Shown: positions 1 through 64,000, numbered from the stretch's first letter. The stretch is 64,000 bases of DNA from Candidatus Latescibacterota bacterium (GCA_965208125.1 OZ242320.1:3200001-3264000); one strand, 5' to 3'. Notes: generated by a model from the letters alone, not told the origin. A program made the numbers and translations.

Positions 1-2
1 AG

Positions 3-143
3 ATTCTGTCCACACGTGAACTGGCGCGTGTTTCAGATCGCATCGATCAGGTGCGAAAGCTGGATTTGATCGGTCAGGCCATGTCGCAGGCGATTACAGA
101 TATCGAACTATCGCTCGCCCTCGCCGTGCAGATGATGCCGTGA
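3..143 (+). CDS. 3' end of a CDS entering from outside the window (unknown product)
   Basis: Open frame ILSTRELARVSDRIDQVRKLDLIGQAMSQAITDIELSLALAVQMMP ending TGA at 141-143, followed by a terminator hairpin. Confidence 0.6.
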   Translation: MLSTRELARVSDRIDQVRKLDLIGQAMSQAITDIELSLALAVQMMP

Positions 144-156
144 AAAGTGTGAAGTG

Positions 157-196
157 AAAAGCCGCCTTGCTGGAACTTCAGCAAGGCGGCTTTTTT
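157..196. terminator. Bidirectional intrinsic terminator
   Basis: AAAAGCCGCCTTGCTG-gaactt-CAGCAAGGCGGCTTTTTT; long stem with A/T tracts between convergent genes. Confidence 0.85.
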
Positions 197-243
197 CAGG
201 TGTTTTCGGTGGGAGTTTCCCCTCGCGGATACTGAGGCAGAAG

Positions 244-531
244 TTACACGCCTTCGGCGATTATCACGGAGGCGGTGGCGGACCTCAGGCGGATCTCTTT
301 GAGTCTGGCGTATTCCGGGGAATTTAGCCACGTTCTCGCCTGTTCAACGCTGTCGAATTCCACTACTACCATGCGGTCGGGTATCCAATCGCCCTCTATC
401 GCCTCAGTGGCACCGCCTCGCACCAGGTATTTGCCACCGTGAGCCTCAACGGTCGCTGCAATCCCTTTTTGAAATTCAGCGAAGACTGCCTGGTCCGTTA
501 TTCCATTATTCAAAATTACATATCCAGCCAT
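244..531 (-). CDS. DUF1330 family protein
   Basis: 95 aa with HGGKYLVRGG, EGDW.PDR.VVVEF.S.EQAR.WLNSPEY motifs; GGAG RBS. Confidence 0.85.
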   Translation of the reverse strand: MAGYVILNNGITDQAVFAEFQKGIAATVEAHGGKYLVRGGATEAIEGDWIPDRMVVVEFDSVEQARTWLNSPEYARLKEIRLRSATASVIIAEGV

Positions 532-628
532 ATTGACTTCTCCTTTCGCATGTTATGTGAGCACTGCATAGATGGTAATGCCGATTTTACTATAAGCAAC
601 GATCTAAAGTTTTTGTCAACACTCTTTT

Positions 629-1681
629 TTATGGATTGGTGTCGCTCGTATCCTCAATGGATCCGTCTCTGGTTTGCAACCGCATCCCGGTGTTATTGGC
701 GCGCGTGCACCAGACTTGCCCCGAGATAGCAGCGTGTTTCCGTAAGGCTGTTAGCAACTGCGCTTTGACTACATCATCTGAGGTCTCATCGGCGTCGAAG
801 AATCCGAAGACTGTGGATCCAGTTGACGAAAGGCCACACCCAACAATGCCGGCCACCTCGTCAAACCCGCGCCGAACCGCCTGAAGCGGGGCGAGTTCTG
901 GCCGCTCCCAATGTCGCCGCTTCCAGCCAGTCTCCTGCAGGGCACTCAATGATGATCCAAACGCCGGCAGGTCGAACTCCAGGATCGCGGGCAGGAGTTG
1001 CATCAGGATCACATGCGACACCGCTTGAACCTCATTCAGCGGTATCGGTGTGTTAGCGACCATGAATTCAAGTTCTCGCTGGCCCGATAGCCCACCCAAA
1101 TCCCGAGGTCTGAACAGGACCACGCCCCAGTGAACTGGAAATTCGTAGCGAAGCAAGAGAGGCGGTTGACGCACATCGCGGGCAAAGCGGCTGGGTGCAA
1201 AGAAGTCCTTGTCCCGGTCAACGGAATGGCCGCCGTCCAGCAGCAGACCGCCCCATTGGAATGCACCAATGCCGATGCCCGACGTACCCCCTCGCGTCGA
1301 TATTTCTGTCAGTTTTGACTGTGACAGGTTCAGCTCGAAGCAGTGATTCAGTGCCGCCAGCAAGGACAGCCTCCACTGGGTACCCGAACCAAGCCCGTGA
1401 TGGTGAGGAATCGTCTCGTGGATAACGATCTGCAAGGCTGGATCAACATCCAGCAACTCGCTGCTGGCTATGAGTTCTCTCATCACGAACTTTCGTAGCC
1501 TGGCGTCGCCACCGCGCACGTTGGCGTGCCCGTGGGAGCAGAAGTCGAACGCGATTCCCGGTTGTTCCAGCGCAATACCGAGACCGCCGTCGATGCGACC
1601 CAGTTGACCGTTCATGTCAACGAGCGTGAAATGCAAACGCGACGGGGTGCTAATACGATTGTGAGTGAAGGTTGAGGACAT
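629..1681 (-). CDS. Beta-ribofuranosylaminobenzene 5'-phosphate (beta-RFAP) synthase-like protein, GHMP kinase superfamily
   Basis: TPSRLHFTLVD, GRIDGGLG, HHGLGSGTQ, RGGTSGIG, GGLLLDGGH motifs characteristic of the MptG/RFAP synthase family. Confidence 0.8.
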   Translation of the reverse strand: MSSTFTHNRISTPSRLHFTLVDMNGQLGRIDGGLGIALEQPGIAFDFCSHGHANVRGGDARLRKFVMRELIASSELLDVDPALQIVIHETIPHHHGLGSGTQWRLSLLAALNHCFELNLSQSKLTEISTRGGTSGIGIGAFQWGGLLLDGGHSVDRDKDFFAPSRFARDVRQPPLLLRYEFPVHWGVVLFRPRDLGGLSGQRELEFMVANTPIPLNEVQAVSHVILMQLLPAILEFDLPAFGSSLSALQETGWKRRHWERPELAPLQAVRRGFDEVAGIVGCGLSSTGSTVFGFFDADETSDDVVKAQLLTALRKHAAISGQVWCTRANNTGMRLQTRDGSIEDTSDTNP

Positions 1682-1792
1682 CGGCAGCCTCTGTGGAATT
1701 GACCGAGCAACAGGCGCTGGATACGAAATTGTGGTAACGCAGAAGTTACGCGTCTTCGACGATGGTAGATTTGATTCTATGTTCTGTCAATA

Positions 1793-3553
1793 CTATCGCG
1801 AGCCATCGACTTGTACCGTAATGATGTCTATGCCGTGATATTTCCGGTGGCGCACAGAAGACGCGTAATGCCGCAACAGGCGGAACGATATCTCGCTTTC
1901 CTCCGGAACCTCGACCTGTTCGCTCAGGTACGCCAACTGGTCTTCGATGTTCTCCTCTTCGAAGACCGCCAGGAACTCTATCTCTATTGTCCCGTTGTTG
2001 GGACGCGCAAAGAGGATCAACTTCGGCGCATTATCAGTCGCGTAGTTCCCCCCCAACTGTAACAGACTCGACAGTGCCTCCTCACCGGCGGCACGTAGCC
2101 GCTCCGTCGAAGCATCATTCCAGCCAATCCTGGAGGCGAGGTCGCAGAGTAATGCGTCAATCCTGGGCAGAGCGGAGATGTCCAACGCGGTCTCCAGGCG
2201 TCTGCGCCGCGGGTTGGTCAACTCTGTGAATGAGGTCATCAGAATCGCAGCCAGAACGCCGGCTGTCATGCCGTTGCCGAGTGATGCGCCCCACGTCTGG
2301 CCCAGCAGGTCCAGGAGGATGTTCTGATTCTCCAGGCCCACCCCGATCGAGAGCGCCAGGCCCACCGCCAGAGCCTTTCGATGATCGAGACCGTCCTGAA
2401 AGATTGTCCTCATACCTTCCACGAAGAGCAGACCCATTATCATCAACAGAAATGCCCCCATGACGTGACTGGGAATTGTGAGCAGGATAGTCGCCGCCTT
2501 GGGTAAGAACGCCAATCCGAATAAGATGCCCCCAATAATATATCCAACGCTGCGTGCTGCGACTCCAGTGAGGGTGATGAGCGACACGCAGGAAGGCGAA
2601 TAGATTATAGTGGGTAGCGTTCCCGCAATTCCGGACAGTAGCGCGCCCAGTCCGTTGGTGTTGAGTGTACCTTGGACCAGACGGAAATCGGTCGCCTGTG
2701 GCCTGCGCCGCGAAACCTGTTGAATGACAACGCTATCGCCGCTGGTCTTGATTGCGACTACGAGACTCACAATCACAAACACTGGCAGAAGTGCCCAGAA
2801 CTCCGCACCCGGTCTCAGATCGAGCCCCGCCCATGCTGCGATATCCGGCAGGTCAAACCAGGGCGCTTCAATTACTCGCTGAGCATCGTACAGTCCGAAG
2901 TATGCGGCGACCGCGCAACCCGCCGCGATTCCGATAAGTGGCGACCACAGCCGCCAAATCCCCGAAGCGCGCAGTGCCAGTGCTACGGCGACGGTCAATG
3001 TCACTGCGGCACTGACTATACCCGCGGCCAGAGGCATCCCTTCGGGCACCTCTTTCAGCCTGTCGAATGCGATTGACATGACTGTGACTGCTATCAGCAT
3101 GAGCGCTGTACCTGAGACGACCGGCGTGATAATGCGCCGCAGCAGCGGAAGCCAGGCGGCCAGTGCGAACTGCATCAGCGACGACACGACGATGAGACTC
3201 GCCAGCATGGACAGATCGCCCTCCTTTAGTGCCAGGACAGAGATCGCTATGAAGTGGGGTCCGGCACCTGTCATGAGTACCTGCCCCGCTCCCAGCCGTC
3301 CGACCCGACCAGCCTGTAGAGCAGTAATAACGCCACCGATTATAAGAGAGGAAAAGACGGCCCACGATAGGTAGTGATCACTCTGGTCGGCCGCACGGAA
3401 GATAATGGTTACAAACAACACCGTGTTGGCCAGAGTAAGCATGACACCCTGAAAGGCGACGCCAATCGACACTAAGGGAGGACACTGCTCGTCAGGCTCG
3501 TATTGGATGGTTTCATTTTTGTGCGCTATACTCAAATCTAACTCCCAATTCAA
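1793..3553 (-). CDS. NCS2 (xanthine/uracil permease, SLC23) family transporter fused to a C-terminal degenerate RsbW/HATPase_c-like domain
   Basis: About 450 hydrophobic aa with NCS2 hallmarks (YEPDEQCPP, ITPVVSG, LITLTGVAAR) plus a ~135-aa soluble tail aligning by eye with the RsbW at 10240. The true start may be TTG 3535 (GGGAG RBS). Confidence 0.8.
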   Translation of the reverse strand: MNWELDLSIAHKNETIQYEPDEQCPPLVSIGVAFQGVMLTLANTVLFVTIIFRAADQSDHYLSWAVFSSLIIGGVITALQAGRVGRLGAGQVLMTGAGPHFIAISVLALKEGDLSMLASLIVVSSLMQFALAAWLPLLRRIITPVVSGTALMLIAVTVMSIAFDRLKEVPEGMPLAAGIVSAAVTLTVAVALALRASGIWRLWSPLIGIAAGCAVAAYFGLYDAQRVIEAPWFDLPDIAAWAGLDLRPGAEFWALLPVFVIVSLVVAIKTSGDSVVIQQVSRRRPQATDFRLVQGTLNTNGLGALLSGIAGTLPTIIYSPSCVSLITLTGVAARSVGYIIGGILFGLAFLPKAATILLTIPSHVMGAFLLMIMGLLFVEGMRTIFQDGLDHRKALAVGLALSIGVGLENQNILLDLLGQTWGASLGNGMTAGVLAAILMTSFTELTNPRRRRLETALDISALPRIDALLCDLASRIGWNDASTERLRAAGEEALSSLLQLGGNYATDNAPKLILFARPNNGTIEIEFLAVFEEENIEDQLAYLSEQVEVPEESEISFRLLRHYASSVRHRKYHGIDIITVQVDGSR

Positions 3554-4830
3554 ACTAATTCTGCAGGGTCGTTGATGCGCGCGCCTTCAGGGGCAGAAAC
3601 TGAGCCTGTGAGCAATGGGTCGTCGGTTGTTTCCATCCAGGTTTGGAGGCGGTGGCGCAGGTCGTCTATTGCGTCTTGATGGTTGGGGTCAGAGGCGAGA
3701 TTGCTGGTCTCATGGGGATCAAAAATGAGGTCGTAGAGTTGTTCAGGGGGTTGGTTTTTCTGTCGCCAGCCCTGGGAGAGAAAGTAGGTTTTGCTGGGGC
3801 TGCCATCGCAGTTGATGTCGCCGGGACGCAAGGTGGGATACCAGTGGCGGATGTATTTCCATTTTTTGGTGCGAATGGCGCGTTGTGGATCGTAATAGCT
3901 GTGGTAGTTGATTTCTGCGAAAATTTCATCGTGGATTTCATCTGTTTCTTCGCGGACGAGTGGTAGTATGGATTTGCCTTGCAGCCAGTCTGGATGGTCT
4001 ATGCCGATCACATCGCACAAGGTGGGGAAGAGATCAATTTGAGAGACCATGCCATCGATGACTTTGCCGCCTGAAAAGCCCGGTCCTCGCATGATGAGCA
4101 TGACGCCGATGCCGTGATCGGTGAGGTTGCATTTCATCATGGGAAATGCGATGCCGTGATCGGTGGTGCTTATGACGATGGTGTTTTCGGAAAGTCCGGC
4201 GCGATCTATGGCGTTTAGGACGCGCCCGACTTCGGTATCGAGGATGCGAACACAGGTTTTGTAAGCGGCGGTGTCGTATCGGGTTTCGGGAGTGTCGGGC
4301 AAGGGCACGGGAGGTATGCAATAGCGCGGGTCGTCTCCAGGACCCGGTTCGGGAAAGCTGCGATGGGTGACGGTATATCCGACGTCGAGGAAGAAGGGCT
4401 TGTCGTGGGATCGGTTGAGAAATGCAATCGCCGCATCAGAGGTCGTCCGTTGATTTTTCGCTGTGTCGAATATTTCGTCATAACCGATTTCCGAGGGATC
4501 GGCTGCTGGGGGGCGACCGACGTGCTGAAAACCCGAGAGAGCGGTTGTATAACCCGCTTTTTTGAGCGTTTGAACGAGGTGATGGCTGTAATCGTTGAGC
4601 CGAAAACCCCGGTGGGCAAGCCCCAGCATGCCACAACTGTGGGGCCATTGTCCGGTCAGGAGTGCTGCGCGGCTCGGCGAGCAGGTCGGGTTGGCGCAAA
4701 ATGCCTGGCGAAAGAGAACGCCTTGTTCGGCGAGGCGCTGAAAATTTGGGGTGGGTATGGCATGCCCAAAGGGCTGAATGTAGCGACCCGTGTCGTGAGA
4801 GTGGATGTAGAGGATGTTTGGATGGGACAT
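3550..4830 (-). CDS. Cys-type sulfatase (sulfamidase-like)
   Basis: PNILYIHSHD, CSPSRAALLTG (CxPxR), TDHG, LYDLIFDPHE; start set at MSHPN after GGAG. Confidence 0.9.
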   Translation of the reverse strand: MSHPNILYIHSHDTGRYIQPFGHAIPTPNFQRLAEQGVLFRQAFCANPTCSPSRAALLTGQWPHSCGMLGLAHRGFRLNDYSHHLVQTLKKAGYTTALSGFQHVGRPPAADPSEIGYDEIFDTAKNQRTTSDAAIAFLNRSHDKPFFLDVGYTVTHRSFPEPGPGDDPRYCIPPVPLPDTPETRYDTAAYKTCVRILDTEVGRVLNAIDRAGLSENTIVISTTDHGIAFPMMKCNLTDHGIGVMLIMRGPGFSGGKVIDGMVSQIDLFPTLCDVIGIDHPDWLQGKSILPLVREETDEIHDEIFAEINYHSYYDPQRAIRTKKWKYIRHWYPTLRPGDINCDGSPSKTYFLSQGWRQKNQPPEQLYDLIFDPHETSNLASDPNHQDAIDDLRHRLQTWMETTDDPLLTGSVSAPEGARINDPAELV

Positions 4831-4849
4831 TGAATTCTCCTGTGAATTA

Positions 4850-6265
4850 TCACGCATGAGATAGATACGCTCGGAGGTGTTTGAGGGCGCGGCCATTGTC
4901 TATTGCTTCTCGCGTCTGTCGAATTGCATCGTGGGGATCGGCGGTGAAACCGAGTAGATGATCTGTGAGGGCTGCATTGAGTACAATGCGGTCGTAAACA
5001 GGGCCTTTTGCCCCAGAGAGAGCTGCAAGGCCGAGTTTGGCAAAGGTCTGTGCATCGACGGCATTGGGACGTGGATTTTGTGCGTAGTGAAAGCCATAAG
5101 TGGCGGGATTGATGTCGCAAGCATAAGTTTGATCGGCGCGAAAGCCCTGTGAAAAATTGATGGCGTTGCGCGTTTTATCGGTGGGTTTTCCCAGGCGCAG
5201 GGAAAAATGGCTGGTGCCCTCTTCCCCTTTGATAGCTACCGCGGATGTAAACCCGGTCTCGCGTGCGATTTTCAGAAGGGGGATTTCGTATCCCGAATGG
5301 TAATAACCGATGACAATGTGATTGCTGCCCGCACAGGTGAAGATTTGTTGCGCTTTTTCTGTGGCAGACCACGGAGGGCGTTTGCCTATGTGGGCGCGAA
5401 GGTCGCGGGCTGCGTAGGCCGCTGGCGCATATTCGCACTGGCTGATGTAGGCAAAGCCAATCTGGGGATTTTCGAGTCGTTCAGCTGCTTCTGAAAGCGA
5501 CAGATTGGTGCGGGCATTGAGGGCGTTGAGGATCTGTTCGTCAGTTACACCCCATTTGGGCGGCATGGTATCTACACCGTGAAGCACGGTGGGGCGACCG
5601 AGGGCTGCGCGCAGTGCTGCGACAAAAAGGGTGGGTTTGAAGTAGCGGGTTGAGCCATTGTAGGGTTGACCAAAGTGGGTGAGGTTATTCACATGCACTG
5701 TGTGGGCGCATTCGGGTGCAAAGGTCGAGTGCAAGTATCCGCGTACCTCGTCGTAGGATTCGAGGTTCATGCGCTGGCCAATCAGCGCGGCACCTTTGAG
5801 GCTGCCGCGAACGCTTTCGGTGAGAATGGCTTCGCACATAAGGCGCGTTTGGTCGTAGGTGAGATGACCTCCGGCGAGAATGGTTTTTAACGCGACAATG
5901 ACGGTTTGCTCTTCGGGTGATTCTGCGGGACAGTGATCTTTGAGGCCGAAGATGTATTGCAGGTCTGGTGAGAGGTGGGTTTGTAGAAGAGGGGTATATT
6001 GTTCAAAGGCATTGATTTCCGCCTGGCTCCAGGCTGTTTTAGGCGGGTAATTGCGCCGCAGACGCATGGCGGCAAAGAAGGATCCCATCTGGATAGCGGA
6101 GACTGGATGATGCGTTTTGTTTTGCAGGGTATTGAGGATGGTATCCAGTACGGGCTGAGGCTGTGGATCGCTGGATTTATTGCCCAGGGGACGAGATTGC
6201 GTGGGGCCTGTACACACACGCGCCTGGGCTTCGAGGACGAGGGGGTTGGGATCGAATAGTGGCAT
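4850..6265 (-). CDS. Anthranilate phosphoribosyltransferase-like protein (TrpD2/YbiB-type, non-canonical)
   Basis: Glycosyltransferase family 3 features (QMGSFFAAMRLR, GQPYNG, LHGVDTMPPK, IGKRP, KGEEG); lacks the TrpD GTGGD motif. Confidence 0.75.
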   Translation of the reverse strand: MPLFDPNPLVLEAQARVCTGPTQSRPLGNKSSDPQPQPVLDTILNTLQNKTHHPVSAIQMGSFFAAMRLRRNYPPKTAWSQAEINAFEQYTPLLQTHLSPDLQYIFGLKDHCPAESPEEQTVIVALKTILAGGHLTYDQTRLMCEAILTESVRGSLKGAALIGQRMNLESYDEVRGYLHSTFAPECAHTVHVNNLTHFGQPYNGSTRYFKPTLFVAALRAALGRPTVLHGVDTMPPKWGVTDEQILNALNARTNLSLSEAAERLENPQIGFAYISQCEYAPAAYAARDLRAHIGKRPPWSATEKAQQIFTCAGSNHIVIGYYHSGYEIPLLKIARETGFTSAVAIKGEEGTSHFSLRLGKPTDKTRNAINFSQGFRADQTYACDINPATYGFHYAQNPRPNAVDAQTFAKLGLAALSGAKGPVYDRIVLNAALTDHLLGFTADPHDAIRQTREAIDNGRALKHLRAYLSHA

Positions 6266-6452
6266 AGATGGAAAGTATTGCGGGGATGCGGTGTTGTCAA
6301 GAGATTGAAAACGCGAAGGGAAAGTGCAAGGGGAAAGTCACAGAGGGTGTAAAAGTGCTATACATCCCCCCAATTTGTTTGTATTATGTTTCCCATTAGT
6401 CGCAGGCCGTGTTTCGTTGGAGAGTATAAATCAGAAACTGAGGAATTTTCCA

Positions 6453-8003
6453 ATGTTTTTCAGGTGTTCTCGTTTCGCTTTTCTGATGGGACTGTTTCTG
6501 TCCCGTGATGCATTTGCACAGGAAGCTTTGGCTGGCGAGTCGTCTGGCGCGATACAGATGGTTATTGACGTATTGAATGCAGGCTTAAGTGCGATAACCA
6601 ATTTTCTATCTTCGATTATATTTTTTGATTTTGGCCTGGGTATTCCACTCGTCATTATTGTGCTCGTAGGTGGTGGCATTTATTATTCTTTTTATTGTCG
6701 CTGGATCTCTCTGCGCGGAATGAAACATTCGATTGATGTGATTCGCGGAGGGTATGACAATCCGGATCATCCCGGTGAAATTTCGCATTTTAAGGCTTTG
6801 ACCAGTGCGTTGTCTGCCACTGTGGGCCAGGGGAATATCGCGGGTGTAGCGATTGCAGTGAGTTCTGGGGGGCCTGGTGCTGTTTTCTGGATGATTGTCA
6901 CGGCTTTTTTTGGTATGGCGTCCAAGTTTGTATCCTGTACTCTGTCGGTGATGTACAGAAGAATCCATCCCGATGGGCGCGTGTCGGGTGGTCCGATGTA
7001 CTATCTGGAACAGGGCTTAAAAGAAAAAGGCCTTGGGATTTTGGGGCGCGTGATGGCCGTGATTTTTGCCTTGTTGACAGTTGGCGGTTCTCTGGGCATC
7101 GGCAATATGTTTCAGGTGAATCAGACAGTTGAAATGCTCGGCACTGTATCTGAGGAATTTAAGACCTATAACTGGGTTGTCGGGATTTTAATGGCGGGGG
7201 TAGTGGGCATTGTCATTAGTGGAGGTATCAAGCGCATTGGCACTGTCACAGCGGGCATTGTACCCTTCATGTGTGGGTTGTACGTGCTCACATCCTTTCT
7301 CATTATTCTCGCGCGTATTACCGAATTGCCCAATCTGATTGTGAATATCATTTCCCAGGCGTTTATACCTGAAGCCATATATGGTGGCTTCATGGGAGCC
7401 CTGGTTCAAGGAGTACGCAGGGCGGCTTTTTCCAACGAAGCGGGGTTGGGTTCTGCGGCATTTGCCCATGCGGCAGCCAAAACCGATGAACCCGTGCGTC
7501 AGGGGATAGTGGCGATGATTGGACCATTTATTGACACCGTTATTATATGTTTAATGACGGCATTGGTTTGTATGATTACGGGTGCGTATCTGTTGCCCGA
7601 ATTTCAAGGGCAAAGTGGATATCTCGTGGGAATCCAGATGACATCTGTGGCATTTGATTCGTTCGCGCCCGGGTCGCGTTATGTCATCGCAATTGTGGCA
7701 ATGTTCTTTGCATATACGACGGTGATCGCGTGGGCATATTACGGCGAGCGAGCGTGGGAATATCTTTTTGGATTGCGATCTACTCTGACGTATCGAATTG
7801 TTTTTGTGTGCTTTGTATTTATCGGGTCTGTCACCGCGCTAAAGAGTGTGGTCGATTTTTCTGACGCGATGATTTTTGCAATGGCGTTTCCGAATATTAT
7901 CGGCTGTATTATCATGAGTCCACAGATCAAAGACAGGCTCAACGAATACTGGGGGCGTTACAAGGCGGGTGAGATAAAGGCGTATCCGAGGAACACATAT
8001 TGA
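6453..8003 (+). CDS. Alanine/glycine:cation symporter (AGCS, AlsT-like)
   Basis: ALSATVGQGNIAGVA, GGPGAVFWM, GGPMYY, FSNEAGLGS, FIDTVIIC; start set at MFFRC after AGGA. Confidence 0.9.
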   Translation: MFFRCSRFAFLMGLFLSRDAFAQEALAGESSGAIQMVIDVLNAGLSAITNFLSSIIFFDFGLGIPLVIIVLVGGGIYYSFYCRWISLRGMKHSIDVIRGGYDNPDHPGEISHFKALTSALSATVGQGNIAGVAIAVSSGGPGAVFWMIVTAFFGMASKFVSCTLSVMYRRIHPDGRVSGGPMYYLEQGLKEKGLGILGRVMAVIFALLTVGGSLGIGNMFQVNQTVEMLGTVSEEFKTYNWVVGILMAGVVGIVISGGIKRIGTVTAGIVPFMCGLYVLTSFLIILARITELPNLIVNIISQAFIPEAIYGGFMGALVQGVRRAAFSNEAGLGSAAFAHAAAKTDEPVRQGIVAMIGPFIDTVIICLMTALVCMITGAYLLPEFQGQSGYLVGIQMTSVAFDSFAPGSRYVIAIVAMFFAYTTVIAWAYYGERAWEYLFGLRSTLTYRIVFVCFVFIGSVTALKSVVDFSDAMIFAMAFPNIIGCIIMSPQIKDRLNEYWGRYKAGEIKAYPRNTY

Positions 8004-8290
8004 TAACCCTTATTAAGACAGGTTGACCATCACAGGTGAACCCGTTTTGTTTGTACTAAAAAGGTGAAAGACGAGTAATATGTTATTTTACAACTTGTCG
8101 TGTATTGCGAAATAAGAGTTAAAAAAAGATTTGACTTTCGCATAGACAAGTAATATTTTAGCTGAACTTCTCAATTCCCTGCAAGAATACATCTCGCTAT
8201 GGGGCGCAATGGCTCTTGACCAAAATTTTCTGCTCGCGATGTGCAGCAAGAGCTTTCGTAGATAATTTTCACACATCAGGATATGGATCC

Positions 8291-8629
8291 ATGGAGATTA
8301 AAACCCAAAGAGAAAATGGCATTTTAATCGCGAACGTGAATGGCCGGGTTGATAGTGCCAATGCCCGCGAGTTCGAAAATGTGTTAAGCTCCGCAATCAG
8401 TGACGACGATACATGCGTGGTCGTAGATTTTGGGGGGCTTTCTTACATTAGTAGCTCGGGCCTGCGGGTCATTTTGCTGGTTGCCAAGTCACTCCGGAAT
8501 CGCAATGCGGAATTCGCGCTTTGCTCGCTTTCTGGTCCCATCGGAGAGGTCTTCAAAATCAGCGGATTTGACAAGATCATTTCGATCTACGACTCACAGG
8601 CAGAGGCTTGCGCCGCACTGGGCGGATAA
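8291..8629 (+). CDS. STAS-domain anti-sigma factor antagonist (RsbV/SpoIIAA-like)
   Basis: 112 aa; GRVD, VDFGGLSYISSSGLR (phosphoacceptor Ser), VFKISGFD. Confidence 0.9.
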   Translation: MEIKTQRENGILIANVNGRVDSANAREFENVLSSAISDDDTCVVVDFGGLSYISSSGLRVILLVAKSLRNRNAEFALCSLSGPIGEVFKISGFDKIISIYDSQAEACAALGG

Positions 8630-8651
8630 TTCGCTTTATCGCGTGTGCTCT

Positions 8652-8681
8652 CAAGCCATAGATGAGAGTTTGGCTTGTTTT
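8652..8681 (+). terminator. Possible intrinsic terminator after the STAS gene
   Basis: CAAGCCA...TGGCTTG followed by TTTT; large loop. Confidence 0.4.
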
Positions 8682-9073
8682 ATATATTGCACAGACCGAT
8701 TTAGACCCGCCATGCTTACTGTGTGCTTCCCCAATCGGGTTGCAAGCGTTATCTGACCCACCAATCCGATTTTCCTGTGTATCTGGTCCATAGATCACTT
8801 TCCAGGGTATTTCTCATGCCCCGTATATCCGCTTTCAAAACCTCCCGAATAACAGCCAACCTTCTACCGGGTGTCGCGCAGTTTGTCATTACAAAATGAC
8901 CGGTCTGGCATCTATCTACTTTAGTAACTCTCCCCGGAACCCTTTCCACACAAGTGAGTAAAAAAGATAGGTCCATTAAGCGAGGACTTTTGCTATCGCA
9001 ATCATTAGTGCTCCGATCAAATAATGCACAACATCAGTATAAGTAAGACACCATTAATCTAAGAGGCGCGTAT

Positions 9074-10243
9074 ATGAAAAAGGCGCAATACAAAATACTC
9101 GTGGTTGATGATGAACCCGATCTCGAACATCTCGTAAGGCAGCGCATGCGGCGCGATGTTCGCGCCGGGCACTACGAATTCGTCTTTGCCTACAACGGCA
9201 TTGAGGCTCTCGAGGTGCTGAACGCGGATCCGGATATCGATATGGTGCTCTCGGACATCAATATGCCGCGGATGGATGGCCTCACGTTGCTCGAACAGAT
9301 GCCGACAGTCGATCCAGACCTCCGGGCTGTCATTGTCTCGGCTTATGGCGATATGAAAAATATCCGTACGGCCATGAATCGGGGGGCGTTCGACTTTGTT
9401 ACCAAGCCCATTGATTTTCAGGATTTGAGGGTCACAATTGAGCGCACTTTGGAACACCTGCAGATGTGGCGCGAGGCTGTGGCTTCGCGGGATAAGTTGG
9501 TGGCACTGCAAAACGAGCTTCGCGTTGCCCATGATATGCAGCAGTCTATCCTGCCGAAGACCTTTCCAGACAAAGCTGAATATCAGGTGTTTGGAAACAT
9601 GGAGCCTGCACGCGAAGTGGGGGGCGATTTTTTTGATATTATCAATCTGGAAAACGACCGTGTCGGTCTGGCAATTGCCGATGTTTCTGACAAGGGTGTA
9701 CCGGCTGCTCTATTCATGATGTCCAGTCGCACGTTGATGAAAGGAGCTGCAATTGGCAGATCGAGTCCGGCCGAGGTGTTGAGCGAGGTCAATAGTCTCC
9801 TGCAGGAAGACAACGACGCAGCGATGTTTGTCACCGTGTTTTATGCCGAATATAACCCGGCGGATGGGTCGCTGTCTTACGCCAACGGAGGGCACAATCC
9901 CCCGGTCCTCGTCCACGCGGATGGCAGCTCGACTGTGCTCCCCCAGACCAACGGAATTGCTCTGGGTATCATGCCAGATGTTGAATACGAACAAAACTCA
10001 GTCACTCTGTCGCCTGGCGATGCCCTTGTGCTCTACACAGATGGTGTCACCGAAGCCATGAATGCCCAGAATGAGGAGTTTGAGATGGAGCGCTTGTGTG
10101 CGGTATTGTCCGAGTATTGTTCGTGTGATGTCCGCGAAATTAATCAGGCAGTTTTTCAAGCTGTGCAGGCATTTGCGGGTGATATGCCCCAGTTCGACGA
10201 TATGACCTGTATGACACTTTTTTGTAGAGAGATAGGAATATGA
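9074..10243 (+). CDS. Response-regulator receiver plus PP2C/SpoIIE phosphatase (RsbU/RsbY-like)
   Basis: REC: VVDDE, LSDINMP, SAYG, KP. PP2C: VGGDFFD, IADVSDKGVPAA, YTDGVTEA, DDMT. Confidence 0.92.
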   Translation: MKKAQYKILVVDDEPDLEHLVRQRMRRDVRAGHYEFVFAYNGIEALEVLNADPDIDMVLSDINMPRMDGLTLLEQMPTVDPDLRAVIVSAYGDMKNIRTAMNRGAFDFVTKPIDFQDLRVTIERTLEHLQMWREAVASRDKLVALQNELRVAHDMQQSILPKTFPDKAEYQVFGNMEPAREVGGDFFDIINLENDRVGLAIADVSDKGVPAALFMMSSRTLMKGAAIGRSSPAEVLSEVNSLLQEDNDAAMFVTVFYAEYNPADGSLSYANGGHNPPVLVHADGSSTVLPQTNGIALGIMPDVEYEQNSVTLSPGDALVLYTDGVTEAMNAQNEEFEMERLCAVLSEYCSCDVREINQAVFQAVQAFAGDMPQFDDMTCMTLFCREIGI

Positions 10244-10662
10244 AGGTGAAACGTTCTCTATGTATTGCGTCGGATCTCAACGAGTTGGAGCGGCTTCACG
10301 ATGCCGTGGCAGAACTCGGCGAGGCGGGGGATTGGCCCCCCGATCTCGTGTATCAGGTTGATCTCGTCCTCGAAGAATTGATCGTCAATACTGTGAACTA
10401 CGGGTACGACGACGATGCACGCCACGAGATTGAGGTCACGCTGACCTCGGATGAGGATGTCTTTACAGTTGAGATTATAGACGACGGGCATGCCTTCAAT
10501 CCACTGAGTGACGCTCCCGAACCAGACCTGGACGCAGGGATAGAAGATCGGCCGATAGGGGGGCTTGGCATCCATCTGATGCGCGTTATGATGGACGATG
10601 TACACTATCGCCGCGAGCAGAATAAGAATCATCTTACTCTGATTAAGCGGAGGAATGGATGA
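10240..10662 (+). CDS. Anti-sigma factor serine kinase (RsbW-like, HATPase_c)
   Basis: LEELIVNTVNYG (N box), DDGHAF (G1), GGLGIHLM (G2); ATGA overlap with the upstream gene. Confidence 0.92.
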   Translation: MKVKRSLCIASDLNELERLHDAVAELGEAGDWPPDLVYQVDLVLEELIVNTVNYGYDDDARHEIEVTLTSDEDVFTVEIIDDGHAFNPLSDAPEPDLDAGIEDRPIGGLGIHLMRVMMDDVHYRREQNKNHLTLIKRRNG

Positions 10663-11831
10663 GCAGTACGCGCTACAGTTGTGCGGTTTTATTACTCGTC
10701 TTGCTGATTGTAGAAATTCGCGCGGAAGAATCCGGAATCTCTGACGAGCGCATCCTTTTTGGGCAATCCGCCGCCTTTAGTGGCCCCGCTCAAGAATTGG
10801 GTAAGGACATGCGGATTGGTATTGAGGCAGCTTTTCAGGAGGCCAACGCGCGGGGCGGCGTGCATGGTCGGCAGCTAATATTGTTGTCTCTCGATGACGC
10901 ATACGAACCCGAAGCTGCCATCGCGAACACCCGTCGCCTGATTGAACAGGAAGGGATTTTTGCGCTGATCGGTGCTGTCGGTACGCCTACATCGCTCTCT
11001 GCCACCCCTGTGGCCGCAGCTGCTGACGTCCCCTACATCGCCCCCTTTACCGGTGCTGCCTTCTTGCGTGAAGATAGGTGGCAAAACGTGATTAATCTGC
11101 GGGCGTCTTATAATCAGGAGACCGAGGCTATGGTCGCTCGCTTGACCACAGACCTGGGTATTAAACGCATTGCCGTTATGTACCAGGATGACTCTTTTGG
11201 TCGGGCGGGTTATCGCGGCGTGCGGCAGGCACTTGAGCGGCGTAGCATGGAACCTGTGGCAATAGGGGTGTACCAGCGCAATACCACGGCGGTGAAGACA
11301 GGTCTGCTCAATCTGCATAGTGCAAACCCCGATGCAGTCATCCTGATAGGGGCCTACCGGCCGGTGGCAACGCTGATTGCCTGGGCGCGACACATAGGGA
11401 TGGATCCCGTATTCATGACCATCTCCTTTGTGGGCAGCAATGCGTTGGCCAGGGAACTCGGTCGCGGTGGTGCTGGGGTCTTCGTTACTCAGGTCGTACC
11501 TTTTCCAACAGATAACACTCTCCCCGTTGGTATTGCCTATCGTCGTGCCCTAACGGCCCACGCCCCCGAAGCGACTCCTGGTTTTGTCTCCTACGAAGGC
11601 TATTTGGCGGGCCGATTGGCTATCGCTGCCCTCGAACGCTGTGGGGAAGAGGTTAACCGCACCCGGTTTCTCAAGAGTTTGCGCGGTGCAGATACTATTG
11701 ATCTGGACGGCTTTGAACTTCGCTATGGCGCAAATGACAATCAGGGTTCAGATGCTGTCTTTATCACTGTGATTGGCACAGATGGCAGTTATCGCTCGAT
11801 CCAAACTCTGCGGGACGCAATAAAGCCATGA
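10659..11831 (+). CDS. Periplasmic binding protein, type I, LivK/branched-chain amino acid-like
   Basis: Signal peptide; GQSAAFSGP, GGVHGR, LDDAYEP, GAVGTPT, RASY; no ABC permease or ATPase adjacent. Confidence 0.88.
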   Translation: MSSTRYSCAVLLLVLLIVEIRAEESGISDERILFGQSAAFSGPAQELGKDMRIGIEAAFQEANARGGVHGRQLILLSLDDAYEPEAAIANTRRLIEQEGIFALIGAVGTPTSLSATPVAAAADVPYIAPFTGAAFLREDRWQNVINLRASYNQETEAMVARLTTDLGIKRIAVMYQDDSFGRAGYRGVRQALERRSMEPVAIGVYQRNTTAVKTGLLNLHSANPDAVILIGAYRPVATLIAWARHIGMDPVFMTISFVGSNALARELGRGGAGVFVTQVVPFPTDNTLPVGIAYRRALTAHAPEATPGFVSYEGYLAGRLAIAALERCGEEVNRTRFLKSLRGADTIDLDGFELRYGANDNQGSDAVFITVIGTDGSYRSIQTLRDAIKP

Positions 11832-13990
11832 TCGACATACTAAAACACCTGCTTGAAGGCCGCTACCGAATCTCGACGCAACTCTATTTGGGTATTGGTG
11901 GTGCTGTTGTCCTCACTATGGGGGCGAGTCTGGTTGGCTGGTTTTCCTTCAACAGCGTGGGTGACGCGCAAAGTCGCGTGAATGAAGGCAGTGTGCCCGG
12001 AATGGCAGCCGCATTTGGCGTCGCTCAACAAAGCGGTGCCATTGTAGCCGCAGCACCGCGTCTAATCGCTGCTGCAACGCCAGAGACATTTAATCAGGTT
12101 ATTGCCGAGATCGCCACAGAGCGAAACACTTTTGAAGCGCAGTTGGCGGCTCTGACGCAGCAAGGTGAAGAAGAGGAACGCTTCAGTCGCATTCGCGCCC
12201 AGGGTGGTACTCTGATCTCAAATATTGAGGCAATTGAAAGTTCAGTAGCCGAGCTTTTTGTGCTGCAAGAACGGAGTGAAGCCCTGCGTGCAGAACTGGT
12301 TAAAGTGCGCAACGAACTGGTTGGTGTCATGGTTCCGCTTATTGACGACCAGTTGTTCTACGCTGTGACGGGGTATCGCAATCTCGGCGAAGCACCCGCG
12401 TCGCCTGCACAGCACTTGTCGAGACAAGAGTTCGACCACTATCGCCATCTGGCTGCATTGCAAGCAGACGCCACCACAGCAATCCAGCTTCTGTCGAGTG
12501 CTTTCAATCTTTCAGATGCGCCCCTGATTGAGCCATTGCGGGAGCGATTTGAGGCAGCTAAAGACAGGATTGAATGGAGTTTGTCGGCACTCGGAACGGC
12601 CCGTGCGCGCAGTCAGATCGCTCCGATATGTGCCCGCCTGTACCAGTTGGGGCTGGGGGAAGAAGGGGGCTTCGACCTGCGTACACGAGAACTCGAACAC
12701 GTCGCGCACCAGCGGGACCTGCTCGCACGCAATCAGTCTCTTGCCCTTAATCTGGTCGCCGAAGCCGAAGGGCTGGTAAATGCTGCCCGCATAAGTGCCA
12801 AGGAAGCCACCCTCGCTTCCACACTGGCCATCGGCACCGGGCGCAGTCTTCTATTGGTTTTGAATGTGATCAGCATTACTGGCGCGTTGTTGATCGCCTA
12901 TTTATTCGTGGGACGCATGCTATTGCCCCGTCTCGAGCGACTATCCGAGCGGATGCGCCGCATGGCTGATGGCGACCTGGAGGGCAAGGTCGAGATCGGT
13001 GGGAACGACGAGGTGGCAGACATGGCTGCAGCCCTTGAAGTCTTTCGCCGCCACGCTCTGGAGGTGCAGCGCCTGAATCTGGTGGAAAAACTGGCAGAAG
13101 AGTTGCAATCTAAAAACGAAGAGCTCGAAAAGGTGCTGGAGGATTTGCAGGTGGCGCAGGACCAGATTGTTATGCGCGAGAAATTGGCCGCGCTCGGCGA
13201 ACTCACTGCAGGTGTGGCGCACGAGATCAAGAATCCGCTGAATTTTGTGAAAAACTTCTCGGAAGCGTCGGAAGAGCTCATGGAGGAACTGGTGGAGGTA
13301 CTGGACGAAAGTCCCGAAGCACTGAGCGAGGAGCAGCGCGAATTGGTTGACGAGATATGCCAGGACCTCACCGACAACATGGGGCGCATCCTCCAACACG
13401 GCACCCGCGCCGACCGCATTGTTCACGATATGCTCATGATGGGGCGCGGCTCTGGTGAGAAACAGTCCATTGAAATCAATAATCTGCTCGATGAACACGC
13501 CCGCCTTGCCTACCATAGCGCACGGGCGACTGACGCGGATTTCAACTTGACTATTGAGACGGATTTAGATCCAGATGCGGGGCAAATTGAGGTCGTGCCG
13601 CAGGACCTGGGGCGCGTCTTTCTCAACATGGTAGGCAATGCCTGTTACGCTACCGATGAGAAACGGCGTGCTATCGAAGCAGATAATGGTGAGACCTATT
13701 TTCCGACCCTGTCGCTGAGTACCAGACGCATGGATGATCGGATAGAGGTGAGCATAAGAGATAACGGGAATGGGATTCCGCCCGAGGTTGTCGATAAAAT
13801 TTTTAATCCTTTTTTTACGACCAAACCGACAGATAAGGGCACGGGTCTTGGCCTTGCCCTTTCCAATGATATTGTGCGCGAACACGGGGGAAATATCCGG
13901 GTGGTATCCGAACCCGGTGAATTCACCGAGATGATAGTAGAATTGCCTTTGGTGCCGCCCGCAGTGACGACTGAAGAGGTAGCGAGATAG
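11828..13990 (+). CDS. Sensor histidine kinase with TorS-like helical periplasmic domain, HAMP, HisKA and HATPase
   Basis: Two TM segments flanking a ~290-aa helical sensor; HAMP (GNDEVADMA); AGVAHEIKNP, NMVGNA, DNGNG, PFFTTK, GTGLGL. Confidence 0.9.
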   Translation: MIDILKHLLEGRYRISTQLYLGIGGAVVLTMGASLVGWFSFNSVGDAQSRVNEGSVPGMAAAFGVAQQSGAIVAAAPRLIAAATPETFNQVIAEIATERNTFEAQLAALTQQGEEEERFSRIRAQGGTLISNIEAIESSVAELFVLQERSEALRAELVKVRNELVGVMVPLIDDQLFYAVTGYRNLGEAPASPAQHLSRQEFDHYRHLAALQADATTAIQLLSSAFNLSDAPLIEPLRERFEAAKDRIEWSLSALGTARARSQIAPICARLYQLGLGEEGGFDLRTRELEHVAHQRDLLARNQSLALNLVAEAEGLVNAARISAKEATLASTLAIGTGRSLLLVLNVISITGALLIAYLFVGRMLLPRLERLSERMRRMADGDLEGKVEIGGNDEVADMAAALEVFRRHALEVQRLNLVEKLAEELQSKNEELEKVLEDLQVAQDQIVMREKLAALGELTAGVAHEIKNPLNFVKNFSEASEELMEELVEVLDESPEALSEEQRELVDEICQDLTDNMGRILQHGTRADRIVHDMLMMGRGSGEKQSIEINNLLDEHARLAYHSARATDADFNLTIETDLDPDAGQIEVVPQDLGRVFLNMVGNACYATDEKRRAIEADNGETYFPTLSLSTRRMDDRIEVSIRDNGNGIPPEVVDKIFNPFFTTKPTDKGTGLGLALSNDIVREHGGNIRVVSEPGEFTEMIVELPLVPPAVTTEEVAR

Positions 13991-14034
13991 AAGGGAGTGG
14001 AGGCACTGTTCCATCATTATGGGAGGGAATAGCT

Positions 14035-15417
14035 ATGCGAACGTTCTTGAATATCTTTATTTATCGCCGGTTTACCAATCTGGTGGGAAAAACACTCGCG
14101 GTACTCGGCCTCCTTGCGTGTGCTACAACCGCCGCGCACGCAGCGGTTGACGAGGAAACGCTGTTTGTCTTCAACACCTTCTCATTCCTTATTTGGGGCG
14201 TGTTGGTGATGTGGATGTGCGCGGGATTTACCATGCTCGAGTCAGGTTCTGTGCGCACCAAGAATGCCTCCATGATTTGCTTGAAGAATATCGGCCTTTA
14301 TTCTATTGCCGGGCTTGCCTACTATTTCATCGGCTATAATCTCATGTACGTCGATGTGGAGAGTGTGATCGGTTCATTTAAGTTTTTATACGGACCGTCA
14401 GGCGATGAGATTGCTTTGATAGCGGGCAATGAGGCCGCGAAGGCGGCAGTGGTTAAGAACGGCTATTCCACCATGTCCGACTGGTTTTTCCAGATGGTCT
14501 TTGTCGCGACCACTGCGTCCATTGTCTCTGGAGCTCTGGCCGAACGAGTCAAGATATGGTCCTTTTTCCTTTTTATTCTGGTGCTGACAGCGATTATCTA
14601 TCCCGTCGTCGGTGCGTGGACCTGGGGCGAGGGATGGCTAAGTGCGATGGGGTTCAAAGATTTTGCTGGTTCGACCATCGTGCATAGCACCGGTGGTTGG
14701 GCCGCTCTTGCCGGTGCGATAGTCGTTGGGCCGAGGTTCGGCAAATTCCGCAGTGATGGTACAGTTAAATCCACGCCTCCCTCAAATATTTTGATAGTAA
14801 CATTGGGCGTCTTCATCCTGTGGTTCGGGTGGTTTGGCTTCAACGGCGGGTCGCAACTGGCATTGGGAAGCGCGCTTGACGTGGTCGCGATGAGTCATGT
14901 GCTGGTCAATACCAATTTGGGAGCTGCAGCCGGTGTTATGGCAGCTCTCTTAGTTTCTCGTCCCATCCTGGGACGCATAGATCTGTTTGCAGGGCTGAAT
15001 GGCGCAATCGCCGGTCTGGTGTCGATTACTGCGGGACCTGATATTGTTGAGCACTACTGGGCGGTCGTTATTGGTGCCATTGGCGCGGTTTTGTGTACTG
15101 CGGGGATCAAGTTTCTGGAAAAAATCAAGCTGGATGATGTGGTAGGGGCGATACCGGCTCACTTGTTCGCCGGTATCTGGGGCACCATAGCGGTCTGCAT
15201 CGCTGGCGGTGGCAACTTAGGCGTACAATTGATCGGCATCGTAGCGATTGGCGCATTCGTGTTTGTGACTTCGTGGGTGTTGTGGCGCGCGATTGATATG
15301 ACGTTGAGTGTGCGCGTGTCGCGCCAGGTCGAGCAATTGGGGCAGGATGTTGGAGAATTGGGAATTGATGCCTATCCCGAATTTGTGCTTATGCCAGAAG
15401 AAGATGATGAGGAATAA
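14035..15417 (+). CDS. amt: Ammonium transporter (Amt family)
   Basis: GFTMLESG, FFQMVF, DFAGSTIVH, WFGWFGFNGGS, DDVVGAIPAH (twin His intact). Confidence 0.93.
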   Translation: MRTFLNIFIYRRFTNLVGKTLAVLGLLACATTAAHAAVDEETLFVFNTFSFLIWGVLVMWMCAGFTMLESGSVRTKNASMICLKNIGLYSIAGLAYYFIGYNLMYVDVESVIGSFKFLYGPSGDEIALIAGNEAAKAAVVKNGYSTMSDWFFQMVFVATTASIVSGALAERVKIWSFFLFILVLTAIIYPVVGAWTWGEGWLSAMGFKDFAGSTIVHSTGGWAALAGAIVVGPRFGKFRSDGTVKSTPPSNILIVTLGVFILWFGWFGFNGGSQLALGSALDVVAMSHVLVNTNLGAAAGVMAALLVSRPILGRIDLFAGLNGAIAGLVSITAGPDIVEHYWAVVIGAIGAVLCTAGIKFLEKIKLDDVVGAIPAHLFAGIWGTIAVCIAGGGNLGVQLIGIVAIGAFVFVTSWVLWRAIDMTLSVRVSRQVEQLGQDVGELGIDAYPEFVLMPEEDDEE

Positions 15418-16358
15418 GCGCTGGCAAGAATCTTCTGCATATCCCCGGGGGGGCGTGCTCGAAAGACCATTTCTTCTTTTGTTACGGGATGCACAAATGT
15501 CAATTGAGTCGCGTGGAGCATCTGTCGATTAGTTTGTGCGAGCAGGTGGGCTGCTCTCCTGCGAAACAGGGGGGCAATCCCAGACAGCCGCTCCTCGCGT
15601 CCGCCGTATAGCAGGTCGCCAAATACAGGACGATTGAGATGCGCCAGATGTACTCTGATCTGGTGTGTACGACCCGTTTCCAGCGCGAGAGATAGCAAAG
15701 AGAGAAAATCGTAACGCGCCCTTATTTTCCAGTGCGTTGCCGCAAATCTCCCATTCTGAGAAACAGCCATTCGCTTTCGATCTTTTGGATGTCTTCCCAC
15801 AGGTGCTTCTACGCGCCCTTCATCTGCTTCAAAGCCCCCCCATATCAACGCGAGATAACGCCGCTCCATCGCTCGAGCTTCCAACTGGGCAGCCAATCCG
15901 CGGTGCCCTTCATCACTTTTGGCAACGACCATTAGCCCCGATGTGTCTTTGTCCAACCGATGTACAATACCCGGTCGCAAAACCCCATTGATACCCGATA
16001 AATGCGTGCAATGTGACAGGAGGGCATTGACGAGTGTTCCCGAGGTCACGGCCCCTGCAGGGTGTACTATCATACCCGCAGGTTTGTCGAGTACCAGCAC
16101 ATGATCATCTTCAAAAAAAACATCCAGAGGAATATCCTCTGGATTAATTGCACTATCTATTGGAGGGGGTATATCTATTGTGATGTTATCGCCAGCCACC
16201 ACCCGATAGCTCGACCGCGTCGTCTTTTCATTGAGGCAAACAGCACCCTCGGCAATTAGTTTTTGAAGGCGTGAACGCGAAAGTTCGGGGCGTTGATCGG
16301 CCAAATAGCGGTCCAGACGCTGGCCTTCATGTTGAGGCAGAATTTTTAGATGAATCAC
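15372..16358 (-). CDS. rluD: RluA/RluD family 23S rRNA pseudouridine synthase
   Basis: S4 domain (QRLDRYLA, SRSRLQKLI), VHRLDKDTSG, GRTHQIRVH; start estimated at GTG 16358. Confidence 0.9.
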   Translation of the reverse strand: MIHLKILPQHEGQRLDRYLADQRPELSRSRLQKLIAEGAVCLNEKTTRSSYRVVAGDNITIDIPPPIDSAINPEDIPLDVFFEDDHVLVLDKPAGMIVHPAGAVTSGTLVNALLSHCTHLSGINGVLRPGIVHRLDKDTSGLMVVAKSDEGHRGLAAQLEARAMERRYLALIWGGFEADEGRVEAPVGRHPKDRKRMAVSQNGRFAATHWKIRARYDFLSLLSLALETGRTHQIRVHLAHLNRPVFGDLLYGGREERLSGIAPLFRRRAAHLLAQTNRQMLHATQLTFVHPVTKEEMVFRARPPGDMQKILASAYSSSSSSGISTNSG

Positions 16359-16830
16359 GGTTGTACACCGTCTTACGGTGTTTAGGTGTGATGCCAAAAG
16401 CAAAAATTAAGAGGGCGGTTCCCACACTGACGCAGGCATCCGCGAGGTTAAAAACCCACCACCGAGCACTTCCAATGCCAAAATCGAGAAAATCAATTAC
16501 GACACCGAAGCGCACGCGGTCGATGATATTGCCGATTGCACCTCCCAGTACCAGAGTCAAACCAATGGTTGCGAGGCGGTCTTCGGGAGAGATACGCCAC
16601 AGCAACCCACCAACCACTATGAGTGCCACACAAGCCAGTAGCAGATGCAGGTATGGGTTGCCCAATCGGATGCCGAATACTGCACCTGGATTGTGAATAT
16701 AGGTCAGCTTAAAAAAAGATCCCAATACCGGTACAGATTCGCCCAGGGTCATGGTTTGCAACACCCACCATTTTGTAAATTGGTCCAGCACCAATGCCAC
16801 ACCTGTAATCCACAAAAATTTCACAAGCAT
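16327..16830 (-). CDS. lspA: Lipoprotein signal peptidase II
   Basis: DQFTK, NPGAVFG, GGAIGNIIDR, VIDF, VFNLAD. Confidence 0.95.
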   Translation of the reverse strand: MLVKFLWITGVALVLDQFTKWWVLQTMTLGESVPVLGSFFKLTYIHNPGAVFGIRLGNPYLHLLLACVALIVVGGLLWRISPEDRLATIGLTLVLGGAIGNIIDRVRFGVVIDFLDFGIGSARWWVFNLADACVSVGTALLIFAFGITPKHRKTVYNRDSSKNSAST

Positions 16831-16833
16831 ACC

Positions 16834-17205
16834 TCATGCCGATTTGTTTTGTTTTTCTTTACAAGGGACGCAAATTTCCGTTGTCGGTACAGCTTCCAAT
16901 CTCGCTCTGGGGATGGGATCTTTACACGCTCGACACACGCCAAATTTGCGATTTTTAATGCGCGTTAAAGCGGCTTCAATTTGGTCCAGATAAGCACCGT
17001 CGCGTGCTGCAAACAGAAAAGCCTTTTCGCGTTCCATGGTCGCATTGCCCAAATCGGGCATGTGATCTGAATACGTCAGGTCACCCGACGATTCTGCCGA
17101 GGTGGTCTGCATGGACTGGCTCTGCAAAGTGCCCAGGTCTTTAACGATAGAAGAGCGTTTGCTCTCTAAAAGATTTTTGAAATACTCCAGGTCACGGTTT
17201 GTCAT
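16834..17205 (-). CDS. DksA/TraR family C4 zinc-finger protein
   Basis: Coiled coil with DHMPD tip; CRAC...RLEAVP...CVPC. Confidence 0.88.
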   Translation of the reverse strand: MTNRDLEYFKNLLESKRSSIVKDLGTLQSQSMQTTSAESSGDLTYSDHMPDLGNATMEREKAFLFAARDGAYLDQIEAALTRIKNRKFGVCRACKDPIPRARLEAVPTTEICVPCKEKQNKSA

Positions 17206-17206
17206 T

Positions 17207-17671
17207 TTATTCCTTTCTATCCACAGCTTCCCAAATTTGACATGTGTTTTCTTTAATTAGCGCGTGTTGTTCCGGCCAAAAAAAAGTAGGCAGTGGATCA
17301 AGCGGAACCCAGGACATACTTTCATGGTGTGTTGTGTCGGTTGGCACGGCATCAATCTGTTCGGTTAAATATAAAAAATAATGTGTTATTTTCCACTCTG
17401 TCTTGCGAAAATCAAGCCGTTCTTTTGTGCCGAGTTTTTCTACGAGTTGCAATTTTGATATTCCCACTTCTTCTTCGATCTCTCGTCTGGCAGCATATTC
17501 GATTTCTTCGCCCGCTTCAATGTGTCCTTTGGGCAATACATAGTCGGTATGCCCTCTCTCTCGGGCGAGAGCCAACAATGCCTGATCGCCATCCCAACGC
17601 ACGACCACACCGCCTGCAGCATGACGTTCTCGCAACCCTTTGGGGCGTATGTACCAGCTATTGTCGATCAT
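17207..17671 (-). CDS. NUDIX hydrolase
   Basis: Nudix box GHIEAGEEIEYAARREIEEEVG; AAGGVV. Confidence 0.9.
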   Translation of the reverse strand: MIDNSWYIRPKGLRERHAAGGVVVRWDGDQALLALARERGHTDYVLPKGHIEAGEEIEYAARREIEEEVGISKLQLVEKLGTKERLDFRKTEWKITHYFLYLTEQIDAVPTDTTHHESMSWVPLDPLPTFFWPEQHALIKENTCQIWEAVDRKE

Positions 17672-17698
17672 AAAAGTTGTCAGTGGTTCTCGTCTTTT

Positions 17699-18580
17699 TC
17701 ACTTCCAGTACTTATCGTATAGAAGACCGAGTCTTTCTTTTGCCGCGCTGGAAATAGCATCTGGCGATGTAATAATCGCAAATTGTGCGGCATTGAGACA
17801 ATCGCAATCCGATGTTCTGGGCAACTGTGCAGCCAATGTGCATACAATTTGATTTGCGTGCTCGGCATTGGCTTTTAATACAGCGACTACGGCTTCTACC
17901 GATACATCTTCTTCTGCTTCATGCCAGCAATCGTAATCGGTGCCCATAGCCAGCATCGCATAACACATTTCGGCCTCGCGTGCGAGCTTGGCTTCAGGCA
18001 AAGCCGTCATCCCGATCACGGTCGCATTGACTTCTCGACGATAAAAATGGGACTCTGCGCGCGTGGAGAACTGAGGCCCTTCCATACAGATATAGGTTCC
18101 GCCATCGTGGGTGGTTACTCCGGAGTTTTTTGCAGCGGCCAGCAGTAAGTCGCGCAATTCACCGCAAAAAGGATCGGCAAAGGTTACATGTCCGGCAATG
18201 CCTTCACCAAAAAATGTGCTCGCACGGATGCCACGGGTGCGATCAAAAATCTGGTCGGGCACCACCATATCACCCGGTTTTATGGCTTCCCGCATAATTC
18301 CCACAGCACTTATCGCCAACAGATGCGTCACGCCCATCTGTTTCATGGCATATATATTGGCGCGATAGGGCACTTCAGAAGGCAGCAGCACATGCCCGCG
18401 TCCATGACGGGGCAAAAAATATACCGTTTGGTCGCCTATACGCGTTTCTACAACTGCATCTGAAGGCTTGCCAAAAGGTGTGGCAAGACGATGTTCGGCT
18501 ACGATTTCCACACCTTCCATGTGATAAACCCCCGATCCGCCCATAACACCCAGTCGAAGAATCTGTTCAGGCATCTTCAT
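17699..18580 (-). CDS. mtnP: S-methyl-5'-thioadenosine phosphorylase
   Basis: GGSG, TPFGKPS, PRHGRGH, EGPQFSTRAES, GMT, TDYDCWH. Confidence 0.92.
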   Translation of the reverse strand: MKMPEQILRLGVMGGSGVYHMEGVEIVAEHRLATPFGKPSDAVVETRIGDQTVYFLPRHGRGHVLLPSEVPYRANIYAMKQMGVTHLLAISAVGIMREAIKPGDMVVPDQIFDRTRGIRASTFFGEGIAGHVTFADPFCGELRDLLLAAAKNSGVTTHDGGTYICMEGPQFSTRAESHFYRREVNATVIGMTALPEAKLAREAEMCYAMLAMGTDYDCWHEAEEDVSVEAVVAVLKANAEHANQIVCTLAAQLPRTSDCDCLNAAQFAIITSPDAISSAAKERLGLLYDKYWK

Positions 18581-19088
18581 CGCCCTGATCTGTGGCGTTA
18601 TCTTCTATTTCGGGAATATTCTCTTTTACCACATCGAAGGAGGTCATTTGCAATTGGTCCAAAAAATCAGTTTGAACCTGTACCAGAGCCTTAAACTTGG
18701 ACAAGAACATATTGCGTTGATTTTGTAACTCCACAAGCTCTGTGCGGATCTCATGCACCTGTGTGCGTGCTTTTTCAATGGCCCGATTGCTGCGGATTTC
18801 CGCTTCTTTCACAATTAGCCGCGCTTCTTTGTGCCCATTTTCCTTGACTTCTTCGGCCGTTTGTTGAGCAGTTCTGAGCATTTCCTGGAGGGTTTGCTCT
18901 ATTGACTGATAGTGATGCACTTCTGATTGCAACGCATTGAGAAATTCTTTTAGTTCGATATTTTCGGAGTTGAGATGTTCAACTTCAGTCGCCAGCGTTT
19001 CGAGAAATGTCTGCACTTCTTCTTGATCATAACCGCGCAAAGATTTCTTAAAAATCTGTTTGCGAATATCCTGTGGTGTGATGTTCAC
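18567..19088 (-). CDS. DivIVA domain protein
   Basis: ITPQDIRKQIFKKSLRGYDQEEV followed by a long coiled coil; GTG start. Confidence 0.9.
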   Translation of the reverse strand: MNITPQDIRKQIFKKSLRGYDQEEVQTFLETLATEVEHLNSENIELKEFLNALQSEVHHYQSIEQTLQEMLRTAQQTAEEVKENGHKEARLIVKEAEIRSNRAIEKARTQVHEIRTELVELQNQRNMFLSKFKALVQVQTDFLDQLQMTSFDVVKENIPEIEDNATDQGDEDA

Positions 19089-19114
19089 AATTTCCCTCCC
19101 TCAACAAGGGCTAT

Positions 19115-19702
19115 TTATAACTCAAATACACTTTGGATAGCACTCTGAACAATTTGCAGAAGTAAAATTAACAAAATAGGCGACAAATCGAACATGCCCA
19201 GCGGAGGAACGATCTGCCGAAAAGGACCCATAATAGGCTCAGTCAAGCTGTAAAGAGTCCACATAAACCTGCCCCCGCGCACAAAGGGCAACCAGGAAAA
19301 TACGATACGCGCGATAATTAAAACCAGCAGGACCGCAACGGCTCCATAGAGCAACCAACCGATGACCTGCAGGATTTCGCCAGAAGAAATACCGTGCAGC
19401 AGTCCAATGAGTGCAAGCAGCACATCGCTGGTTAACCACTTAAAAAAAAATGCTCCAACCAATGTCGCTATCACCAGAATCAATGGTGCCGCGGCGGCAT
19501 TTCCAGGCATGTGTTGCGCAATGGGCCACACGAGTGGGTCGGTTATGCGCCGAACATAATATTGAGACCAGCCAAAAGAACTCATACGCACCAAAACAGC
19601 GCGTAATAGCAACAACGCCACCATGCCGATTACCAATGCAACAAGCATCCAGTCAATGGCTTGTTGGATTAAAATAATCGCCTGAGCAACCACATCAACC
19701 AT
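19115..19702 (-). CDS. YggT family membrane protein (two YggT repeats)
   Basis: RITDPLVWPI and LTEPIMGPFRQIVPPLGMFDLSP. Confidence 0.88.
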   Translation of the reverse strand: MVDVVAQAIILIQQAIDWMLVALVIGMVALLLLRAVLVRMSSFGWSQYYVRRITDPLVWPIAQHMPGNAAAAPLILVIATLVGAFFFKWLTSDVLLALIGLLHGISSGEILQVIGWLLYGAVAVLLVLIIARIVFSWLPFVRGGRFMWTLYSLTEPIMGPFRQIVPPLGMFDLSPILLILLLQIVQSAIQSVFEL

Positions 19703-19705
19703 AGT

Positions 19706-20389
19706 TTATACCGCCCGATGGCCAAAAATCGCCGTGCCCACGCGAACCATTGTCGCGCCTTCTTCAATTGCTACTTCAAAGTCGCTGGTCATCCCCATAG
19801 ACAGGGCAGATACATGGGGCTTGTGAATTGCGATGCGATCTCTGATCTGTCGCAGCAAGACAAAATTTGGTCGCGCTGTTTCGGGGTCTGGGTCAAATGC
19901 GCCAATTGTCATCAGCCCTGCCACCGAAACGCCCTGCAGGTCATCGACCTGCCCGACCAGATCTAATGCCGCGTTGGGCGATATACCAAACTTTGATGCT
20001 TCGCCCGATGTATTTACCTGTACTAATACGCGGACTGGGGTATTTATCCGCACAGCCCACCGGCTGATTTCTTTTGCCAGGCGCAATGTGTCAACCGAGT
20101 GAATCAGGTCGAATAAAGGCAACGCCTGTTTGACTTTGTTGCGCTGTAAGTGTCCAACCAAATGCCAGGATACAGTGCCTGCTACCTCTGTGACTTTATG
20201 CTGGGCCTCTTGCACGCGACTTTCGCCTAAAACCCGTGTTCCCGCATCTACGACCTGTTGCACGACATCGGCAGGCCAGGTCTTTGTCACAACAATCAAT
20301 TTAACCGCATCTGCCGACCGCCCGGACCGATGGGCAGCCCTGGCAATGCGGTCTTGAACGCGTTTTAAGTTCTCAGCAATTGCCGACAT
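19706..20389 (-). CDS. yggS: PLP homeostasis protein (YggS family)
   Basis: LIVVTK, GESRVQE, WHLVGHLQRNK, SMGMTSDFEVAIEEGATMVRVGTAIFG. Confidence 0.93.
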   Translation of the reverse strand: MSAIAENLKRVQDRIARAAHRSGRSADAVKLIVVTKTWPADVVQQVVDAGTRVLGESRVQEAQHKVTEVAGTVSWHLVGHLQRNKVKQALPLFDLIHSVDTLRLAKEISRWAVRINTPVRVLVQVNTSGEASKFGISPNAALDLVGQVDDLQGVSVAGLMTIGAFDPDPETARPNFVLLRQIRDRIAIHKPHVSALSMGMTSDFEVAIEEGATMVRVGTAIFGHRAV

Positions 20390-20597
20390 AGATTTCGGTC
20401 TCAAAATTGAAATATAGATTGTATAATTTAGGCAAAAACCAGTGTAATAGCAACTAAAACGGCCTGGAAGATGTAAGGCGAACCGCGTGAGATTTTTAGC
20501 TGTGAGGGCAAAAAAACGTTGACCCTATACGGAGGATATATGTATTGTAGTGCGCAGTGTAAGGCCCTCTCACCCTTTCAAATCTGGAGCTATTCTT

Positions 20598-22520
20598 ATG
20601 CCGCGAAATGGTTATGGACACATGGTGCTGGATGACTATGTCGAGCGCGTGCGGGCTGTAAATGCCGACCGAGCAAAACGCCTATCATCTATCCGAACAA
20701 AAAAAGAAGCTTTCGCATACCGCGATGAAGTGCGTGAGGCTATTGACAAAGCCTATCGCCCCTGGCCGAGCAAAACACCGCTTAATGCGCGCGTTGTCGG
20801 TACAATTGAACGCCGCCATTACCGCATTGAAAAAATCCTCTTTGAGAGCCGTCCGGGCTGTTTGGTTACCGCTCACCTTTATGTGCCGGACAAACTCGAT
20901 GGACCAGCACCTGGTATTATTGGTTCTTGCGGTCATGCTGCCGATGGCAAAAATGCATCGCTTTATCAGGCATTTTGTCAGCGTCTGGCACGCAATGGTT
21001 TTGTCGTTTTGATCTATGATCCTTTCAACCAGGGCGAGCGCGATCAATACTATGCCCTGCACAGCCGCGAGAGTGTGCGATCATCAACACATGCCCACAA
21101 TATGATGGGCAAACAACTCGAACTTGTGGGCGAATGGTTTGGCGCGTGGCGAGCATGGGATGGTATCCGCGCGCTCGATTATCTGCTTACCCGTCCCGAA
21201 GTTGATCCCAGGTGCATCGGGCTTACGGGTAACTCGGGCGGCGGCACTATGACCAGTTGGATATGGCCGGTGGAAGCGCGTTTTACTATGGCTGCCCCCA
21301 GTTGTTTTGTCACCACTTTTGTCGCCAATCTCGAAAATGAACTGCCCGCCGATTCGGAACAGTATCCGCCGGGCGTGATTGGCGCGGGCCTGGATATGGC
21401 TGATTTTTTTATTGCCCGAGCACCTGCTCCCGTCATTTTACTCGGGCAAGCCTATTGCTTTTTTGACCGACGCGGTCTCAAACAAGCCTATTCTGAAGTC
21501 CGTCGTTTCTACGATATCATTGGCGCGCCAGCCAATGCGACTGATATTTTTATCGGGTCAGAAGGCCACGGTTTTTTCCGCGATAACCAGGAAGCTATGG
21601 TGCAATTTTTTGCAACACATGCGGGCATTCAGGAGGTTGCCCGTTTGGAAGAGACCGAAGACTTGAGCGATGTTTTAAATGTCACCCCCAAAGGCGAGGT
21701 TGTGCCCGAAGGGGCTACGCCCATTTACGATTTGATTGCCCAAAAAGCAGATGTTCTTGCATCAAAACGCAAAAAGTTGGGCAAAGAAGAACTCCTCCGT
21801 TGTGTGCAGAATACGCTCAATTTGTCTGATGACCGCGACCTGCCCCACCACCGCTGGTTGCGTAGCACGACGGAAGATGGCGTTCGCCTGGCGCGGTATG
21901 CGATTGAAACCGAGGGCAATATTCGCGCTATTATGCGGAAACGCCTGTCCAATCCGTCTTATTCGCATACGCTCGATGTCGAACGCGAGGTTCATCTCTA
22001 TTTGCCACATGTTTCTGCGGAAGTGGATCTGATCGAAGATCCTTTTGCGAAAAGACTGAAAGAACAATATCCGCTCTATGCACTTGATGTGCGCGGTCTG
22101 GGAGAATCGCTTGCCGATGATGAACGCGACTTTTTTCACCCTTATGACAATGACTATATGTGCAATGGCTATGGTCTGATGCTCGGTCAAAGCTTTTTCG
22201 GACGGCGGGTACACGATGTGTTATCCACAGTTGACCTGCTGGCTCATGAAGGTGCGGAAAAAATTCATCTCTATGGTCGTGGGCAGGGTGCAATTCACGC
22301 GCTGTTTGCCGGATTTCTCCATTCTGAAGTGACGACTATAACCCTGAAAAATTATCCGCTGTCCTATCATGTCTGGACACAAACACCCCTGGTCAGTTGG
22401 CCTGCCGCCAATATACCTCGGGGCGTTCTCACATCATTTGATCTGCCCGATTTGATACACGCGTTGGACAAAAAACTCGAGCTTATTCAGCCCTGGGGGG
22501 CGGATATGGGAGAAGTGTGA
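20598..22520 (+). CDS. Alpha/beta hydrolase (acetylxylan esterase/Abhydrolase_7-like) with two hydrolase modules
   Basis: GH, YDPFNQGER, WDGIRALDYL, GNSGGG nucleophile; second module DVRGLGE...GRGQG degenerate. Confidence 0.8.
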   Translation: MPRNGYGHMVLDDYVERVRAVNADRAKRLSSIRTKKEAFAYRDEVREAIDKAYRPWPSKTPLNARVVGTIERRHYRIEKILFESRPGCLVTAHLYVPDKLDGPAPGIIGSCGHAADGKNASLYQAFCQRLARNGFVVLIYDPFNQGERDQYYALHSRESVRSSTHAHNMMGKQLELVGEWFGAWRAWDGIRALDYLLTRPEVDPRCIGLTGNSGGGTMTSWIWPVEARFTMAAPSCFVTTFVANLENELPADSEQYPPGVIGAGLDMADFFIARAPAPVILLGQAYCFFDRRGLKQAYSEVRRFYDIIGAPANATDIFIGSEGHGFFRDNQEAMVQFFATHAGIQEVARLEETEDLSDVLNVTPKGEVVPEGATPIYDLIAQKADVLASKRKKLGKEELLRCVQNTLNLSDDRDLPHHRWLRSTTEDGVRLARYAIETEGNIRAIMRKRLSNPSYSHTLDVEREVHLYLPHVSAEVDLIEDPFAKRLKEQYPLYALDVRGLGESLADDERDFFHPYDNDYMCNGYGLMLGQSFFGRRVHDVLSTVDLLAHEGAEKIHLYGRGQGAIHALFAGFLHSEVTTITLKNYPLSYHVWTQTPLVSWPAANIPRGVLTSFDLPDLIHALDKKLELIQPWGADMGEV

Positions 22521-22562
22521 AGGAGGAAGTGTGAAAAGCAACCACAGAAGAAACGCGGGAAG

Positions 22563-22641
22563 CAAGGGAAGTGGGGGCTGGTGGGACTGGGTGGACTGAT
22601 AGCTGACCGCTGAGAGCTGGGGAGGCTGGGGAATGGGGGGG
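22563..22641. repeat. G-rich degenerate heptamer tandem repeats
   Basis: GGGACTG GGTGGA CTGATAG CTGACCG CTGAGAG CTGGGGA..., with multiple G runs. Confidence 0.55.
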
Positions 22642-23400
22642 TTATCCTTCCAGTTGTTGGCGTAGATGGGATTCCATTGCTACAAACTGGGGATCGGCGC
22701 GCAAGGTGTTTTCTCGAGGATGGGGAAAATTGACTCTCAGATCTTCCGTAATTTTGCCGGGTCTGGCAGACATTACCACAACGCGGTCAGAGAGGAGCAA
22801 TGCCTCAGAGATGCTGTGGGTAATAAATAAGATAGCAGCACCGGTCGCCTGCCATATTCGCAACAGTTCAATTTGCATCTTTTCTCGCGTCATTTCATCC
22901 AATGCTCCAAAAGGCTCGTCCATAAGCAAGACGGATGGTCGGAAGGTCAAGACTCTGGCTATGGCGACCCGCGATTGCATGCCGCCCGATAGTTCGCGCG
23001 GATACGCCTGCTCAAATCCAGCCAGTCCGACAATGTCGATCATTTCAGAGACCCGGCTTAAAATCTCTGTGTCTCCAAAGACCTCTGCGGGCAGGCGGAC
23101 ATTTTCTTCAACCGTGCGCCAGGCGAGAAGCGAAGGATGCTGAAATACAAAGCCGACCAACCGTTCGCGCCGCGCGGCTTCGGGTATTTTCCCCAGTACG
23201 CGAACCGTGCCATTCGTCGGTGTTTCCAGGTCGCCGACAATCCGCATTAAGCTCGTTTTGCCACATCCCGAGGGTCCGATCATACTGACAAATTCGCCCT
23301 GCGCTATTTGCAGAGAAATTTGTGCGAGTGCTTCTACCCGATTGCTGTCGGTCACAAAAACTTTGTGGATATCCCGCAGTTCAATGGCTAATTCGTTCAT
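22642..23400 (-). CDS. ABC transporter ATP-binding protein, NitT/TauT family
   Basis: GPSGCGKT, VFQ, LSGGMQSR, LLMDEPFGALD, ITH. Confidence 0.93.
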   Translation of the reverse strand: MNELAIELRDIHKVFVTDSNRVEALAQISLQIAQGEFVSMIGPSGCGKTSLMRIVGDLETPTNGTVRVLGKIPEAARRERLVGFVFQHPSLLAWRTVEENVRLPAEVFGDTEILSRVSEMIDIVGLAGFEQAYPRELSGGMQSRVAIARVLTFRPSVLLMDEPFGALDEMTREKMQIELLRIWQATGAAILFITHSISEALLLSDRVVVMSARPGKITEDLRVNFPHPRENTLRADPQFVAMESHLRQQLEG

Positions 23401-23435
23401 AGTAGTCAGTAGTCAGTAGTCAGTTCCCCAGTCCC
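23401..23435. repeat. Heptamer tandem repeat (AGTAGTC)x3 plus AGTTCCCCAGTCCC
   Basis: agtagtc agtagtc agtagtc agttccc cagtccc directly upstream of the ATG. Confidence 0.7.
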
Positions 23436-23510
23436 AACCGCCCGTATCGTGAACTGCTGATGAAACGTCGCAGTCCTTCGTGGATTTCACTTCTTGTATC
23501 TTATGTTTGC

Positions 23511-23535
23511 GGGCGACCACAAGAGTCGCCCCTAC
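23511..23535 (-). repeat. GTAG-type REP-like palindrome
   Basis: Minus strand GTAGGGGCGACTCTTGTGGTCGCCC, immediately after the ppk2 stop. Confidence 0.75.
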
Positions 23536-23538
23536 GAT

Positions 23539-25020
23539 TTAATGTTTGTTCAAGTGTTTTTCCAGGGTTTTTACCACGGTTTTCAGCGTTTTAATGCGCG
23601 CATATAGCTTGCTATTGGACTCTACAATGGTCCACGGTGCGTAATCTGTATTCGTGCGGTACAACATCTCATCCACAGCGTCGCGATACTGATCCCATTT
23701 TTCTCGATTGCGCCAATCCTCATCTGTAATTTTCCACTGTTTGAACGGTACTCTTTCGCGGTCTTGAAAGCGTTTCAATTGTTCGTCTTTGTCGATATCG
23801 ATCCAGAATTTAAATAATAAGGTGCCGTAATTTGCCATCTGTTCTTCCATTTCGTTGATTTCGCGGTACGCGCGCTGCCATTCCTGTATTGTCGCAAATC
23901 CCTCTACGCGCTCGACCAGAACGCGCCCGTACCACGATCGGTCAAAGATGGCAAAATGACCGGCTTTGGGCATTTTGATCCAGAACCGCCACAAATAGTG
24001 ATGTGCCAGTTCAATATCATTTGGTGCGGCGATGGGGATTACTTCGTATCCACGCGGGTCCATGCGGCGCACCAGGCGTTTGATATTGCCTCCCTTTCCC
24101 GCAGCATCCCAGCCTTCGTACACAATGACGACTGACTGCCTTCGCAAATATACTTCGTGCTCGAGTTCCCATATCTTTTTTTGATAAATGCGGCGCAGGC
24201 GATCGTATTCTTTGCGCGTGAGTTCTCTGGATAAGTCAGAAGTCTCGAGCATAGAGTGCGGGATTGGGGGTAGGGAAACCGCTTTGGTCCGTGTCTTTTT
24301 GTTCAGAGATACCATTTTTTTTTCGAGGACTTTAATCACTTTTTCAAATACTGAAACCGTTGCAAAACGCCAGTTTTCAGCTGGCACAATATGCCAGGGC
24401 GCGTATTTGCTATCCGTGCGTGAGATCATTTCTTCGATGACTTCTCCATACGATTCGTATTGTTTATTCTTTTTCCAATCGTAATCTGTTACGCGCCAGG
24501 ACGTCAGGGGATTTTTCTCGAGTTGCTTAAAACGCTTTTTTTGTTCTTTGCGCGAGATGTGCAGGAAAAACTTGATGATTACATGGCCGTCATCTACGAG
24601 TTGTCGCTCGAAATTATTCACTTCTTGATACGCTTTATTAACCGGCAGCTTGATCATCATCGGATCCATGTTCTCTACTATGAATCGGCTATACCAACTC
24701 CGACCGTAAATCGCCAGGCGCCCGCGTTCGGGGATTTTGGTCCAGAACCGCCACATAAACGGTCGGTATATCTCTTCTTCATTGGGAACTTGTGTCGAAT
24801 ATACTTTGACACCCCGGGGATCGAGTACTTGCAACAACTCATTGATTTGTCGTCCTTTACCAGAAGCACCCCAGCCTTCGAATACAATCGTGATGGGCAC
24901 TTTGTTTTCCAGTGCCTTGCGCTCGAGTTGCCCCATTTTTATTTCAAGCTTTTCCATTTGGGCGTTGTATTTAGATTTTTTTATTTTTTGTTTTAGATCA
25001 ATAGCATTCAGGATTCCCAT
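23539..25020 (-). CDS. pap: Two-domain PPK2 family polyphosphate:AMP phosphotransferase
   Basis: Duplicated PPK2 domain: FEGWGASGKG/YGRSWY and YEGWDAAGKGG/FDRSWY; start set at MGILN after AGGAG. Confidence 0.9.
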   Translation of the reverse strand: MGILNAIDLKQKIKKSKYNAQMEKLEIKMGQLERKALENKVPITIVFEGWGASGKGRQINELLQVLDPRGVKVYSTQVPNEEEIYRPFMWRFWTKIPERGRLAIYGRSWYSRFIVENMDPMMIKLPVNKAYQEVNNFERQLVDDGHVIIKFFLHISRKEQKKRFKQLEKNPLTSWRVTDYDWKKNKQYESYGEVIEEMISRTDSKYAPWHIVPAENWRFATVSVFEKVIKVLEKKMVSLNKKTRTKAVSLPPIPHSMLETSDLSRELTRKEYDRLRRIYQKKIWELEHEVYLRRQSVVIVYEGWDAAGKGGNIKRLVRRMDPRGYEVIPIAAPNDIELAHHYLWRFWIKMPKAGHFAIFDRSWYGRVLVERVEGFATIQEWQRAYREINEMEEQMANYGTLLFKFWIDIDKDEQLKRFQDRERVPFKQWKITDEDWRNREKWDQYRDAVDEMLYRTNTDYAPWTIVESNSKLYARIKTLKTVVKTLEKHLNKH

Positions 25021-25022
25021 AT

Positions 25023-26147
25023 TTACTCCTTTATCCATGTGCGCGAGTCGGGCACGTCTAACCACGCGCCATCTTGCACAATTGACTGCTGACTGATTAA
25101 TCCCGGCAAGGTCATGTCCATGGCCTCGTGAATGCCAATTGGACAGGCAATTTCGCCGTTGATGCTTTGAATAAAATCCATGATTTCGAAATAGTCGCCC
25201 CCGCCGTGTCCGGCTTTTAATGCCGCTTCAGAGGGGTTGCGCCACATGTCGGGTAAATAGTCTTCTTCCAGATCTGTCAGATCTATCCATTCATTTTTTC
25301 CGTCGCAGATATCTGCGAGCCATACGCGATTGACACCGCCGCGCTCTCGCGCCGATTCGTAACACCCTTTTGTCCCTTGCAGTTGAAAATTGCCAGTTGC
25401 ATGGGGGCGTTCCGATAGCATATCTACCCGGATTTTTACCAGCCCGCCGCTCGCCATCTGGCACAACATGACGCACGAATCTTGATTTTCATACTGGTCT
25501 CCCCGAGGGTCTGTGTAATGGTGTCCGCTGCCCGCACAACACACGCGCACTACGCGGTCGCCCGGCATCCACTGCAAGAGAGGTCCCAGGCTGTGCGTGC
25601 AATAGGTGACACCATCAATGCCCGTTTGCCACTTGCGCCGCCATTTTGTGATTTCATTCAGGGCTTTCAATTCGTGCAAATACTCTCCTTCTCCGTAATA
25701 TACATCGCCGAACAAACCCCGCCGCACGAGTTCTTTTACCAGTACATTGGGGCGGGTGTAGGTGTAATTTTCAGCCATCATATAGATTGCTTTTGACGAG
25801 GTAGCGGCGTGTACCAGTCCGCGGCATTCCGCTACGGAGACCCCGGCTGTGACTTCGCTCAAGACGTGGATGTTGCGATGCAGTGCCTCAATTGCCTGCT
25901 GAGCGTGAAAATGCATGGGTGTGCCGATGACTACTGCATCGAGTTCAGAGCGCGCGAGCATGGTTTCGTAGTCCGCGTATTTTTCAGAGGCTCCCAATCT
26001 CTCAGCAGCAGCGTCGAGTTCCTCTTCGCGCACATCGCATACCGCGTGAATACGGGCTGTTTCATGGGCTTCAAAAGCGACTCGAAAACTGCCCCCACGC
26101 CCCGCAGCCCCCACAATACCCACGTTTAATTTTTCAGCGATTCCCAT
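25023..26147 (-). CDS. Gfo/Idh/MocA family oxidoreductase
   Basis: VGIVGAAGRG, IGTPMHFHA, HVLSEV, MAENY, GHGGGD. Confidence 0.88.
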   Translation of the reverse strand: MGIAEKLNVGIVGAAGRGGSFRVAFEAHETARIHAVCDVREEELDAAAERLGASEKYADYETMLARSELDAVVIGTPMHFHAQQAIEALHRNIHVLSEVTAGVSVAECRGLVHAATSSKAIYMMAENYTYTRPNVLVKELVRRGLFGDVYYGEGEYLHELKALNEITKWRRKWQTGIDGVTYCTHSLGPLLQWMPGDRVVRVCCAGSGHHYTDPRGDQYENQDSCVMLCQMASGGLVKIRVDMLSERPHATGNFQLQGTKGCYESARERGGVNRVWLADICDGKNEWIDLTDLEEDYLPDMWRNPSEAALKAGHGGGDYFEIMDFIQSINGEIACPIGIHEAMDMTLPGLISQQSIVQDGAWLDVPDSRTWIKE

Positions 26148-26168
26148 TAAATACCTCCGAAAAATTGG

Positions 26169-27851
26169 CTAATCGCGAAGGTTCGACAAGCGTATGTCCT
26201 CTACCAGCATTTGCACATTGGTTCTGCCCTGCCAGGTATTGGCCTGTAGTGCAAAGGCGAGATCGACGCGGTCGCCCACTGATAATTCGTAAACTCGCTC
26301 GCCCTGGCGAAACCAGATTGCATCGCACAGGTCAGCACCTGTATCTACGCTGAGTTTCAAATGCGCCCCGCGACCTATGGCGCGCGCATCTGCAATTCGG
26401 CAGTTGCGGGCTGCAAAACGCGGCAACTCGTTTTTTGCACCAAAAGGGGCCAATTTGTCCAGGGTGTCAACGGTCACGAGCGAAATATCGGATGGTTTGA
26501 GCGCGACATCGACTTCCAGTTGGGGCGTCAGTGCTTCCTCTGATAGCCGCGCTTGAGCATCTGCGATCAACCGGTCTTGAAATTCGAGATAATTTTCAGC
26601 GGGAACTGAAAATCCGGCGGCATCGGCGTGTCCGCCAAATTCGGTGAGCAAATCTGAGACTCGGAAAATTGCCTCGACGATATTGTATCCACCTGCTGTG
26701 CGCGCTGAACCCGTGTAGATGCCATTTTTGCGAAAGTTGGTACACACCAGTGCGGGTCGCGAAAATTTTTCGACCAATCGCCCGGCGATCAGCCCGACCA
26801 CACCCAGATGCCAGTCTTCACCGCGCACGACCAGAATGCGATACTGATCCAACCAGTTATCTTCTACCATGCGTTCGGCTTCGGCTATACCGTCGTTTTG
26901 CAGAGCCTGCCTTTCGCCATTTAGACCGTTTAATTCTTCGGCGAGTTTTGCCGCCTGTTCTCGGTTTTGACAACGCAACAAATCGAGTGCCAGATCGGCT
27001 GATGATAAGCGCCCGGCGCTGTTGATGCGCGGTCCGAGAAAGAATCCAATAGAGATCGTGTCGATGGGGCGGTTGGTCGTACCAGCGACGGCTTTAAGTG
27101 CCTGCAAGCCCGGACGCTCGGTGGTATTGAGGACCTGCATCCCCTTTCGCGTTAGCAGGCGATTTTCTGCAACCATGGGGGCCATGTCAGCCACAGTGCC
27201 CAAAGCGACCAGATCCAGAAGCGAGTTCAAATACCGGCGGCGTTCTGAATCGGACAGGAATTCTGATGTTAGAGCCTGTACCACCTTAAATGCCACTCCC
27301 ACGGCAGCCAGTCCCTTGAAGGGATATTCGCAGTCTGCGCGATTGGGGTTCACCAATGCCAGAGCGTCTGGCAATTTGTCCTGTGGATGGTGATGGTCAA
27401 TGACTACCACATCTATTCCGGCGTCATTGGCTGTGTCAACAGCCTCAAAAGCTGAAATGCCATTGTCCGCGGTTACAATGAGTTGTGCTCCTTGCGCGTA
27501 TGCCGTCTCTACACCCGACGGTTTCATGCCATACCCATCCCGGAACCGGTCGGGCAACAAAAATGTGGCATTGGCACCTACCAGATCGAAAAAATCCAGC
27601 AAAACAGCGGTGCTCGTGACGCCATCTACATCGTAATCGCCAAAAACCACAATGCGCTCTTTATTGCGAATGGCTTCTGAGATGCGTTCGACAATGCGGC
27701 GCATGTCTTTCATTAAATAGGGGTCATTCAAAATATCGGGAGAATCAGTCAAATCTTCTATTTTTAATGAACGGTTTGCGAGAATGACATCGGCAATAGA
27801 ATGATAGTCGCCCTTATGGCGTATGTTCCATATCGGGTACCTGGGTTCCAT
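26169..27851 (-). CDS. recJ: ssDNA-specific exonuclease RecJ
   Basis: GDYDVDG, DNG, IDHH, GTVAD, PRINSAGR, GGH (DHH/DHHA1). Confidence 0.95.
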   Translation of the reverse strand: MEPRYPIWNIRHKGDYHSIADVILANRSLKIEDLTDSPDILNDPYLMKDMRRIVERISEAIRNKERIVVFGDYDVDGVTSTAVLLDFFDLVGANATFLLPDRFRDGYGMKPSGVETAYAQGAQLIVTADNGISAFEAVDTANDAGIDVVVIDHHHPQDKLPDALALVNPNRADCEYPFKGLAAVGVAFKVVQALTSEFLSDSERRRYLNSLLDLVALGTVADMAPMVAENRLLTRKGMQVLNTTERPGLQALKAVAGTTNRPIDTISIGFFLGPRINSAGRLSSADLALDLLRCQNREQAAKLAEELNGLNGERQALQNDGIAEAERMVEDNWLDQYRILVVRGEDWHLGVVGLIAGRLVEKFSRPALVCTNFRKNGIYTGSARTAGGYNIVEAIFRVSDLLTEFGGHADAAGFSVPAENYLEFQDRLIADAQARLSEEALTPQLEVDVALKPSDISLVTVDTLDKLAPFGAKNELPRFAARNCRIADARAIGRGAHLKLSVDTGADLCDAIWFRQGERVYELSVGDRVDLAFALQANTWQGRTNVQMLVEDIRLSNLRD

Positions 27852-27897
27852 AAAATCTCCAGAGTGGTTGATCAGAGTGCGTATATGCGATCTCTAC

Positions 27898-27927
27898 TTG
27901 ACTTGAAGTCAATTTGAACGTTAATTT
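27898..27927 (+). promoter_or_regulatory. Candidate sigma70 promoter/operator for the ybjN-pspA unit
   Basis: Perfect inverted repeat TTGACT-tga-AGTCAA; TTGACT -35-like with TAATTT 18 bp downstream. Confidence 0.4.
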
Positions 27928-28013
27928 TTGAAACCAATATTTCGCTTGGGTATCTCATAGGCAGGACGGAGGGTCACGTTACACCTTCTGCTAACCGCTT
28001 TCAGGAGTTTAAA

Positions 28014-28409
28014 ATGTCAGAATATTTCAATACAGTCAAATCTTATCTTTTGGACCTCAATCTCGCGATTGACGAGGAAGATACCGCTGAAGAACTCGTT
28101 GTGGTGAGTGACGAAGATCGCGGTGTCAATCACCTCATTGTCGATTGCGAAGATCCCATCCTCATTATCGAGCAAGCTATTATGCCCATTCCCAACGTCC
28201 CTGGGGATCTGTACAAAAGGTTGCTCGAAATGAATCGCACACTCGTCCACGGGGCGTTTGCCCTGGACGATGAAACCGGCACGGTTCTTTTTCGCGATAC
28301 CCTGCGCCTGGATACACTCGACCGATCTGAGCTTGAAGGCTCGATTACCGCGCTCGAACTCGCCTTAGCCGATAATGCCGCAGAATTACTCGAATATAGC
28401 CATCAGTAG
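28014..28409 (+). CDS. YbjN/CesT-Tir chaperone-like protein
   Basis: Acidic 131 aa; DCEDPILIIEQ, LLEMNRTLVHGAFALD, FRDTL; upstream of pspA. Confidence 0.75.
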   Translation: MSEYFNTVKSYLLDLNLAIDEEDTAEELVVVSDEDRGVNHLIVDCEDPILIIEQAIMPIPNVPGDLYKRLLEMNRTLVHGAFALDDETGTVLFRDTLRLDTLDRSELEGSITALELALADNAAELLEYSHQ

Positions 28410-28462
28410 GGAGCGGGTTGAACTGCTATCGCAGTTGTACATCGCTCAAAACCCGCCCGTAC
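28406..28462. repeat. Degenerate REP-like inverted repeat
   Basis: GTAGGGAGCGGGTT ... AACCCGCCCGTAC enclosing an AACTGC-tatc-GCAGTT hairpin. Confidence 0.5.
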
Positions 28463-28495
28463 AAAAACTGACCATTTTTAAAAAAGGAGTATCTC

Positions 28496-29206
28496 ATGAG
28501 CATCTTTCAACGTCTCTTCAGTGTGGGCAAGGCCGAAGTCCATTCGGCCATTGACAAATTTGAAGATCCGATAAAAATGACCGAACAGGGTATCCGCGAT
28601 CTGAAAAATGATCTCAATAGCGCGATGACCAGTCTGGCTGAGGTCAAAGGGCAGGCCATTCGATTGCGAAAGCAGGCCGAAGATAACAAAAAGGCGTCTG
28701 CTGACTGGGAGCGTAAGGCCATGGTTTTGCTCCAAAAAGCCCAGAGCGGTGAGCTGGATGCTGGGGAAGCAGACCGGTTGGCAACCGAAGCCCTCAGTCG
28801 CAAATCAGAGGCCGATAACCGCATTTCTCAGTTTGAGCAGGATGCCCAGATGCAGGAAGATATGGCCACGAAGCTTCAAAGTCAGGTGGAGAAACTCAAA
28901 TCTACCATTGCAACACACGAAAATGAACTCATTTCACTGCGCGCGCGGGCAAAAACAGCCGCTGCGACGAAGAAAATCAACAAGCAACTCGCCAAAGTCG
29001 ATTCGTCTGGTACAATTGCCATGCTCGAGCGCATGAAAGAACGGGTTGAAGAAGATGAATCGCTCTCGCAGGCTTATGGCGAAATAGCCGGTGAATCCAA
29101 GAGCGTTGATGAGGAGATTGACGCGGCCCTGAGTACTTCATCGAGCGGCACAGATCAACGCCTTGCTGAATTGAAAGCAAAGATGGGGATGACTTCGAAA
29201 GACTGA
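28496..29206 (+). CDS. pspA: PspA/IM30 (ESCRT-III-like) family protein
   Basis: MSIFQRL amphipathic N-terminus, EDPIKM.EQ.IRD, coiled coils, LAELKAKMG. Confidence 0.92.
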   Translation: MSIFQRLFSVGKAEVHSAIDKFEDPIKMTEQGIRDLKNDLNSAMTSLAEVKGQAIRLRKQAEDNKKASADWERKAMVLLQKAQSGELDAGEADRLATEALSRKSEADNRISQFEQDAQMQEDMATKLQSQVEKLKSTIATHENELISLRARAKTAAATKKINKQLAKVDSSGTIAMLERMKERVEEDESLSQAYGEIAGESKSVDEEIDAALSTSSSGTDQRLAELKAKMGMTSKD

Positions 29207-29287
29207 TCATAGGTGTGCCTGTGGGTGAGGCACTGGCGCACCCGTTCTATGCTGTCGCAGAAGGTTCATGGGTTGCATGGAGAGAAA

Positions 29288-29833
29288 ATGAATTGGAATC
29301 CTTTTAAGAAAAAGAAACAAGAACCCGAAGCTCTCGATCCCCTCAATGTTACGCTGTCCGATCTCAAGCAGGGTTATGTCCTCGACTACGATCTCAAAAC
29401 CTGGCAGGTTACAGCGCAGCATTATTACGATTACGAAGGTGATCGCGTGGATGAATGGGAACTTACCTGCGGCGATGATGTGGCATATCTCGAGCGGTCA
29501 GAAGACGATAGTATTTCCTGGGCCCTGACGCGCAAGATCCCCCTTTCCGATATTGAGGGCGATATCCGTGGGCATATGCGCGACCACGACAATGATGATC
29601 CTCCAGATGAAGTTAGATGCCAGGGGATTATGTTCTATGGCGTATCGTCAGCCGTTGGATCTTTTTACAAAGATGGCGGGGACGAGGGACAAAAGTTTAT
29701 CATCTGGAATTATCTCGACGAGTCGGAGGAACACACCCTATCCATTGAGCAATGGGACGAAGACGCTTTTGATGCTGCGGTGGGTGAGATTGTCGAAGAA
29801 TATCAATTTAGCAATATCCTGCCAGTAGATTAA
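29288..29833 (+). CDS. DUF4178-like protein
   Basis: Acidic beta-rich protein (YDLKTWQV, DEWEL, YLE, WNYLD, LSIEQWD); start MNWNPF after GGAG. Confidence 0.65.
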   Translation: MNWNPFKKKKQEPEALDPLNVTLSDLKQGYVLDYDLKTWQVTAQHYYDYEGDRVDEWELTCGDDVAYLERSEDDSISWALTRKIPLSDIEGDIRGHMRDHDNDDPPDEVRCQGIMFYGVSSAVGSFYKDGGDEGQKFIIWNYLDESEEHTLSIEQWDEDAFDAAVGEIVEEYQFSNILPVD

Positions 29834-29838
29834 TATCT

Positions 29839-31374
29839 TTACTCAAACCCCCATTCTGATTTCCGATAGTATCGATCTACTGTCGGCTCCATTTCTGTGC
29901 TGACCTCAATTGCATGTTTTTCATCGAACATGCCCTTCCAGAAGTGCAACATTCCCCGCATTGCTTCTGCATCCAAAAATTGCGTTTCAATATTCTCAAA
30001 AGTGAGTTGCCGCATTCGGTGAATGAGGTCCTCTTCGTATATTTCTTCGGATTTCATTCCCAATACCCATCCCCAATCGCCCATCGTCGGTATATAGGTG
30101 TGATAGGGGATTGTCGAAAAGTTAGCGTCTGCCATCGTGCGTTCAATGCACAGAAATGCAAGGCGCGCGTTAAGAGGACTCGATGCCTGGGTTACCAGTA
30201 CGCCGTCGGGTGTTAAGTGACGCGCACACAGGCGATAGAATTCCCGCGAATACAATCTGGCGAGGTCCGGTCCTTTGGGATCGGGCAAGTCGATGATGAT
30301 GATATTGAATAATGCTTCTGAACGCGTCAAGAATGCGCCCGCATCGCCAATTACCACGTTTACACGCGGGTCGTCCAGTGCCCGCGTATTCGCTTCTACA
30401 AAAACCGGGTGTGTGCGCGCCAGATCGATTATCGCTTTGTCTAAATCTACCAGCGTGACTGCTTGTACATCTGCATATTTTACGACTTCGCGCACAGCCA
30501 GTCCATCCCCCCCGCCTAAGATGAGTACGTTCTTCCGCGACCCCGATAGTTTCATAGCCGGATGTACCAGCGATTCGTGATAGCGTTCTTCGTCATAGGT
30601 GCTGAATTGCACATTGCCATTTAAGTGCAGCCAGTGATGGCCTTTCCATTCTGTTATGACAATGCGTTGATAAGCGGTCTGATCTTGATAGACCACGCGG
30701 TCGCGATACCGGCTTTGTTCACCCCATATTACAATGGGACGGATATAAAGTCCCAATACCAGAAGGCCTGTGCCCAGGATCCAGAATGCCGTCAATAGCA
30801 GCCAGCGACGCGCCAATAAGTGTCGATATTGCCACAGTAATACCGATGCTACGACAAAGTTAATTGCGCCCAGTGCCAGCGGTGTGTACGTCAGGCCCAA
30901 TTCTGGCAATAAAAAAAAGGCGAACAATAGTCCGCCGATCAACGCGCCAAAATAGTCTTTTTCCATTACTGAGGCGATATTGGTGCGCAAATCCTGATAC
31001 GCTTCGTTCATGCGCGCGACCAGCGGAATTTCCATGCCGATTAGCACGCCGATGGCAAAAGCATAGATATAGATGAAAACGCCTGCCGATAACACAAATG
31101 CCGATCCAAAATACGCTACGACCGCACAGGTGGCGCACAGGACTGAGAGATAAAATTCGATTGCGATAAAGCGGTCCAGCAACCTGTCCGTCAACAATCG
31201 GCTCCATCGGCTGCCCAATCCCATGGCAAATAACATCAGCGACATGAGTACCGCCCACTGCAATGTCGTGTTGCCCAATAGATAGCTCGCCAGTGTTGAC
31301 AATGTAAATTCCGCTACAATGCCGGCACATCCCGTGGCGAATATACAGGCTTTTAAGAGATAGCTCTGTCGCAT
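29839..31374 (-). CDS. speE: Polyamine aminopropyltransferase (membrane-anchored spermidine synthase)
   Basis: About 7 N-terminal TM helices, then QFSTYDEERYHESLVHP, LILGGGDG, DLPDP, LYSREFY. Confidence 0.9.
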   Translation of the reverse strand: MRQSYLLKACIFATGCAGIVAEFTLSTLASYLLGNTTLQWAVLMSLMLFAMGLGSRWSRLLTDRLLDRFIAIEFYLSVLCATCAVVAYFGSAFVLSAGVFIYIYAFAIGVLIGMEIPLVARMNEAYQDLRTNIASVMEKDYFGALIGGLLFAFFLLPELGLTYTPLALGAINFVVASVLLWQYRHLLARRWLLLTAFWILGTGLLVLGLYIRPIVIWGEQSRYRDRVVYQDQTAYQRIVITEWKGHHWLHLNGNVQFSTYDEERYHESLVHPAMKLSGSRKNVLILGGGDGLAVREVVKYADVQAVTLVDLDKAIIDLARTHPVFVEANTRALDDPRVNVVIGDAGAFLTRSEALFNIIIIDLPDPKGPDLARLYSREFYRLCARHLTPDGVLVTQASSPLNARLAFLCIERTMADANFSTIPYHTYIPTMGDWGWVLGMKSEEIYEEDLIHRMRQLTFENIETQFLDAEAMRGMLHFWKGMFDEKHAIEVSTEMEPTVDRYYRKSEWGFE

Positions 31375-31415
31375 AAAAAATAAACAACTCGGCGAGTTTT
31401 CAGCCCGCCGAGTTG
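31375..31415 (-). terminator. Terminator-like hairpin directly before the speE ATG
   Basis: Minus strand CAACTCGGCG-ggctgaaaact-CGCCGAGTTG-TTTATTTTTT-ATG. Confidence 0.6.
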
Positions 31416-31440
31416 GAGAGATTCAACACAACTTTCTTTT

Positions 31441-32286
31441 TCACAAACTCCACACAATCAGGAACGATGCGCCGACGTAAGATGTGGCTTCGATAAAGCC
31501 CGCGCCGAGATTGGGATGTTCTTGATTGGCGATTTCATCGGTCAGTTTTTGTCCAGGTAAGAGGATTACATCGGAGATGAATCGGACGATGGGTAGCAAG
31601 ATCAATCCCGCGACGACTTCGATTGCAAAGTCCTGTAAATTTACAGTCCAGGAAATAAAATTGCCCGCCGATGCGTGAAACACGATGATGCCAATGCCGA
31701 CTAATGCACCCGCAAACGCGACGCCTGCGGCGACGTTGTCTTTTTCGATTTCATCGTGAATGCTATACGGGGTAATCAATTCGTACACCAGCCCGGCCAG
31801 TACCAGAGCTACCTGACCCAATGCCCAGAAAATCACGGTTGTCACAATTCCGCCAATCTCACCCGATACCGCGCCAAAGATCACCAATCCAGTTGCTATG
31901 TACGACGCGGCAATCACAGCACCGGTGCCCGCGTTTTGATCGTCGATTAATTCATCCCGAATTTTGAATCCGTGCAGGATCACTCCGTCGTTGACCAGAC
32001 GCGAGAGATTTAGCAAGATGATCGCCAGCAATCCGTATATGCCGATGTCGATCAAATCGTTTTCCAATCCCTGAGATGGGCCAGATAGGGTGCCGCCGAT
32101 GGCCATGATCAATCCGAAGTAATATCCCGCCATGGCTACACCCAGTGCGACGTTGTCTTTTTCTACGAGTTCTTCTCGCACGCTGTAACTCGTTGTCGTC
32201 AAGTCCTTGACCAATTTGCCGATCCAGAATAACACAAACGCGCTGATGAGGTAAATACCCGTTGCGATTAAGTCCTGTCCTATCAT
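31441..32286 (-). CDS. DUF350 family membrane protein (tandem repeats)
   Basis: Repeated motifs EELVEKDNVALG, DELIDDQNAGTG, DEIEKDNVAAG, DEIANQEHPNLGAG; start MIGQD with ATGA coupling. Confidence 0.8.
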   Translation of the reverse strand: MIGQDLIATGIYLISAFVLFWIGKLVKDLTTTSYSVREELVEKDNVALGVAMAGYYFGLIMAIGGTLSGPSQGLENDLIDIGIYGLLAIILLNLSRLVNDGVILHGFKIRDELIDDQNAGTGAVIAASYIATGLVIFGAVSGEIGGIVTTVIFWALGQVALVLAGLVYELITPYSIHDEIEKDNVAAGVAFAGALVGIGIIVFHASAGNFISWTVNLQDFAIEVVAGLILLPIVRFISDVILLPGQKLTDEIANQEHPNLGAGFIEATSYVGASFLIVWSL

Positions 32287-33014
32287 TTTCCAAACCCTCC
32301 AAAACTGCGGCTGCCAAATCCAGATCGGCTGCGACTCGTTGAACGCGAACTGCCAAATCCACTGCGGCTCTGGCTTGCGCGACTTTGCACTTTTTGTGTG
32401 AATGATTGTCTCTTTTGCGCTATGTTTGCCTGGCGCCGCTGGAATGTCGTTGGTTTTTGTTTCTGGGTGACAGATCCCTGCGTGCCATATTCCCGATTGC
32501 GTCCGTAATACGGACGCTGATCTCGGCGATAAGACCGATAATCGTCGTAATCGTAGCGACTCATGCCAAATCCGCCGCCCCAACCGAGCAAATGACTCAT
32601 GAGCGCGTATTGGCCGTAGAATTCCCAGAACGATGTGCCCCCGCGATCCGTCCAACGCCCGTAGCTCGGATTGCCCACATAGTGGTATCCGGGAGGATGT
32701 GGCGTGTTGTTGACGCCATCTTGCTCCGATTTGGCAACGAGCGCCATCCCCAAAAACGGTTCGTATTTTCGATAGATGGATTCCGATACTTCTATCCAGT
32801 CCGATTGTACCTGTTTTTCGCCCTGGCTAATTAGATACCGGTGATAATACGTGGTGAAAAGAGAGCCTTCTTCACGCATGTCATCCAGTACAATCATATA
32901 TGCCGGCGCCGAGGCCAGCGATTTTTGCATTTCAACGACGGGATCGCGTTCGCCGCCGCACCCGGATAATAACAGCAGGCCGATCAGCAAGACCGGCAGT
33001 CGTCCTCGTGTCAT
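32283..33014 (-). CDS. Lipoprotein with a Tyr/Gly/Arg/Ser-rich low-complexity C-terminus
   Basis: Lipobox LSGC; PPGYHYVGNPSYGRW...FWEFYGQY; tail SRSGFGSSRSTSRSRSGFGSRSFGGFGK; AGGAGG RBS. Confidence 0.8.
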   Translation of the reverse strand: MTRGRLPVLLIGLLLLSGCGGERDPVVEMQKSLASAPAYMIVLDDMREEGSLFTTYYHRYLISQGEKQVQSDWIEVSESIYRKYEPFLGMALVAKSEQDGVNNTPHPPGYHYVGNPSYGRWTDRGGTSFWEFYGQYALMSHLLGWGGGFGMSRYDYDDYRSYRRDQRPYYGRNREYGTQGSVTQKQKPTTFQRRQANIAQKRQSFTQKVQSRASQSRSGFGSSRSTSRSRSGFGSRSFGGFGK

Positions 33015-33066
33015 AATTTCCTCCTTTGTTTTATGTAAGATACCTCAATATCAGTTTTGTGCAATA

Positions 33067-34530
33067 CTATCTCGGGTCTTCGGGTAATTGTGAGAAGTCG
33101 AATTCGTTTACGGTATCAATGTCTGGCGCGAATGGGGGGATGGCGTGGGGGATATGGCTGTGCCCACAGCGTGCGATGAGTGCTCGGGCGCGTGTTTGTC
33201 GTTCTGCTTGTTGCAAGATGTCATCGGCAGACCAGCGTGCAAAGATTTTTTCGAGGCCCGATTGGATCACGTCTTGATACCGGGGATCATTGGATAGGTC
33301 GCGGCGTTCTTCGGGGTCTTCGTCGATGTTGAACAATTGGCAGGAGTCAAATTCGGAGTAGTAGTTCAATTTCCACGGTCCCGTGCGGAGCATGCACGCG
33401 GGCTGGTCGCCGAGCAAGCCGATGTATTCTGCAAAGACTTCATTGGGCCAGTCCGATGGTGGATCGCCTGTGAGGAATGGGGCGAAACTTTTTCCGGAGA
33501 CATCGGGCATGGGGTCAGCGCCTGCAATGTCCAGAGCCGTGGGGCCTGCGTCGATGAGGCTGACGATGGCATCTTCTGTGTGGTTTTCGCGAAGATGACC
33601 CGGCCATGAGCAGATCAAGGGAATGCCTACAGAGCCTTCGTAAAAGCTGCTTTTCCACCACATGCCGTGTTCGTGGGCCATGTCGCCGTGGTCTGAGGTG
33701 TAGATGATGACGGTATTGTCCGCATCGGAGGAGGATTGTACAGTGTCAATGATTTGACCGATGTATCGGTCGAGTTCGGTTGTCAGGCCGTAATACGCGG
33801 CTAACCCTCGGCGGTTCTGTTCTGGGGTTATGTCTTCAACGCCGCGTCTTTCGCGCCATTTTTTCATGGCTGGATGCAGGGCGTTTAAGTATTCGGGCGA
33901 TTCGGGCTCGAGCGGTGGGATTTGCGCCATGTAATACTCGAAGTCTTCTCTGCCGCAGATGAGGGGATTGTGGGGGTTGATGTAGCCTACGACGAGGGCA
34001 TAAGGTCTGTCGTCCTCTTGACGGTCGGCGATGAATTTGCAGGTTGTTTCGGTGACGGATTTGTCAAAGTAGCGATAGCCCGTTTCGCCATAGCCGGATA
34101 CCTGGACGCCGTATTTGGTCTGTCCCGTTGTGCGGTTGTATCCAGAGCCGAGAATTTCTGCGGATAGCCCGCCGCAGTCGGCGTGGATGCGTTTTTCAAA
34201 GCCGTGGAATTGGTCGGGGTTTCTAAAGTGCATGCGACCGCATAGTACGGCTTCGTATCCCGCTGCGCCAAATGCATGGGCGAATGTGGGGGTGTCAAAA
34301 GACAGGCTGCCGCTGTTGTCATAGACGCCCACGTCGCTGGGGTACTGCGCGGACATGAAGCCCGACCGCGAAGGCGCGCAGAGGGGATAGGGACAATACG
34401 CATTGCGAAACCGGACTCCACTGCGGGCGAGCGCGTCCAGGTTGGGCGTTTGCACAATGGGATTTCCCGCACATCCCATTGCATGGGGATTGTGCTGGTC
34501 GGAGATTATGAGGATTATGTTGGGAGTCAT
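33067..34530 (-). CDS. Cys-type sulfatase (choline-sulfatase-like)
   Basis: PNIILIISDQH, CAPSR, GRMH, SDHGDM, WWKSSFYE. Confidence 0.9.
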   Translation of the reverse strand: MTPNIILIISDQHNPHAMGCAGNPIVQTPNLDALARSGVRFRNAYCPYPLCAPSRSGFMSAQYPSDVGVYDNSGSLSFDTPTFAHAFGAAGYEAVLCGRMHFRNPDQFHGFEKRIHADCGGLSAEILGSGYNRTTGQTKYGVQVSGYGETGYRYFDKSVTETTCKFIADRQEDDRPYALVVGYINPHNPLICGREDFEYYMAQIPPLEPESPEYLNALHPAMKKWRERRGVEDITPEQNRRGLAAYYGLTTELDRYIGQIIDTVQSSSDADNTVIIYTSDHGDMAHEHGMWWKSSFYEGSVGIPLICSWPGHLRENHTEDAIVSLIDAGPTALDIAGADPMPDVSGKSFAPFLTGDPPSDWPNEVFAEYIGLLGDQPACMLRTGPWKLNYYSEFDSCQLFNIDEDPEERRDLSNDPRYQDVIQSGLEKIFARWSADDILQQAERQTRARALIARCGHSHIPHAIPPFAPDIDTVNEFDFSQLPEDPR

Positions 34531-34691
34531 AAAATTAAGAATTAAGCATTAAGGAGCGGTGTACAACTGGCCGCCGTCCAGACCAGTTCATTGAGAATTG
34601 ATACATCTACATCCATGTAGAAGCGATCTCCGGTCTCGTATTCTTAGACCAGAAAATGGCCTCGCGCGTTCCAGACTGATCAATTCCGACC

Positions 34692-35399
34692 CTATTTTTT
34701 ATCATTCCCGTTATACAGTCCCTCTCCGCGCACGAGCAGGCGTTTGGGGTTGGGAATGTCCATGAGTTCATCGACGCTGTGATAGCCTACTGTCATGCTC
34801 ATGCGCGTGTCGTCGGTGTGGTTTTCGCCTGCGCCGTGGACGACCATGCTGTCGATTGCGAGCATTCCACCTGCGGGCATGGGGACGGGGAGTGCTTGAC
34901 CGAGGACATCGCTTGCCCAGTCTGCATCGTGAATAGATGTGGAGACGCCGGGGAAGTGATGCGATCCGGGTACAATGCGGGTGCATCCATTTTCGAGGGT
35001 GGTTTCTTCGAGGTAAAAGATGATGGTGTAGATGTTGCGCGTCCACTGTCTGACATCGCGATGAAGATACGCGCCTTTGTTGTCCTGTGCTGTGCGCAAG
35101 GTGGCGTGGTTGTGGCGGTTGGTGAGGATTTCGATGTTGGGTCCCAAAAGCGATTCGAGCGGGTCGAGTGCGAATGGATGCGTGACTGCTTCTCGGAAGA
35201 TCGGCGCGCGGTCCATAAGGGCAGAGATGCGCACGGCGTGGCCATCCTTATTGCGTACGATGGGTTCGACTTTGCGGTCAATGTCTTCCATGATAGCGGT
35301 CTTTAAATTTTCAACCATTTCTTCTGGCAAAGAGTCTGGGAAGCAGAGAAAACCGTTGTTTCGGAAGAGCTGGATTTGTCGCATGGTGAGTGAGGGCAT
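34692..35399 (-). CDS. PhyH family Fe(II)/2-oxoglutarate dioxygenase (canonical HxD...H)
   Basis: LHRD, ENGCTRIVPGSH, VHGAGEN, R.S. Confidence 0.88.
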   Translation of the reverse strand: MPSLTMRQIQLFRNNGFLCFPDSLPEEMVENLKTAIMEDIDRKVEPIVRNKDGHAVRISALMDRAPIFREAVTHPFALDPLESLLGPNIEILTNRHNHATLRTAQDNKGAYLHRDVRQWTRNIYTIIFYLEETTLENGCTRIVPGSHHFPGVSTSIHDADWASDVLGQALPVPMPAGGMLAIDSMVVHGAGENHTDDTRMSMTVGYHSVDELMDIPNPKRLLVRGEGLYNGNDKK

Positions 35400-35402
35400 G
35401 TG

Positions 35403-36152
35403 CTACTCCTGAACGGGAAGAGAATAGGGGTGTGGATGTCCCGTATAGACTTTTTCGCCGCGTACGAGAACTTTTTCAGGGTCGTCTTTGATCACATCGT
35501 GGGCGTCGTGGGCGCGATAGGCAACCGTCATGCTGCGGCGAGAATGATCGGAATGATTTGTGTCAGAGCCGTGATAACAGCAGTCGTTAAAGAGCAGTAC
35601 GCCACCGCGCGGCATGGGGATTGGCACTGCGCGGTAATAGTTGTCGCTGTCGTAAAAGTTGTCTCTTTGTTTCTGCGGTCGGCGCGGGTTGAGAAATGGC
35701 CGGTTGTGGCTGCCGGGCACGATGCGCACACAGCCGTTTTCAACGGTTGATTCTTCGAGGTAGATCAAGCCGGTGATGAGCGTGTGGTCATAGGGTTCTT
35801 CACCGGCGTGCCAGGGGACGGGATAAGATCCGGATGGGCGCACCATGACGTGGTTGTGTTTGTTGGTGAGTACTTCGATGTTTGGACCGATGATGCCTTC
35901 GAGGGCGTTGAGGATGATGGGGTGAGATGCGGCTTCAAAATAGACGGGGTCTCTCAAAAAAATTTTTGAGAGACGGCGAATATTTTTCGGTTCTCGCTCC
36001 ACCTTTTCTTCCCAAACAATGGGTTCGCGCATGTCTGCAATTTGCCGGGAGGTGACTTCATTTAGACGATCGACCAGGTCGCCGGGCAGGGTTTCGCGGA
36101 TTTTGTAAAATCCCGTGGTTTTGAAATACCAGAGGTCTTCTTCTGTGATCAT
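35403..36152 (-). CDS. PhyH family Fe(II)/2-oxoglutarate enzyme with HxG iron motif (candidate halogenase)
   Basis: PWHAGE, ENGCVRIVPGSH, YHGSDTN, RRS. Confidence 0.85.
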   Translation of the reverse strand: MITEEDLWYFKTTGFYKIRETLPGDLVDRLNEVTSRQIADMREPIVWEEKVEREPKNIRRLSKIFLRDPVYFEAASHPIILNALEGIIGPNIEVLTNKHNHVMVRPSGSYPVPWHAGEEPYDHTLITGLIYLEESTVENGCVRIVPGSHNRPFLNPRRPQKQRDNFYDSDNYYRAVPIPMPRGGVLLFNDCCYHGSDTNHSDHSRRSMTVAYRAHDAHDVIKDDPEKVLVRGEKVYTGHPHPYSLPVQE

Positions 36153-36170
36153 GTTTGGGATCTCCTTGTA

Positions 36171-37523
36171 TTATCTCGGGTCCATTACTCGCCCGACAAA
36201 CAGGGTGGTATTGGTCGCTATGTCCCGGATGAGGAAGATGAATGGCCGATCGATCGCGACTCTGGGGGGCATGGATGTTACGCCTACGGTCACGGTGGTG
36301 GCCGCTGCGGCTTCTGTGCCATTCTCATTGACCAGGACGAACGCCTTGTGAAAGGCGTCCGAAATGGACAGGTCTTTTCCTCCATCCATGCCGGAGAAGT
36401 CCGCTAATTGCGGGTTAAAGGCATCAGACATTCCCATCTTCTGGAGCATTGCACCCAGCTTGAATTGCGCTTCAAATTCGAATGAAGGCATTGTGAGTTC
36501 TATGCGCTCGAGTCTCAGGTCTTTCGAAACCTGACTGATGGGTTCGGCGTTTAGCGTATTTTCAAATGGGTCAAAAGTGCCTTTGTCGGGGAGCAGGATG
36601 ACCATGGATATTTCACTGCCGTCGTAGAGCAACTCAACGGCTTGATATCCCGTACCTCTCGCATAGCCAAATAACCCGGTCTGCCGCATCATGGGGACTT
36701 TGACGCTGTTGCCAGTGAGCAAGTGGAAGTCGCCTTCAGCAGTGGCTCTTTCGTCGAAAGGGTGGAGCCAGGCGGCGTTGAAGTAGATGGCATTGGTGAG
36801 GACTAAGCGGGTCAAATTGTCGATGGCACCGGAAGGTATCAGATCTTTGATTTTCTCCTCGGTCTGCTGGGCGACCCAGTCGTTGATTGTGACTCGCGAG
36901 TTCTCGGGTGCTTCGGTGAAGTTTGCGATTCTCATTCCAGCACCGTAATTTTCAGCGAGTTTGTCCAGAAAGTCCTGCAGGAAGTTATAGCCCTGTTGTC
37001 CCCAGATTGCATTGGTGATGTTCAATCGAAACCCCTTGCCATCTTGACCGCTGCTCCCTTCGCCGCGAGAGGCGAGTTGGAGATCGAGGGCGTTGAATGC
37101 GGGGTGCAACTTGTCCTGGGACAAGATGAAGTGTAGTGCGTTTGATATCTGGCGTTCGGTTTCGCCCCTGGCACCGGCATAGGTCATGGCAAGTGCCAGC
37201 GAGATGCTGTAAGGCGAATAGAATAGGTTTCCACTTTCTTCCTCACGCAATTTTTGATACAGGCCAAAGGCGAAGTCGTTGTTCCCGCGTACCAGGTCTG
37301 ATAGCTCTGAATCTGTCGCCAGAGGTACGGTTACCCGCGTCTTTTCTGATCGCACTTCATTTGATTGTGTTTCTTCTGTCGCAGCTGTCTCGTTTGGAGG
37401 GGGTGCCGTGGGAGAGGTCTCCGGTATTTTACCGCATCCGAGTAGTGAGATTGATAGTATTATAGCAGACAGGTTGGTGAAGAGGAAAAATCCCATTCTA
37501 TATGGCTTTTGTATCATTTTCAT
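36171..37523 (-). CDS. Serpin (serine protease inhibitor), predicted lipoprotein
   Basis: NLFYSPYSI, INDWV...TEEKI, LTNAIYFNAAW, hinge ENGTEAAAAT, DRPF.F.IRD, LFVGRV.DP; lipobox LLGC. Confidence 0.93.
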   Translation of the reverse strand: MKMIQKPYRMGFFLFTNLSAIILSISLLGCGKIPETSPTAPPPNETAATEETQSNEVRSEKTRVTVPLATDSELSDLVRGNNDFAFGLYQKLREEESGNLFYSPYSISLALAMTYAGARGETERQISNALHFILSQDKLHPAFNALDLQLASRGEGSSGQDGKGFRLNITNAIWGQQGYNFLQDFLDKLAENYGAGMRIANFTEAPENSRVTINDWVAQQTEEKIKDLIPSGAIDNLTRLVLTNAIYFNAAWLHPFDERATAEGDFHLLTGNSVKVPMMRQTGLFGYARGTGYQAVELLYDGSEISMVILLPDKGTFDPFENTLNAEPISQVSKDLRLERIELTMPSFEFEAQFKLGAMLQKMGMSDAFNPQLADFSGMDGGKDLSISDAFHKAFVLVNENGTEAAAATTVTVGVTSMPPRVAIDRPFIFLIRDIATNTTLFVGRVMDPR

Positions 37524-37738
37524 TTTAGCCTCCTTGTCCCGGCTATCGTCTCAATAGATAGGTACAGAAAAATTATCTCAAATTACGGTTTAAATCAAGG
37601 TTTATTGTTCACAATGATCCGAGGTATCCATTTTTCCCAATCGGTATGCTCTCGTTTTTTCTATGAGTAACGAAAAAAATGTAGTATATTGAATTGATTA
37701 GAAGTTCTTTGTTTTTCATTTTGTGAAAGGATAGTTGT

Positions 37739-39574
37739 ATGCCCAACGCGCTGCTTGTATATCCAAAGAATCCGGTGACGTTCTGGAGCTTTGATGAGGC
37801 TTTGAGGTTGGTCGGAAAGAAGTCTGCTTTTCCGCCTTTGGGGTTGTTGACGATTGCCGGTATGATGCCCGAGCAATACAGTTTGCGCGTGGTGGATGTG
37901 AATGTGCATCCATTGACAGATGAAGATCTGGGTTGGGCAGATGTTGTGATTACATCGTCGATGATTATTCACTGGCATTCTCTCGAAGAGATTATTGCTC
38001 AGTGCAATGTCGCAGGCGTGCCTGTGCTCAATGGCGGTCCGTTGCCCACGCAGTATTGCGAAGATATTGAGGGAGATGCGGTTTTTTATCTGGGCGAGGC
38101 TGAAAATGGCTTTATGGATGTGGTCGAGCGATTGGTGGCCGAACCCTACCATGGGGGGCGAGAGTATATTGATCGGCGAGGTGATTTTCAAAGCCTCTCA
38201 ACAACACCGCTTCCTCGCTGGGATCTGATCAATTTTGACGATTATACTGTGATGGTGATTCAGATTACGCGGGGTTGTCCCGAAAGTTGTACATTTTGCA
38301 ATATTCCCGCGCTTTATGGCAAGATAACGCGTTTGAAAAATAGCAGCCGCGTGATTCAAGAACTGGACGCGCTTTACGATAGAGGCTGGCGCGGTTCGGT
38401 TATGGCGGTTGATGACAATTTTGTTGGCAACCGCGAAGAGATTCGAGAAACACTGGAAGAAGAGGTGGTGCCCTGGCAAAGAGAGCGTGGATATCCTTTC
38501 CAGTTATTTACACAGGCCAGCATTCGCGTGAGTGATGATCCCGCGCTGTTAGAGGCTATGCACCTCGCTGGATTTGATAAAATTTTTGCGGGGATTGAAT
38601 CGCCAGTGGAAGAGAGCCTGAAGTTTATGGGCGCGCAAAAGAATTTGCAGGGCGATACGCCTTTGCTGGAAAAAGTGAAGATTCTGCAAGACTATGGCAT
38701 GGAAGTTCAGGCTGGCTTTATCATGGGATTGGATACAGATCCAGATGATATTGCCGATCGCATGATTGCGTTTATCAGAGAAGCGGGTATTCCGGTGGCT
38801 ATGGTGGGGGTTTTGGGTGTGCTGCGCGATACACCCGATTACAAGCGCTACAAGCGGTTGGGTCGCCTGCGTGAAGATGTAAAATATACGGGTGATTCGG
38901 GTATTTTCAGTCGGGAGTTGAGTTATGTGCCCCTCATTGATCCCGATGAACTGCTGGCGCGTCATCGCAAGGTCGTGGAAACGCTGAACAGCCCAGAGAT
39001 TTTCTTTGAACGCTGCCGCACGCACTATGCACACCGCGCGCGCAGGCCGATTCCGTCAATGCCAATTGGTTGGACGGAACTCAGGGCTGGTCTTCGCTCT
39101 TTTTGGCATCAGGGTGTGGTGGGAACTTATCGGTGGACGTTCTGGAAATTTATGGCCCATATGCTCGTACACCATCCCCGAGATTTTGGCGATGGCATAC
39201 GCATGTCCATTCATGGCCGTCATTTGATCCTCACCACGCGCGACGCTCTGCAGGTTGATGATGTGCAGACATTTTTGGATGAGGCGCTGGATCACCTGAA
39301 GCGATTTAGCGAGGGATATAAAGAGGTGAGTGTCGGTGATTACGCGAGCAAGTTGATGCATGCCCTGCACGGGCGGTTTGATCATTTTCAGGACGATTAT
39401 CGCACTTTGCAACACAACGCCGAGGTGATGTTGAAGGCGGCTCAGGAATACTGCGGATTGATTCGCAAGGAATTTCGCCATCAGGTTGCAGAACCGCTCG
39501 AGCGTTTTCAACAAGAGATTGAAGCAATTCTCGAATCATATCCCACACAAAGCAGTTTACAGCCTGCGCGGTAG
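37739..39574 (+). CDS. B12-binding radical SAM protein with DUF4070-like domain (HpnP-like methyltransferase)
   Basis: LVYP..P.TFWS, PPLGLLT, GGP, RGCPESCTFC (CxxxCxxC), VDDNF, GIES, GFIMGLDTD. Confidence 0.85.
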   Translation: MPNALLVYPKNPVTFWSFDEALRLVGKKSAFPPLGLLTIAGMMPEQYSLRVVDVNVHPLTDEDLGWADVVITSSMIIHWHSLEEIIAQCNVAGVPVLNGGPLPTQYCEDIEGDAVFYLGEAENGFMDVVERLVAEPYHGGREYIDRRGDFQSLSTTPLPRWDLINFDDYTVMVIQITRGCPESCTFCNIPALYGKITRLKNSSRVIQELDALYDRGWRGSVMAVDDNFVGNREEIRETLEEEVVPWQRERGYPFQLFTQASIRVSDDPALLEAMHLAGFDKIFAGIESPVEESLKFMGAQKNLQGDTPLLEKVKILQDYGMEVQAGFIMGLDTDPDDIADRMIAFIREAGIPVAMVGVLGVLRDTPDYKRYKRLGRLREDVKYTGDSGIFSRELSYVPLIDPDELLARHRKVVETLNSPEIFFERCRTHYAHRARRPIPSMPIGWTELRAGLRSFWHQGVVGTYRWTFWKFMAHMLVHHPRDFGDGIRMSIHGRHLILTTRDALQVDDVQTFLDEALDHLKRFSEGYKEVSVGDYASKLMHALHGRFDHFQDDYRTLQHNAEVMLKAAQEYCGLIRKEFRHQVAEPLERFQQEIEAILESYPTQSSLQPAR

Positions 39575-39593
39575 GGCGCGCTGCGAACAAAAC

Positions 39594-39628
39594 AAAAGCC
39601 CGGTATCATAAAAGATATCGGGCTTTTT
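39594..39628. terminator. Bidirectional intrinsic terminator
   Basis: AAAAGCCCGGTATC-ataaaa-GATATCGGGCTTTTT. Confidence 0.75.
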
Positions 39629-39643
39629 ATTTTCTTCAAATAG

Positions 39644-39670
39644 GAAGCCGGAGACACTGTCTTCGGCTTC
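39644..39670. terminator. Second hairpin after the trxA stop
   Basis: GAAGCCGGAGAC-act-GTCTTCGGCTTC. Confidence 0.5.
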
Positions 39671-39672
39671 TT

Positions 39673-39999
39673 TTATGCAAGTACGGCTTTGAGTTTGTCT
39701 TCTATCGCGCTTTTGGGGACAGCACCGATAAGCTGATCTGCCTGTTTGCCGTCCTTAAAGATGAGCAATGTGGGGATGCTGCGAATGCCAAATCCCTGTG
39801 CTGTCTGCTGGGCGTGATCTACATCGACTTTGCAGATTTTAACGCGACCGTCGTATTCACGAGCGAGTTCTTCAATGCTGGGGGCAATCATGCGACACGG
39901 ACCGCACCACGTTGCCCAAAAATCCACAAGCACCGGAAGATCGGAATCCACTACTTCTGTCTGGAAATTTTCATCTGTAACATTTAATGGGCTTCCCAC
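39673..39999 (-). CDS. trxA: Thioredoxin
   Basis: VDFWATWCGPC, IRSIPT. Confidence 0.95.
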   Translation of the reverse strand: MGSPLNVTDENFQTEVVDSDLPVLVDFWATWCGPCRMIAPSIEELAREYDGRVKICKVDVDHAQQTAQGFGIRSIPTLLIFKDGKQADQLIGAVPKSAIEDKLKAVLA

Positions 40000-40070
40000 T
40001 TCGAGACTCCTTTCAGGTTGGGTTTTGTTCTGATTAGAATGTGCTAAACTACCAGATTTTTATAGGGTTG

Positions 40071-41096
40071 TCAAGGGGCTGCACGGCAGATTCGGTAGGC
40101 CAGATGGGCGAGAATTTCGTGTGGTGTACCGCCGCTGGACTTGAGGCGATTGTCTGCATCGAGAAGGGCATCATGGGCATTCCAGAGTGCTCGTTCGTCA
40201 AATAAACGGGCCTGATCGAGGTAGTTGTTGAGAAAAAAAGCGGGTACTTTGAGGCGTGAAGCCATTGCATTTCTGGGTAGGCGCTGGCCCGATATCCATC
40301 GCGCGCGCAGCAGAATTCCAAAGTGACGAACGAGTAGTGCGATTGTGCCAGCGGGGTGTTCTCCCTGTTCGCGGAGCCGTCCAATAAGGATTTGCGCCTT
40401 GTCCAACTGGCGGTGTCCGAGTGCGTCGGCGAGTTCAAAAACCGTAACTCCCCGCGTGCTGTCGATTACCTGAGCGACGTCTTCGCGTGAGATTGGATTG
40501 GTTGGAATAGCGATAAAGAGTTTTTCGATTTCGCCGTTCAATTCGCGTAAATTTGATCCAATGCTCATGTGGAGCAGGTGAGCCGCGTCGGGCGCGATTT
40601 GCCCGCCCAGGGTTTTGACATGTGTCTGGATCCAGGCTGGAATTTCGTTGTCGTAGGGCGGGCGAAATTCGATTGTAATTGCGCGTTTTCTAAGTTCGGC
40701 AAATAGTTTTTTGCGACCATCGGGTTTGGTGGCTGTGATGATGATGGTCGTGGTTTCGGGTGGGGATTCGATGAGGGGCAAGAGTTCGGGGGTGGCTGAA
40801 TCGGGTAAACGGTCGGCGCTTTTGAGGATAATCAAGCGGCGTTGCGCCATCATTGGAAAGGTGAGTGCTTGTGAAATAACCTGTGGAATATCGATGTCTT
40901 CGGCGCGATAAATATCGAGATTGAAGGGGCGCGCTGCGGGTTCAATGAGGGTTTCAACGAGGGCGTTGAGAAGCTGATCGCGTTGAAAGTCTTCTTCCCC
41001 GTGGAAGTAGTAGAGGGATGAGATTTCGCCTTTTTTTACGGCATCGAGAATCTGAGCTGGCGATGGGCCAGTTTTGCGAGGGCGTCGAGTAGCCAT
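40071..41096 (-). CDS. holA: DNA polymerase III delta subunit
   Basis: YYFHGEEDF, TFPMMAQRRLII, DGRKK, EIEKL, VFELADA, D.RLKSS. Confidence 0.88.
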   Translation of the reverse strand: MATRRPRKTGPSPAQILDAVKKGEISSLYYFHGEEDFQRDQLLNALVETLIEPAARPFNLDIYRAEDIDIPQVISQALTFPMMAQRRLIILKSADRLPDSATPELLPLIESPPETTTIIITATKPDGRKKLFAELRKRAITIEFRPPYDNEIPAWIQTHVKTLGGQIAPDAAHLLHMSIGSNLRELNGEIEKLFIAIPTNPISREDVAQVIDSTRGVTVFELADALGHRQLDKAQILIGRLREQGEHPAGTIALLVRHFGILLRARWISGQRLPRNAMASRLKVPAFFLNNYLDQARLFDERALWNAHDALLDADNRLKSSGGTPHEILAHLAYRICRAAP

Positions 41097-41114
41097 CTGT
41101 GTTATCCGAGGAGT

Positions 41115-41300
41115 CTAAAGGTCTTTGAAGTCTGCGTCCTGGATTTGTGAATCGTCAATGTCGCGCAGGGGGTTTTTCTTAGATGATGTACGAGTGGTAG
41201 CGCGCATTAGTATGGCGCGGAATAGGCCACCGATAAAACGAAAAAATAAGACAAGGACAAGGGCAAAGAAAAATATACGAAGCAACATGGTTGTCTCCAT
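41115..41300 (-). CDS. Small single-TM hypothetical protein
   Basis: Hydrophobic N-terminus and IQDADFKDL acidic tail; co-oriented between the RND gene and holA. Confidence 0.6.
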   Translation of the reverse strand: METTMLLRIFFFALVLVLFFRFIGGLFRAILMRATTRTSSKKNPLRDIDDSQIQDADFKDL

Positions 41301-41312
41301 AGCCTTAATGGC

Positions 41313-44300
41313 TCAATCTGCGGCGGTGTGTCGATATGGGGTTGTCGATTCAATTTTGGGCGCGCCAAACCATCGCCAGATAAGGCTGATTAGAACAGGT
41401 ACAACGACCAGTGTGAGGGCTGTGGCAAATGCGAGACCAAAGATGACAGCTACGCCCATGGGACCCCACCATTGACTGCTGCGCCCCCCAATTTCCCACG
41501 AAAAGGAAAGAAAGTCAAAACTGATACCCGTGGCAAGGGGCAGCAGCCCCAGGATAGTGGTTATGGCTGTGAGAATGACGGGGCGAAATCTTACGACGCC
41601 TGCGCGTATGATCGCTTCGCGCGCTGAAAGGCCACGCTGGCGCAATTGCAGGGTATAGCCGATCAGAACGATGGCGTTGTTGACGACCACGCCTGCAAGG
41701 CTGATTACGCCAATGCCCGTCATGAGAATGCCAAAAGGGGTTCCGGTGACAATCAGGCCGATCAGCACGCCAATCATAGACAGAATGACAGATGTGAGAA
41801 TGGTAAAGGGCAGGGCCAGAGAGTTGAATTGCGTAATCAGAATGAGCGCGATGCCAGCCAATGCTATGAGCAAAGCTTTGGAAAGAAAGGCGGTGGCTTT
41901 TTGCTGTTCTTCATTTTCTCCGGAATAGGCGATTTGATAGCCCGGTGGAAGGGAAAAATCGGATAGGGCTGCTTGCACATCGCGCATGGCCGCATCAGAT
42001 GTGCGGTCTTGCACTTTGCCTTCAATGGAGATAACGCGCTTGAGGTCTTTGCGCCGAATGCTGCCAAATCCCCCGCCCGTTTCTATGCGTGCCACCGCGC
42101 TTATGGGCGTGATTCTGCCATCTTTTTCAATGGTGATGCGCTCGAGGTCGGCAAGGGTGTTGCGCTTGTCGGACTTGAATCTCACGCGAATATCGTACTC
42201 GTCTTCGCCCAGCCGATATTCGGATGCTTCTGAGCCGTAAACAGCCGAGCGTACCGTAGCGGCAATCAGGCGCGTATTGAGGCCCGCTATTGCAGCGGCT
42301 TCTCGATCTACGACGATGCGGACTTCGGGACGCCCGCGGTCGTAGTCGTCTTTGAGATCGACAACGCCGGGCACTTCGGCTACGATGCGTTTGATGCGCG
42401 CGGATAATTGCCCCAAAATTTCGAAATTTTCGCCGGATACCTCAACGCTGATGGGAGGGCCTACGGGGGGGCCGCCGCGCTCCTGGGACAATTCGATTTC
42501 AGCGCCGGTCAGATTTTTGAGTTTGCTGCGAATTTCCTCGATGGTCTTAAAAGAGGATTGTTGCCGAATACTTTCATCGACAAAATCAACGGAAATGCGA
42601 CTGGCATTTGAAACGCCTTCGCCAGACGCAAATTCATCGCCGCCCGAGACACCCACATTGGCGACATAGGTTTCAACATCGGGAATACCAGCGAGAATGG
42701 ATTCGATCTGGCGTGCCAATTGATCCGATGTTTCGAGGTTTGTGCCCGATGGGGCGCGCACATCGATATAGGCTGTGTTGGGTTCAATTTCGGGAAAGAA
42801 TTCGATGCCTCGACCTGTGAAATAGTACGCCGCAATGACGAGAATGAGTGTGCTCGCTGCAAGAGAGAGGGTTATTCCCGGGTAATTGAGTGCCAGTTCG
42901 AGGCGACGCTGATAGGCGTTGAGGCTGCGCTGAAGGCGGGGTGATGTTTCTTTGACCGTTCCGCGCACTGTCATGAAAGATGCACAAAATGTGGGATTGA
43001 GGACGAGGCCCACGAAGAGGGACGAAGACAGGGTTATGATCAGGGTGATGGGCAAATATTTCATAAATTCGCCCATGATACCGGGCCAGACAATCATGGG
43101 TGCAAAAGCACATAATGTCGTCAATGTTGAGGTTATCACAGGCCAGGCGACTTCTCCCGTGCCTTCCAACGCTCCCTGGATGGGAGATTGACCTTCTTGC
43201 CGGTGGCGGTAGATATTTTCGACAATGACGATGGCATTATCCACGAGCATGCCAAGTGCGAGGATCAGGCTAAACAAAACGATCATATTGAGCGTGATGC
43301 CCATAATAGAGATGATGACAAAGGCGATGAGCATAGAGAGGGGTATGGCGATACCGACAAAAAAGGCATTGCGTAGGCCCAGAAAAAATAGAAGCACCAG
43401 AATGACGAGGATCAGGCCGGATATGATATTGTTTTCGAGATCTTTAACCATCATACGAATGTCTTCGGACTGGTCACCCAAAATGGTGATTTGTGTGCCT
43501 GCGGGAAGGGTGGGTTTCAAATCGTCGAGCGCGATTTTAATTTGATCGGCTATGGCAATCAGATTTTCACCACTGCGTTTGACAATTTCGAGGCTCACAC
43601 TGGGCTTGTGGTTGAGGCGGGCGTAATTTGCGCGGTCCTTAAACCCATATACAACATCGGCAACATCGCGAATATAGATCGGGCGGCCTTGCGACGCTTT
43701 GATGAGGAGGTCGCCAATCTGGGGAACGGTTTCAAGTTCGCCGGGCACGCGCACGGCGTATTTGTATGCACCTATATCCACGCTGCCGCCAGGAAGGGTC
43801 AAGTTTTCGCGTTGGATGGCCTCTATTACGTCCTGGATGGCGAGTTTGTAGGCGATGAGGCGATCGGGATCGACATCGACTTTGACTTCGTGTTCGAGAC
43901 CACCGACCACGCGTACTTCAAGGATGCCGGGGATGGTTTCGATATGATCGGCAAAGTCTTCGGCAATTTCTTTGAGCCGAATAAGCCCATAGTCGGCCGA
44001 CAATGCGACGAGCATCATGGGGATATTGGAAAAGTTGACTTCGAGAACCACGGGATCTTCTGCATCATCGGGTAATTCTGTTTTGGCGAGATCGACCTTG
44101 TCTTTGACGCGCTGGAGTGCATTGTCAATGTCGGCATTGGGATTAAATTCTACCGTGATTGACGAAGCACTTTCGATCGAACTCGAGCGGATTACTTTGA
44201 CGTTTTCAATGGATTGAAGTTCTTTTTCCAAAGGTCGGGTGATGAGGTTTTCAACATCCTGAGGCGAGGCTCCGATATACGGCGTGCTGACGATGATGAG

Positions 44301-44429
44301 GGGGATGGTAATATCCGGCGCGGCTTCGCGAGGAAGCGACAGATAGGCCGAGATGCCCGAGATGATGAGGATGCCGACAAAGACGTAAACGGTGATGCGA
44401 TGTTTGAGTGCGTACGCGGTAATGGTCAT
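41313..44429 (-). CDS. RND efflux permease (AcrB/AcrD/AcrF family)
   Basis: 1038 aa; GMLVDNAIVIVENIYR, GVVVNNAIVL, RFRPVILTAITTILGLLP. Confidence 0.95.
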   Translation of the reverse strand: MTITAYALKHRITVYVFVGILIISGISAYLSLPREAAPDITIPLIIVSTPYIGASPQDVENLITRPLEKELQSIENVKVIRSSSIESASSITVEFNPNADIDNALQRVKDKVDLAKTELPDDAEDPVVLEVNFSNIPMMLVALSADYGLIRLKEIAEDFADHIETIPGILEVRVVGGLEHEVKVDVDPDRLIAYKLAIQDVIEAIQRENLTLPGGSVDIGAYKYAVRVPGELETVPQIGDLLIKASQGRPIYIRDVADVVYGFKDRANYARLNHKPSVSLEIVKRSGENLIAIADQIKIALDDLKPTLPAGTQITILGDQSEDIRMMVKDLENNIISGLILVILVLLFFLGLRNAFFVGIAIPLSMLIAFVIISIMGITLNMIVLFSLILALGMLVDNAIVIVENIYRHRQEGQSPIQGALEGTGEVAWPVITSTLTTLCAFAPMIVWPGIMGEFMKYLPITLIITLSSSLFVGLVLNPTFCASFMTVRGTVKETSPRLQRSLNAYQRRLELALNYPGITLSLAASTLILVIAAYYFTGRGIEFFPEIEPNTAYIDVRAPSGTNLETSDQLARQIESILAGIPDVETYVANVGVSGGDEFASGEGVSNASRISVDFVDESIRQQSSFKTIEEIRSKLKNLTGAEIELSQERGGPPVGPPISVEVSGENFEILGQLSARIKRIVAEVPGVVDLKDDYDRGRPEVRIVVDREAAAIAGLNTRLIAATVRSAVYGSEASEYRLGEDEYDIRVRFKSDKRNTLADLERITIEKDGRITPISAVARIETGGGFGSIRRKDLKRVISIEGKVQDRTSDAAMRDVQAALSDFSLPPGYQIAYSGENEEQQKATAFLSKALLIALAGIALILITQFNSLALPFTILTSVILSMIGVLIGLIVTGTPFGILMTGIGVISLAGVVVNNAIVLIGYTLQLRQRGLSAREAIIRAGVVRFRPVILTAITTILGLLPLATGISFDFLSFSWEIGGRSSQWWGPMGVAVIFGLAFATALTLVVVPVLISLIWRWFGAPKIESTTPYRHTAAD

Positions 44430-45475
44430 GGGATGGATTCCGCATATTTTATTGCCACGCGATCGCCATCAATGAGGTCTCGCCCGCCTTTGACGACGAT
44501 CTGATCGCCAAAGGAAAGCCCCTTTTGGACGACGACGCGTTCAGCTTCCGATGGGCCCAGGCTGAGCGGGCGCATAAGGGCCCTGTCGTCTTTTACGACA
44601 AAGGCCACAGGCCCGGTTTCGCGTTCGATAATGGCTTCGCGGGGAATGACGACGGCATGTCGGTGAATGCGCCGCACTGCTTTCAGCGTGCCGATCATGC
44701 CGGGGCGAATATGCCCTGTTGGATTGGGCAAGTGGATTTCAATGGGAAAAACCCTCTGGTCTGTATCTGCTGCCGGGCCAACATGGGCGATTGTGCCCTC
44801 ATAAGTCTGGTTCGGCAGCGCATCGAGGATGAGGGTGACGAGGCTGCCTTCGGCGAAGTCGATGATTTCGCTCTCGGCTATCCAGGCCGCAACGCGCAGG
44901 CTGTCGGTTTGTACGAGGCGAAATGTTGCGTCACCCCGTGTGATATGTTGCCCTTGTGAGAGGTGCCGCTTTGCTATAGTGCCTGAAAAAGGCGCTTGTA
45001 TCTGCCCATAAGAGAGCCGGTGTTTTAAGGTCTGCGCTGTTGATTTGGCTTTTTGAAAGTCGTATTCTGTAGCAAAATAAGACTGCTCGGAAATCGAGCC
45101 TTCGGAGAAAAGTTGTTTGCTGCGCTCGTAATTGTAGGCTTGAAACTTGAGATTGGCCTCGGCTTCTATCAATGCGGCTTGCAGAAGCTCCATGTTGAGT
45201 TGTGCGAGATGCGCTTCGCGTTTGACGTAATCACCCACATCTTTGTACGTGTTGATGACCTCACCAGATTCGAGCGCACTGATGGTCACATCGCGCCAGG
45301 CTTTTACCGTGGCAGACAGTCTGCTGTATTGGACGAGCGAATCGGGTTTGAGCACAAATGTAGATACATTGGTGGTGCGCTCTTTGGGCATTTCTTTTTG
45401 CGCCGAAGATTCGTCGCCACAGCCCAGATGGATCGCGATCAAAAGAAAGGGTATTAAAAGTCTGTACAAATTCAT
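44426..45475 (-). CDS. RND membrane fusion protein (periplasmic adaptor)
   Basis: Lipoprotein-like N-terminus (HLGC), IQAPFSG, RPGM, GL.FGDQIVV.G. Confidence 0.9.
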   Translation of the reverse strand: MNLYRLLIPFLLIAIHLGCGDESSAQKEMPKERTTNVSTFVLKPDSLVQYSRLSATVKAWRDVTISALESGEVINTYKDVGDYVKREAHLAQLNMELLQAALIEAEANLKFQAYNYERSKQLFSEGSISEQSYFATEYDFQKAKSTAQTLKHRLSYGQIQAPFSGTIAKRHLSQGQHITRGDATFRLVQTDSLRVAAWIAESEIIDFAEGSLVTLILDALPNQTYEGTIAHVGPAADTDQRVFPIEIHLPNPTGHIRPGMIGTLKAVRRIHRHAVVIPREAIIERETGPVAFVVKDDRALMRPLSLGPSEAERVVVQKGLSFGDQIVVKGGRDLIDGDRVAIKYAESIP

Positions 45476-46908
45476 GGTTTATCCTCTTCACCCAAAATGC
45501 CCACATTGAGTTCTAAATGTACGAGGGCAACCGCAAGATCTCGCTTTGCGCGCGCGAGTTCGGCTTCGGCGCGTTGTAAGGTGAGTTGTCCATCGACGAC
45601 TTCGATCTGGGTGCCAACGCCGTTTTCATAACGCGATTCCGCGATTTCCATGCCTCGATGGGCGAGACCAACGGCCTGTATTTGTGCGCTTTTTCTGGCG
45701 CGAACTTCGAGGAAAGTGCGCCACGCCTGCAGGATGTTGAAACGCACGTCGCGCTCGGTTTGTTTTCGCATCAGTTTGGCCTGCCGCGTGTCTGAGCGAG
45801 CCTGCGCAACCTGTGCATTTGTGCGAAAGCCATCGAATATGGGAATGTTGATGGCGATGCCCGAAAACCAACTCTGATGAAAATCGTCTTTTACAAAATC
45901 AAATTCGTTTTTTTGCGCCTGCCACTGTCCATTGACAATTAAATCTACAGTAGGGCGGGATTCTGATTGGGCAATGGTCTCCGCGTGTTGGAGCATTTCG
46001 ACCTCGAGGGAGTACTGGCGCACAATGGGATTCATTTGCATTGAGAGGTCAATTAGTTCTGTCTCGGTGATAGTCGATAAAAGGTGGATTTCTTCGCGGA
46101 AAGTCCCACGAGGTGTAATGGATTCGTTGGGGTCAATGCCGATCTGATTTTTGAACGCGAGATCTGCCAATATACGCGCATTTTCCGTACTTATGGAATC
46201 GGTCAGCAGTTCGGCGACCTGTACCTGTGCACGCAGTAAATCGTAGTCCGATACGCGCCCTGCCTCGCGCAATTTTTCGACGCGTCTGAAATTTGCACGC
46301 GCACGCGCCACGGAAGATTTGCTGACGTGCGTGAGTTCCCGAGCCAGTAGCAGGTCGTAAAAAGCCGTTTCGACCTGGGTGTGTAATTGCTGCTTTGCAG
46401 CGCGTACTTTTTCTTCTGAAAATTGTCGGAACAGACGCGCAGCGCGCATGGCAGAAAAAGATTTGCCCCCACCCCAAATAGATTGTCGAATGCCAACCGT
46501 GCCGATGAGATTATTGTGTGCTCCTACGGTAAATTGTTGTTGGCCTGCTGGCGTATCAAAAAAAAAGGTGGGTAGCAACCAGTTGCGCGTGTATTGCATG
46601 GTGATATCAAGCTGGGGCAGAACATCGGCTACTGCATGGCGAACCCGTTGGCGTGATTTGCCCAGGTCTTCGCGCGCAATTAGCAGGTCTTCATTGTGCG
46701 ATAGCGCGTGTTGCAAACTCTCTTCGAGTGTAATAGACCGGGAATAGGCTCTGGGGAGCGCGAAAAAAAGGAACAGAAGGCCGATGATACACAGCCATCG
46801 ACAAAAAGATATATAGTCCATCGACATTTGGAAGGCGTGAGGTTCGGTCGGAATATTATTTGCCTGAAAATCTACAGGGTTTTGCCATGTGATGTCAAGG
46901 CGTTTCAC
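45472..46908 (-). CDS. TolC family outer membrane protein
   Basis: ITLEESLQHALSHN, AFYDLL, IPIFDG, RYENGVGT; the start may be at 46827. Confidence 0.88.
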   Translation of the reverse strand: MKRLDITWQNPVDFQANNIPTEPHAFQMSMDYISFCRWLCIIGLLFLFFALPRAYSRSITLEESLQHALSHNEDLLIAREDLGKSRQRVRHAVADVLPQLDITMQYTRNWLLPTFFFDTPAGQQQFTVGAHNNLIGTVGIRQSIWGGGKSFSAMRAARLFRQFSEEKVRAAKQQLHTQVETAFYDLLLARELTHVSKSSVARARANFRRVEKLREAGRVSDYDLLRAQVQVAELLTDSISTENARILADLAFKNQIGIDPNESITPRGTFREEIHLLSTITETELIDLSMQMNPIVRQYSLEVEMLQHAETIAQSESRPTVDLIVNGQWQAQKNEFDFVKDDFHQSWFSGIAINIPIFDGFRTNAQVAQARSDTRQAKLMRKQTERDVRFNILQAWRTFLEVRARKSAQIQAVGLAHRGMEIAESRYENGVGTQIEVVDGQLTLQRAEAELARAKRDLAVALVHLELNVGILGEEDKP

Positions 46909-47777
46909 AAACTGATACGGCAGACGCTGTCTGATAGCACCAATGCTTGAACAGTTTCTGCGACATCGTGAACCCTTACAATGTGAGTGCCTGCGATTGC
47001 GCCCAATGTGATTGCAGAAATGCTGCCCGGTAGGCGCTCGTGAGGCAGACTTTGTGGCGCAGTAAATTGCTTGCGCGATGCACCCATGAGAAGGGGGTAT
47101 CCCAGCGTGTGAAAATCGGATAGTCGGGCGAGTATTTCGATATTGTGCGCGTATTTTTTGCCAAATCCCAGTCCGGGATCAATTACAATCTGAGATCGGG
47201 AAATGCCCATCGCCCTTGCGCTGTCGATTTGTGCGCTTAAAAAGTCGAGAATATCGGATACGACATCGTCGTACACGGGGTTCCGCTGCATGGTTGCGGG
47301 CGTTCCCTGCATGTGCATCAGAACAACAGCAGCTCCCGTTTCTGCGATCAGATGCATCATGCTGGTGTCAAAACGCAGGGCACTGATGTCGTTGACAATG
47401 GTTGCGCCATTGTCAATGGCCTGTCGGGCAACTTCGGATTTGGTTGTGTCTATAGAGATGGGTACGTCGAGTTGTGGGGCAATGGCCTCAATAATGGGAA
47501 TGGTGCGATCCAGTTCTTCTTTTAGAGAGACAACGGTCGCTCCTTTGCCATAAGGCCCGGTTGGACGGGATGATTCACCCCCTATATCGATTATGTCGGC
47601 ACCGGCTTCAACCAGTGCCAGTGCTCGTTCAATCGCTTTGCGCGGTTCAAAATAAAGGCCGCCGTCTGAGAACGAGTCTGGCGTGACATTGAGAACGCCC
47701 ATCACGAGTGTTCGATGCCCCAATTGAAGGGGTGTGCCACAGCATGAAAGCTGGTAAATAGGGCGTATGTGTTTCAT
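46905..47777 (-). CDS. folP: Dihydropteroate synthase
   Basis: MGVLNVTPDSFSDGG, DIGGESSRP, SIDT, DPGLGFGK, SRK, RVHDV. Confidence 0.95.
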   Translation of the reverse strand: MKHIRPIYQLSCCGTPLQLGHRTLVMGVLNVTPDSFSDGGLYFEPRKAIERALALVEAGADIIDIGGESSRPTGPYGKGATVVSLKEELDRTIPIIEAIAPQLDVPISIDTTKSEVARQAIDNGATIVNDISALRFDTSMMHLIAETGAAVVLMHMQGTPATMQRNPVYDDVVSDILDFLSAQIDSARAMGISRSQIVIDPGLGFGKKYAHNIEILARLSDFHTLGYPLLMGASRKQFTAPQSLPHERLPGSISAITLGAIAGTHIVRVHDVAETVQALVLSDSVCRISL

Positions 47778-47793
47778 TGGGACGGTGTGAAAC

Positions 47794-47827
47794 AAAAAAA
47801 GAGATGGCGTTTGCCATCTCTTTTTTT
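47794..47827 (-). terminator. Intrinsic terminator between ftsH and folP
   Basis: AAAAAAAGAGATGGC-gttt-GCCATCTCTTTTTTT. Confidence 0.75.
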
Positions 47828-49952
47828 AGTTATCTGATGGCTGTTTTTCTTGTTCAGAGGTGTGCTCTTCCGATGTTTGGTCTTCCTGTTCTTCTTCAGA
47901 TTTTTCTGGCTGTTTTGCTGGCTCGACTGGTTTTTCGAGCGTTTTGCCTTCTAATAACTGGTTGAGCTGTACATCGTCGAGGGTTTCAAATTCCAGCAGT
48001 GCTTTGGCGAGGATGTGGACTTTGTCGATGTTATCGCTGAGCAATTGTTCGGCGCGGGACTCGGCTTTGAGCACGAAGTTCTTGATTTCCTCATCGATCA
48101 TTTCGGCCACTCTGTCGCTGTGATCTCTACGTTGTGCCATTTCGCGCCCGAGGAATATTTCGTCGTTTTGCTGCCCATAAGCAATGGGACCCAGTTTGGG
48201 ACTCATGCCCCAATCGCAAACCATTTGCCGGGCGAGATTGGTGGCCATGCGGTAGTCTTGCTGCCCGCCTGTTGTGATTTCGCCAAAGACGAGCTTTTCG
48301 GCAATTCTGCCACCCAGGGCGTAAGCGAGAACCGCTTCACAATAACTCTGGGGATAAGTGTGGCGCTCGTCGATGGGGAGGGTGTGTGTGACACCGAGGG
48401 CACGCCCGCGAGGGATGATGGTCACTTTGTGCAAAGGATCGCTCTCTGGTATGAGTTTGGCTACCAGTGCGTGACCAATTTCGTGATAGGACGTGAGGCG
48501 TTTTTCTTTGTCGGAAATGACCAGGCTGCGTCGCTCTGCACCCATCATGACTTTGTCTTTGGCATCTTCAAAGTCGCTCATGGTTACGCGGTCGCGATTA
48601 TTTCTGGAAGCGAGAAGAGCGGCTTCGTTGACCAGATTGGCGAGGTCTGCTCCTGCCAGTCCGGGAGTTCCTCGCGCCAGCACTTGTAAGTTGACGTCGT
48701 CGGAGAGGGGTGTGTTGCGGGTGTGGACTTTGAGAATGCCTTCGCGCCCTCTAATATCGGGACGATCTACCACGACCTGGCGGTCGAAGCGCCCAGGTCG
48801 CAACAGCGCGGGGTCGAGCACGTCGGGACGGTTGGTAGCTGCGATGAGGATGAGGCCCTCTTTGGATTCAAAACCATCCATTTCAACCAGGAGTTGATTG
48901 AGGGTTTGCTCGCGTTCGTCGTGGCCGCCTCCAATACCTGCGCCGCGGTGCCGTCCCACGGCATCTATTTCATCGATAAAGATGATACACGGAGCGTGAT
49001 TTTTCCCCTGTTCAAAGAGATCGCGCACACGCGAAGCACCCACGCCGACAAACATTTCGACAAAATCAGAGCCGCTCATTAAAAAGAATGGGACACCCGC
49101 TTCGCCTGCGACGGCGCGTGCCATGTGCGTTTTGCCCGTTCCGGGAGGACCAACGAGGAGTACGCCTTTTGGAATGCGCCCGCCCAGACGTTGAAATTTG
49201 CGTGGATCTTTCAGAAATTCGATGATTTCCTGTAGTTCTTGCTTGGCTTCTTCGGCGCCTGCAACGTCTTTGAATGTGATTGTTGTTTTATCTTCAGAGA
49301 CGAGCTTTGCTTTGCTTTTGCCAAAGCTGAACGCACCTTTGGGACCTCCTTGCATCTGACGCAAAATGAAGAGCCAAAGCCCTATGAACAGGATCCACGG
49401 CAAAAAATTAAAAAATATGTTGAGCCAGTTGGAGGGTCTTTGAAAGCGAAAGTCAACGCCGTATTTGAGCCATTCTTCGATGGTCTGAGCATCTACGACG
49501 CCCAGGTCAACGACAAAATCGCGAAAGGTGTGCTGTTGTCTTCGCCCCGGCGGTGTAAGCTCTTCTGCGACGAGGTGGCCGTGAAATTCGTTATCAATAA
49601 TGATCGCGCTCTGGATTTTTCCCTCTTCGAGGAGCATTTTGTACTCTTTATAGCTGAGTACGACATCGCTGGAGGGGGAATTGCCAAAAAACTTGGAAGC
49701 AAAAATGATAACCAGCAAAAAAAAGACCCAGAAAGCCAGTGGTTTTGAGATGCGCCGCCAGGGCCACTTGCCATTCTCCGTATCCCCCTTGCGATCGGGA
49801 TTATCCCGATTGAGCACGGACAAGTTGGGGCGCCGCTCTTTTTTTTCTTCAGGCGCGTCATCTTCGGGCTGTGTGGGAGCGCGATCGGGCGTCTCGTCAG
49901 ACGAATGTGTTTCTTCATCCGGTTTCGAGTCCCTGTCTTTGGGATCGGTCAT
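47826..49952 (-). CDS. ftsH: ATP-dependent zinc metalloprotease FtsH
   Basis: Two TM segments, [18 protein letters not shown] motif, HEIGH. Confidence 0.97.
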
Positions 49953-51394
49953 AAATGCCTCTCTTCGCATTGTGTGATCATGCTACTATAGGTTGCTTTG
50001 AGCACGCGCCGAGTATCCGGTGTGATAGGTGCGATTTGTGAACGCCGAAGGCCAACGACCCACAGAATGGTCGTACCGCTCACCAGCAGTGGTATTTCGC
50101 CGCGCAGTGGGCGGGGTATTTTGCTATCGCCGAGCAGTCTGCTGACTTTTTTTTTCCCCTGCATGCCAAAAGGGTGAAACCAGTCGCCCGGTCTGGGTGA
50201 ACGGAGATACAACGCCCGGTTGGGAAGTTGATCCAGGTCAAAAAAGACGGTGTGTTTCGCTGTTTTTGAACTGCTGATACAGTTGTACACCGTTCGCAGG
50301 CGCTCATGGTTGACCCGGTTTAATATATTTATTGAGAATTTGCCGTTGATATTGAGCGGCACATCGGGTTCAACCGAAAAGCAGTAAGTTCGGGCGGGCT
50401 GGGTTATAATAAGTGTGTCATTCGCGCGATAAGCTGAGATTTCTGGCGTTATTTGAATGCTGTTTCCAGAGGTGGAAGCAATTTCGAGAATGCGTTCAAC
50501 AACCTGGAAACGCGCGGCTTCGGCACCGGCCTGAAGGGCAAAAAGCACCTTTCGGATCAGGCGACGCCGAAGTGATATATGATAACCGAAAAAACGCTTA
50601 ACATCAAGGATAAATTTTCGACTGTCGCGATACAGGAGGGTTTCCGAAAGTGCCTGTTCCGCAATGTTTTCGAGGTGGGCATCGTCATTTTGCAACAGGG
50701 TTGCCGAACGTGAAAGCAGGGCTTCGATTTGGGGATTATATACCTTTTGCAAGTGGGGTATCAGATCTGTGCGAATGCGATTGCGCAGAAATTTTGGATC
50801 GCTATTTGTTTCATCGCGCAGCACCTGCAAATTGCGGGTGCGTACATAAGATTCAATTTCCGATCTGGAAAATGAGAGCAGAGGGCGAATCCAGCATGAT
50901 TCTGAAATTGGACGCATGCCTCCCAATCCGGTGAGTCCTGCACCTCGAACAAGGCGCAACAGGACGGTTTCCGCCTGATCGCTTTTTGTATGGCCAAGCG
51001 CGATCCGGTTTGCTCCAGTTTTCTGTTTTACGGTGTCGAGAAATGCCCGTCGTGCATCGCGCGCTGCTTCTTCGAGAGATTGTTTTTTATTTTTTGCTCG
51101 CTGCACAACATCGTCCTTTTCGATATAGACGGGATAGTTTCGGGCGATTTGTTTGACAAACGCGGCATCGCTTTCGGCATTGGGACGAAGTTGATGATTG
51201 AGATGCGCGATATAAAGTGTGAGGTGCCATTTTGATTTGAGGCGGCGGAGCAGATCGAATAAGGTGACGGAGTCGGGACCGCCAGACAGGGCTACGACCA
51301 CCCCATCACCTATTGTGAGGAGGCGTTCTTGTTGGATATAGGCTTCAACGCGATGTAGAATATCCATTTCTCGAGCGGACATGCCGAGTTCCAT
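49949..51394 (-). CDS. tilS: tRNA(Ile)-lysidine synthetase
   Basis: ALSGGPDS, HLNHQLR, GHTKSDQAET, RPLL, RNRIR. Confidence 0.95.
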   Translation of the reverse strand: MELGMSAREMDILHRVEAYIQQERLLTIGDGVVVALSGGPDSVTLFDLLRRLKSKWHLTLYIAHLNHQLRPNAESDAAFVKQIARNYPVYIEKDDVVQRAKNKKQSLEEAARDARRAFLDTVKQKTGANRIALGHTKSDQAETVLLRLVRGAGLTGLGGMRPISESCWIRPLLSFSRSEIESYVRTRNLQVLRDETNSDPKFLRNRIRTDLIPHLQKVYNPQIEALLSRSATLLQNDDAHLENIAEQALSETLLYRDSRKFILDVKRFFGYHISLRRRLIRKVLFALQAGAEAARFQVVERILEIASTSGNSIQITPEISAYRANDTLIITQPARTYCFSVEPDVPLNINGKFSINILNRVNHERLRTVYNCISSSKTAKHTVFFDLDQLPNRALYLRSPRPGDWFHPFGMQGKKKVSRLLGDSKIPRPLRGEIPLLVSGTTILWVVGLRRSQIAPITPDTRRVLKATYSSMITQCEERHL

Positions 51395-51511
51395 TTTGCA
51401 AGTGTTGGACGCGCGAATAGCGTCTAAAGTTTCTCGTACCCCTATGGTAACATGCAGTAGTAGCGCAAAAAAAATCGGCTGTGGATTTACAGCCGATTTA
51501 TACGCTTGTGA

Positions 51512-53047
51512 CTAAAAGTAGGTATTGAGGCGCATTTCCACACCTTTAAAAGGGAGTACCAGATAGCAGGTTCCCGATGTACAGGCGGTGCCTCCGCGCC
51601 GCTCGCCCACAAAGAGGACGGCGTCGTAATGCGTGCCAAACCGCGCATTGAGGTTGAGAGATACGAAGGTGCGGCTACCCGTTTCGATGTCGAAAGTTTC
51701 CGGACGGTCAACTTCAAAAGGGTCGGTTGTATGATCGACGACAAGGGCTGCGCCAAAACCGCGCGCGTGTTGTGCGGCGAGCGCGCCATAAGTATTGGAG
51801 AAATGCGGTTCGTTTTCAAAATGGACGGCGCGTTGGTATTGGAGGTCGAGGCCGAGGGTATGGCCCTGGTCCGTTGTGGTTTCAAAAATCGCGCCGCCCG
51901 TGCGGTGGCTGTCGATGCTTTCGATGTCGTCTTTGCCCCAGTTGTAAAAGAAGGTGGCAATCAGGTTATCAAATTTGTACAGATCAAAGGAGAAATGTCT
52001 TTCTTTGAAAAAGGTCTGTACAGTCGGAGCCAAATCATTGCGCGCGTGGCTGATATTGACTGTGAAATTTCCCAAACCCGGTTGCGTATAAGTGCCTTCG
52101 ATCTGGTAGCCTTTTTCGGTGGCGAGCTGCAGTACATGTGTGTTTTTGTTGAGCAAAAAGGCAGTGTGTTCGCGGATGAGCGATGGAGGATCATTGAAGT
52201 GGAGGTGCATGTTGTAGTAATCTTTGTATTCGACACTCAATCCCAGATTGTTCCAGCCCATATTGCCCGATAAGTAGAGGGCGGTTCCTTTTTTGTCGTC
52301 TTCGCGCCGCGCGTATTCGCCTTCGCGTTGCGCGTATTCGCCGTAGAAGCTGCCGTATAGGCCGGCCTCTTGCAGGATATTAGAAAGGTCGAGATCGGCA
52401 AAACCAGACCAGGCCCAATTTTTATTGATGAGGGAATCTCTGGGAGTGATGTGAACGCCCGTGCTGCCAATTTTGAGGTTGGGATTGAGTCTGATGGCGA
52501 GTTCGCCACCCGTGGCCCAATCTCCGCGACGGGAAACACTGCGCGGCGGATTCCCGGATTTGGCACCTGGGGGAATATCGCTGAGTGCTGATCGGCCGAT
52601 GAGTGCTCTGGCTTCTACGCGATTGCCAGTCCACGAGGCTGTCGCGCCTTCGAGGTCCTGAGCCGGGGCATAGCGCAGGCGATAAATGGGGCTTTCGAGC
52701 ACGACGCCGGGCAGTTCAAATGCGCGAAGTGTGAGGCCCCGTCCGAGAATTGCGTAGTAATTGCCGATTTCCACATTCGCAGCACCATGGTTCCACCGCG
52801 CGTATTTCTGCGTGATTTGATACGTTTCGCGGTCTGCACCCCAGGTGTTGTAAACTTCTGCTCTTAAACCGACCTGCAATCCCTTTTGCGTAAAGTCGAG
52901 ATTCAACTGGTTGTAAGCCGTAGAGATGGCTGTGGAGTCAGATCCCGGCACTTCGCCGCGCTGCATTTCCGTCAATCCCGTGACGGTAATTTGTGCAGAA
53001 ATGGGGGCTGTGAAGAGCAGGATAAAGAGCAGGCTACTTGCTTTCAT
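51512..53047 (-). CDS. Outer-membrane beta-barrel-like protein (DUF6029-like) with C-terminal CxxxxC
   Basis: Signal peptide; GNYYAILGRGLTLR, EYKDY, RRGGTACTSGTC, terminal Phe; family assignment from memory. Confidence 0.6.
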   Translation of the reverse strand: MKASSLLFILLFTAPISAQITVTGLTEMQRGEVPGSDSTAISTAYNQLNLDFTQKGLQVGLRAEVYNTWGADRETYQITQKYARWNHGAANVEIGNYYAILGRGLTLRAFELPGVVLESPIYRLRYAPAQDLEGATASWTGNRVEARALIGRSALSDIPPGAKSGNPPRSVSRRGDWATGGELAIRLNPNLKIGSTGVHITPRDSLINKNWAWSGFADLDLSNILQEAGLYGSFYGEYAQREGEYARREDDKKGTALYLSGNMGWNNLGLSVEYKDYYNMHLHFNDPPSLIREHTAFLLNKNTHVLQLATEKGYQIEGTYTQPGLGNFTVNISHARNDLAPTVQTFFKERHFSFDLYKFDNLIATFFYNWGKDDIESIDSHRTGGAIFETTTDQGHTLGLDLQYQRAVHFENEPHFSNTYGALAAQHARGFGAALVVDHTTDPFEVDRPETFDIETGSRTFVSLNLNARFGTHYDAVLFVGERRGGTACTSGTCYLVLPFKGVEMRLNTYF

Positions 53048-53570
53048 CTGGGGTTTCCTTTTTTTCTGATGCTTCCATTTCCTCCGATGCTTCTTTTTCG
53101 GGCAATAGGATCTCTAAGGCGTCGATGATGGACTTTCCATCGGATAAACCGGCCTCCCGCAATACAATTTCGCGGTCTGGAGCAATGAGGATTGTGGTGG
53201 GCAGGGCGCGAACTTGCATGCGTTTCATAATCGATCCATCGGCGTCAATGGCGATTGGGAATGTGATGTTGCGGCCTCGCAAAAATGGGCGAATGCGGTT
53301 TTGACCACGGGGTCCATCTTCGTTCACGCCGAGAACTGTGAGTCCTCTGTCGGCGTATTTGGCGTGGATTTCTTCGAGCTTGGGCATTGCTTTGATGCAG
53401 GGTTTGCACCAGGTGGCCCAGAAGTCGAGTAAAACAGGACCTTTTTCGAGGAGTGCAGTTAGTTGTATTCGCTCGCCACTGAGGCCCGGCAGGTTGAAAT
53501 CTGGTGCTTCGGTTGCGCGGGCAGATGATGCGACGAGAAGGCAGAGCGATAATGCGAGAAGTTTTTTCAT
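53034..53570 (-). CDS. TlpA family thiol-disulfide oxidoreductase
   Basis: Signal peptide, APDFNL, DFWATWCKPC, ALPTT. Confidence 0.9.
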   Translation of the reverse strand: MKKLLALSLCLLVASSARATEAPDFNLPGLSGERIQLTALLEKGPVLLDFWATWCKPCIKAMPKLEEIHAKYADRGLTVLGVNEDGPRGQNRIRPFLRGRNITFPIAIDADGSIMKRMQVRALPTTILIAPDREIVLREAGLSDGKSIIDALEILLPEKEASEEMEASEKKETPDESK

Positions 53571-53782
53571 GAGATGACCTCTTGAGGATTGAGATTTAGC
53601 CGACTTTTCAAAAGTTATACGTAGGGACGATGCCTATGTTCCCACTTGTTGTGATAAGGACGGTCAACTAATATAAAATATAACAAAGAGGGTCAAAAAA
53701 CAATGGTGTAAAGGTGGAATGTAGGGTTATTTTATTTGACCCATCAGACCAGAGAATACTGCAAAAATCCGAGAAAATAAAT

Positions 53783-55015
53783 ATGCGCTCGCTCCATGTG
53801 CAAATCTTCATTGCGTTGATCCTCGGCGCAATAATTGGAATGCTGTTAGGTGAATCCGTTCTTCACTTCGCCTTTTTGGGGACCCTTTTTCTCAAGGGTC
53901 TTAAGATGATCATCGTTCCCTTGATCGTCACCTCCATTGTTTCCGGGGTGATCGGCATAGGCCAGGTAGGTCATTTTGGACGCTTGAGTGCTCAGACCTT
54001 TATCTACTATCTGAGTACCAGCCTGTTGTCCATTATCACCGGCCTGATATTGGTCAATGCCATAAGTCCAGGCAAAGGGGCACAGTTGCATTTGCAAGCT
54101 CCTCCTGAACAACTGGCCCATTCCATAGCTCAATTCGGCGACGGTCCCAAAGCCGCTCTTGAGCGGTTGTTGTTGGATATGGTGCCGGATAATGTATTCA
54201 GGGCCATGGCTGAGGGGCAGATCTTGCCCGTGATCGTCTTTTGTTTTCTTCTCGGATTTGCGATCATCCGTTTGTCCGATTCGCACCAGGAACGTCTGCG
54301 TGGGTTTTTCCAATCGGCTTTCGAGGCCATGATGCAAATAACTTATTTTATTATTCGTCTGGCACCTATCGGCATTTTTGCCCTCGTCGCCAAAGTCGTT
54401 GGTACCACCGGTCTGTCAATTTTTGTCGATTTGGGGTTGTACGCCCTCACTGTTTTTGCTGGTCTGGTCGTCCACGCGGCGATTATTCTGCCGCTTGTGC
54501 TCTATTTTTTGGGCGGCATATCGCCTCTGGCTTTCCTTCGCGCTATGAGTCCGGCTCTTCTCACTGCTTTTTCTACGAGTTCTTCTTCGGCGACCTTGCC
54601 CATTACCATTGAATCGCTGGAACAACGCGCTGGCGTTTCCAACCGCACCACCAGTTTTGTCGCGCCGCTGGGTGCCACCATCAATATGGATGGTACAGCC
54701 CTGTTCGAATGCGTTGCCGCCCTGTTTATTGCTCAAGCCTATGGGGTTGAGTTAGGATTTATCCAGCAATTCCTGGTCGTTCTTACCGCTTTGCTGGCGT
54801 CTATCGGCGCGGCTGGCATTCCTATGACGGGTCTGGTCATGCTTTCTATTGTTCTATCCTCTGTGGGGCTGCCTCTGGAGGGGATCGGCCTGATCATAGC
54901 TGTGGATCGCATTTTGGACATGTTTCGCACCACTGTCAATGTTTGGAGCGATTCGTGTGGCACTGCCCTGATAGCCCGTTACCAGGGCGAAGAATTAGAT
55001 ATTACTAAACACTGA
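53783..55015 (+). CDS. Dicarboxylate/amino acid:cation symporter (DAACS, GltP-like)
   Basis: LKMIIVPL, AFSTSSSSATLP, GATINMDGT, DRILDMFRT. Confidence 0.93.
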   Translation: MRSLHVQIFIALILGAIIGMLLGESVLHFAFLGTLFLKGLKMIIVPLIVTSIVSGVIGIGQVGHFGRLSAQTFIYYLSTSLLSIITGLILVNAISPGKGAQLHLQAPPEQLAHSIAQFGDGPKAALERLLLDMVPDNVFRAMAEGQILPVIVFCFLLGFAIIRLSDSHQERLRGFFQSAFEAMMQITYFIIRLAPIGIFALVAKVVGTTGLSIFVDLGLYALTVFAGLVVHAAIILPLVLYFLGGISPLAFLRAMSPALLTAFSTSSSSATLPITIESLEQRAGVSNRTTSFVAPLGATINMDGTALFECVAALFIAQAYGVELGFIQQFLVVLTALLASIGAAGIPMTGLVMLSIVLSSVGLPLEGIGLIIAVDRILDMFRTTVNVWSDSCGTALIARYQGEELDITKH

Positions 55016-55038
55016 CATTTACTTATTGGAGGTTTATT

Positions 55039-56088
55039 ATGGTTTCGATAGGTATTATCGGATTGGGATTTATGGGTATGACGCATTACCGGGGGATTCG
55101 GAGTGTGCGTGGAGGTAAGGTGGCTGCGATATGTACGCGCAGTCCCGAAAAGCGAGCGGGAGACTGGCGGGGGTTGGGCGGCAATTTTGGAGAGCCGGGG
55201 GGGATGGAAGATCTTTCGGGTATCCGCACGTATGAGAAGATTGATGATTTGCTATCAGACGCTTCAATTGATCTGGTCGATATCTGTTTGCCGACGTCAC
55301 AACACTGCGAGGTTGCAATTGCTGCGATGCGCGCGGGCAAGCATGTGCTGGTCGAAAAGCCCATTGCGCTGAGTCTGGAGGACGCCGACCGCATGGTGCG
55401 GGTTTCCGAACAGACGGGAAGGTTGATGATGGTGGCACAGGTTTTGCCCTTTTTCCCGGAGTTTGCCTATCTCAAGCAGGTGGTCGATGGCGGGGAATAC
55501 GGCAATGTGCTCGGTGCGCATTTTAAGCGCGTTATTTCGCAGCCCAATTGGACATCGGCTTTTGCCAATATGGAAAAGAGCGGGGGACCTGGCGTCGATT
55601 TGCATATTCACGATACGCATTATATTCTGGTGCTGCTCGGTCGGCCAGATCGGGTGGTGTCTTCGGGCAGGCTGGTGCGAGATCGGTATGTGGAATATAT
55701 TTCGACGAGTTATCAATACGACAGCCAGCCGGATTTGTGCGTGACGTGTGCTTCGGGCGCTATTTCTCAGCAGGGCAGGGCGTTTACGCACGGGTTTGAG
55801 GTTTATATGGAGCGGGCTACGGTGCTTTTCGAGTTTGCGACTCTGGGCGGCAAGCCGGTTGTGACGATGCCCGTGACCTTGCTGACGGATGACGGTGAGG
55901 TGCGAGAACCGGATTTGGGCGATGCCGATCCCGTTGTGGCATTTACCAACGAGATTCAAGCCGCAGTAGATGCTGTGGAAAGCGGAGAGGTTGCCAGAGA
56001 AATTTCAGGTGAAAGTGCTGCCGATGCGCTTCGTCTGTGTTTTGTGGAGGTCGAGTCGGTAAGGCGCAGGCAGGCGGTGGCGGTGTGA
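55039..56088 (+). CDS. Gfo/Idh/MocA family oxidoreductase
   Basis: GIIGLGFMG, DICLPT, HVLVEKP, DLHIHD. Confidence 0.9.
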   Translation: MVSIGIIGLGFMGMTHYRGIRSVRGGKVAAICTRSPEKRAGDWRGLGGNFGEPGGMEDLSGIRTYEKIDDLLSDASIDLVDICLPTSQHCEVAIAAMRAGKHVLVEKPIALSLEDADRMVRVSEQTGRLMMVAQVLPFFPEFAYLKQVVDGGEYGNVLGAHFKRVISQPNWTSAFANMEKSGGPGVDLHIHDTHYILVLLGRPDRVVSSGRLVRDRYVEYISTSYQYDSQPDLCVTCASGAISQQGRAFTHGFEVYMERATVLFEFATLGGKPVVTMPVTLLTDDGEVREPDLGDADPVVAFTNEIQAAVDAVESGEVAREISGESAADALRLCFVEVESVRRRQAVAV

Positions 56089-56122
56089 AGAACGGCGAGT
56101 GCCACATCGGTTACAAAAAAAT

Positions 56123-56149
56123 AGGGCGAACACACAGGTTCGCCCTTGC
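56123..56149 (-). repeat. REP-like palindrome between convergent genes
   Basis: Minus strand GCAAGGGCGAACCTGTGTGTTCGCCCT, resembling the 23511 element. Confidence 0.6.
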
Positions 56150-56170
56150 GATTGACTATCGCTTATGCTT

Positions 56171-57601
56171 TCAACGCATTATCACCTCAGCAACAGGTGT
56201 TCCCGTTGCCCCATCGAGCATGAGACTGCTCGCTCTGGCAAGGGTGGCAGATATGTTTTCGAGGCTTTGCCCGTCGAAGGATTGACCGCCAACTATTTTG
56301 GGACTGACGATGAGTGCCTGACCAGCAGGTTGATCGAATAGTGCGAATGTCACGTTGCCGCCATAGCGCGCCATAGCGCTCATTGTGTCGTGAAATTGGG
56401 AGATGGTCTGGGTAGAGACATCGCCAGCTTTCATTTCGATAAAGATAATATCGGGAAGTGCGGCTTCCATGGCCTTTTGCGCGACCTCGGTGATGAATGC
56501 GCTGCCGAGTTTGCGGCTTTCTTCGCTGTCCATCAATACGCCGGTTACCAGCCGGCCAAATGCCTCATCTTTGATGATTTTTTTTAGTTTGAGCGCTTCC
56601 GGAGTCAGCTTGGGTTTGACCATGCGGTCGATATATCGCTGCGATTTGCCCTGTTTTATGGCTGTGCCGAGTTGTTCTTCTATGGTGCCTGCGATTTTTT
56701 CGAGGCTGGGTGCGTTGACGGCATAAGGGCTATATCTGACACCATAGTCCTTGGTTTTACTCACTATGGGGGGGATTTCTTTTTCCCCAGATTGATAGAA
56801 AGCCAGTGTGCGCGTATGGGTTTTGTCCTCGATGGCTTTGTTGTGGTGTTCAAAGAGTGAAGGGACTTTGAGATTTTTGCCTTTGATTGCATTGGGTGAA
56901 GCCGTTTGAACGGTGGTCATCCAATCGCGTGGATTTTTGCCGTAGTCAATATTGTTAAATAATGCCCCTCTGTAAGTCAGATAAGCGGGAATATTCGTTC
57001 CCTGGTCCGATCCGGTGATCGCAACGATGACCACGCCTTTGGGCAAGCCCTGATCCGATAGGACAAAAGATTGGAAGGCGCGCTCGATCATGGCGTATTG
57101 AGCAGGTGTAAAGTCGGTGATATTCAGACTGAGACCTCTGCTTCCGCCACCACGTCCACCTCTGCCGCCGCGTGCTCCTTGCCCCCGGCGGCCCTGTCCA
57201 CCGCCCTGAAGTGCCTGAAATTCGCGCAAGATATCGCCGAATACTGCGTTAAATACCCGGCGGTCGGTGTTGGGAAGTTTGCGAAAAAAGATTTCGAGTT
57301 GCTGGTGGCGAACGGGAAATAGATCGTCCCATTTTTTAGCTTGATCGAGTACATACATCCGTATGGGTGCTGGTATTTGGCTGAGAATCTGTGCGTTGGC
57401 TTCGAGGAGTTTTTGGGCATCCCAGGGGAAATCGTTGAATTGTCCGCGTTGCTGGGGGCGCAAATCCCCGCGACCACCGCCGCCACCGCCGCGTCCGCCA
57501 CCACCACGCCCACCACCGCGCTGTGCGTAAATATCCGACAGGTCTAAGGCGCATAATGCTGTGCCTATAAGTAAGATCGATATCCATCTTGAAGGTCGCA
57601 T
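56171..57601 (-). CDS. Secreted hypothetical protein with RGG repeats and a possible degenerate alkaline-phosphatase-like C-terminal domain
   Basis: Signal peptide (..IYA|Q); RGGGRGGGGRGGGGGGRG and GRRGQGARGGRGGRGG; start MRPSR after GGAGG. Confidence 0.7.
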   Translation of the reverse strand: MRPSRWISILLIGTALCALDLSDIYAQRGGGRGGGGRGGGGGGRGDLRPQQRGQFNDFPWDAQKLLEANAQILSQIPAPIRMYVLDQAKKWDDLFPVRHQQLEIFFRKLPNTDRRVFNAVFGDILREFQALQGGGQGRRGQGARGGRGGRGGGSRGLSLNITDFTPAQYAMIERAFQSFVLSDQGLPKGVVIVAITGSDQGTNIPAYLTYRGALFNNIDYGKNPRDWMTTVQTASPNAIKGKNLKVPSLFEHHNKAIEDKTHTRTLAFYQSGEKEIPPIVSKTKDYGVRYSPYAVNAPSLEKIAGTIEEQLGTAIKQGKSQRYIDRMVKPKLTPEALKLKKIIKDEAFGRLVTGVLMDSEESRKLGSAFITEVAQKAMEAALPDIIFIEMKAGDVSTQTISQFHDTMSAMARYGGNVTFALFDQPAGQALIVSPKIVGGQSFDGQSLENISATLARASSLMLDGATGTPVAEVIMR

Positions 57602-57645
57602 GGTAGCCTCCCGTGTGAAGAGATGACGCGCTTTCATACATCGTT

Positions 57646-58422
57646 TCAAAGATTTTGGTCGAGCCAGTCCAGGACGGTTGTCCACGCATTGCCCTGGGCG
57701 AGCAAATTGAGTCCATGTCCCGTTCCCTGGAAGCCGATTACGGCAGTAACCCCCCGGGTCAATTCAGACATGTTTTGGGATGAGGTATAGGCATATCCAT
57801 CGCCAAAAGCTGCGAGGTAGAGGATGTTGCGCGGTGCAAAACCGGGAATATTGGTGCCAATGAGGAATTCCTGAGCCTGGTTTACGCGAAATTCGGGTGA
57901 AACAGATACGGTTGCTTTGATGTCGGGAAACAGCCCCGCGCTCACAAAGGCGATATTGGCACCGATGTCTGTACCGATGACGCCGATGCGGTTGGGGTCG
58001 GCTTCTGCACGGGTTTTGAGAAATGCAATTGCAGCGACGACATCGAGCGGCATCTGGTTGAAGTCATCAGAGGAAAAATTCTGAATTGTGACGGGTTGAC
58101 CATTGCGAAAGATACTGTTGCCATGCCCGCGCAGGTCAAAGGCGAGTGCCAGATAGCCTCGCTGGGCAACGAGTTCGGGAATAAAGTCCGCCCACTGAAT
58201 GTGGTTTTCGTTAAATGAGTGGAGCAAGATGACTGCAGGGCGAGGTGTGGCGTGGTTGGGAGAAGAAAAGAGTGTGCCAAACAACAGAAAGCCGTCTGGC
58301 GTTTGAAACTGCACGGGTTCCAGACGCGCGTGTTGGGCGGTGAGGTCGGATTCGGTGGGGGGCGCAGTGGTGCTGCCGCCGCATCCGATTAAAAATATTG
58401 CGATCCACAGGTATTGTCGCAT
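57646..58422 (-). CDS. Alpha/beta hydrolase lipoprotein (dienelactone hydrolase-like)
   Basis: Lipobox LIGC; VILLH, FDLRGHGNS, GTDIGA, GD, GHG. Confidence 0.8.
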   Translation of the reverse strand: MRQYLWIAIFLIGCGGSTTAPPTESDLTAQHARLEPVQFQTPDGFLLFGTLFSSPNHATPRPAVILLHSFNENHIQWADFIPELVAQRGYLALAFDLRGHGNSIFRNGQPVTIQNFSSDDFNQMPLDVVAAIAFLKTRAEADPNRIGVIGTDIGANIAFVSAGLFPDIKATVSVSPEFRVNQAQEFLIGTNIPGFAPRNILYLAAFGDGYAYTSSQNMSELTRGVTAVIGFQGTGHGLNLLAQGNAWTTVLDWLDQNL

Positions 58423-58556
58423 GATATTATCCTTTAAGCTATTTTATTTTTGACTATTGCAGATAAATGTTTGTTCCTCAGAATAATAGGAACATAAGGC
58501 AATTAGATTAGAATAGCAAGTGAGCAAGTAAGCATACCCTATTTCAAGGAGGAAAG

Positions 58557-58727
58557 ATGCCAGAATTTACGCGCTATGATTTGATTCTGATGGCGATTAC
58601 CGGAGGACTTTTTATCGTGGGATTGTGGTGTACGATTTTTGCCTTTCTCTATGGATTTATGAAGCGGTTAGATCAGATTATTTTGCTGTTGAAGCAGGCG
58701 AATCGAGATGCCGATGCGGATTCTTGA
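58557..58727 (+). CDS. 56-aa single-TM small protein (absent from the ORF track)
   Basis: AAGGAGG RBS; MPEFTRYDLILMAITGGLFIVGLWCTIFAFLYGFMKRLDQIILLLKQANRDADADS. Confidence 0.7.
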   Translation: MPEFTRYDLILMAITGGLFIVGLWCTIFAFLYGFMKRLDQIILLLKQANRDADADS

Positions 58728-58804
58728 GAATGGTTGCCAATTTTACCTGAGGCATTTATATTGGGCAAAATAGTTCCTGAAAACAAATTCAGAAAGGACG
58801 CTGA

Positions 58805-60202
58805 ATGAGCAAACCGAATATTTTGATGATTATAACCGATCAGCAGCGGTGGGATGCGCTGAGTTGTGTGAGCGACTGGTTGGAGACGCCCAATATGGAC
58901 CGCATTGCGGCCGAGGGCGTGCGGTTTTCAAATTGCGTGACCAATTCGCCGGTGTGTATTCCAACGCGGTTGAGTCTGGCTACTGGACATTATCCGCACA
59001 ATACGGGTGTGTGGGATAATCAGAATCACACGTTATCGCCAGATTGTCCAACGTGGATGCAGGCAGTGCGCGATGCGGGGTATCGCACGAGTCTGTTTGG
59101 CAAGACGCATTTACATCCGCACGGAGGCGATTTGAGGGATCGCGAGCATTTGATGCACAGTTATGGGCTTGATGATGTGGATGAAATCGGCGGGCCAAGG
59201 GCGAGTGCGCGGTGTCTGTCGTACATGACGGCGATGTGGGAGGAGAAGGGGTTGTGGGATGCGTATCAGGCAGATTTCGAGGAGCGTTTTAGCAATAAGC
59301 CCTGGGTGACGCGGCCATCGACATTGCCTTTTGAGGATTATGCAGATGTGTATGTGGGGCAGCAGGCGAAGAAATATCTGGCGGGATATGACCGCGATCA
59401 ACCGTGGTTCTGTTGGGTGAGTTTTGGCGGGCCGCACGAACCGTGGGATACGCCAGAGCCCCATTATAGCCGGTATAACCCGGAGGATATGCCCGATCCG
59501 GTTGTTCCGATAGAGGATGATCGCGAGCGCCCACAGGGTTTGTTGGACGCCAAACAAAAGATACCGTTTGAACCGGAGGAAGAGAAATTGTTGCGCGCAA
59601 ATTACGCGGGCAATGTCACGTTGATTGACGATCAGATTGGCGAGATTTTCGATGTGATTGAACAGCGCGGTGAGATGGATAATACGGTTGTTGTGCTGAC
59701 GTCGGATCACGGCGAGATGAATGGGGATTACGGTTTTATTTACAAGAGCAATCTTTTAAATGGCGCGGTGCGGGTTCCCCTGCTGATTCGCACGCCCGGG
59801 ACGGCGAGTGGTGATGTTGCAGGATCTGTGTGTGACAGTCCGATTGAGTGGTTTGATGTGGGACCGACGCTGGTTGAGCTTGCAGGTGGGGAAGTCGATT
59901 TCAGGCAGTTTGCCAAATCGGCCTGTCCCGTTCTGGAAGATCCGACGCGAGAACACCGCACAGAAGCGATATCGGAATACGGCGGGGAAATTATGTTGTT
60001 GAATCGCGAATGGAAAATCGCGCTGAATCGCGAAGGGCAGCCCTATTTGCTTTTCAATGTGCAAGAAGATCCCGATGAGGTGAATAATCTCGCGGGTTTG
60101 CCCGAGATGGCCGAGGTTGAGAATCAACTGCGTCTGCGGATTCTCGATCGCGTGGCTTCGTCACAGGTTTTGTCGGGGGCGCATTTTGCGTTGGGGACAT
60201 GA
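58805..60202 (+). CDS. Cys-type sulfatase
   Basis: PNILMIITDQQR, CIPTR, GKTH, PHEPWD, SDHGEM. Confidence 0.9.
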   Translation: MSKPNILMIITDQQRWDALSCVSDWLETPNMDRIAAEGVRFSNCVTNSPVCIPTRLSLATGHYPHNTGVWDNQNHTLSPDCPTWMQAVRDAGYRTSLFGKTHLHPHGGDLRDREHLMHSYGLDDVDEIGGPRASARCLSYMTAMWEEKGLWDAYQADFEERFSNKPWVTRPSTLPFEDYADVYVGQQAKKYLAGYDRDQPWFCWVSFGGPHEPWDTPEPHYSRYNPEDMPDPVVPIEDDRERPQGLLDAKQKIPFEPEEEKLLRANYAGNVTLIDDQIGEIFDVIEQRGEMDNTVVVLTSDHGEMNGDYGFIYKSNLLNGAVRVPLLIRTPGTASGDVAGSVCDSPIEWFDVGPTLVELAGGEVDFRQFAKSACPVLEDPTREHRTEAISEYGGEIMLLNREWKIALNREGQPYLLFNVQEDPDEVNNLAGLPEMAEVENQLRLRILDRVASSQVLSGAHFALGT

Positions 60203-60252
60203 AATGGCCTGGTATCTGAGGGTGAGTATTAAGATGATCAAGTGAGGGCTCT

Positions 60253-60495
60253 ATGCTAACTACATATATCCAATCCGCTATGAAACACGCGAAATACGAG
60301 ATCCTTGATGACCAAACGTTCTATGGAGAAATAGAAGGCTTTCAAGGTGTGTATGCCAATGCAAATACCTTAGAAATGTGTCGCGAGGATTTGCAATCCG
60401 TACTCGAAGGTTGGATCATTCTCGGCTTGAGAATGGGGCATCCGCTTCCGGAAGTAGATGGGGTGCGTTTGGACGCTGTATTGGAGTCTGTGTAA
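60253..60495 (+). CDS. HicB-like antitoxin (short form, no obvious DNA-binding domain)
   Basis: MLTTYIQSAM..AKYEIL, GEIEGFQGVYA, LEGWI..GL, PLP. Confidence 0.85.
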   Translation: MLTTYIQSAMKHAKYEILDDQTFYGEIEGFQGVYANANTLEMCREDLQSVLEGWIILGLRMGHPLPEVDGVRLDAVLESV

Positions 60496-60713
60496 TGCCC
60501 AAATTTGGGCCAATTAGTCGCCGCGATCTAATTCGCTATTTGAGGCAATTGGGATTTGAAGGTCCGTATCCTGGAGGCAAGCATCATTATATGGTTCGAG
60601 AAACAATACGTCTTGCCATTCCCAACCCGCATCGTGGTGATATTGGACGTGGACTTTTGCACAGGCTTTTGCAGCAAGCGAATGTCAGCCGAGAAATTTG
60701 GGAGAATTTGTAG
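60495..60713 (+). CDS. HicA-like mRNA interferase toxin
   Basis: MPKFGPISRRDLIRYLRQLGF.GPYPGGKH, IPNPH; TAATG overlap with the antitoxin. Confidence 0.85.
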   Translation: MPKFGPISRRDLIRYLRQLGFEGPYPGGKHHYMVRETIRLAIPNPHRGDIGRGLLHRLLQQANVSREIWENL

Positions 60714-60746
60714 CATATCAATTAAATTCTTGTTTGAGGAGAGATT

Positions 60747-62240
60747 ATGTTTAATGGCAAGCCCCATATCATTTTTATCATCACCGACCAGCAACGGTTT
60801 GATACCATCAGCGCCTGGGGATATGATTATATGGTTACGCCCACGCTGGATCGGCTCGCGCGTGAGAGTGTGTCGTTTCGCCAGGCGTATTGTCCCGGCG
60901 CGACGTGTGTGGCATCGCGGGCGGCGATTTTTACGGGTATGTATCCTCATACGACGGGTGTTTATAGTTTTGATCACTGGGCGAATCACCGCAACTGGGT
61001 GCAGGATTTATCGGATGCGGGCTATTATTGCGTGAATATTGGCAAGATGCACCTGACGCCGCGCGATGTTCCCGGTGGATTTCACGAGCGCGTTATTGTG
61101 GAAAATCCCACGAATAAGGCGCTGGATGGTGGCGGGGCAGATGACGATTGGGGCAGGTACATGACGTTTCACAATGTGAAGCGGCCCAATGATCGCAATA
61201 AGGCAGATCCCGAATGGCTCAACAAGTGTCAGGGGGTCGTTTGGCACGAGGAGGAGCGGTTTCACAGCGATGTGTTTATCGGTAATTCCGCGTTGAACTG
61301 GATTCGCAACCACCGGGGCGATAACCCGCTGTTTCTCCAGATCGGATTTACGGGACCTCACGAGCCCTGGGATCCTTTGCCAAGACATTTGGATTTGTAT
61401 CGCGATCGAGATATGCCGCCGTGTGTGAAGCGGGATAGAGAGTTGGAAGAGAAGCCACCGCAACATGCGGCGCATCTGGATATGCACGCGACGACCGATC
61501 ACGAATCGCAAATCGATTTGCGCGGGCGCACAGATGATGAACTCGCCGAGATGAAGCGGCATTATTACGGAAATATTTCGACGGTTGATGAAAAGCTGGG
61601 CGAGATTCTGGATGCCCTGCAAGCGCGGGGGTGGTTGGAGAATAGTTTGTTGATTTTTTGTTCTGATCACGGCGAGATGCTGGGCGATCACGGGCTGGCG
61701 TATAAGTGGTTGATGTACGATCCGATTGTGCATATTCCGCTGATGATTCGCACGCCGCAATCTGTTCACCGTCCGTGCGAAACGCGCGATCTGGTTTCAC
61801 TTATGGATTTGGGACCTACGATTCTGAAGGCTGCGGGGGTAGCTGTTCCGACCTATTTGGAGGGGCGTTCTTTGATGCCGTATTTGAATGGGGAGACGCC
61901 CGTGCCGCGGAAATACGTTTTTTGCGAGGACAATTATCAGATTATGATGCGGTCACAGACCCATAAGATGGTGTATTATATCGGGCAATCAGAAGGCGAG
62001 TTGTATGATTTAGACCGCGATTCCGGAGAGTTGTGGAATGTGTGGGATCAGTCTGAATACGCCGATGTGAAAGGCGAGATGTTTGCGGATTTGCTCAGTT
62101 GGATGGCGACGAGCAATTATTACAATGCCGGATACAAGCGCCAGCGCAGCAAGCAATACGGCATGCGATGGCCCTCGGAAAACGACGCGTATTTGCACGG
62201 GCGCAAAGGGCAATCAAAACCCCGAGTTGTCGATTTGTAG
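60747..62240 (+). CDS. Cys-type sulfatase
   Basis: PHIIFIITDQQR, CVASR, GKMH, PHEPWD, SDHGEM. Confidence 0.9.
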   Translation: MFNGKPHIIFIITDQQRFDTISAWGYDYMVTPTLDRLARESVSFRQAYCPGATCVASRAAIFTGMYPHTTGVYSFDHWANHRNWVQDLSDAGYYCVNIGKMHLTPRDVPGGFHERVIVENPTNKALDGGGADDDWGRYMTFHNVKRPNDRNKADPEWLNKCQGVVWHEEERFHSDVFIGNSALNWIRNHRGDNPLFLQIGFTGPHEPWDPLPRHLDLYRDRDMPPCVKRDRELEEKPPQHAAHLDMHATTDHESQIDLRGRTDDELAEMKRHYYGNISTVDEKLGEILDALQARGWLENSLLIFCSDHGEMLGDHGLAYKWLMYDPIVHIPLMIRTPQSVHRPCETRDLVSLMDLGPTILKAAGVAVPTYLEGRSLMPYLNGETPVPRKYVFCEDNYQIMMRSQTHKMVYYIGQSEGELYDLDRDSGELWNVWDQSEYADVKGEMFADLLSWMATSNYYNAGYKRQRSKQYGMRWPSENDAYLHGRKGQSKPRVVDL

Positions 62241-62287
62241 AGGGTGATATACAATATGATCGCAGACTTGTGAGAAGAGGAGACGCA

Positions 62288-63079
62288 ATGGCGACGCTAC
62301 AACTGAAAGTGCAGTACTTCCAAGACAGCACGCCCACAGAAGTGCCCTGCCGTGAGGAAAATTTCGTCGTGCGGGAACTGGATTTCGCCCTGCCAGTCGA
62401 GCAGACGGCGCTCGTGCTAATCGACCTGTGGAACGTGCATCACATCGATAGCTGGATCGAGCGCGCCGAGGCGGTGACCAAGGAAGTGATTGCGCCGCTT
62501 ATCGGGCGAGCGCGCGAATACGGCCTGACCATCGTGCAGGCACCCAGTCCCGGAGTACTGGCCAATTTCCCGGATAAGTACGAGGTGTACCAAGGCTGCA
62601 CGCCCGAGCCTGAACCGGGGTCGCCGCCGAGTTGGCCGCCAGCCGAGTTCCGCAACCGGCAGGGGACGTACGCCTGTTTCCGGGGGCCGCGCAACCAAGA
62701 GCCGGGCATTGATCTTTATTGGCAGAGCCTAACCGGGCAACTCGATCTTTCGCCCCACATCGCCGTGGAGGAAGGGGACTTTGTCGTGGGCACGGGCCAG
62801 CAACTGCACGATTTGTGCCAAGAGCGCGGCATTCTGCATTTGCTCTTCGCCGGCTTTGCGACCAACTGGTGTATATTGGGCCGCGACTACGGGGTTCGCG
62901 CCATGCGCGGGCGGGGCTATAACACCATTTTGGTGCGAGACGCCACGGACGGAGTGGAATTTCCCGATACACTAGAGGCTAAGTGGGCCACGGAATTGGC
63001 CGTGCGCGAAGTCGAGCAAGTGCATGGCTTTTCCACCTCGACAGCCGATTTTTACGCCGCCTGCACCGCTTTGGATTGA
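62288..63079 (+). CDS. Isochorismatase/cysteine hydrolase family protein
   Basis: TALVLIDLW, LFAGFATNWC, LVRDAT; start MATLQ after GAGGAG. Confidence 0.8.
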   Translation: MATLQLKVQYFQDSTPTEVPCREENFVVRELDFALPVEQTALVLIDLWNVHHIDSWIERAEAVTKEVIAPLIGRAREYGLTIVQAPSPGVLANFPDKYEVYQGCTPEPEPGSPPSWPPAEFRNRQGTYACFRGPRNQEPGIDLYWQSLTGQLDLSPHIAVEEGDFVVGTGQQLHDLCQERGILHLLFAGFATNWCILGRDYGVRAMRGRGYNTILVRDATDGVEFPDTLEAKWATELAVREVEQVHGFSTSTADFYAACTALD

Positions 63080-63276
63080 TAGGATAGTAACGCGCTTTGG
63101 AGGAGCACGTGCGGCGGCTTTTGCGGTCGTGCAAATCCTATTGTCTAGCGCCGTGTACGCGCATCAACAATGGCATTACACGGGTGACCATGTCGTCGAT
63201 TAAGACTTGTGCCTTTTAGATAGTCGTATATATTTTTGATTATAAATGTGCTAATGTTAATCCATATTACACAGAG

Positions 63277-63594
63277 GTGGACATCTTGAAGAAAACAACT
63301 CCTATGGTACATCGCGTTCCTTTAACCAAAGCCCGCACCAATTTGGGACAGATCGTGCGACGAGCGCACCTCAACAACGAGTGTTTCATCCTGGAAAAGA
63401 ACGGTATTCCCATTGCTGGTATTATGGACATAGATGATATGGAAGATTGGTTAGAACTCCAGGATCCCGAGATGCAGGAACAGATTGCGGAGGGGTATAA
63501 AGAATATCGACAAGGCAAAACCAGACCTCTGGATGAGTTTTTGTCTGAACTCCATGCTGGCGACGACCCCAAAAAAGTAAAAACGTATTCATAG
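63277..63594 (+). CDS. Phd/YefM family antitoxin
   Basis: LTKARTNLGQIV, ILEKNGIPIA, acidic C-terminus; start uncertain. Confidence 0.85.
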   Translation: MDILKKTTPMVHRVPLTKARTNLGQIVRRAHLNNECFILEKNGIPIAGIMDIDDMEDWLELQDPEMQEQIAEGYKEYRQGKTRPLDEFLSELHAGDDPKKVKTYS

Positions 63595-63606
63595 GCACTA
63601 TCTATA

Positions 63607-63891
63607 ATGCCGCAACCGTTTCTTGTTCGTACTTCATCTCGATTTCTGCGCGATGCTCGAAGACGCCTTAGACAAAATCCCAAACTGGTGGAAGTCCTTG
63701 AGGGGTTACGTGTCATTCTCGGCGAGGATCCCTATAATCGCACGAGGCAACACCATATTAAAAAACTCAAGGATATAAAACCGGGTGAGGGCCAGTGGCG
63801 CATTCGGCATGGCGACTATCGCCTGCGTTATGATATATTCGGTAAGGAAGTCGTTCTATACTCTTTTCGGCATCGTAGAGAAGTGTATTGA
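63607..63891 (+). CDS. RelE/ParE family toxin
   Basis: Basic 94 aa; IKKLK, WRIRHGDYRLRY, HRREVY. Confidence 0.88.
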   Translation: MPQPFLVRTSSRFLRDARRRLRQNPKLVEVLEGLRVILGEDPYNRTRQHHIKKLKDIKPGEGQWRIRHGDYRLRYDIFGKEVVLYSFRHRREVY

Positions 63892-63902
63892 CTGATCACA
63901 AC

Positions 63903-63935
63903 AAAAGCCCTCCTGAAAAAGACAGGAGGGCTTTT
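63903..63935. terminator. Bidirectional intrinsic terminator
   Basis: AAAAGCCCTCCTG-aaaaaga-CAGGAGGGCTTTT. Confidence 0.85.
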
Positions 63936-63957
63936 CTATTTAATATTTCCTTTTTAT

Positions 63958-64000
63958 TTACACAGAAACGACTTGTCGCGTGTCTTCGATCTCGGCGTCG
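63958..64000 (-). CDS. Probable 3' end of a CDS entering from the right edge
   Basis: Minus-strand frame DAEIEDTRQVVSV-stop converging on the terminator. Confidence 0.4.
   Translation of the reverse strand, partial: DAEIEDTRQVVSV

Follow-up and report, generated by a model that had tools for sequence, protein, structure and literature searches.

A conserved partner-switching cassette without a sigma factor gene, linked to transporter genes in Candidatus Latescibacterota

Five signalling genes of a Candidatus Latescibacterota bacterium, coding for a STAS protein, a response regulator with PP2C output (REC-PP2C), an RsbW-type kinase, a LivK-type binding protein (SBP) and a histidine kinase, form one conserved, translationally coupled cassette that contains no sigma factor gene and travels between bacterial phyla. 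The cassette was analyzed in a stretch of 64,000 nucleotides (hereafter the window) and in 42 related loci, 38 from the same class and 4 from metagenome assemblies labelled as other phyla. There is about an even chance that it represents a self-contained partner switch without a sigma factor, the output of which would be post-translational control of nitrogen-compound transporters.

Gene content of the cassette

The features of the window that bear on this proposal are as follows:

1793..3553, minus strand: NCS2-family permease, 586 aa (Xan_ur_permease, 128.7 bits over residues 32-407; cut-off 27)
1793-2230, minus strand: RsbW-fold pseudokinase tail of the NCS2 permease, its last 145 residues (fold and profile comparison)
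8291..8629, plus strand: STAS-only protein of the anti-sigma-antagonist type, 112 aa, the switch protein (Pfam STAS, 73.7 bits)
8630..9073, no strand: non-coding spacer of 445 bp from STAS to REC-PP2C, conserved in the genus
9074..10243, plus strand: response regulator with PP2C (SpoIIE-family) output, 389 aa (Response_reg 85.1 bits, SpoIIE 189.2 bits)
10240..10662, plus strand: RsbW/SpoIIAB-type serine kinase, 140 aa (HATPase_c_2, 103.5 bits)
10659..11831, plus strand: periplasmic LivK-type binding protein with a signal peptide (Peripla_BP_6, 202.6 bits)
11828..13990, plus strand: membrane histidine kinase, non-hybrid and TorS-like (TorS_sensor_domain, HAMP, HisKA, HATPase_c)
14035..15417, plus strand: ammonium transporter (Amt) of the "marine subtype", without glnK (Ammonium_transp, 325.3 bits)

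ORF and Pfam analyses recovered the six genes, from STAS to amt, that an earlier sequence-only reading of this DNA had proposed. The ATGA overlaps described in that reading number three and join REC-PP2C to RsbW, RsbW to SBP and SBP to the histidine kinase gene, the RsbW gene having one at both ends; the STAS gene is not overlapped and lies 445 bp before REC-PP2C. The amt start codon follows the kinase stop codon by 44 nt, as had been reported, and RNA-library contigs span STAS through amt. The spacer behind the STAS gene shows a mean column identity of 84% in an alignment of five genus loci and has no match in Rfam; in a sister family (f2) its position is filled in 6 of 8 loci by a gene for a Na+/H+ exchanger-CBS protein (NaH-CBS), as identified by Pfam.

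The STAS protein also scores above the cut-off of NCBIfam model TIGR00377 (80.3 bits versus 53.45). Residues S54/S55 of its YISS[SA]GLR motif are invariant in 25 of 25 aligned orthologues, a conserved phosphorylatable site, and the phospho-acceptor serine is predicted to sit in the segment YISSSGLR. The REC-PP2C protein, a SpoIIE domain fused to REC, is the sole response regulator of the cassette and the presumed phosphatase of phosphorylated STAS under histidine kinase control; its translation displays DD, D61 and K111 in the receiver and GGDF, DVSDKG, TDG and DDMT in the PP2C domain. The RsbW-type protein belongs to the HATPase_c_2 serine kinases and retains their N, G1 and G2 boxes; E46, N50, D81 and G107-G108-x-G110 are invariant in 17 of 17 aligned sequences. 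The earlier view that all catalytic motifs are intact is thus borne out, by alignment for STAS and RsbW and by inspection of the translations for REC, PP2C and the histidine kinase (HEIKNPL, N box, DNGNG/GTGLG).

In the histidine kinase, two transmembrane segments flank a TorS-like periplasmic domain of about 300 residues, followed by HAMP, HisKA and HATPase modules (TorS_sensor_domain, PF21689, 30.4 bits with a cut-off of 27; HAMP, 37.3; HisKA, 35.7; HATPase_c, 81.8); Pfam detected no REC or HPt domain. The NCBIfam TorS model TIGR02956 aligns through its N-terminal half with residues 19-438, at 158.9 bits and thus below its equivalog cut-off of 676.5. The SBP gene lies directly upstream of the kinase gene in every one of the 38 class and 4 cross-phylum loci, and its product, the closest solved relative of which is 4kv7 (E 3.5e-71), is presumed to be the ligand receptor of the kinase. 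Consistent with the claim that this binding protein lacks ABC partners, no LivHMGF-type genes were found by Pfam to flank it.

Conservation and spread

The gene order STAS...REC-PP2C-RsbW-SBP-histidine kinase is the same in most of the 38 class loci. REC-PP2C is present in 37 of these and colinear in 41 of all 42 related loci; a separate RsbW gene is missing from all five loci of groups g21/g31. The four cross-phylum loci come from metagenome-assembled genomes (MAGs) whose titles name Alphaproteobacteria, Opitutales, Dehalococcoidia and Acidimicrobiales. The cassette is colinear in all four, and the kinase sensors show identities of 52-68%; the phylum assignments depend on MAG binning, the contig of one such locus (L173) being 107 kb in length.

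The accessory genes vary by lineage and include those for Amt, NCS2, NaH-CBS, MFS and ATP-grasp/Alpha-E/transglutaminase proteins. The adjacent AGCS symporter, which had been named as a possible output, is present in 2 of the 38 class loci and does not belong to the system. GlnE adjoins amt in L172, a nitrogen theme among the cross-phylum neighbours, and a GS-like gene, GATase_6 and DAO are found in the vicinity of the cassette in L175.

Sigma factors

Neither a sigma-70 family gene nor a P-II gene occurs in the window, in agreement with the sequence-only reading; among the 42 related loci, no group-3 sigma gene (tblastn) and no separate P-II gene were found. With all 24 sigma-70 family ORFs of the genome as tblastn queries, matches were obtained in 5 of the 42 cassette loci, all to one ECF-type sigma factor located 3-5 kb away.

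These data bear on a classical anti-sigma arrangement, in which RsbW would sequester a distant group-3 sigma factor and STAS would free it, with amt and NCS2 as regulon members or neighbours. The RsbW-type kinase indeed retains every kinase and anti-sigma-type motif, like the sigma-binding RsbW and SpoIIAB, and eight of the 24 sigma-70 genes contain region 3; yet no group-3 sigma gene lies in the window or in the 42 loci, and the cassette, which occurs in MAGs bearing five different phylum labels, would depend on a matching sigma factor in every recipient. The RNA-library contigs over STAS through amt are compatible with transcriptional control, but the genome's other partner-switch genes do not adjoin a sigma gene either (3.3-kb loci examined), and this arrangement leaves unexplained both the RsbW-fold tail of the NCS2 permease and a PII-STAS fusion, described below. 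We consider it unlikely.

Linkage to the ammonium transporter and relation to P-II

The Amt protein scores 514.4 bits with the marine-subtype model TIGR03644, and its assignment to this subtype is marginal because the cut-off is 514; it shares 27-28.5% identity with the two Amts of the genome that have a glnK partner. An amt gene lies within 9 kb of the cassette in 30 of the 38 class loci and is linked to it in 2 of the 4 cross-phylum loci. STAS directly adjoins amt in 13 loci and three arrangements: amt-STAS in 11 of 11 g25 loci, RsbW-STAS-amt in L090 and amt-STAS-REC-PP2C in L172. The linkage proposed in the sequence-only reading therefore recurs in varied gene orders, and the data support the view that it far exceeds what chance synteny would retain. 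It is nonetheless frequent rather than obligatory: the gene is truncated in G019 and lies 14 kb off in G010 and 270 kb off in G026, no orthologue was found in G077 and G102, and amt is absent from L174 and L175, an MFS gene following the kinase in the former. Amt is a candidate output or partner of STAS.

The variable accessory genes and the dispensability of amt are features expected if the cassette acted on another cytoplasmic target (an enzyme, a cyclase or a general regulator), with amt, NCS2 and the Na+/H+ exchanger nearby through common nutrient physiology or co-transfer and not in contact with STAS. Enzymes are the targets of the non-sigma partner switches known so far (PMC13555669, PMC8457831). 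Against such a target stand the direct amt-STAS adjacency in three gene orders, its resemblance to the way this Amt subtype is paired with glnK, and an NCS2 tail with the fold of a STAS-binding protein, and we regard it as doubtful.

The resemblance to glnK-amt was assessed in 30 Pseudomonadota loci with the same Amt subtype (TIGR03644), of which 25 have an adjacent P-II (glnK) gene and none a STAS gene. The three P-II genes of the Latescibacterota genome (189 kb, 192 kb and 368 kb) all lie outside the window, and the genome has two canonical glnK-amt pairs. The "PII-independent" character claimed for the system thus holds for this Amt copy and not for the genome at large. It is further qualified in one lineage, the Dehalococcoidia MAG (L174), where a single ORF encodes the cassette STAS and, at its N-terminus, a PII-like domain; this fusion has 46 full-length relatives, 16 of which carry precomputed P-II plus STAS annotation.

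In other systems, AmtB sequesters GlnK at the membrane and sensors of the Amt type are well established. By analogy, Amt might be an input rather than an output, an ammonium or methylammonium sensor that would hold STAS at the membrane, such that the cassette would integrate two signals. The amt-STAS adjacency, with STAS in place of P-II, and the fused PII-like domain of L174 would suit this role, but the cassette already includes a dedicated extracytoplasmic sensor pair and several cassette loci lack amt, and we judge an input function very improbable.

The NCS2 permease and its RsbW-fold tail

The NCS2-HATPase fusion noted in the sequence-only reading is real, although its tail, as a single sequence, has no match in Pfam and was recognized by fold and profile comparison only. 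The permease core scores 146.9 bits with TIGR00801 and 181.2 bits with pbuX of NCBIfam, both below their cut-offs. An AF2 model of the tail (pLDDT 84.1) gave UsfX, RsbW and SpoIIAB as top Foldseek matches (E 1.5e-7 to 2.5e-6; TM 0.63-0.85 to 8ih8, 6m37, 1l0o and 1th8), all of which are STAS-binding anti-sigma kinases. The tail was also aligned by hhalign with the RsbW of the cassette itself (77.7%, E 1.9e-5), and 8 of 38 members of the tail family match HATPase_c_2 weakly. It therefore shows the Bergerat fold of HATPase_c_2 but lacks its ATP-binding boxes: across the 38 aligned tails, neither the Asn of the N box nor the G1/G2 glycines are conserved.

The tail is a candidate docking site for STAS. 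Its RsbW fold provides a concrete handle for transport control, and, being devoid of ATP-binding motifs, it could hold STAS without phosphorylating it.

In all five g21/g31 loci, the operons of which lack a separate RsbW gene, a tailed NCS2 gene directly follows the kinase; it lies within 6 kb of the cassette in the window and in L072-L074 and L173. Among 168 genomes of the phylum, 69 have both the kinase and the tail, 7 the kinase alone, one the tail alone and 91 neither; this is no independent test because the genomes are related, and common habitat or ancestry could produce the co-occurrence. Moreover, most NCS2 genes with an RsbW-like tail are far from the cassette. STAS was found in 2 of 80 such loci by tblastn, the 101 neighbouring ORFs of 11 tailed-NCS2 loci include no STAS, HATPase_c_2 or SpoIIE, and only one of the five tailed permeases in the genome is near a STAS.

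Proposed mechanism

We infer the following scheme, including the ligand, each binding and phosphotransfer step and the sign of regulation. The LivK-type SBP would load a small ligand and bind the histidine kinase at its TorS-like sensor domain; the kinase would phosphorylate the receiver of REC-PP2C and thereby set its PP2C activity on phospho-STAS. The RsbW-type kinase would oppose the phosphatase by phosphorylating STAS at the conserved serine, and unphosphorylated STAS would quit RsbW for other partners. Chief among these candidate partners are the NCS2 permeases, through their RsbW-fold tail, and the marine-type Amt, beside which STAS appears to occupy the gene slot usually filled by GlnK. 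Of the single signalling chain envisaged earlier, the conserved and coupled cassette without a sigma gene is observed, and its binding steps are predicted.

Direct control of nitrogen-compound transport is probable because the cassette spreads between phyla without a sigma factor and is adjacent to Amt and to a permease with a putative STAS-docking domain. Precedents exist in published partner switches whose outputs are not sigma factors (PMC8256260, PMC13555669, PMC6482189). A bolder and more tentative version, which we find possible but rather less than probable, would make free STAS a detachable transporter subunit, switched by an extracytoplasmic ligand via SBP, kinase, REC-PP2C and RsbW; it would dock on NCS2 pseudokinase tails and replace GlnK on marine-type Amt, and the cassette would be an inter-phylum plug-in controller of nitrogen-compound uptake. 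If so, NCS2 permeases with an RsbW-fold tail would constitute a large, undescribed family, the mirror image of SLC26-STAS.

Comparison with known systems

In the RsbK-RsbY-RsbV-RsbW-SigB system of Bacillus cereus, a histidine kinase acts through a REC-PP2C protein that dephosphorylates STAS, an RsbW kinase opposes it, and the sigma factor encoded within the locus is the output. The cassette has the same layout, but it lacks a linked sigma factor, employs a non-hybrid TorS-like kinase with an SBP, and is linked to transporters. As in TorT-TorS, the SBP gene adjoins that of a kinase in which a helical sensor domain of the TorS type is combined with HAMP; unlike in that pair, the SBP is of the Peripla_BP_6 (LivK) type, the kinase lacks the REC and HPt domains of TorS, and the regulator is a phosphatase (REC-PP2C) instead of the OmpR-type DNA binder TorR. 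Like GlnK-AmtB, a cytoplasmic signalling protein, here the 112-residue STAS, is encoded directly beside an Amt channel, but STAS has an unrelated fold and would be controlled by serine phosphorylation rather than by uridylylation or 2-oxoglutarate, and its binding to Amt is putative.

In the HptB-HsbR-HsbA system of Pseudomonas aeruginosa, as described in PMC6482189 and PMC8256260, a two-component input likewise sets STAS phosphorylation through a REC-PP2C/kinase protein, and no dedicated sigma output is encoded in the operon. There, REC, PP2C and kinase are all parts of HsbR, the input passes through an Hpt protein, and the outputs are flagellar or RpoS regulators, whereas the linked genes of the cassette code for transporters. 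HenR/All4160 of Anabaena (PMC13555669) is similarly a phosphatase-controlled STAS switch that acts directly on a non-sigma effector; its STAS is fused to that effector, a glycosyltransferase, whereas the cassette has a free STAS protein and an RsbW-like partner domain on its presumed effector, NCS2. Finally, as in the SLC26/SulP-STAS transporters (PMC8256260), a 7+7 TM transporter bears a C-terminal cytoplasmic domain from the STAS/anti-sigma pair, but the arrangement is mirrored: NCS2 bears the half resembling the anti-sigma kinase, and STAS is the free protein.

Organization of the locus

The cassette lies in a complete 5.75-Mb genome (the window being G000:C1:3200001-3264000). Its genes, assigned from open reading frames and Pfam matches, are listed below with the amt gene and an NCS2 permease gene located upstream of the cassette.

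8291-8629, plus strand, STAS protein
9074-10243, plus strand, REC-PP2C protein
10240-10662, plus strand, RsbW-type kinase
10659-11831, plus strand, Peripla_BP_6 binding protein
11828-13990, plus strand, histidine kinase
14035-15417, plus strand, amt
1793-3553, minus strand, NCS2 permease with a 145-residue C-terminal extension (the tail)

The ATGA overlaps reported in the sequence-only reading are present at three junctions, and the distance of 44 nt from the histidine kinase stop codon to amt was confirmed. According to Pfam, the histidine kinase comprises a TorS-type sensor (30.4 bits, cut-off 27), HAMP, HisKA and HATPase domains, with no REC or HPt domain; its first 438 residues align to the NCBIfam TorS model, below the cut-off of that model. 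In an alignment of the binding protein with the leucine-binding protein of E. coli, a Ser occupies the position of Glu226, the residue that binds the amino group. On the basis of this substitution, the ligand may be something other than an alpha-amino acid.

The region upstream of the cassette also contains genes for an AGCS symporter, a TrpD-like protein and a sulfatase (Pfam). Proteins of the beta-ribofuranosylaminobenzene 5'-phosphate synthase family and of the TrpD/YbiB-like glycosyl-transferase-3 type (629-1681 and 4850-6265) flank the NCS2 and sulfatase genes, and the synthase-like gene still adjoins NCS2 in four related loci (L092-L095). Elsewhere in the window (28496-32655), PspA and DUF4178 genes lie beside those for a 511-aa spermidine-synthase-like protein and a 404-aa DUF350 protein, as judged by Pfam only.

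A gap of 445 bp (8630-9073) separates STAS from REC-PP2C. Its mean column identity over five loci of the genus is 84%, about the level of coding sequence, with long invariant blocks, and its sole small ORF is disrupted by a 10-bp indel in relatives; the spacer may represent a leader or regulatory region. No Rfam match was found in the window, including 8000-9200, and a promoter and terminator scan of 7900-15700 gave no excess over shuffled sequences (7 versus 6.3 and 5 versus 8.1). Contigs from RNA libraries align to 8121-15500 with an identity of about 95% and run across both the STAS/REC-PP2C and the histidine kinase/amt junction, a weak hint of expression, as such libraries may contain DNA and one contig does not prove a single transcript. 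The shares of sequencing runs (0.23-0.32) were not taken as evidence of habitat.

Conservation within the phylum

Every one of the 20 genomes of the genus has orthologues of the binding protein and of the histidine kinase sensor, as do the sister family and another family of the class; across the phylum, 76 of 168 genomes match the sensor. The window proteins were located by tblastn in 38 retrieved loci, each about 19 kb long. The order REC-PP2C, RsbW, binding protein, histidine kinase holds in all of them except one locus (L072), in which no REC-PP2C was detected by tblastn, and five distant loci of the g21/g31 lineages (histidine kinase 42-44% identical), which lack RsbW between REC-PP2C and the binding protein. 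In the latter group, the histidine kinase is followed by an NCS2 permease that bears the same tail.

The amt gene, with which the sequence-only reading ended the cascade, was recovered in the fetched stretch of 30 of the 38 loci (genus 8/10, sister family f2 7/8, g20/g23 3/3, f3 0/1, g25 11/11, g21/g31 1/5); the linkage is common without being obligatory. The placement of amt also varies. In the g25 loci, amt and STAS point in the same direction, about 60 bp apart, and converge with the remaining cassette, and one locus (L090) has the order RsbW-STAS-amt. The f2 loci have a Na+/H+ exchanger-CBS gene in the gap between STAS and REC-PP2C, and amt within an ATP-grasp/Alpha-E/transglutaminase operon. 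Two individual genomes carry amt 14 kb downstream of the cassette (G010) and 270 kb from it (G026), two have no amt orthologue (G077 and G102), and another (G019) has just a remnant of the gene, spanning residues 325-460, after the histidine kinase.

This remnant (G019:C1:1708913-1709320), the last 136 codons of amt, records a natural loss of the gene in one species of the genus, with the cassette intact. In the f2 operon (L065:14021-18790 and six further f2 loci), the orthologous amt is situated among circularly-permuted ATP-grasp, Alpha-E and transglutaminase genes and overlaps Alpha-E by 4 bp, a puzzling combination of ammonium channel and predicted amide-ligase system. The AGCS symporter, proposed earlier as a member of the system and one of its outputs, is present in only two of the 38 loci and was rejected.

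From the domain logic, the translational coupling and the co-inheritance of these genes, we consider it very probable that they form one signalling chain from the binding protein to STAS.

Distribution beyond the phylum

Four of the five tested loci with other phylum labels come from genomes that contain an orthologue of the histidine kinase sensor (Alphaproteobacteria 68% identity, Opitutales 68%, Dehalococcoidia 56% and Acidimicrobiales 52%); none was found in the Vicinamibacterales genome. These phylum names are taken from the titles of MAG records and could reflect misbinning; the risk is lowest for the loci on contigs of 1.66-3.94 Mb. The order STAS, REC-PP2C, RsbW, binding protein, histidine kinase is kept in all four. 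The Opitutales locus reproduces the window layout: amt follows the histidine kinase, and an NCS2 gene precedes the cassette. In the Alphaproteobacteria locus, GlnE and then amt (as two ORFs) come before STAS and the remaining cassette. The histidine kinase of the Dehalococcoidia locus is followed by an MFS gene, and GS-like, GATase_6 and DAO genes lie close to the Acidimicrobiales cassette. In a FastTree topology, without support values, of concatenated REC-PP2C, binding protein and histidine kinase from 41 loci and the window (L072, having no REC-PP2C, was omitted), the Opitutales and Alphaproteobacteria loci are nested among Latescibacterota clades, and family labels are not followed.

Sigma factors

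The genome encodes 24 sigma-70 family genes, of which eight have region 3. The window contains none of the 24, and tblastn with the 24 ORFs gave no match there, which bears out the earlier statement that the locus lacks a sigma factor. When the same queries were run against the 42 cassette loci (the 38 and the four from other phyla) and the window, matches were confined to five f2 loci, always to the same 212-aa sigma factor without region 3, 3-5 kb from STAS. The cassette is inherited without an accompanying sigma gene. Elsewhere in the genome, partner-switch genes adjoin hpf/hprK, genes for Hpt/REC proteins, a hybrid kinase gene or an MFS gene, and no sigma gene stands beside them in the 3.3-kb loci examined. 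The cassette could nevertheless act on a sigma factor encoded at a distance, as its RsbW appears fully competent as an anti-sigma kinase; it would then amount to an RsbY-like cascade of the ordinary kind whose sensor is unusual. Since the cassette moves between lineages without a sigma gene, we regard this as unlikely.

Ammonium transporters, P-II and STAS

The window Amt belongs to the marine subtype TIGR03644 (514.4 bits, cut-off 514; NCBIfam). The genome has three P-II and three amt genes, including two tandem canonical glnK-amt pairs near 190 kb (G000:C1:189419-193957), whose Amts are only 27-28.5% identical to that of the window. The organism thus retains ordinary PII-controlled ammonium uptake besides the orphan marine-type Amt.

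As a control, we searched for TIGR03644 in a sample of 201 genomes from the phylum to which the Alphaproteobacteria MAG belongs; 58 scores exceeded the cut-off, and 117 flanking ORFs were scanned within 1.5 kb on either side of the best 30 loci. P-II adjoins amt in 25 of the 30 and STAS in none. The lack of GlnK noted at the original locus extends to all 42 cassette loci, none of which has a separate P-II gene, and in 13 of them STAS is the immediate neighbour of amt. Complex prediction for Amt and STAS (score 0.01, mark 0.32) counts neither for nor against their association.

The Dehalococcoidia cassette STAS is a single ORF with an N-terminal PII-like domain (L174:5419-6054): residues 9-95 match P-II (5ovo_B, E 1.1e-8) and residues 120-220 match SpoIIAA (1th8_B, E 1.5e-7). 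The protein collection contains 46 full-length relatives of 212-279 aa, of which 16 have precomputed matches to both PF00543 and PF01740; the STAS halves of these fusions carry the YISSAGLR and ISGFD motifs, like the window STAS. Only one of 301 sampled Chloroflexota genomes (G168) encodes the full fusion. A metagenome scan with the PII-STAS alignment gave 36 loci, all generic RsbW-STAS pairs that match the STAS half only.

The NCS2 permease tail

Single-sequence comparisons of the tail gave no Pfam match and, against RsbW, a BLASTP E of 1.3. Of 38 aligned tails, eight match HATPase_c_2 weakly (best E 2.2e-4), and hhalign of the tail with the cassette RsbW family gives a probability of 77.7% (E 1.9e-5, 118 columns). 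The AF2 model of the tail (pLDDT 84.1) has UsfX, RsbW and SpoIIAB as its closest solved structures (E 1.5e-7 to 2.5e-6, TM 0.62-0.85). The tail is therefore RsbW-like by fold and profile and, since N50, D81 and GGxG are kept in alignments of RsbW orthologues and not in the tails, appears to be a pseudokinase of the anti-sigma type.

A phmmer search of 1.84 billion representatives found the tail in 545 clusters (E <= 0.001), mostly as the C-terminus of proteins of 570-595 aa. Species-representative genomes gave 539 relatives, the best 80 of which come from MAGs titled Latescibacterota, Dehalococcoidia/Chloroflexota, Vicinamibacterales, Acidimicrobiales, Alphaproteobacteria, Opitutales and Terriglobia. 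STAS was detected by tblastn near the tail gene in only two of these 80 loci, most tail permeases not being near a cassette. Of 137 ORFs collected from 13 tail loci, 101 from 11 loci were submitted to Pfam, with the exclusion of two loci of high GC content, the permeases and three giant ORFs; none of the 101 contained STAS, HATPase_c_2 or SpoIIE. Neighbours include class-III aminotransferase, PLP decarboxylase, DUF1330, creatininase and sulfatase genes, the first four of which suggest that tail permeases carry small nitrogenous substrates. At one locus (L118), a Peripla_BP_6 gene lies directly upstream of the permease.

Tails occur in 70 of the 168 genomes of the phylum: 69 have both sensor and tail, seven the sensor alone, one the tail alone and 91 neither, an association that is overstated by the kinship of the genomes. 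The genome under study has five tail-bearing NCS2 copies (window 1793-3553 and G000:C1 near 388706, 1960054, 2246104 and 4182113), one with a short open frame; Chloroflexota-titled MAGs have two or three tandem copies at related loci. Peripla_BP_6 proteins without ABC partners recur beside tail NCS2 and Na+/H+ exchanger-CBS genes (L118:7355-10432, L070:5527-11969), and the latter locus encodes a 60% paralogue of the window binding protein with a glyoxalase-type dioxygenase and an FAA hydrolase.

Output of the cassette and comparison with known systems

Partner switching is usually understood as freeing a sigma factor. The conserved unit described here has no sigma gene, a defined periplasmic input and transporters as its sole recurrent companions. 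We favour direct control of transporters as its output because the cassette travels without a sigma gene; because it has no recurrent companions other than transporters; because the NCS2 tail is a candidate STAS-binding fold predicted to be incapable of phosphorylating; because STAS takes the place of GlnK beside an Amt subtype that otherwise occurs with GlnK; and because one lineage fuses a PII-like domain to the cassette STAS. Against this, amt is dispensable, most tail permeases are unlinked to a STAS gene and RsbW appears fully competent as an anti-sigma kinase. We give direct control an even chance. Docking of STAS on transporters is proposed from gene context and predicted fold. If STAS docks on the NCS2 tail or Amt, an outside signal would exert phosphorylation-gated direct control over secondary transporters and ammonium channels; a permease family of at least 545 clusters at 50% identity would acquire a function, and the regulation of GlnK-less Amt channels would have a non-PII answer. 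Through the PII-STAS fusion, a connection between PII signalling and partner switching becomes testable.

Our literature searches, supplements aside, turned up no account of the cassette, of amt linked to STAS, or of an anti-sigma-like tail on an NCS2 permease. The cassette is not a member of the TorS/TorT group: it lacks hybrid modules and TorR, and its binding protein is of another family. Likewise, amt and STAS do not constitute a GlnK-AmtB pair. The cassette works like cascades of the RsbK/RsbY and HsbR/HsbA types and like the non-sigma partner switches reviewed in PMC8256260 and the one shown for HenR/All4160 (PMC13555669).
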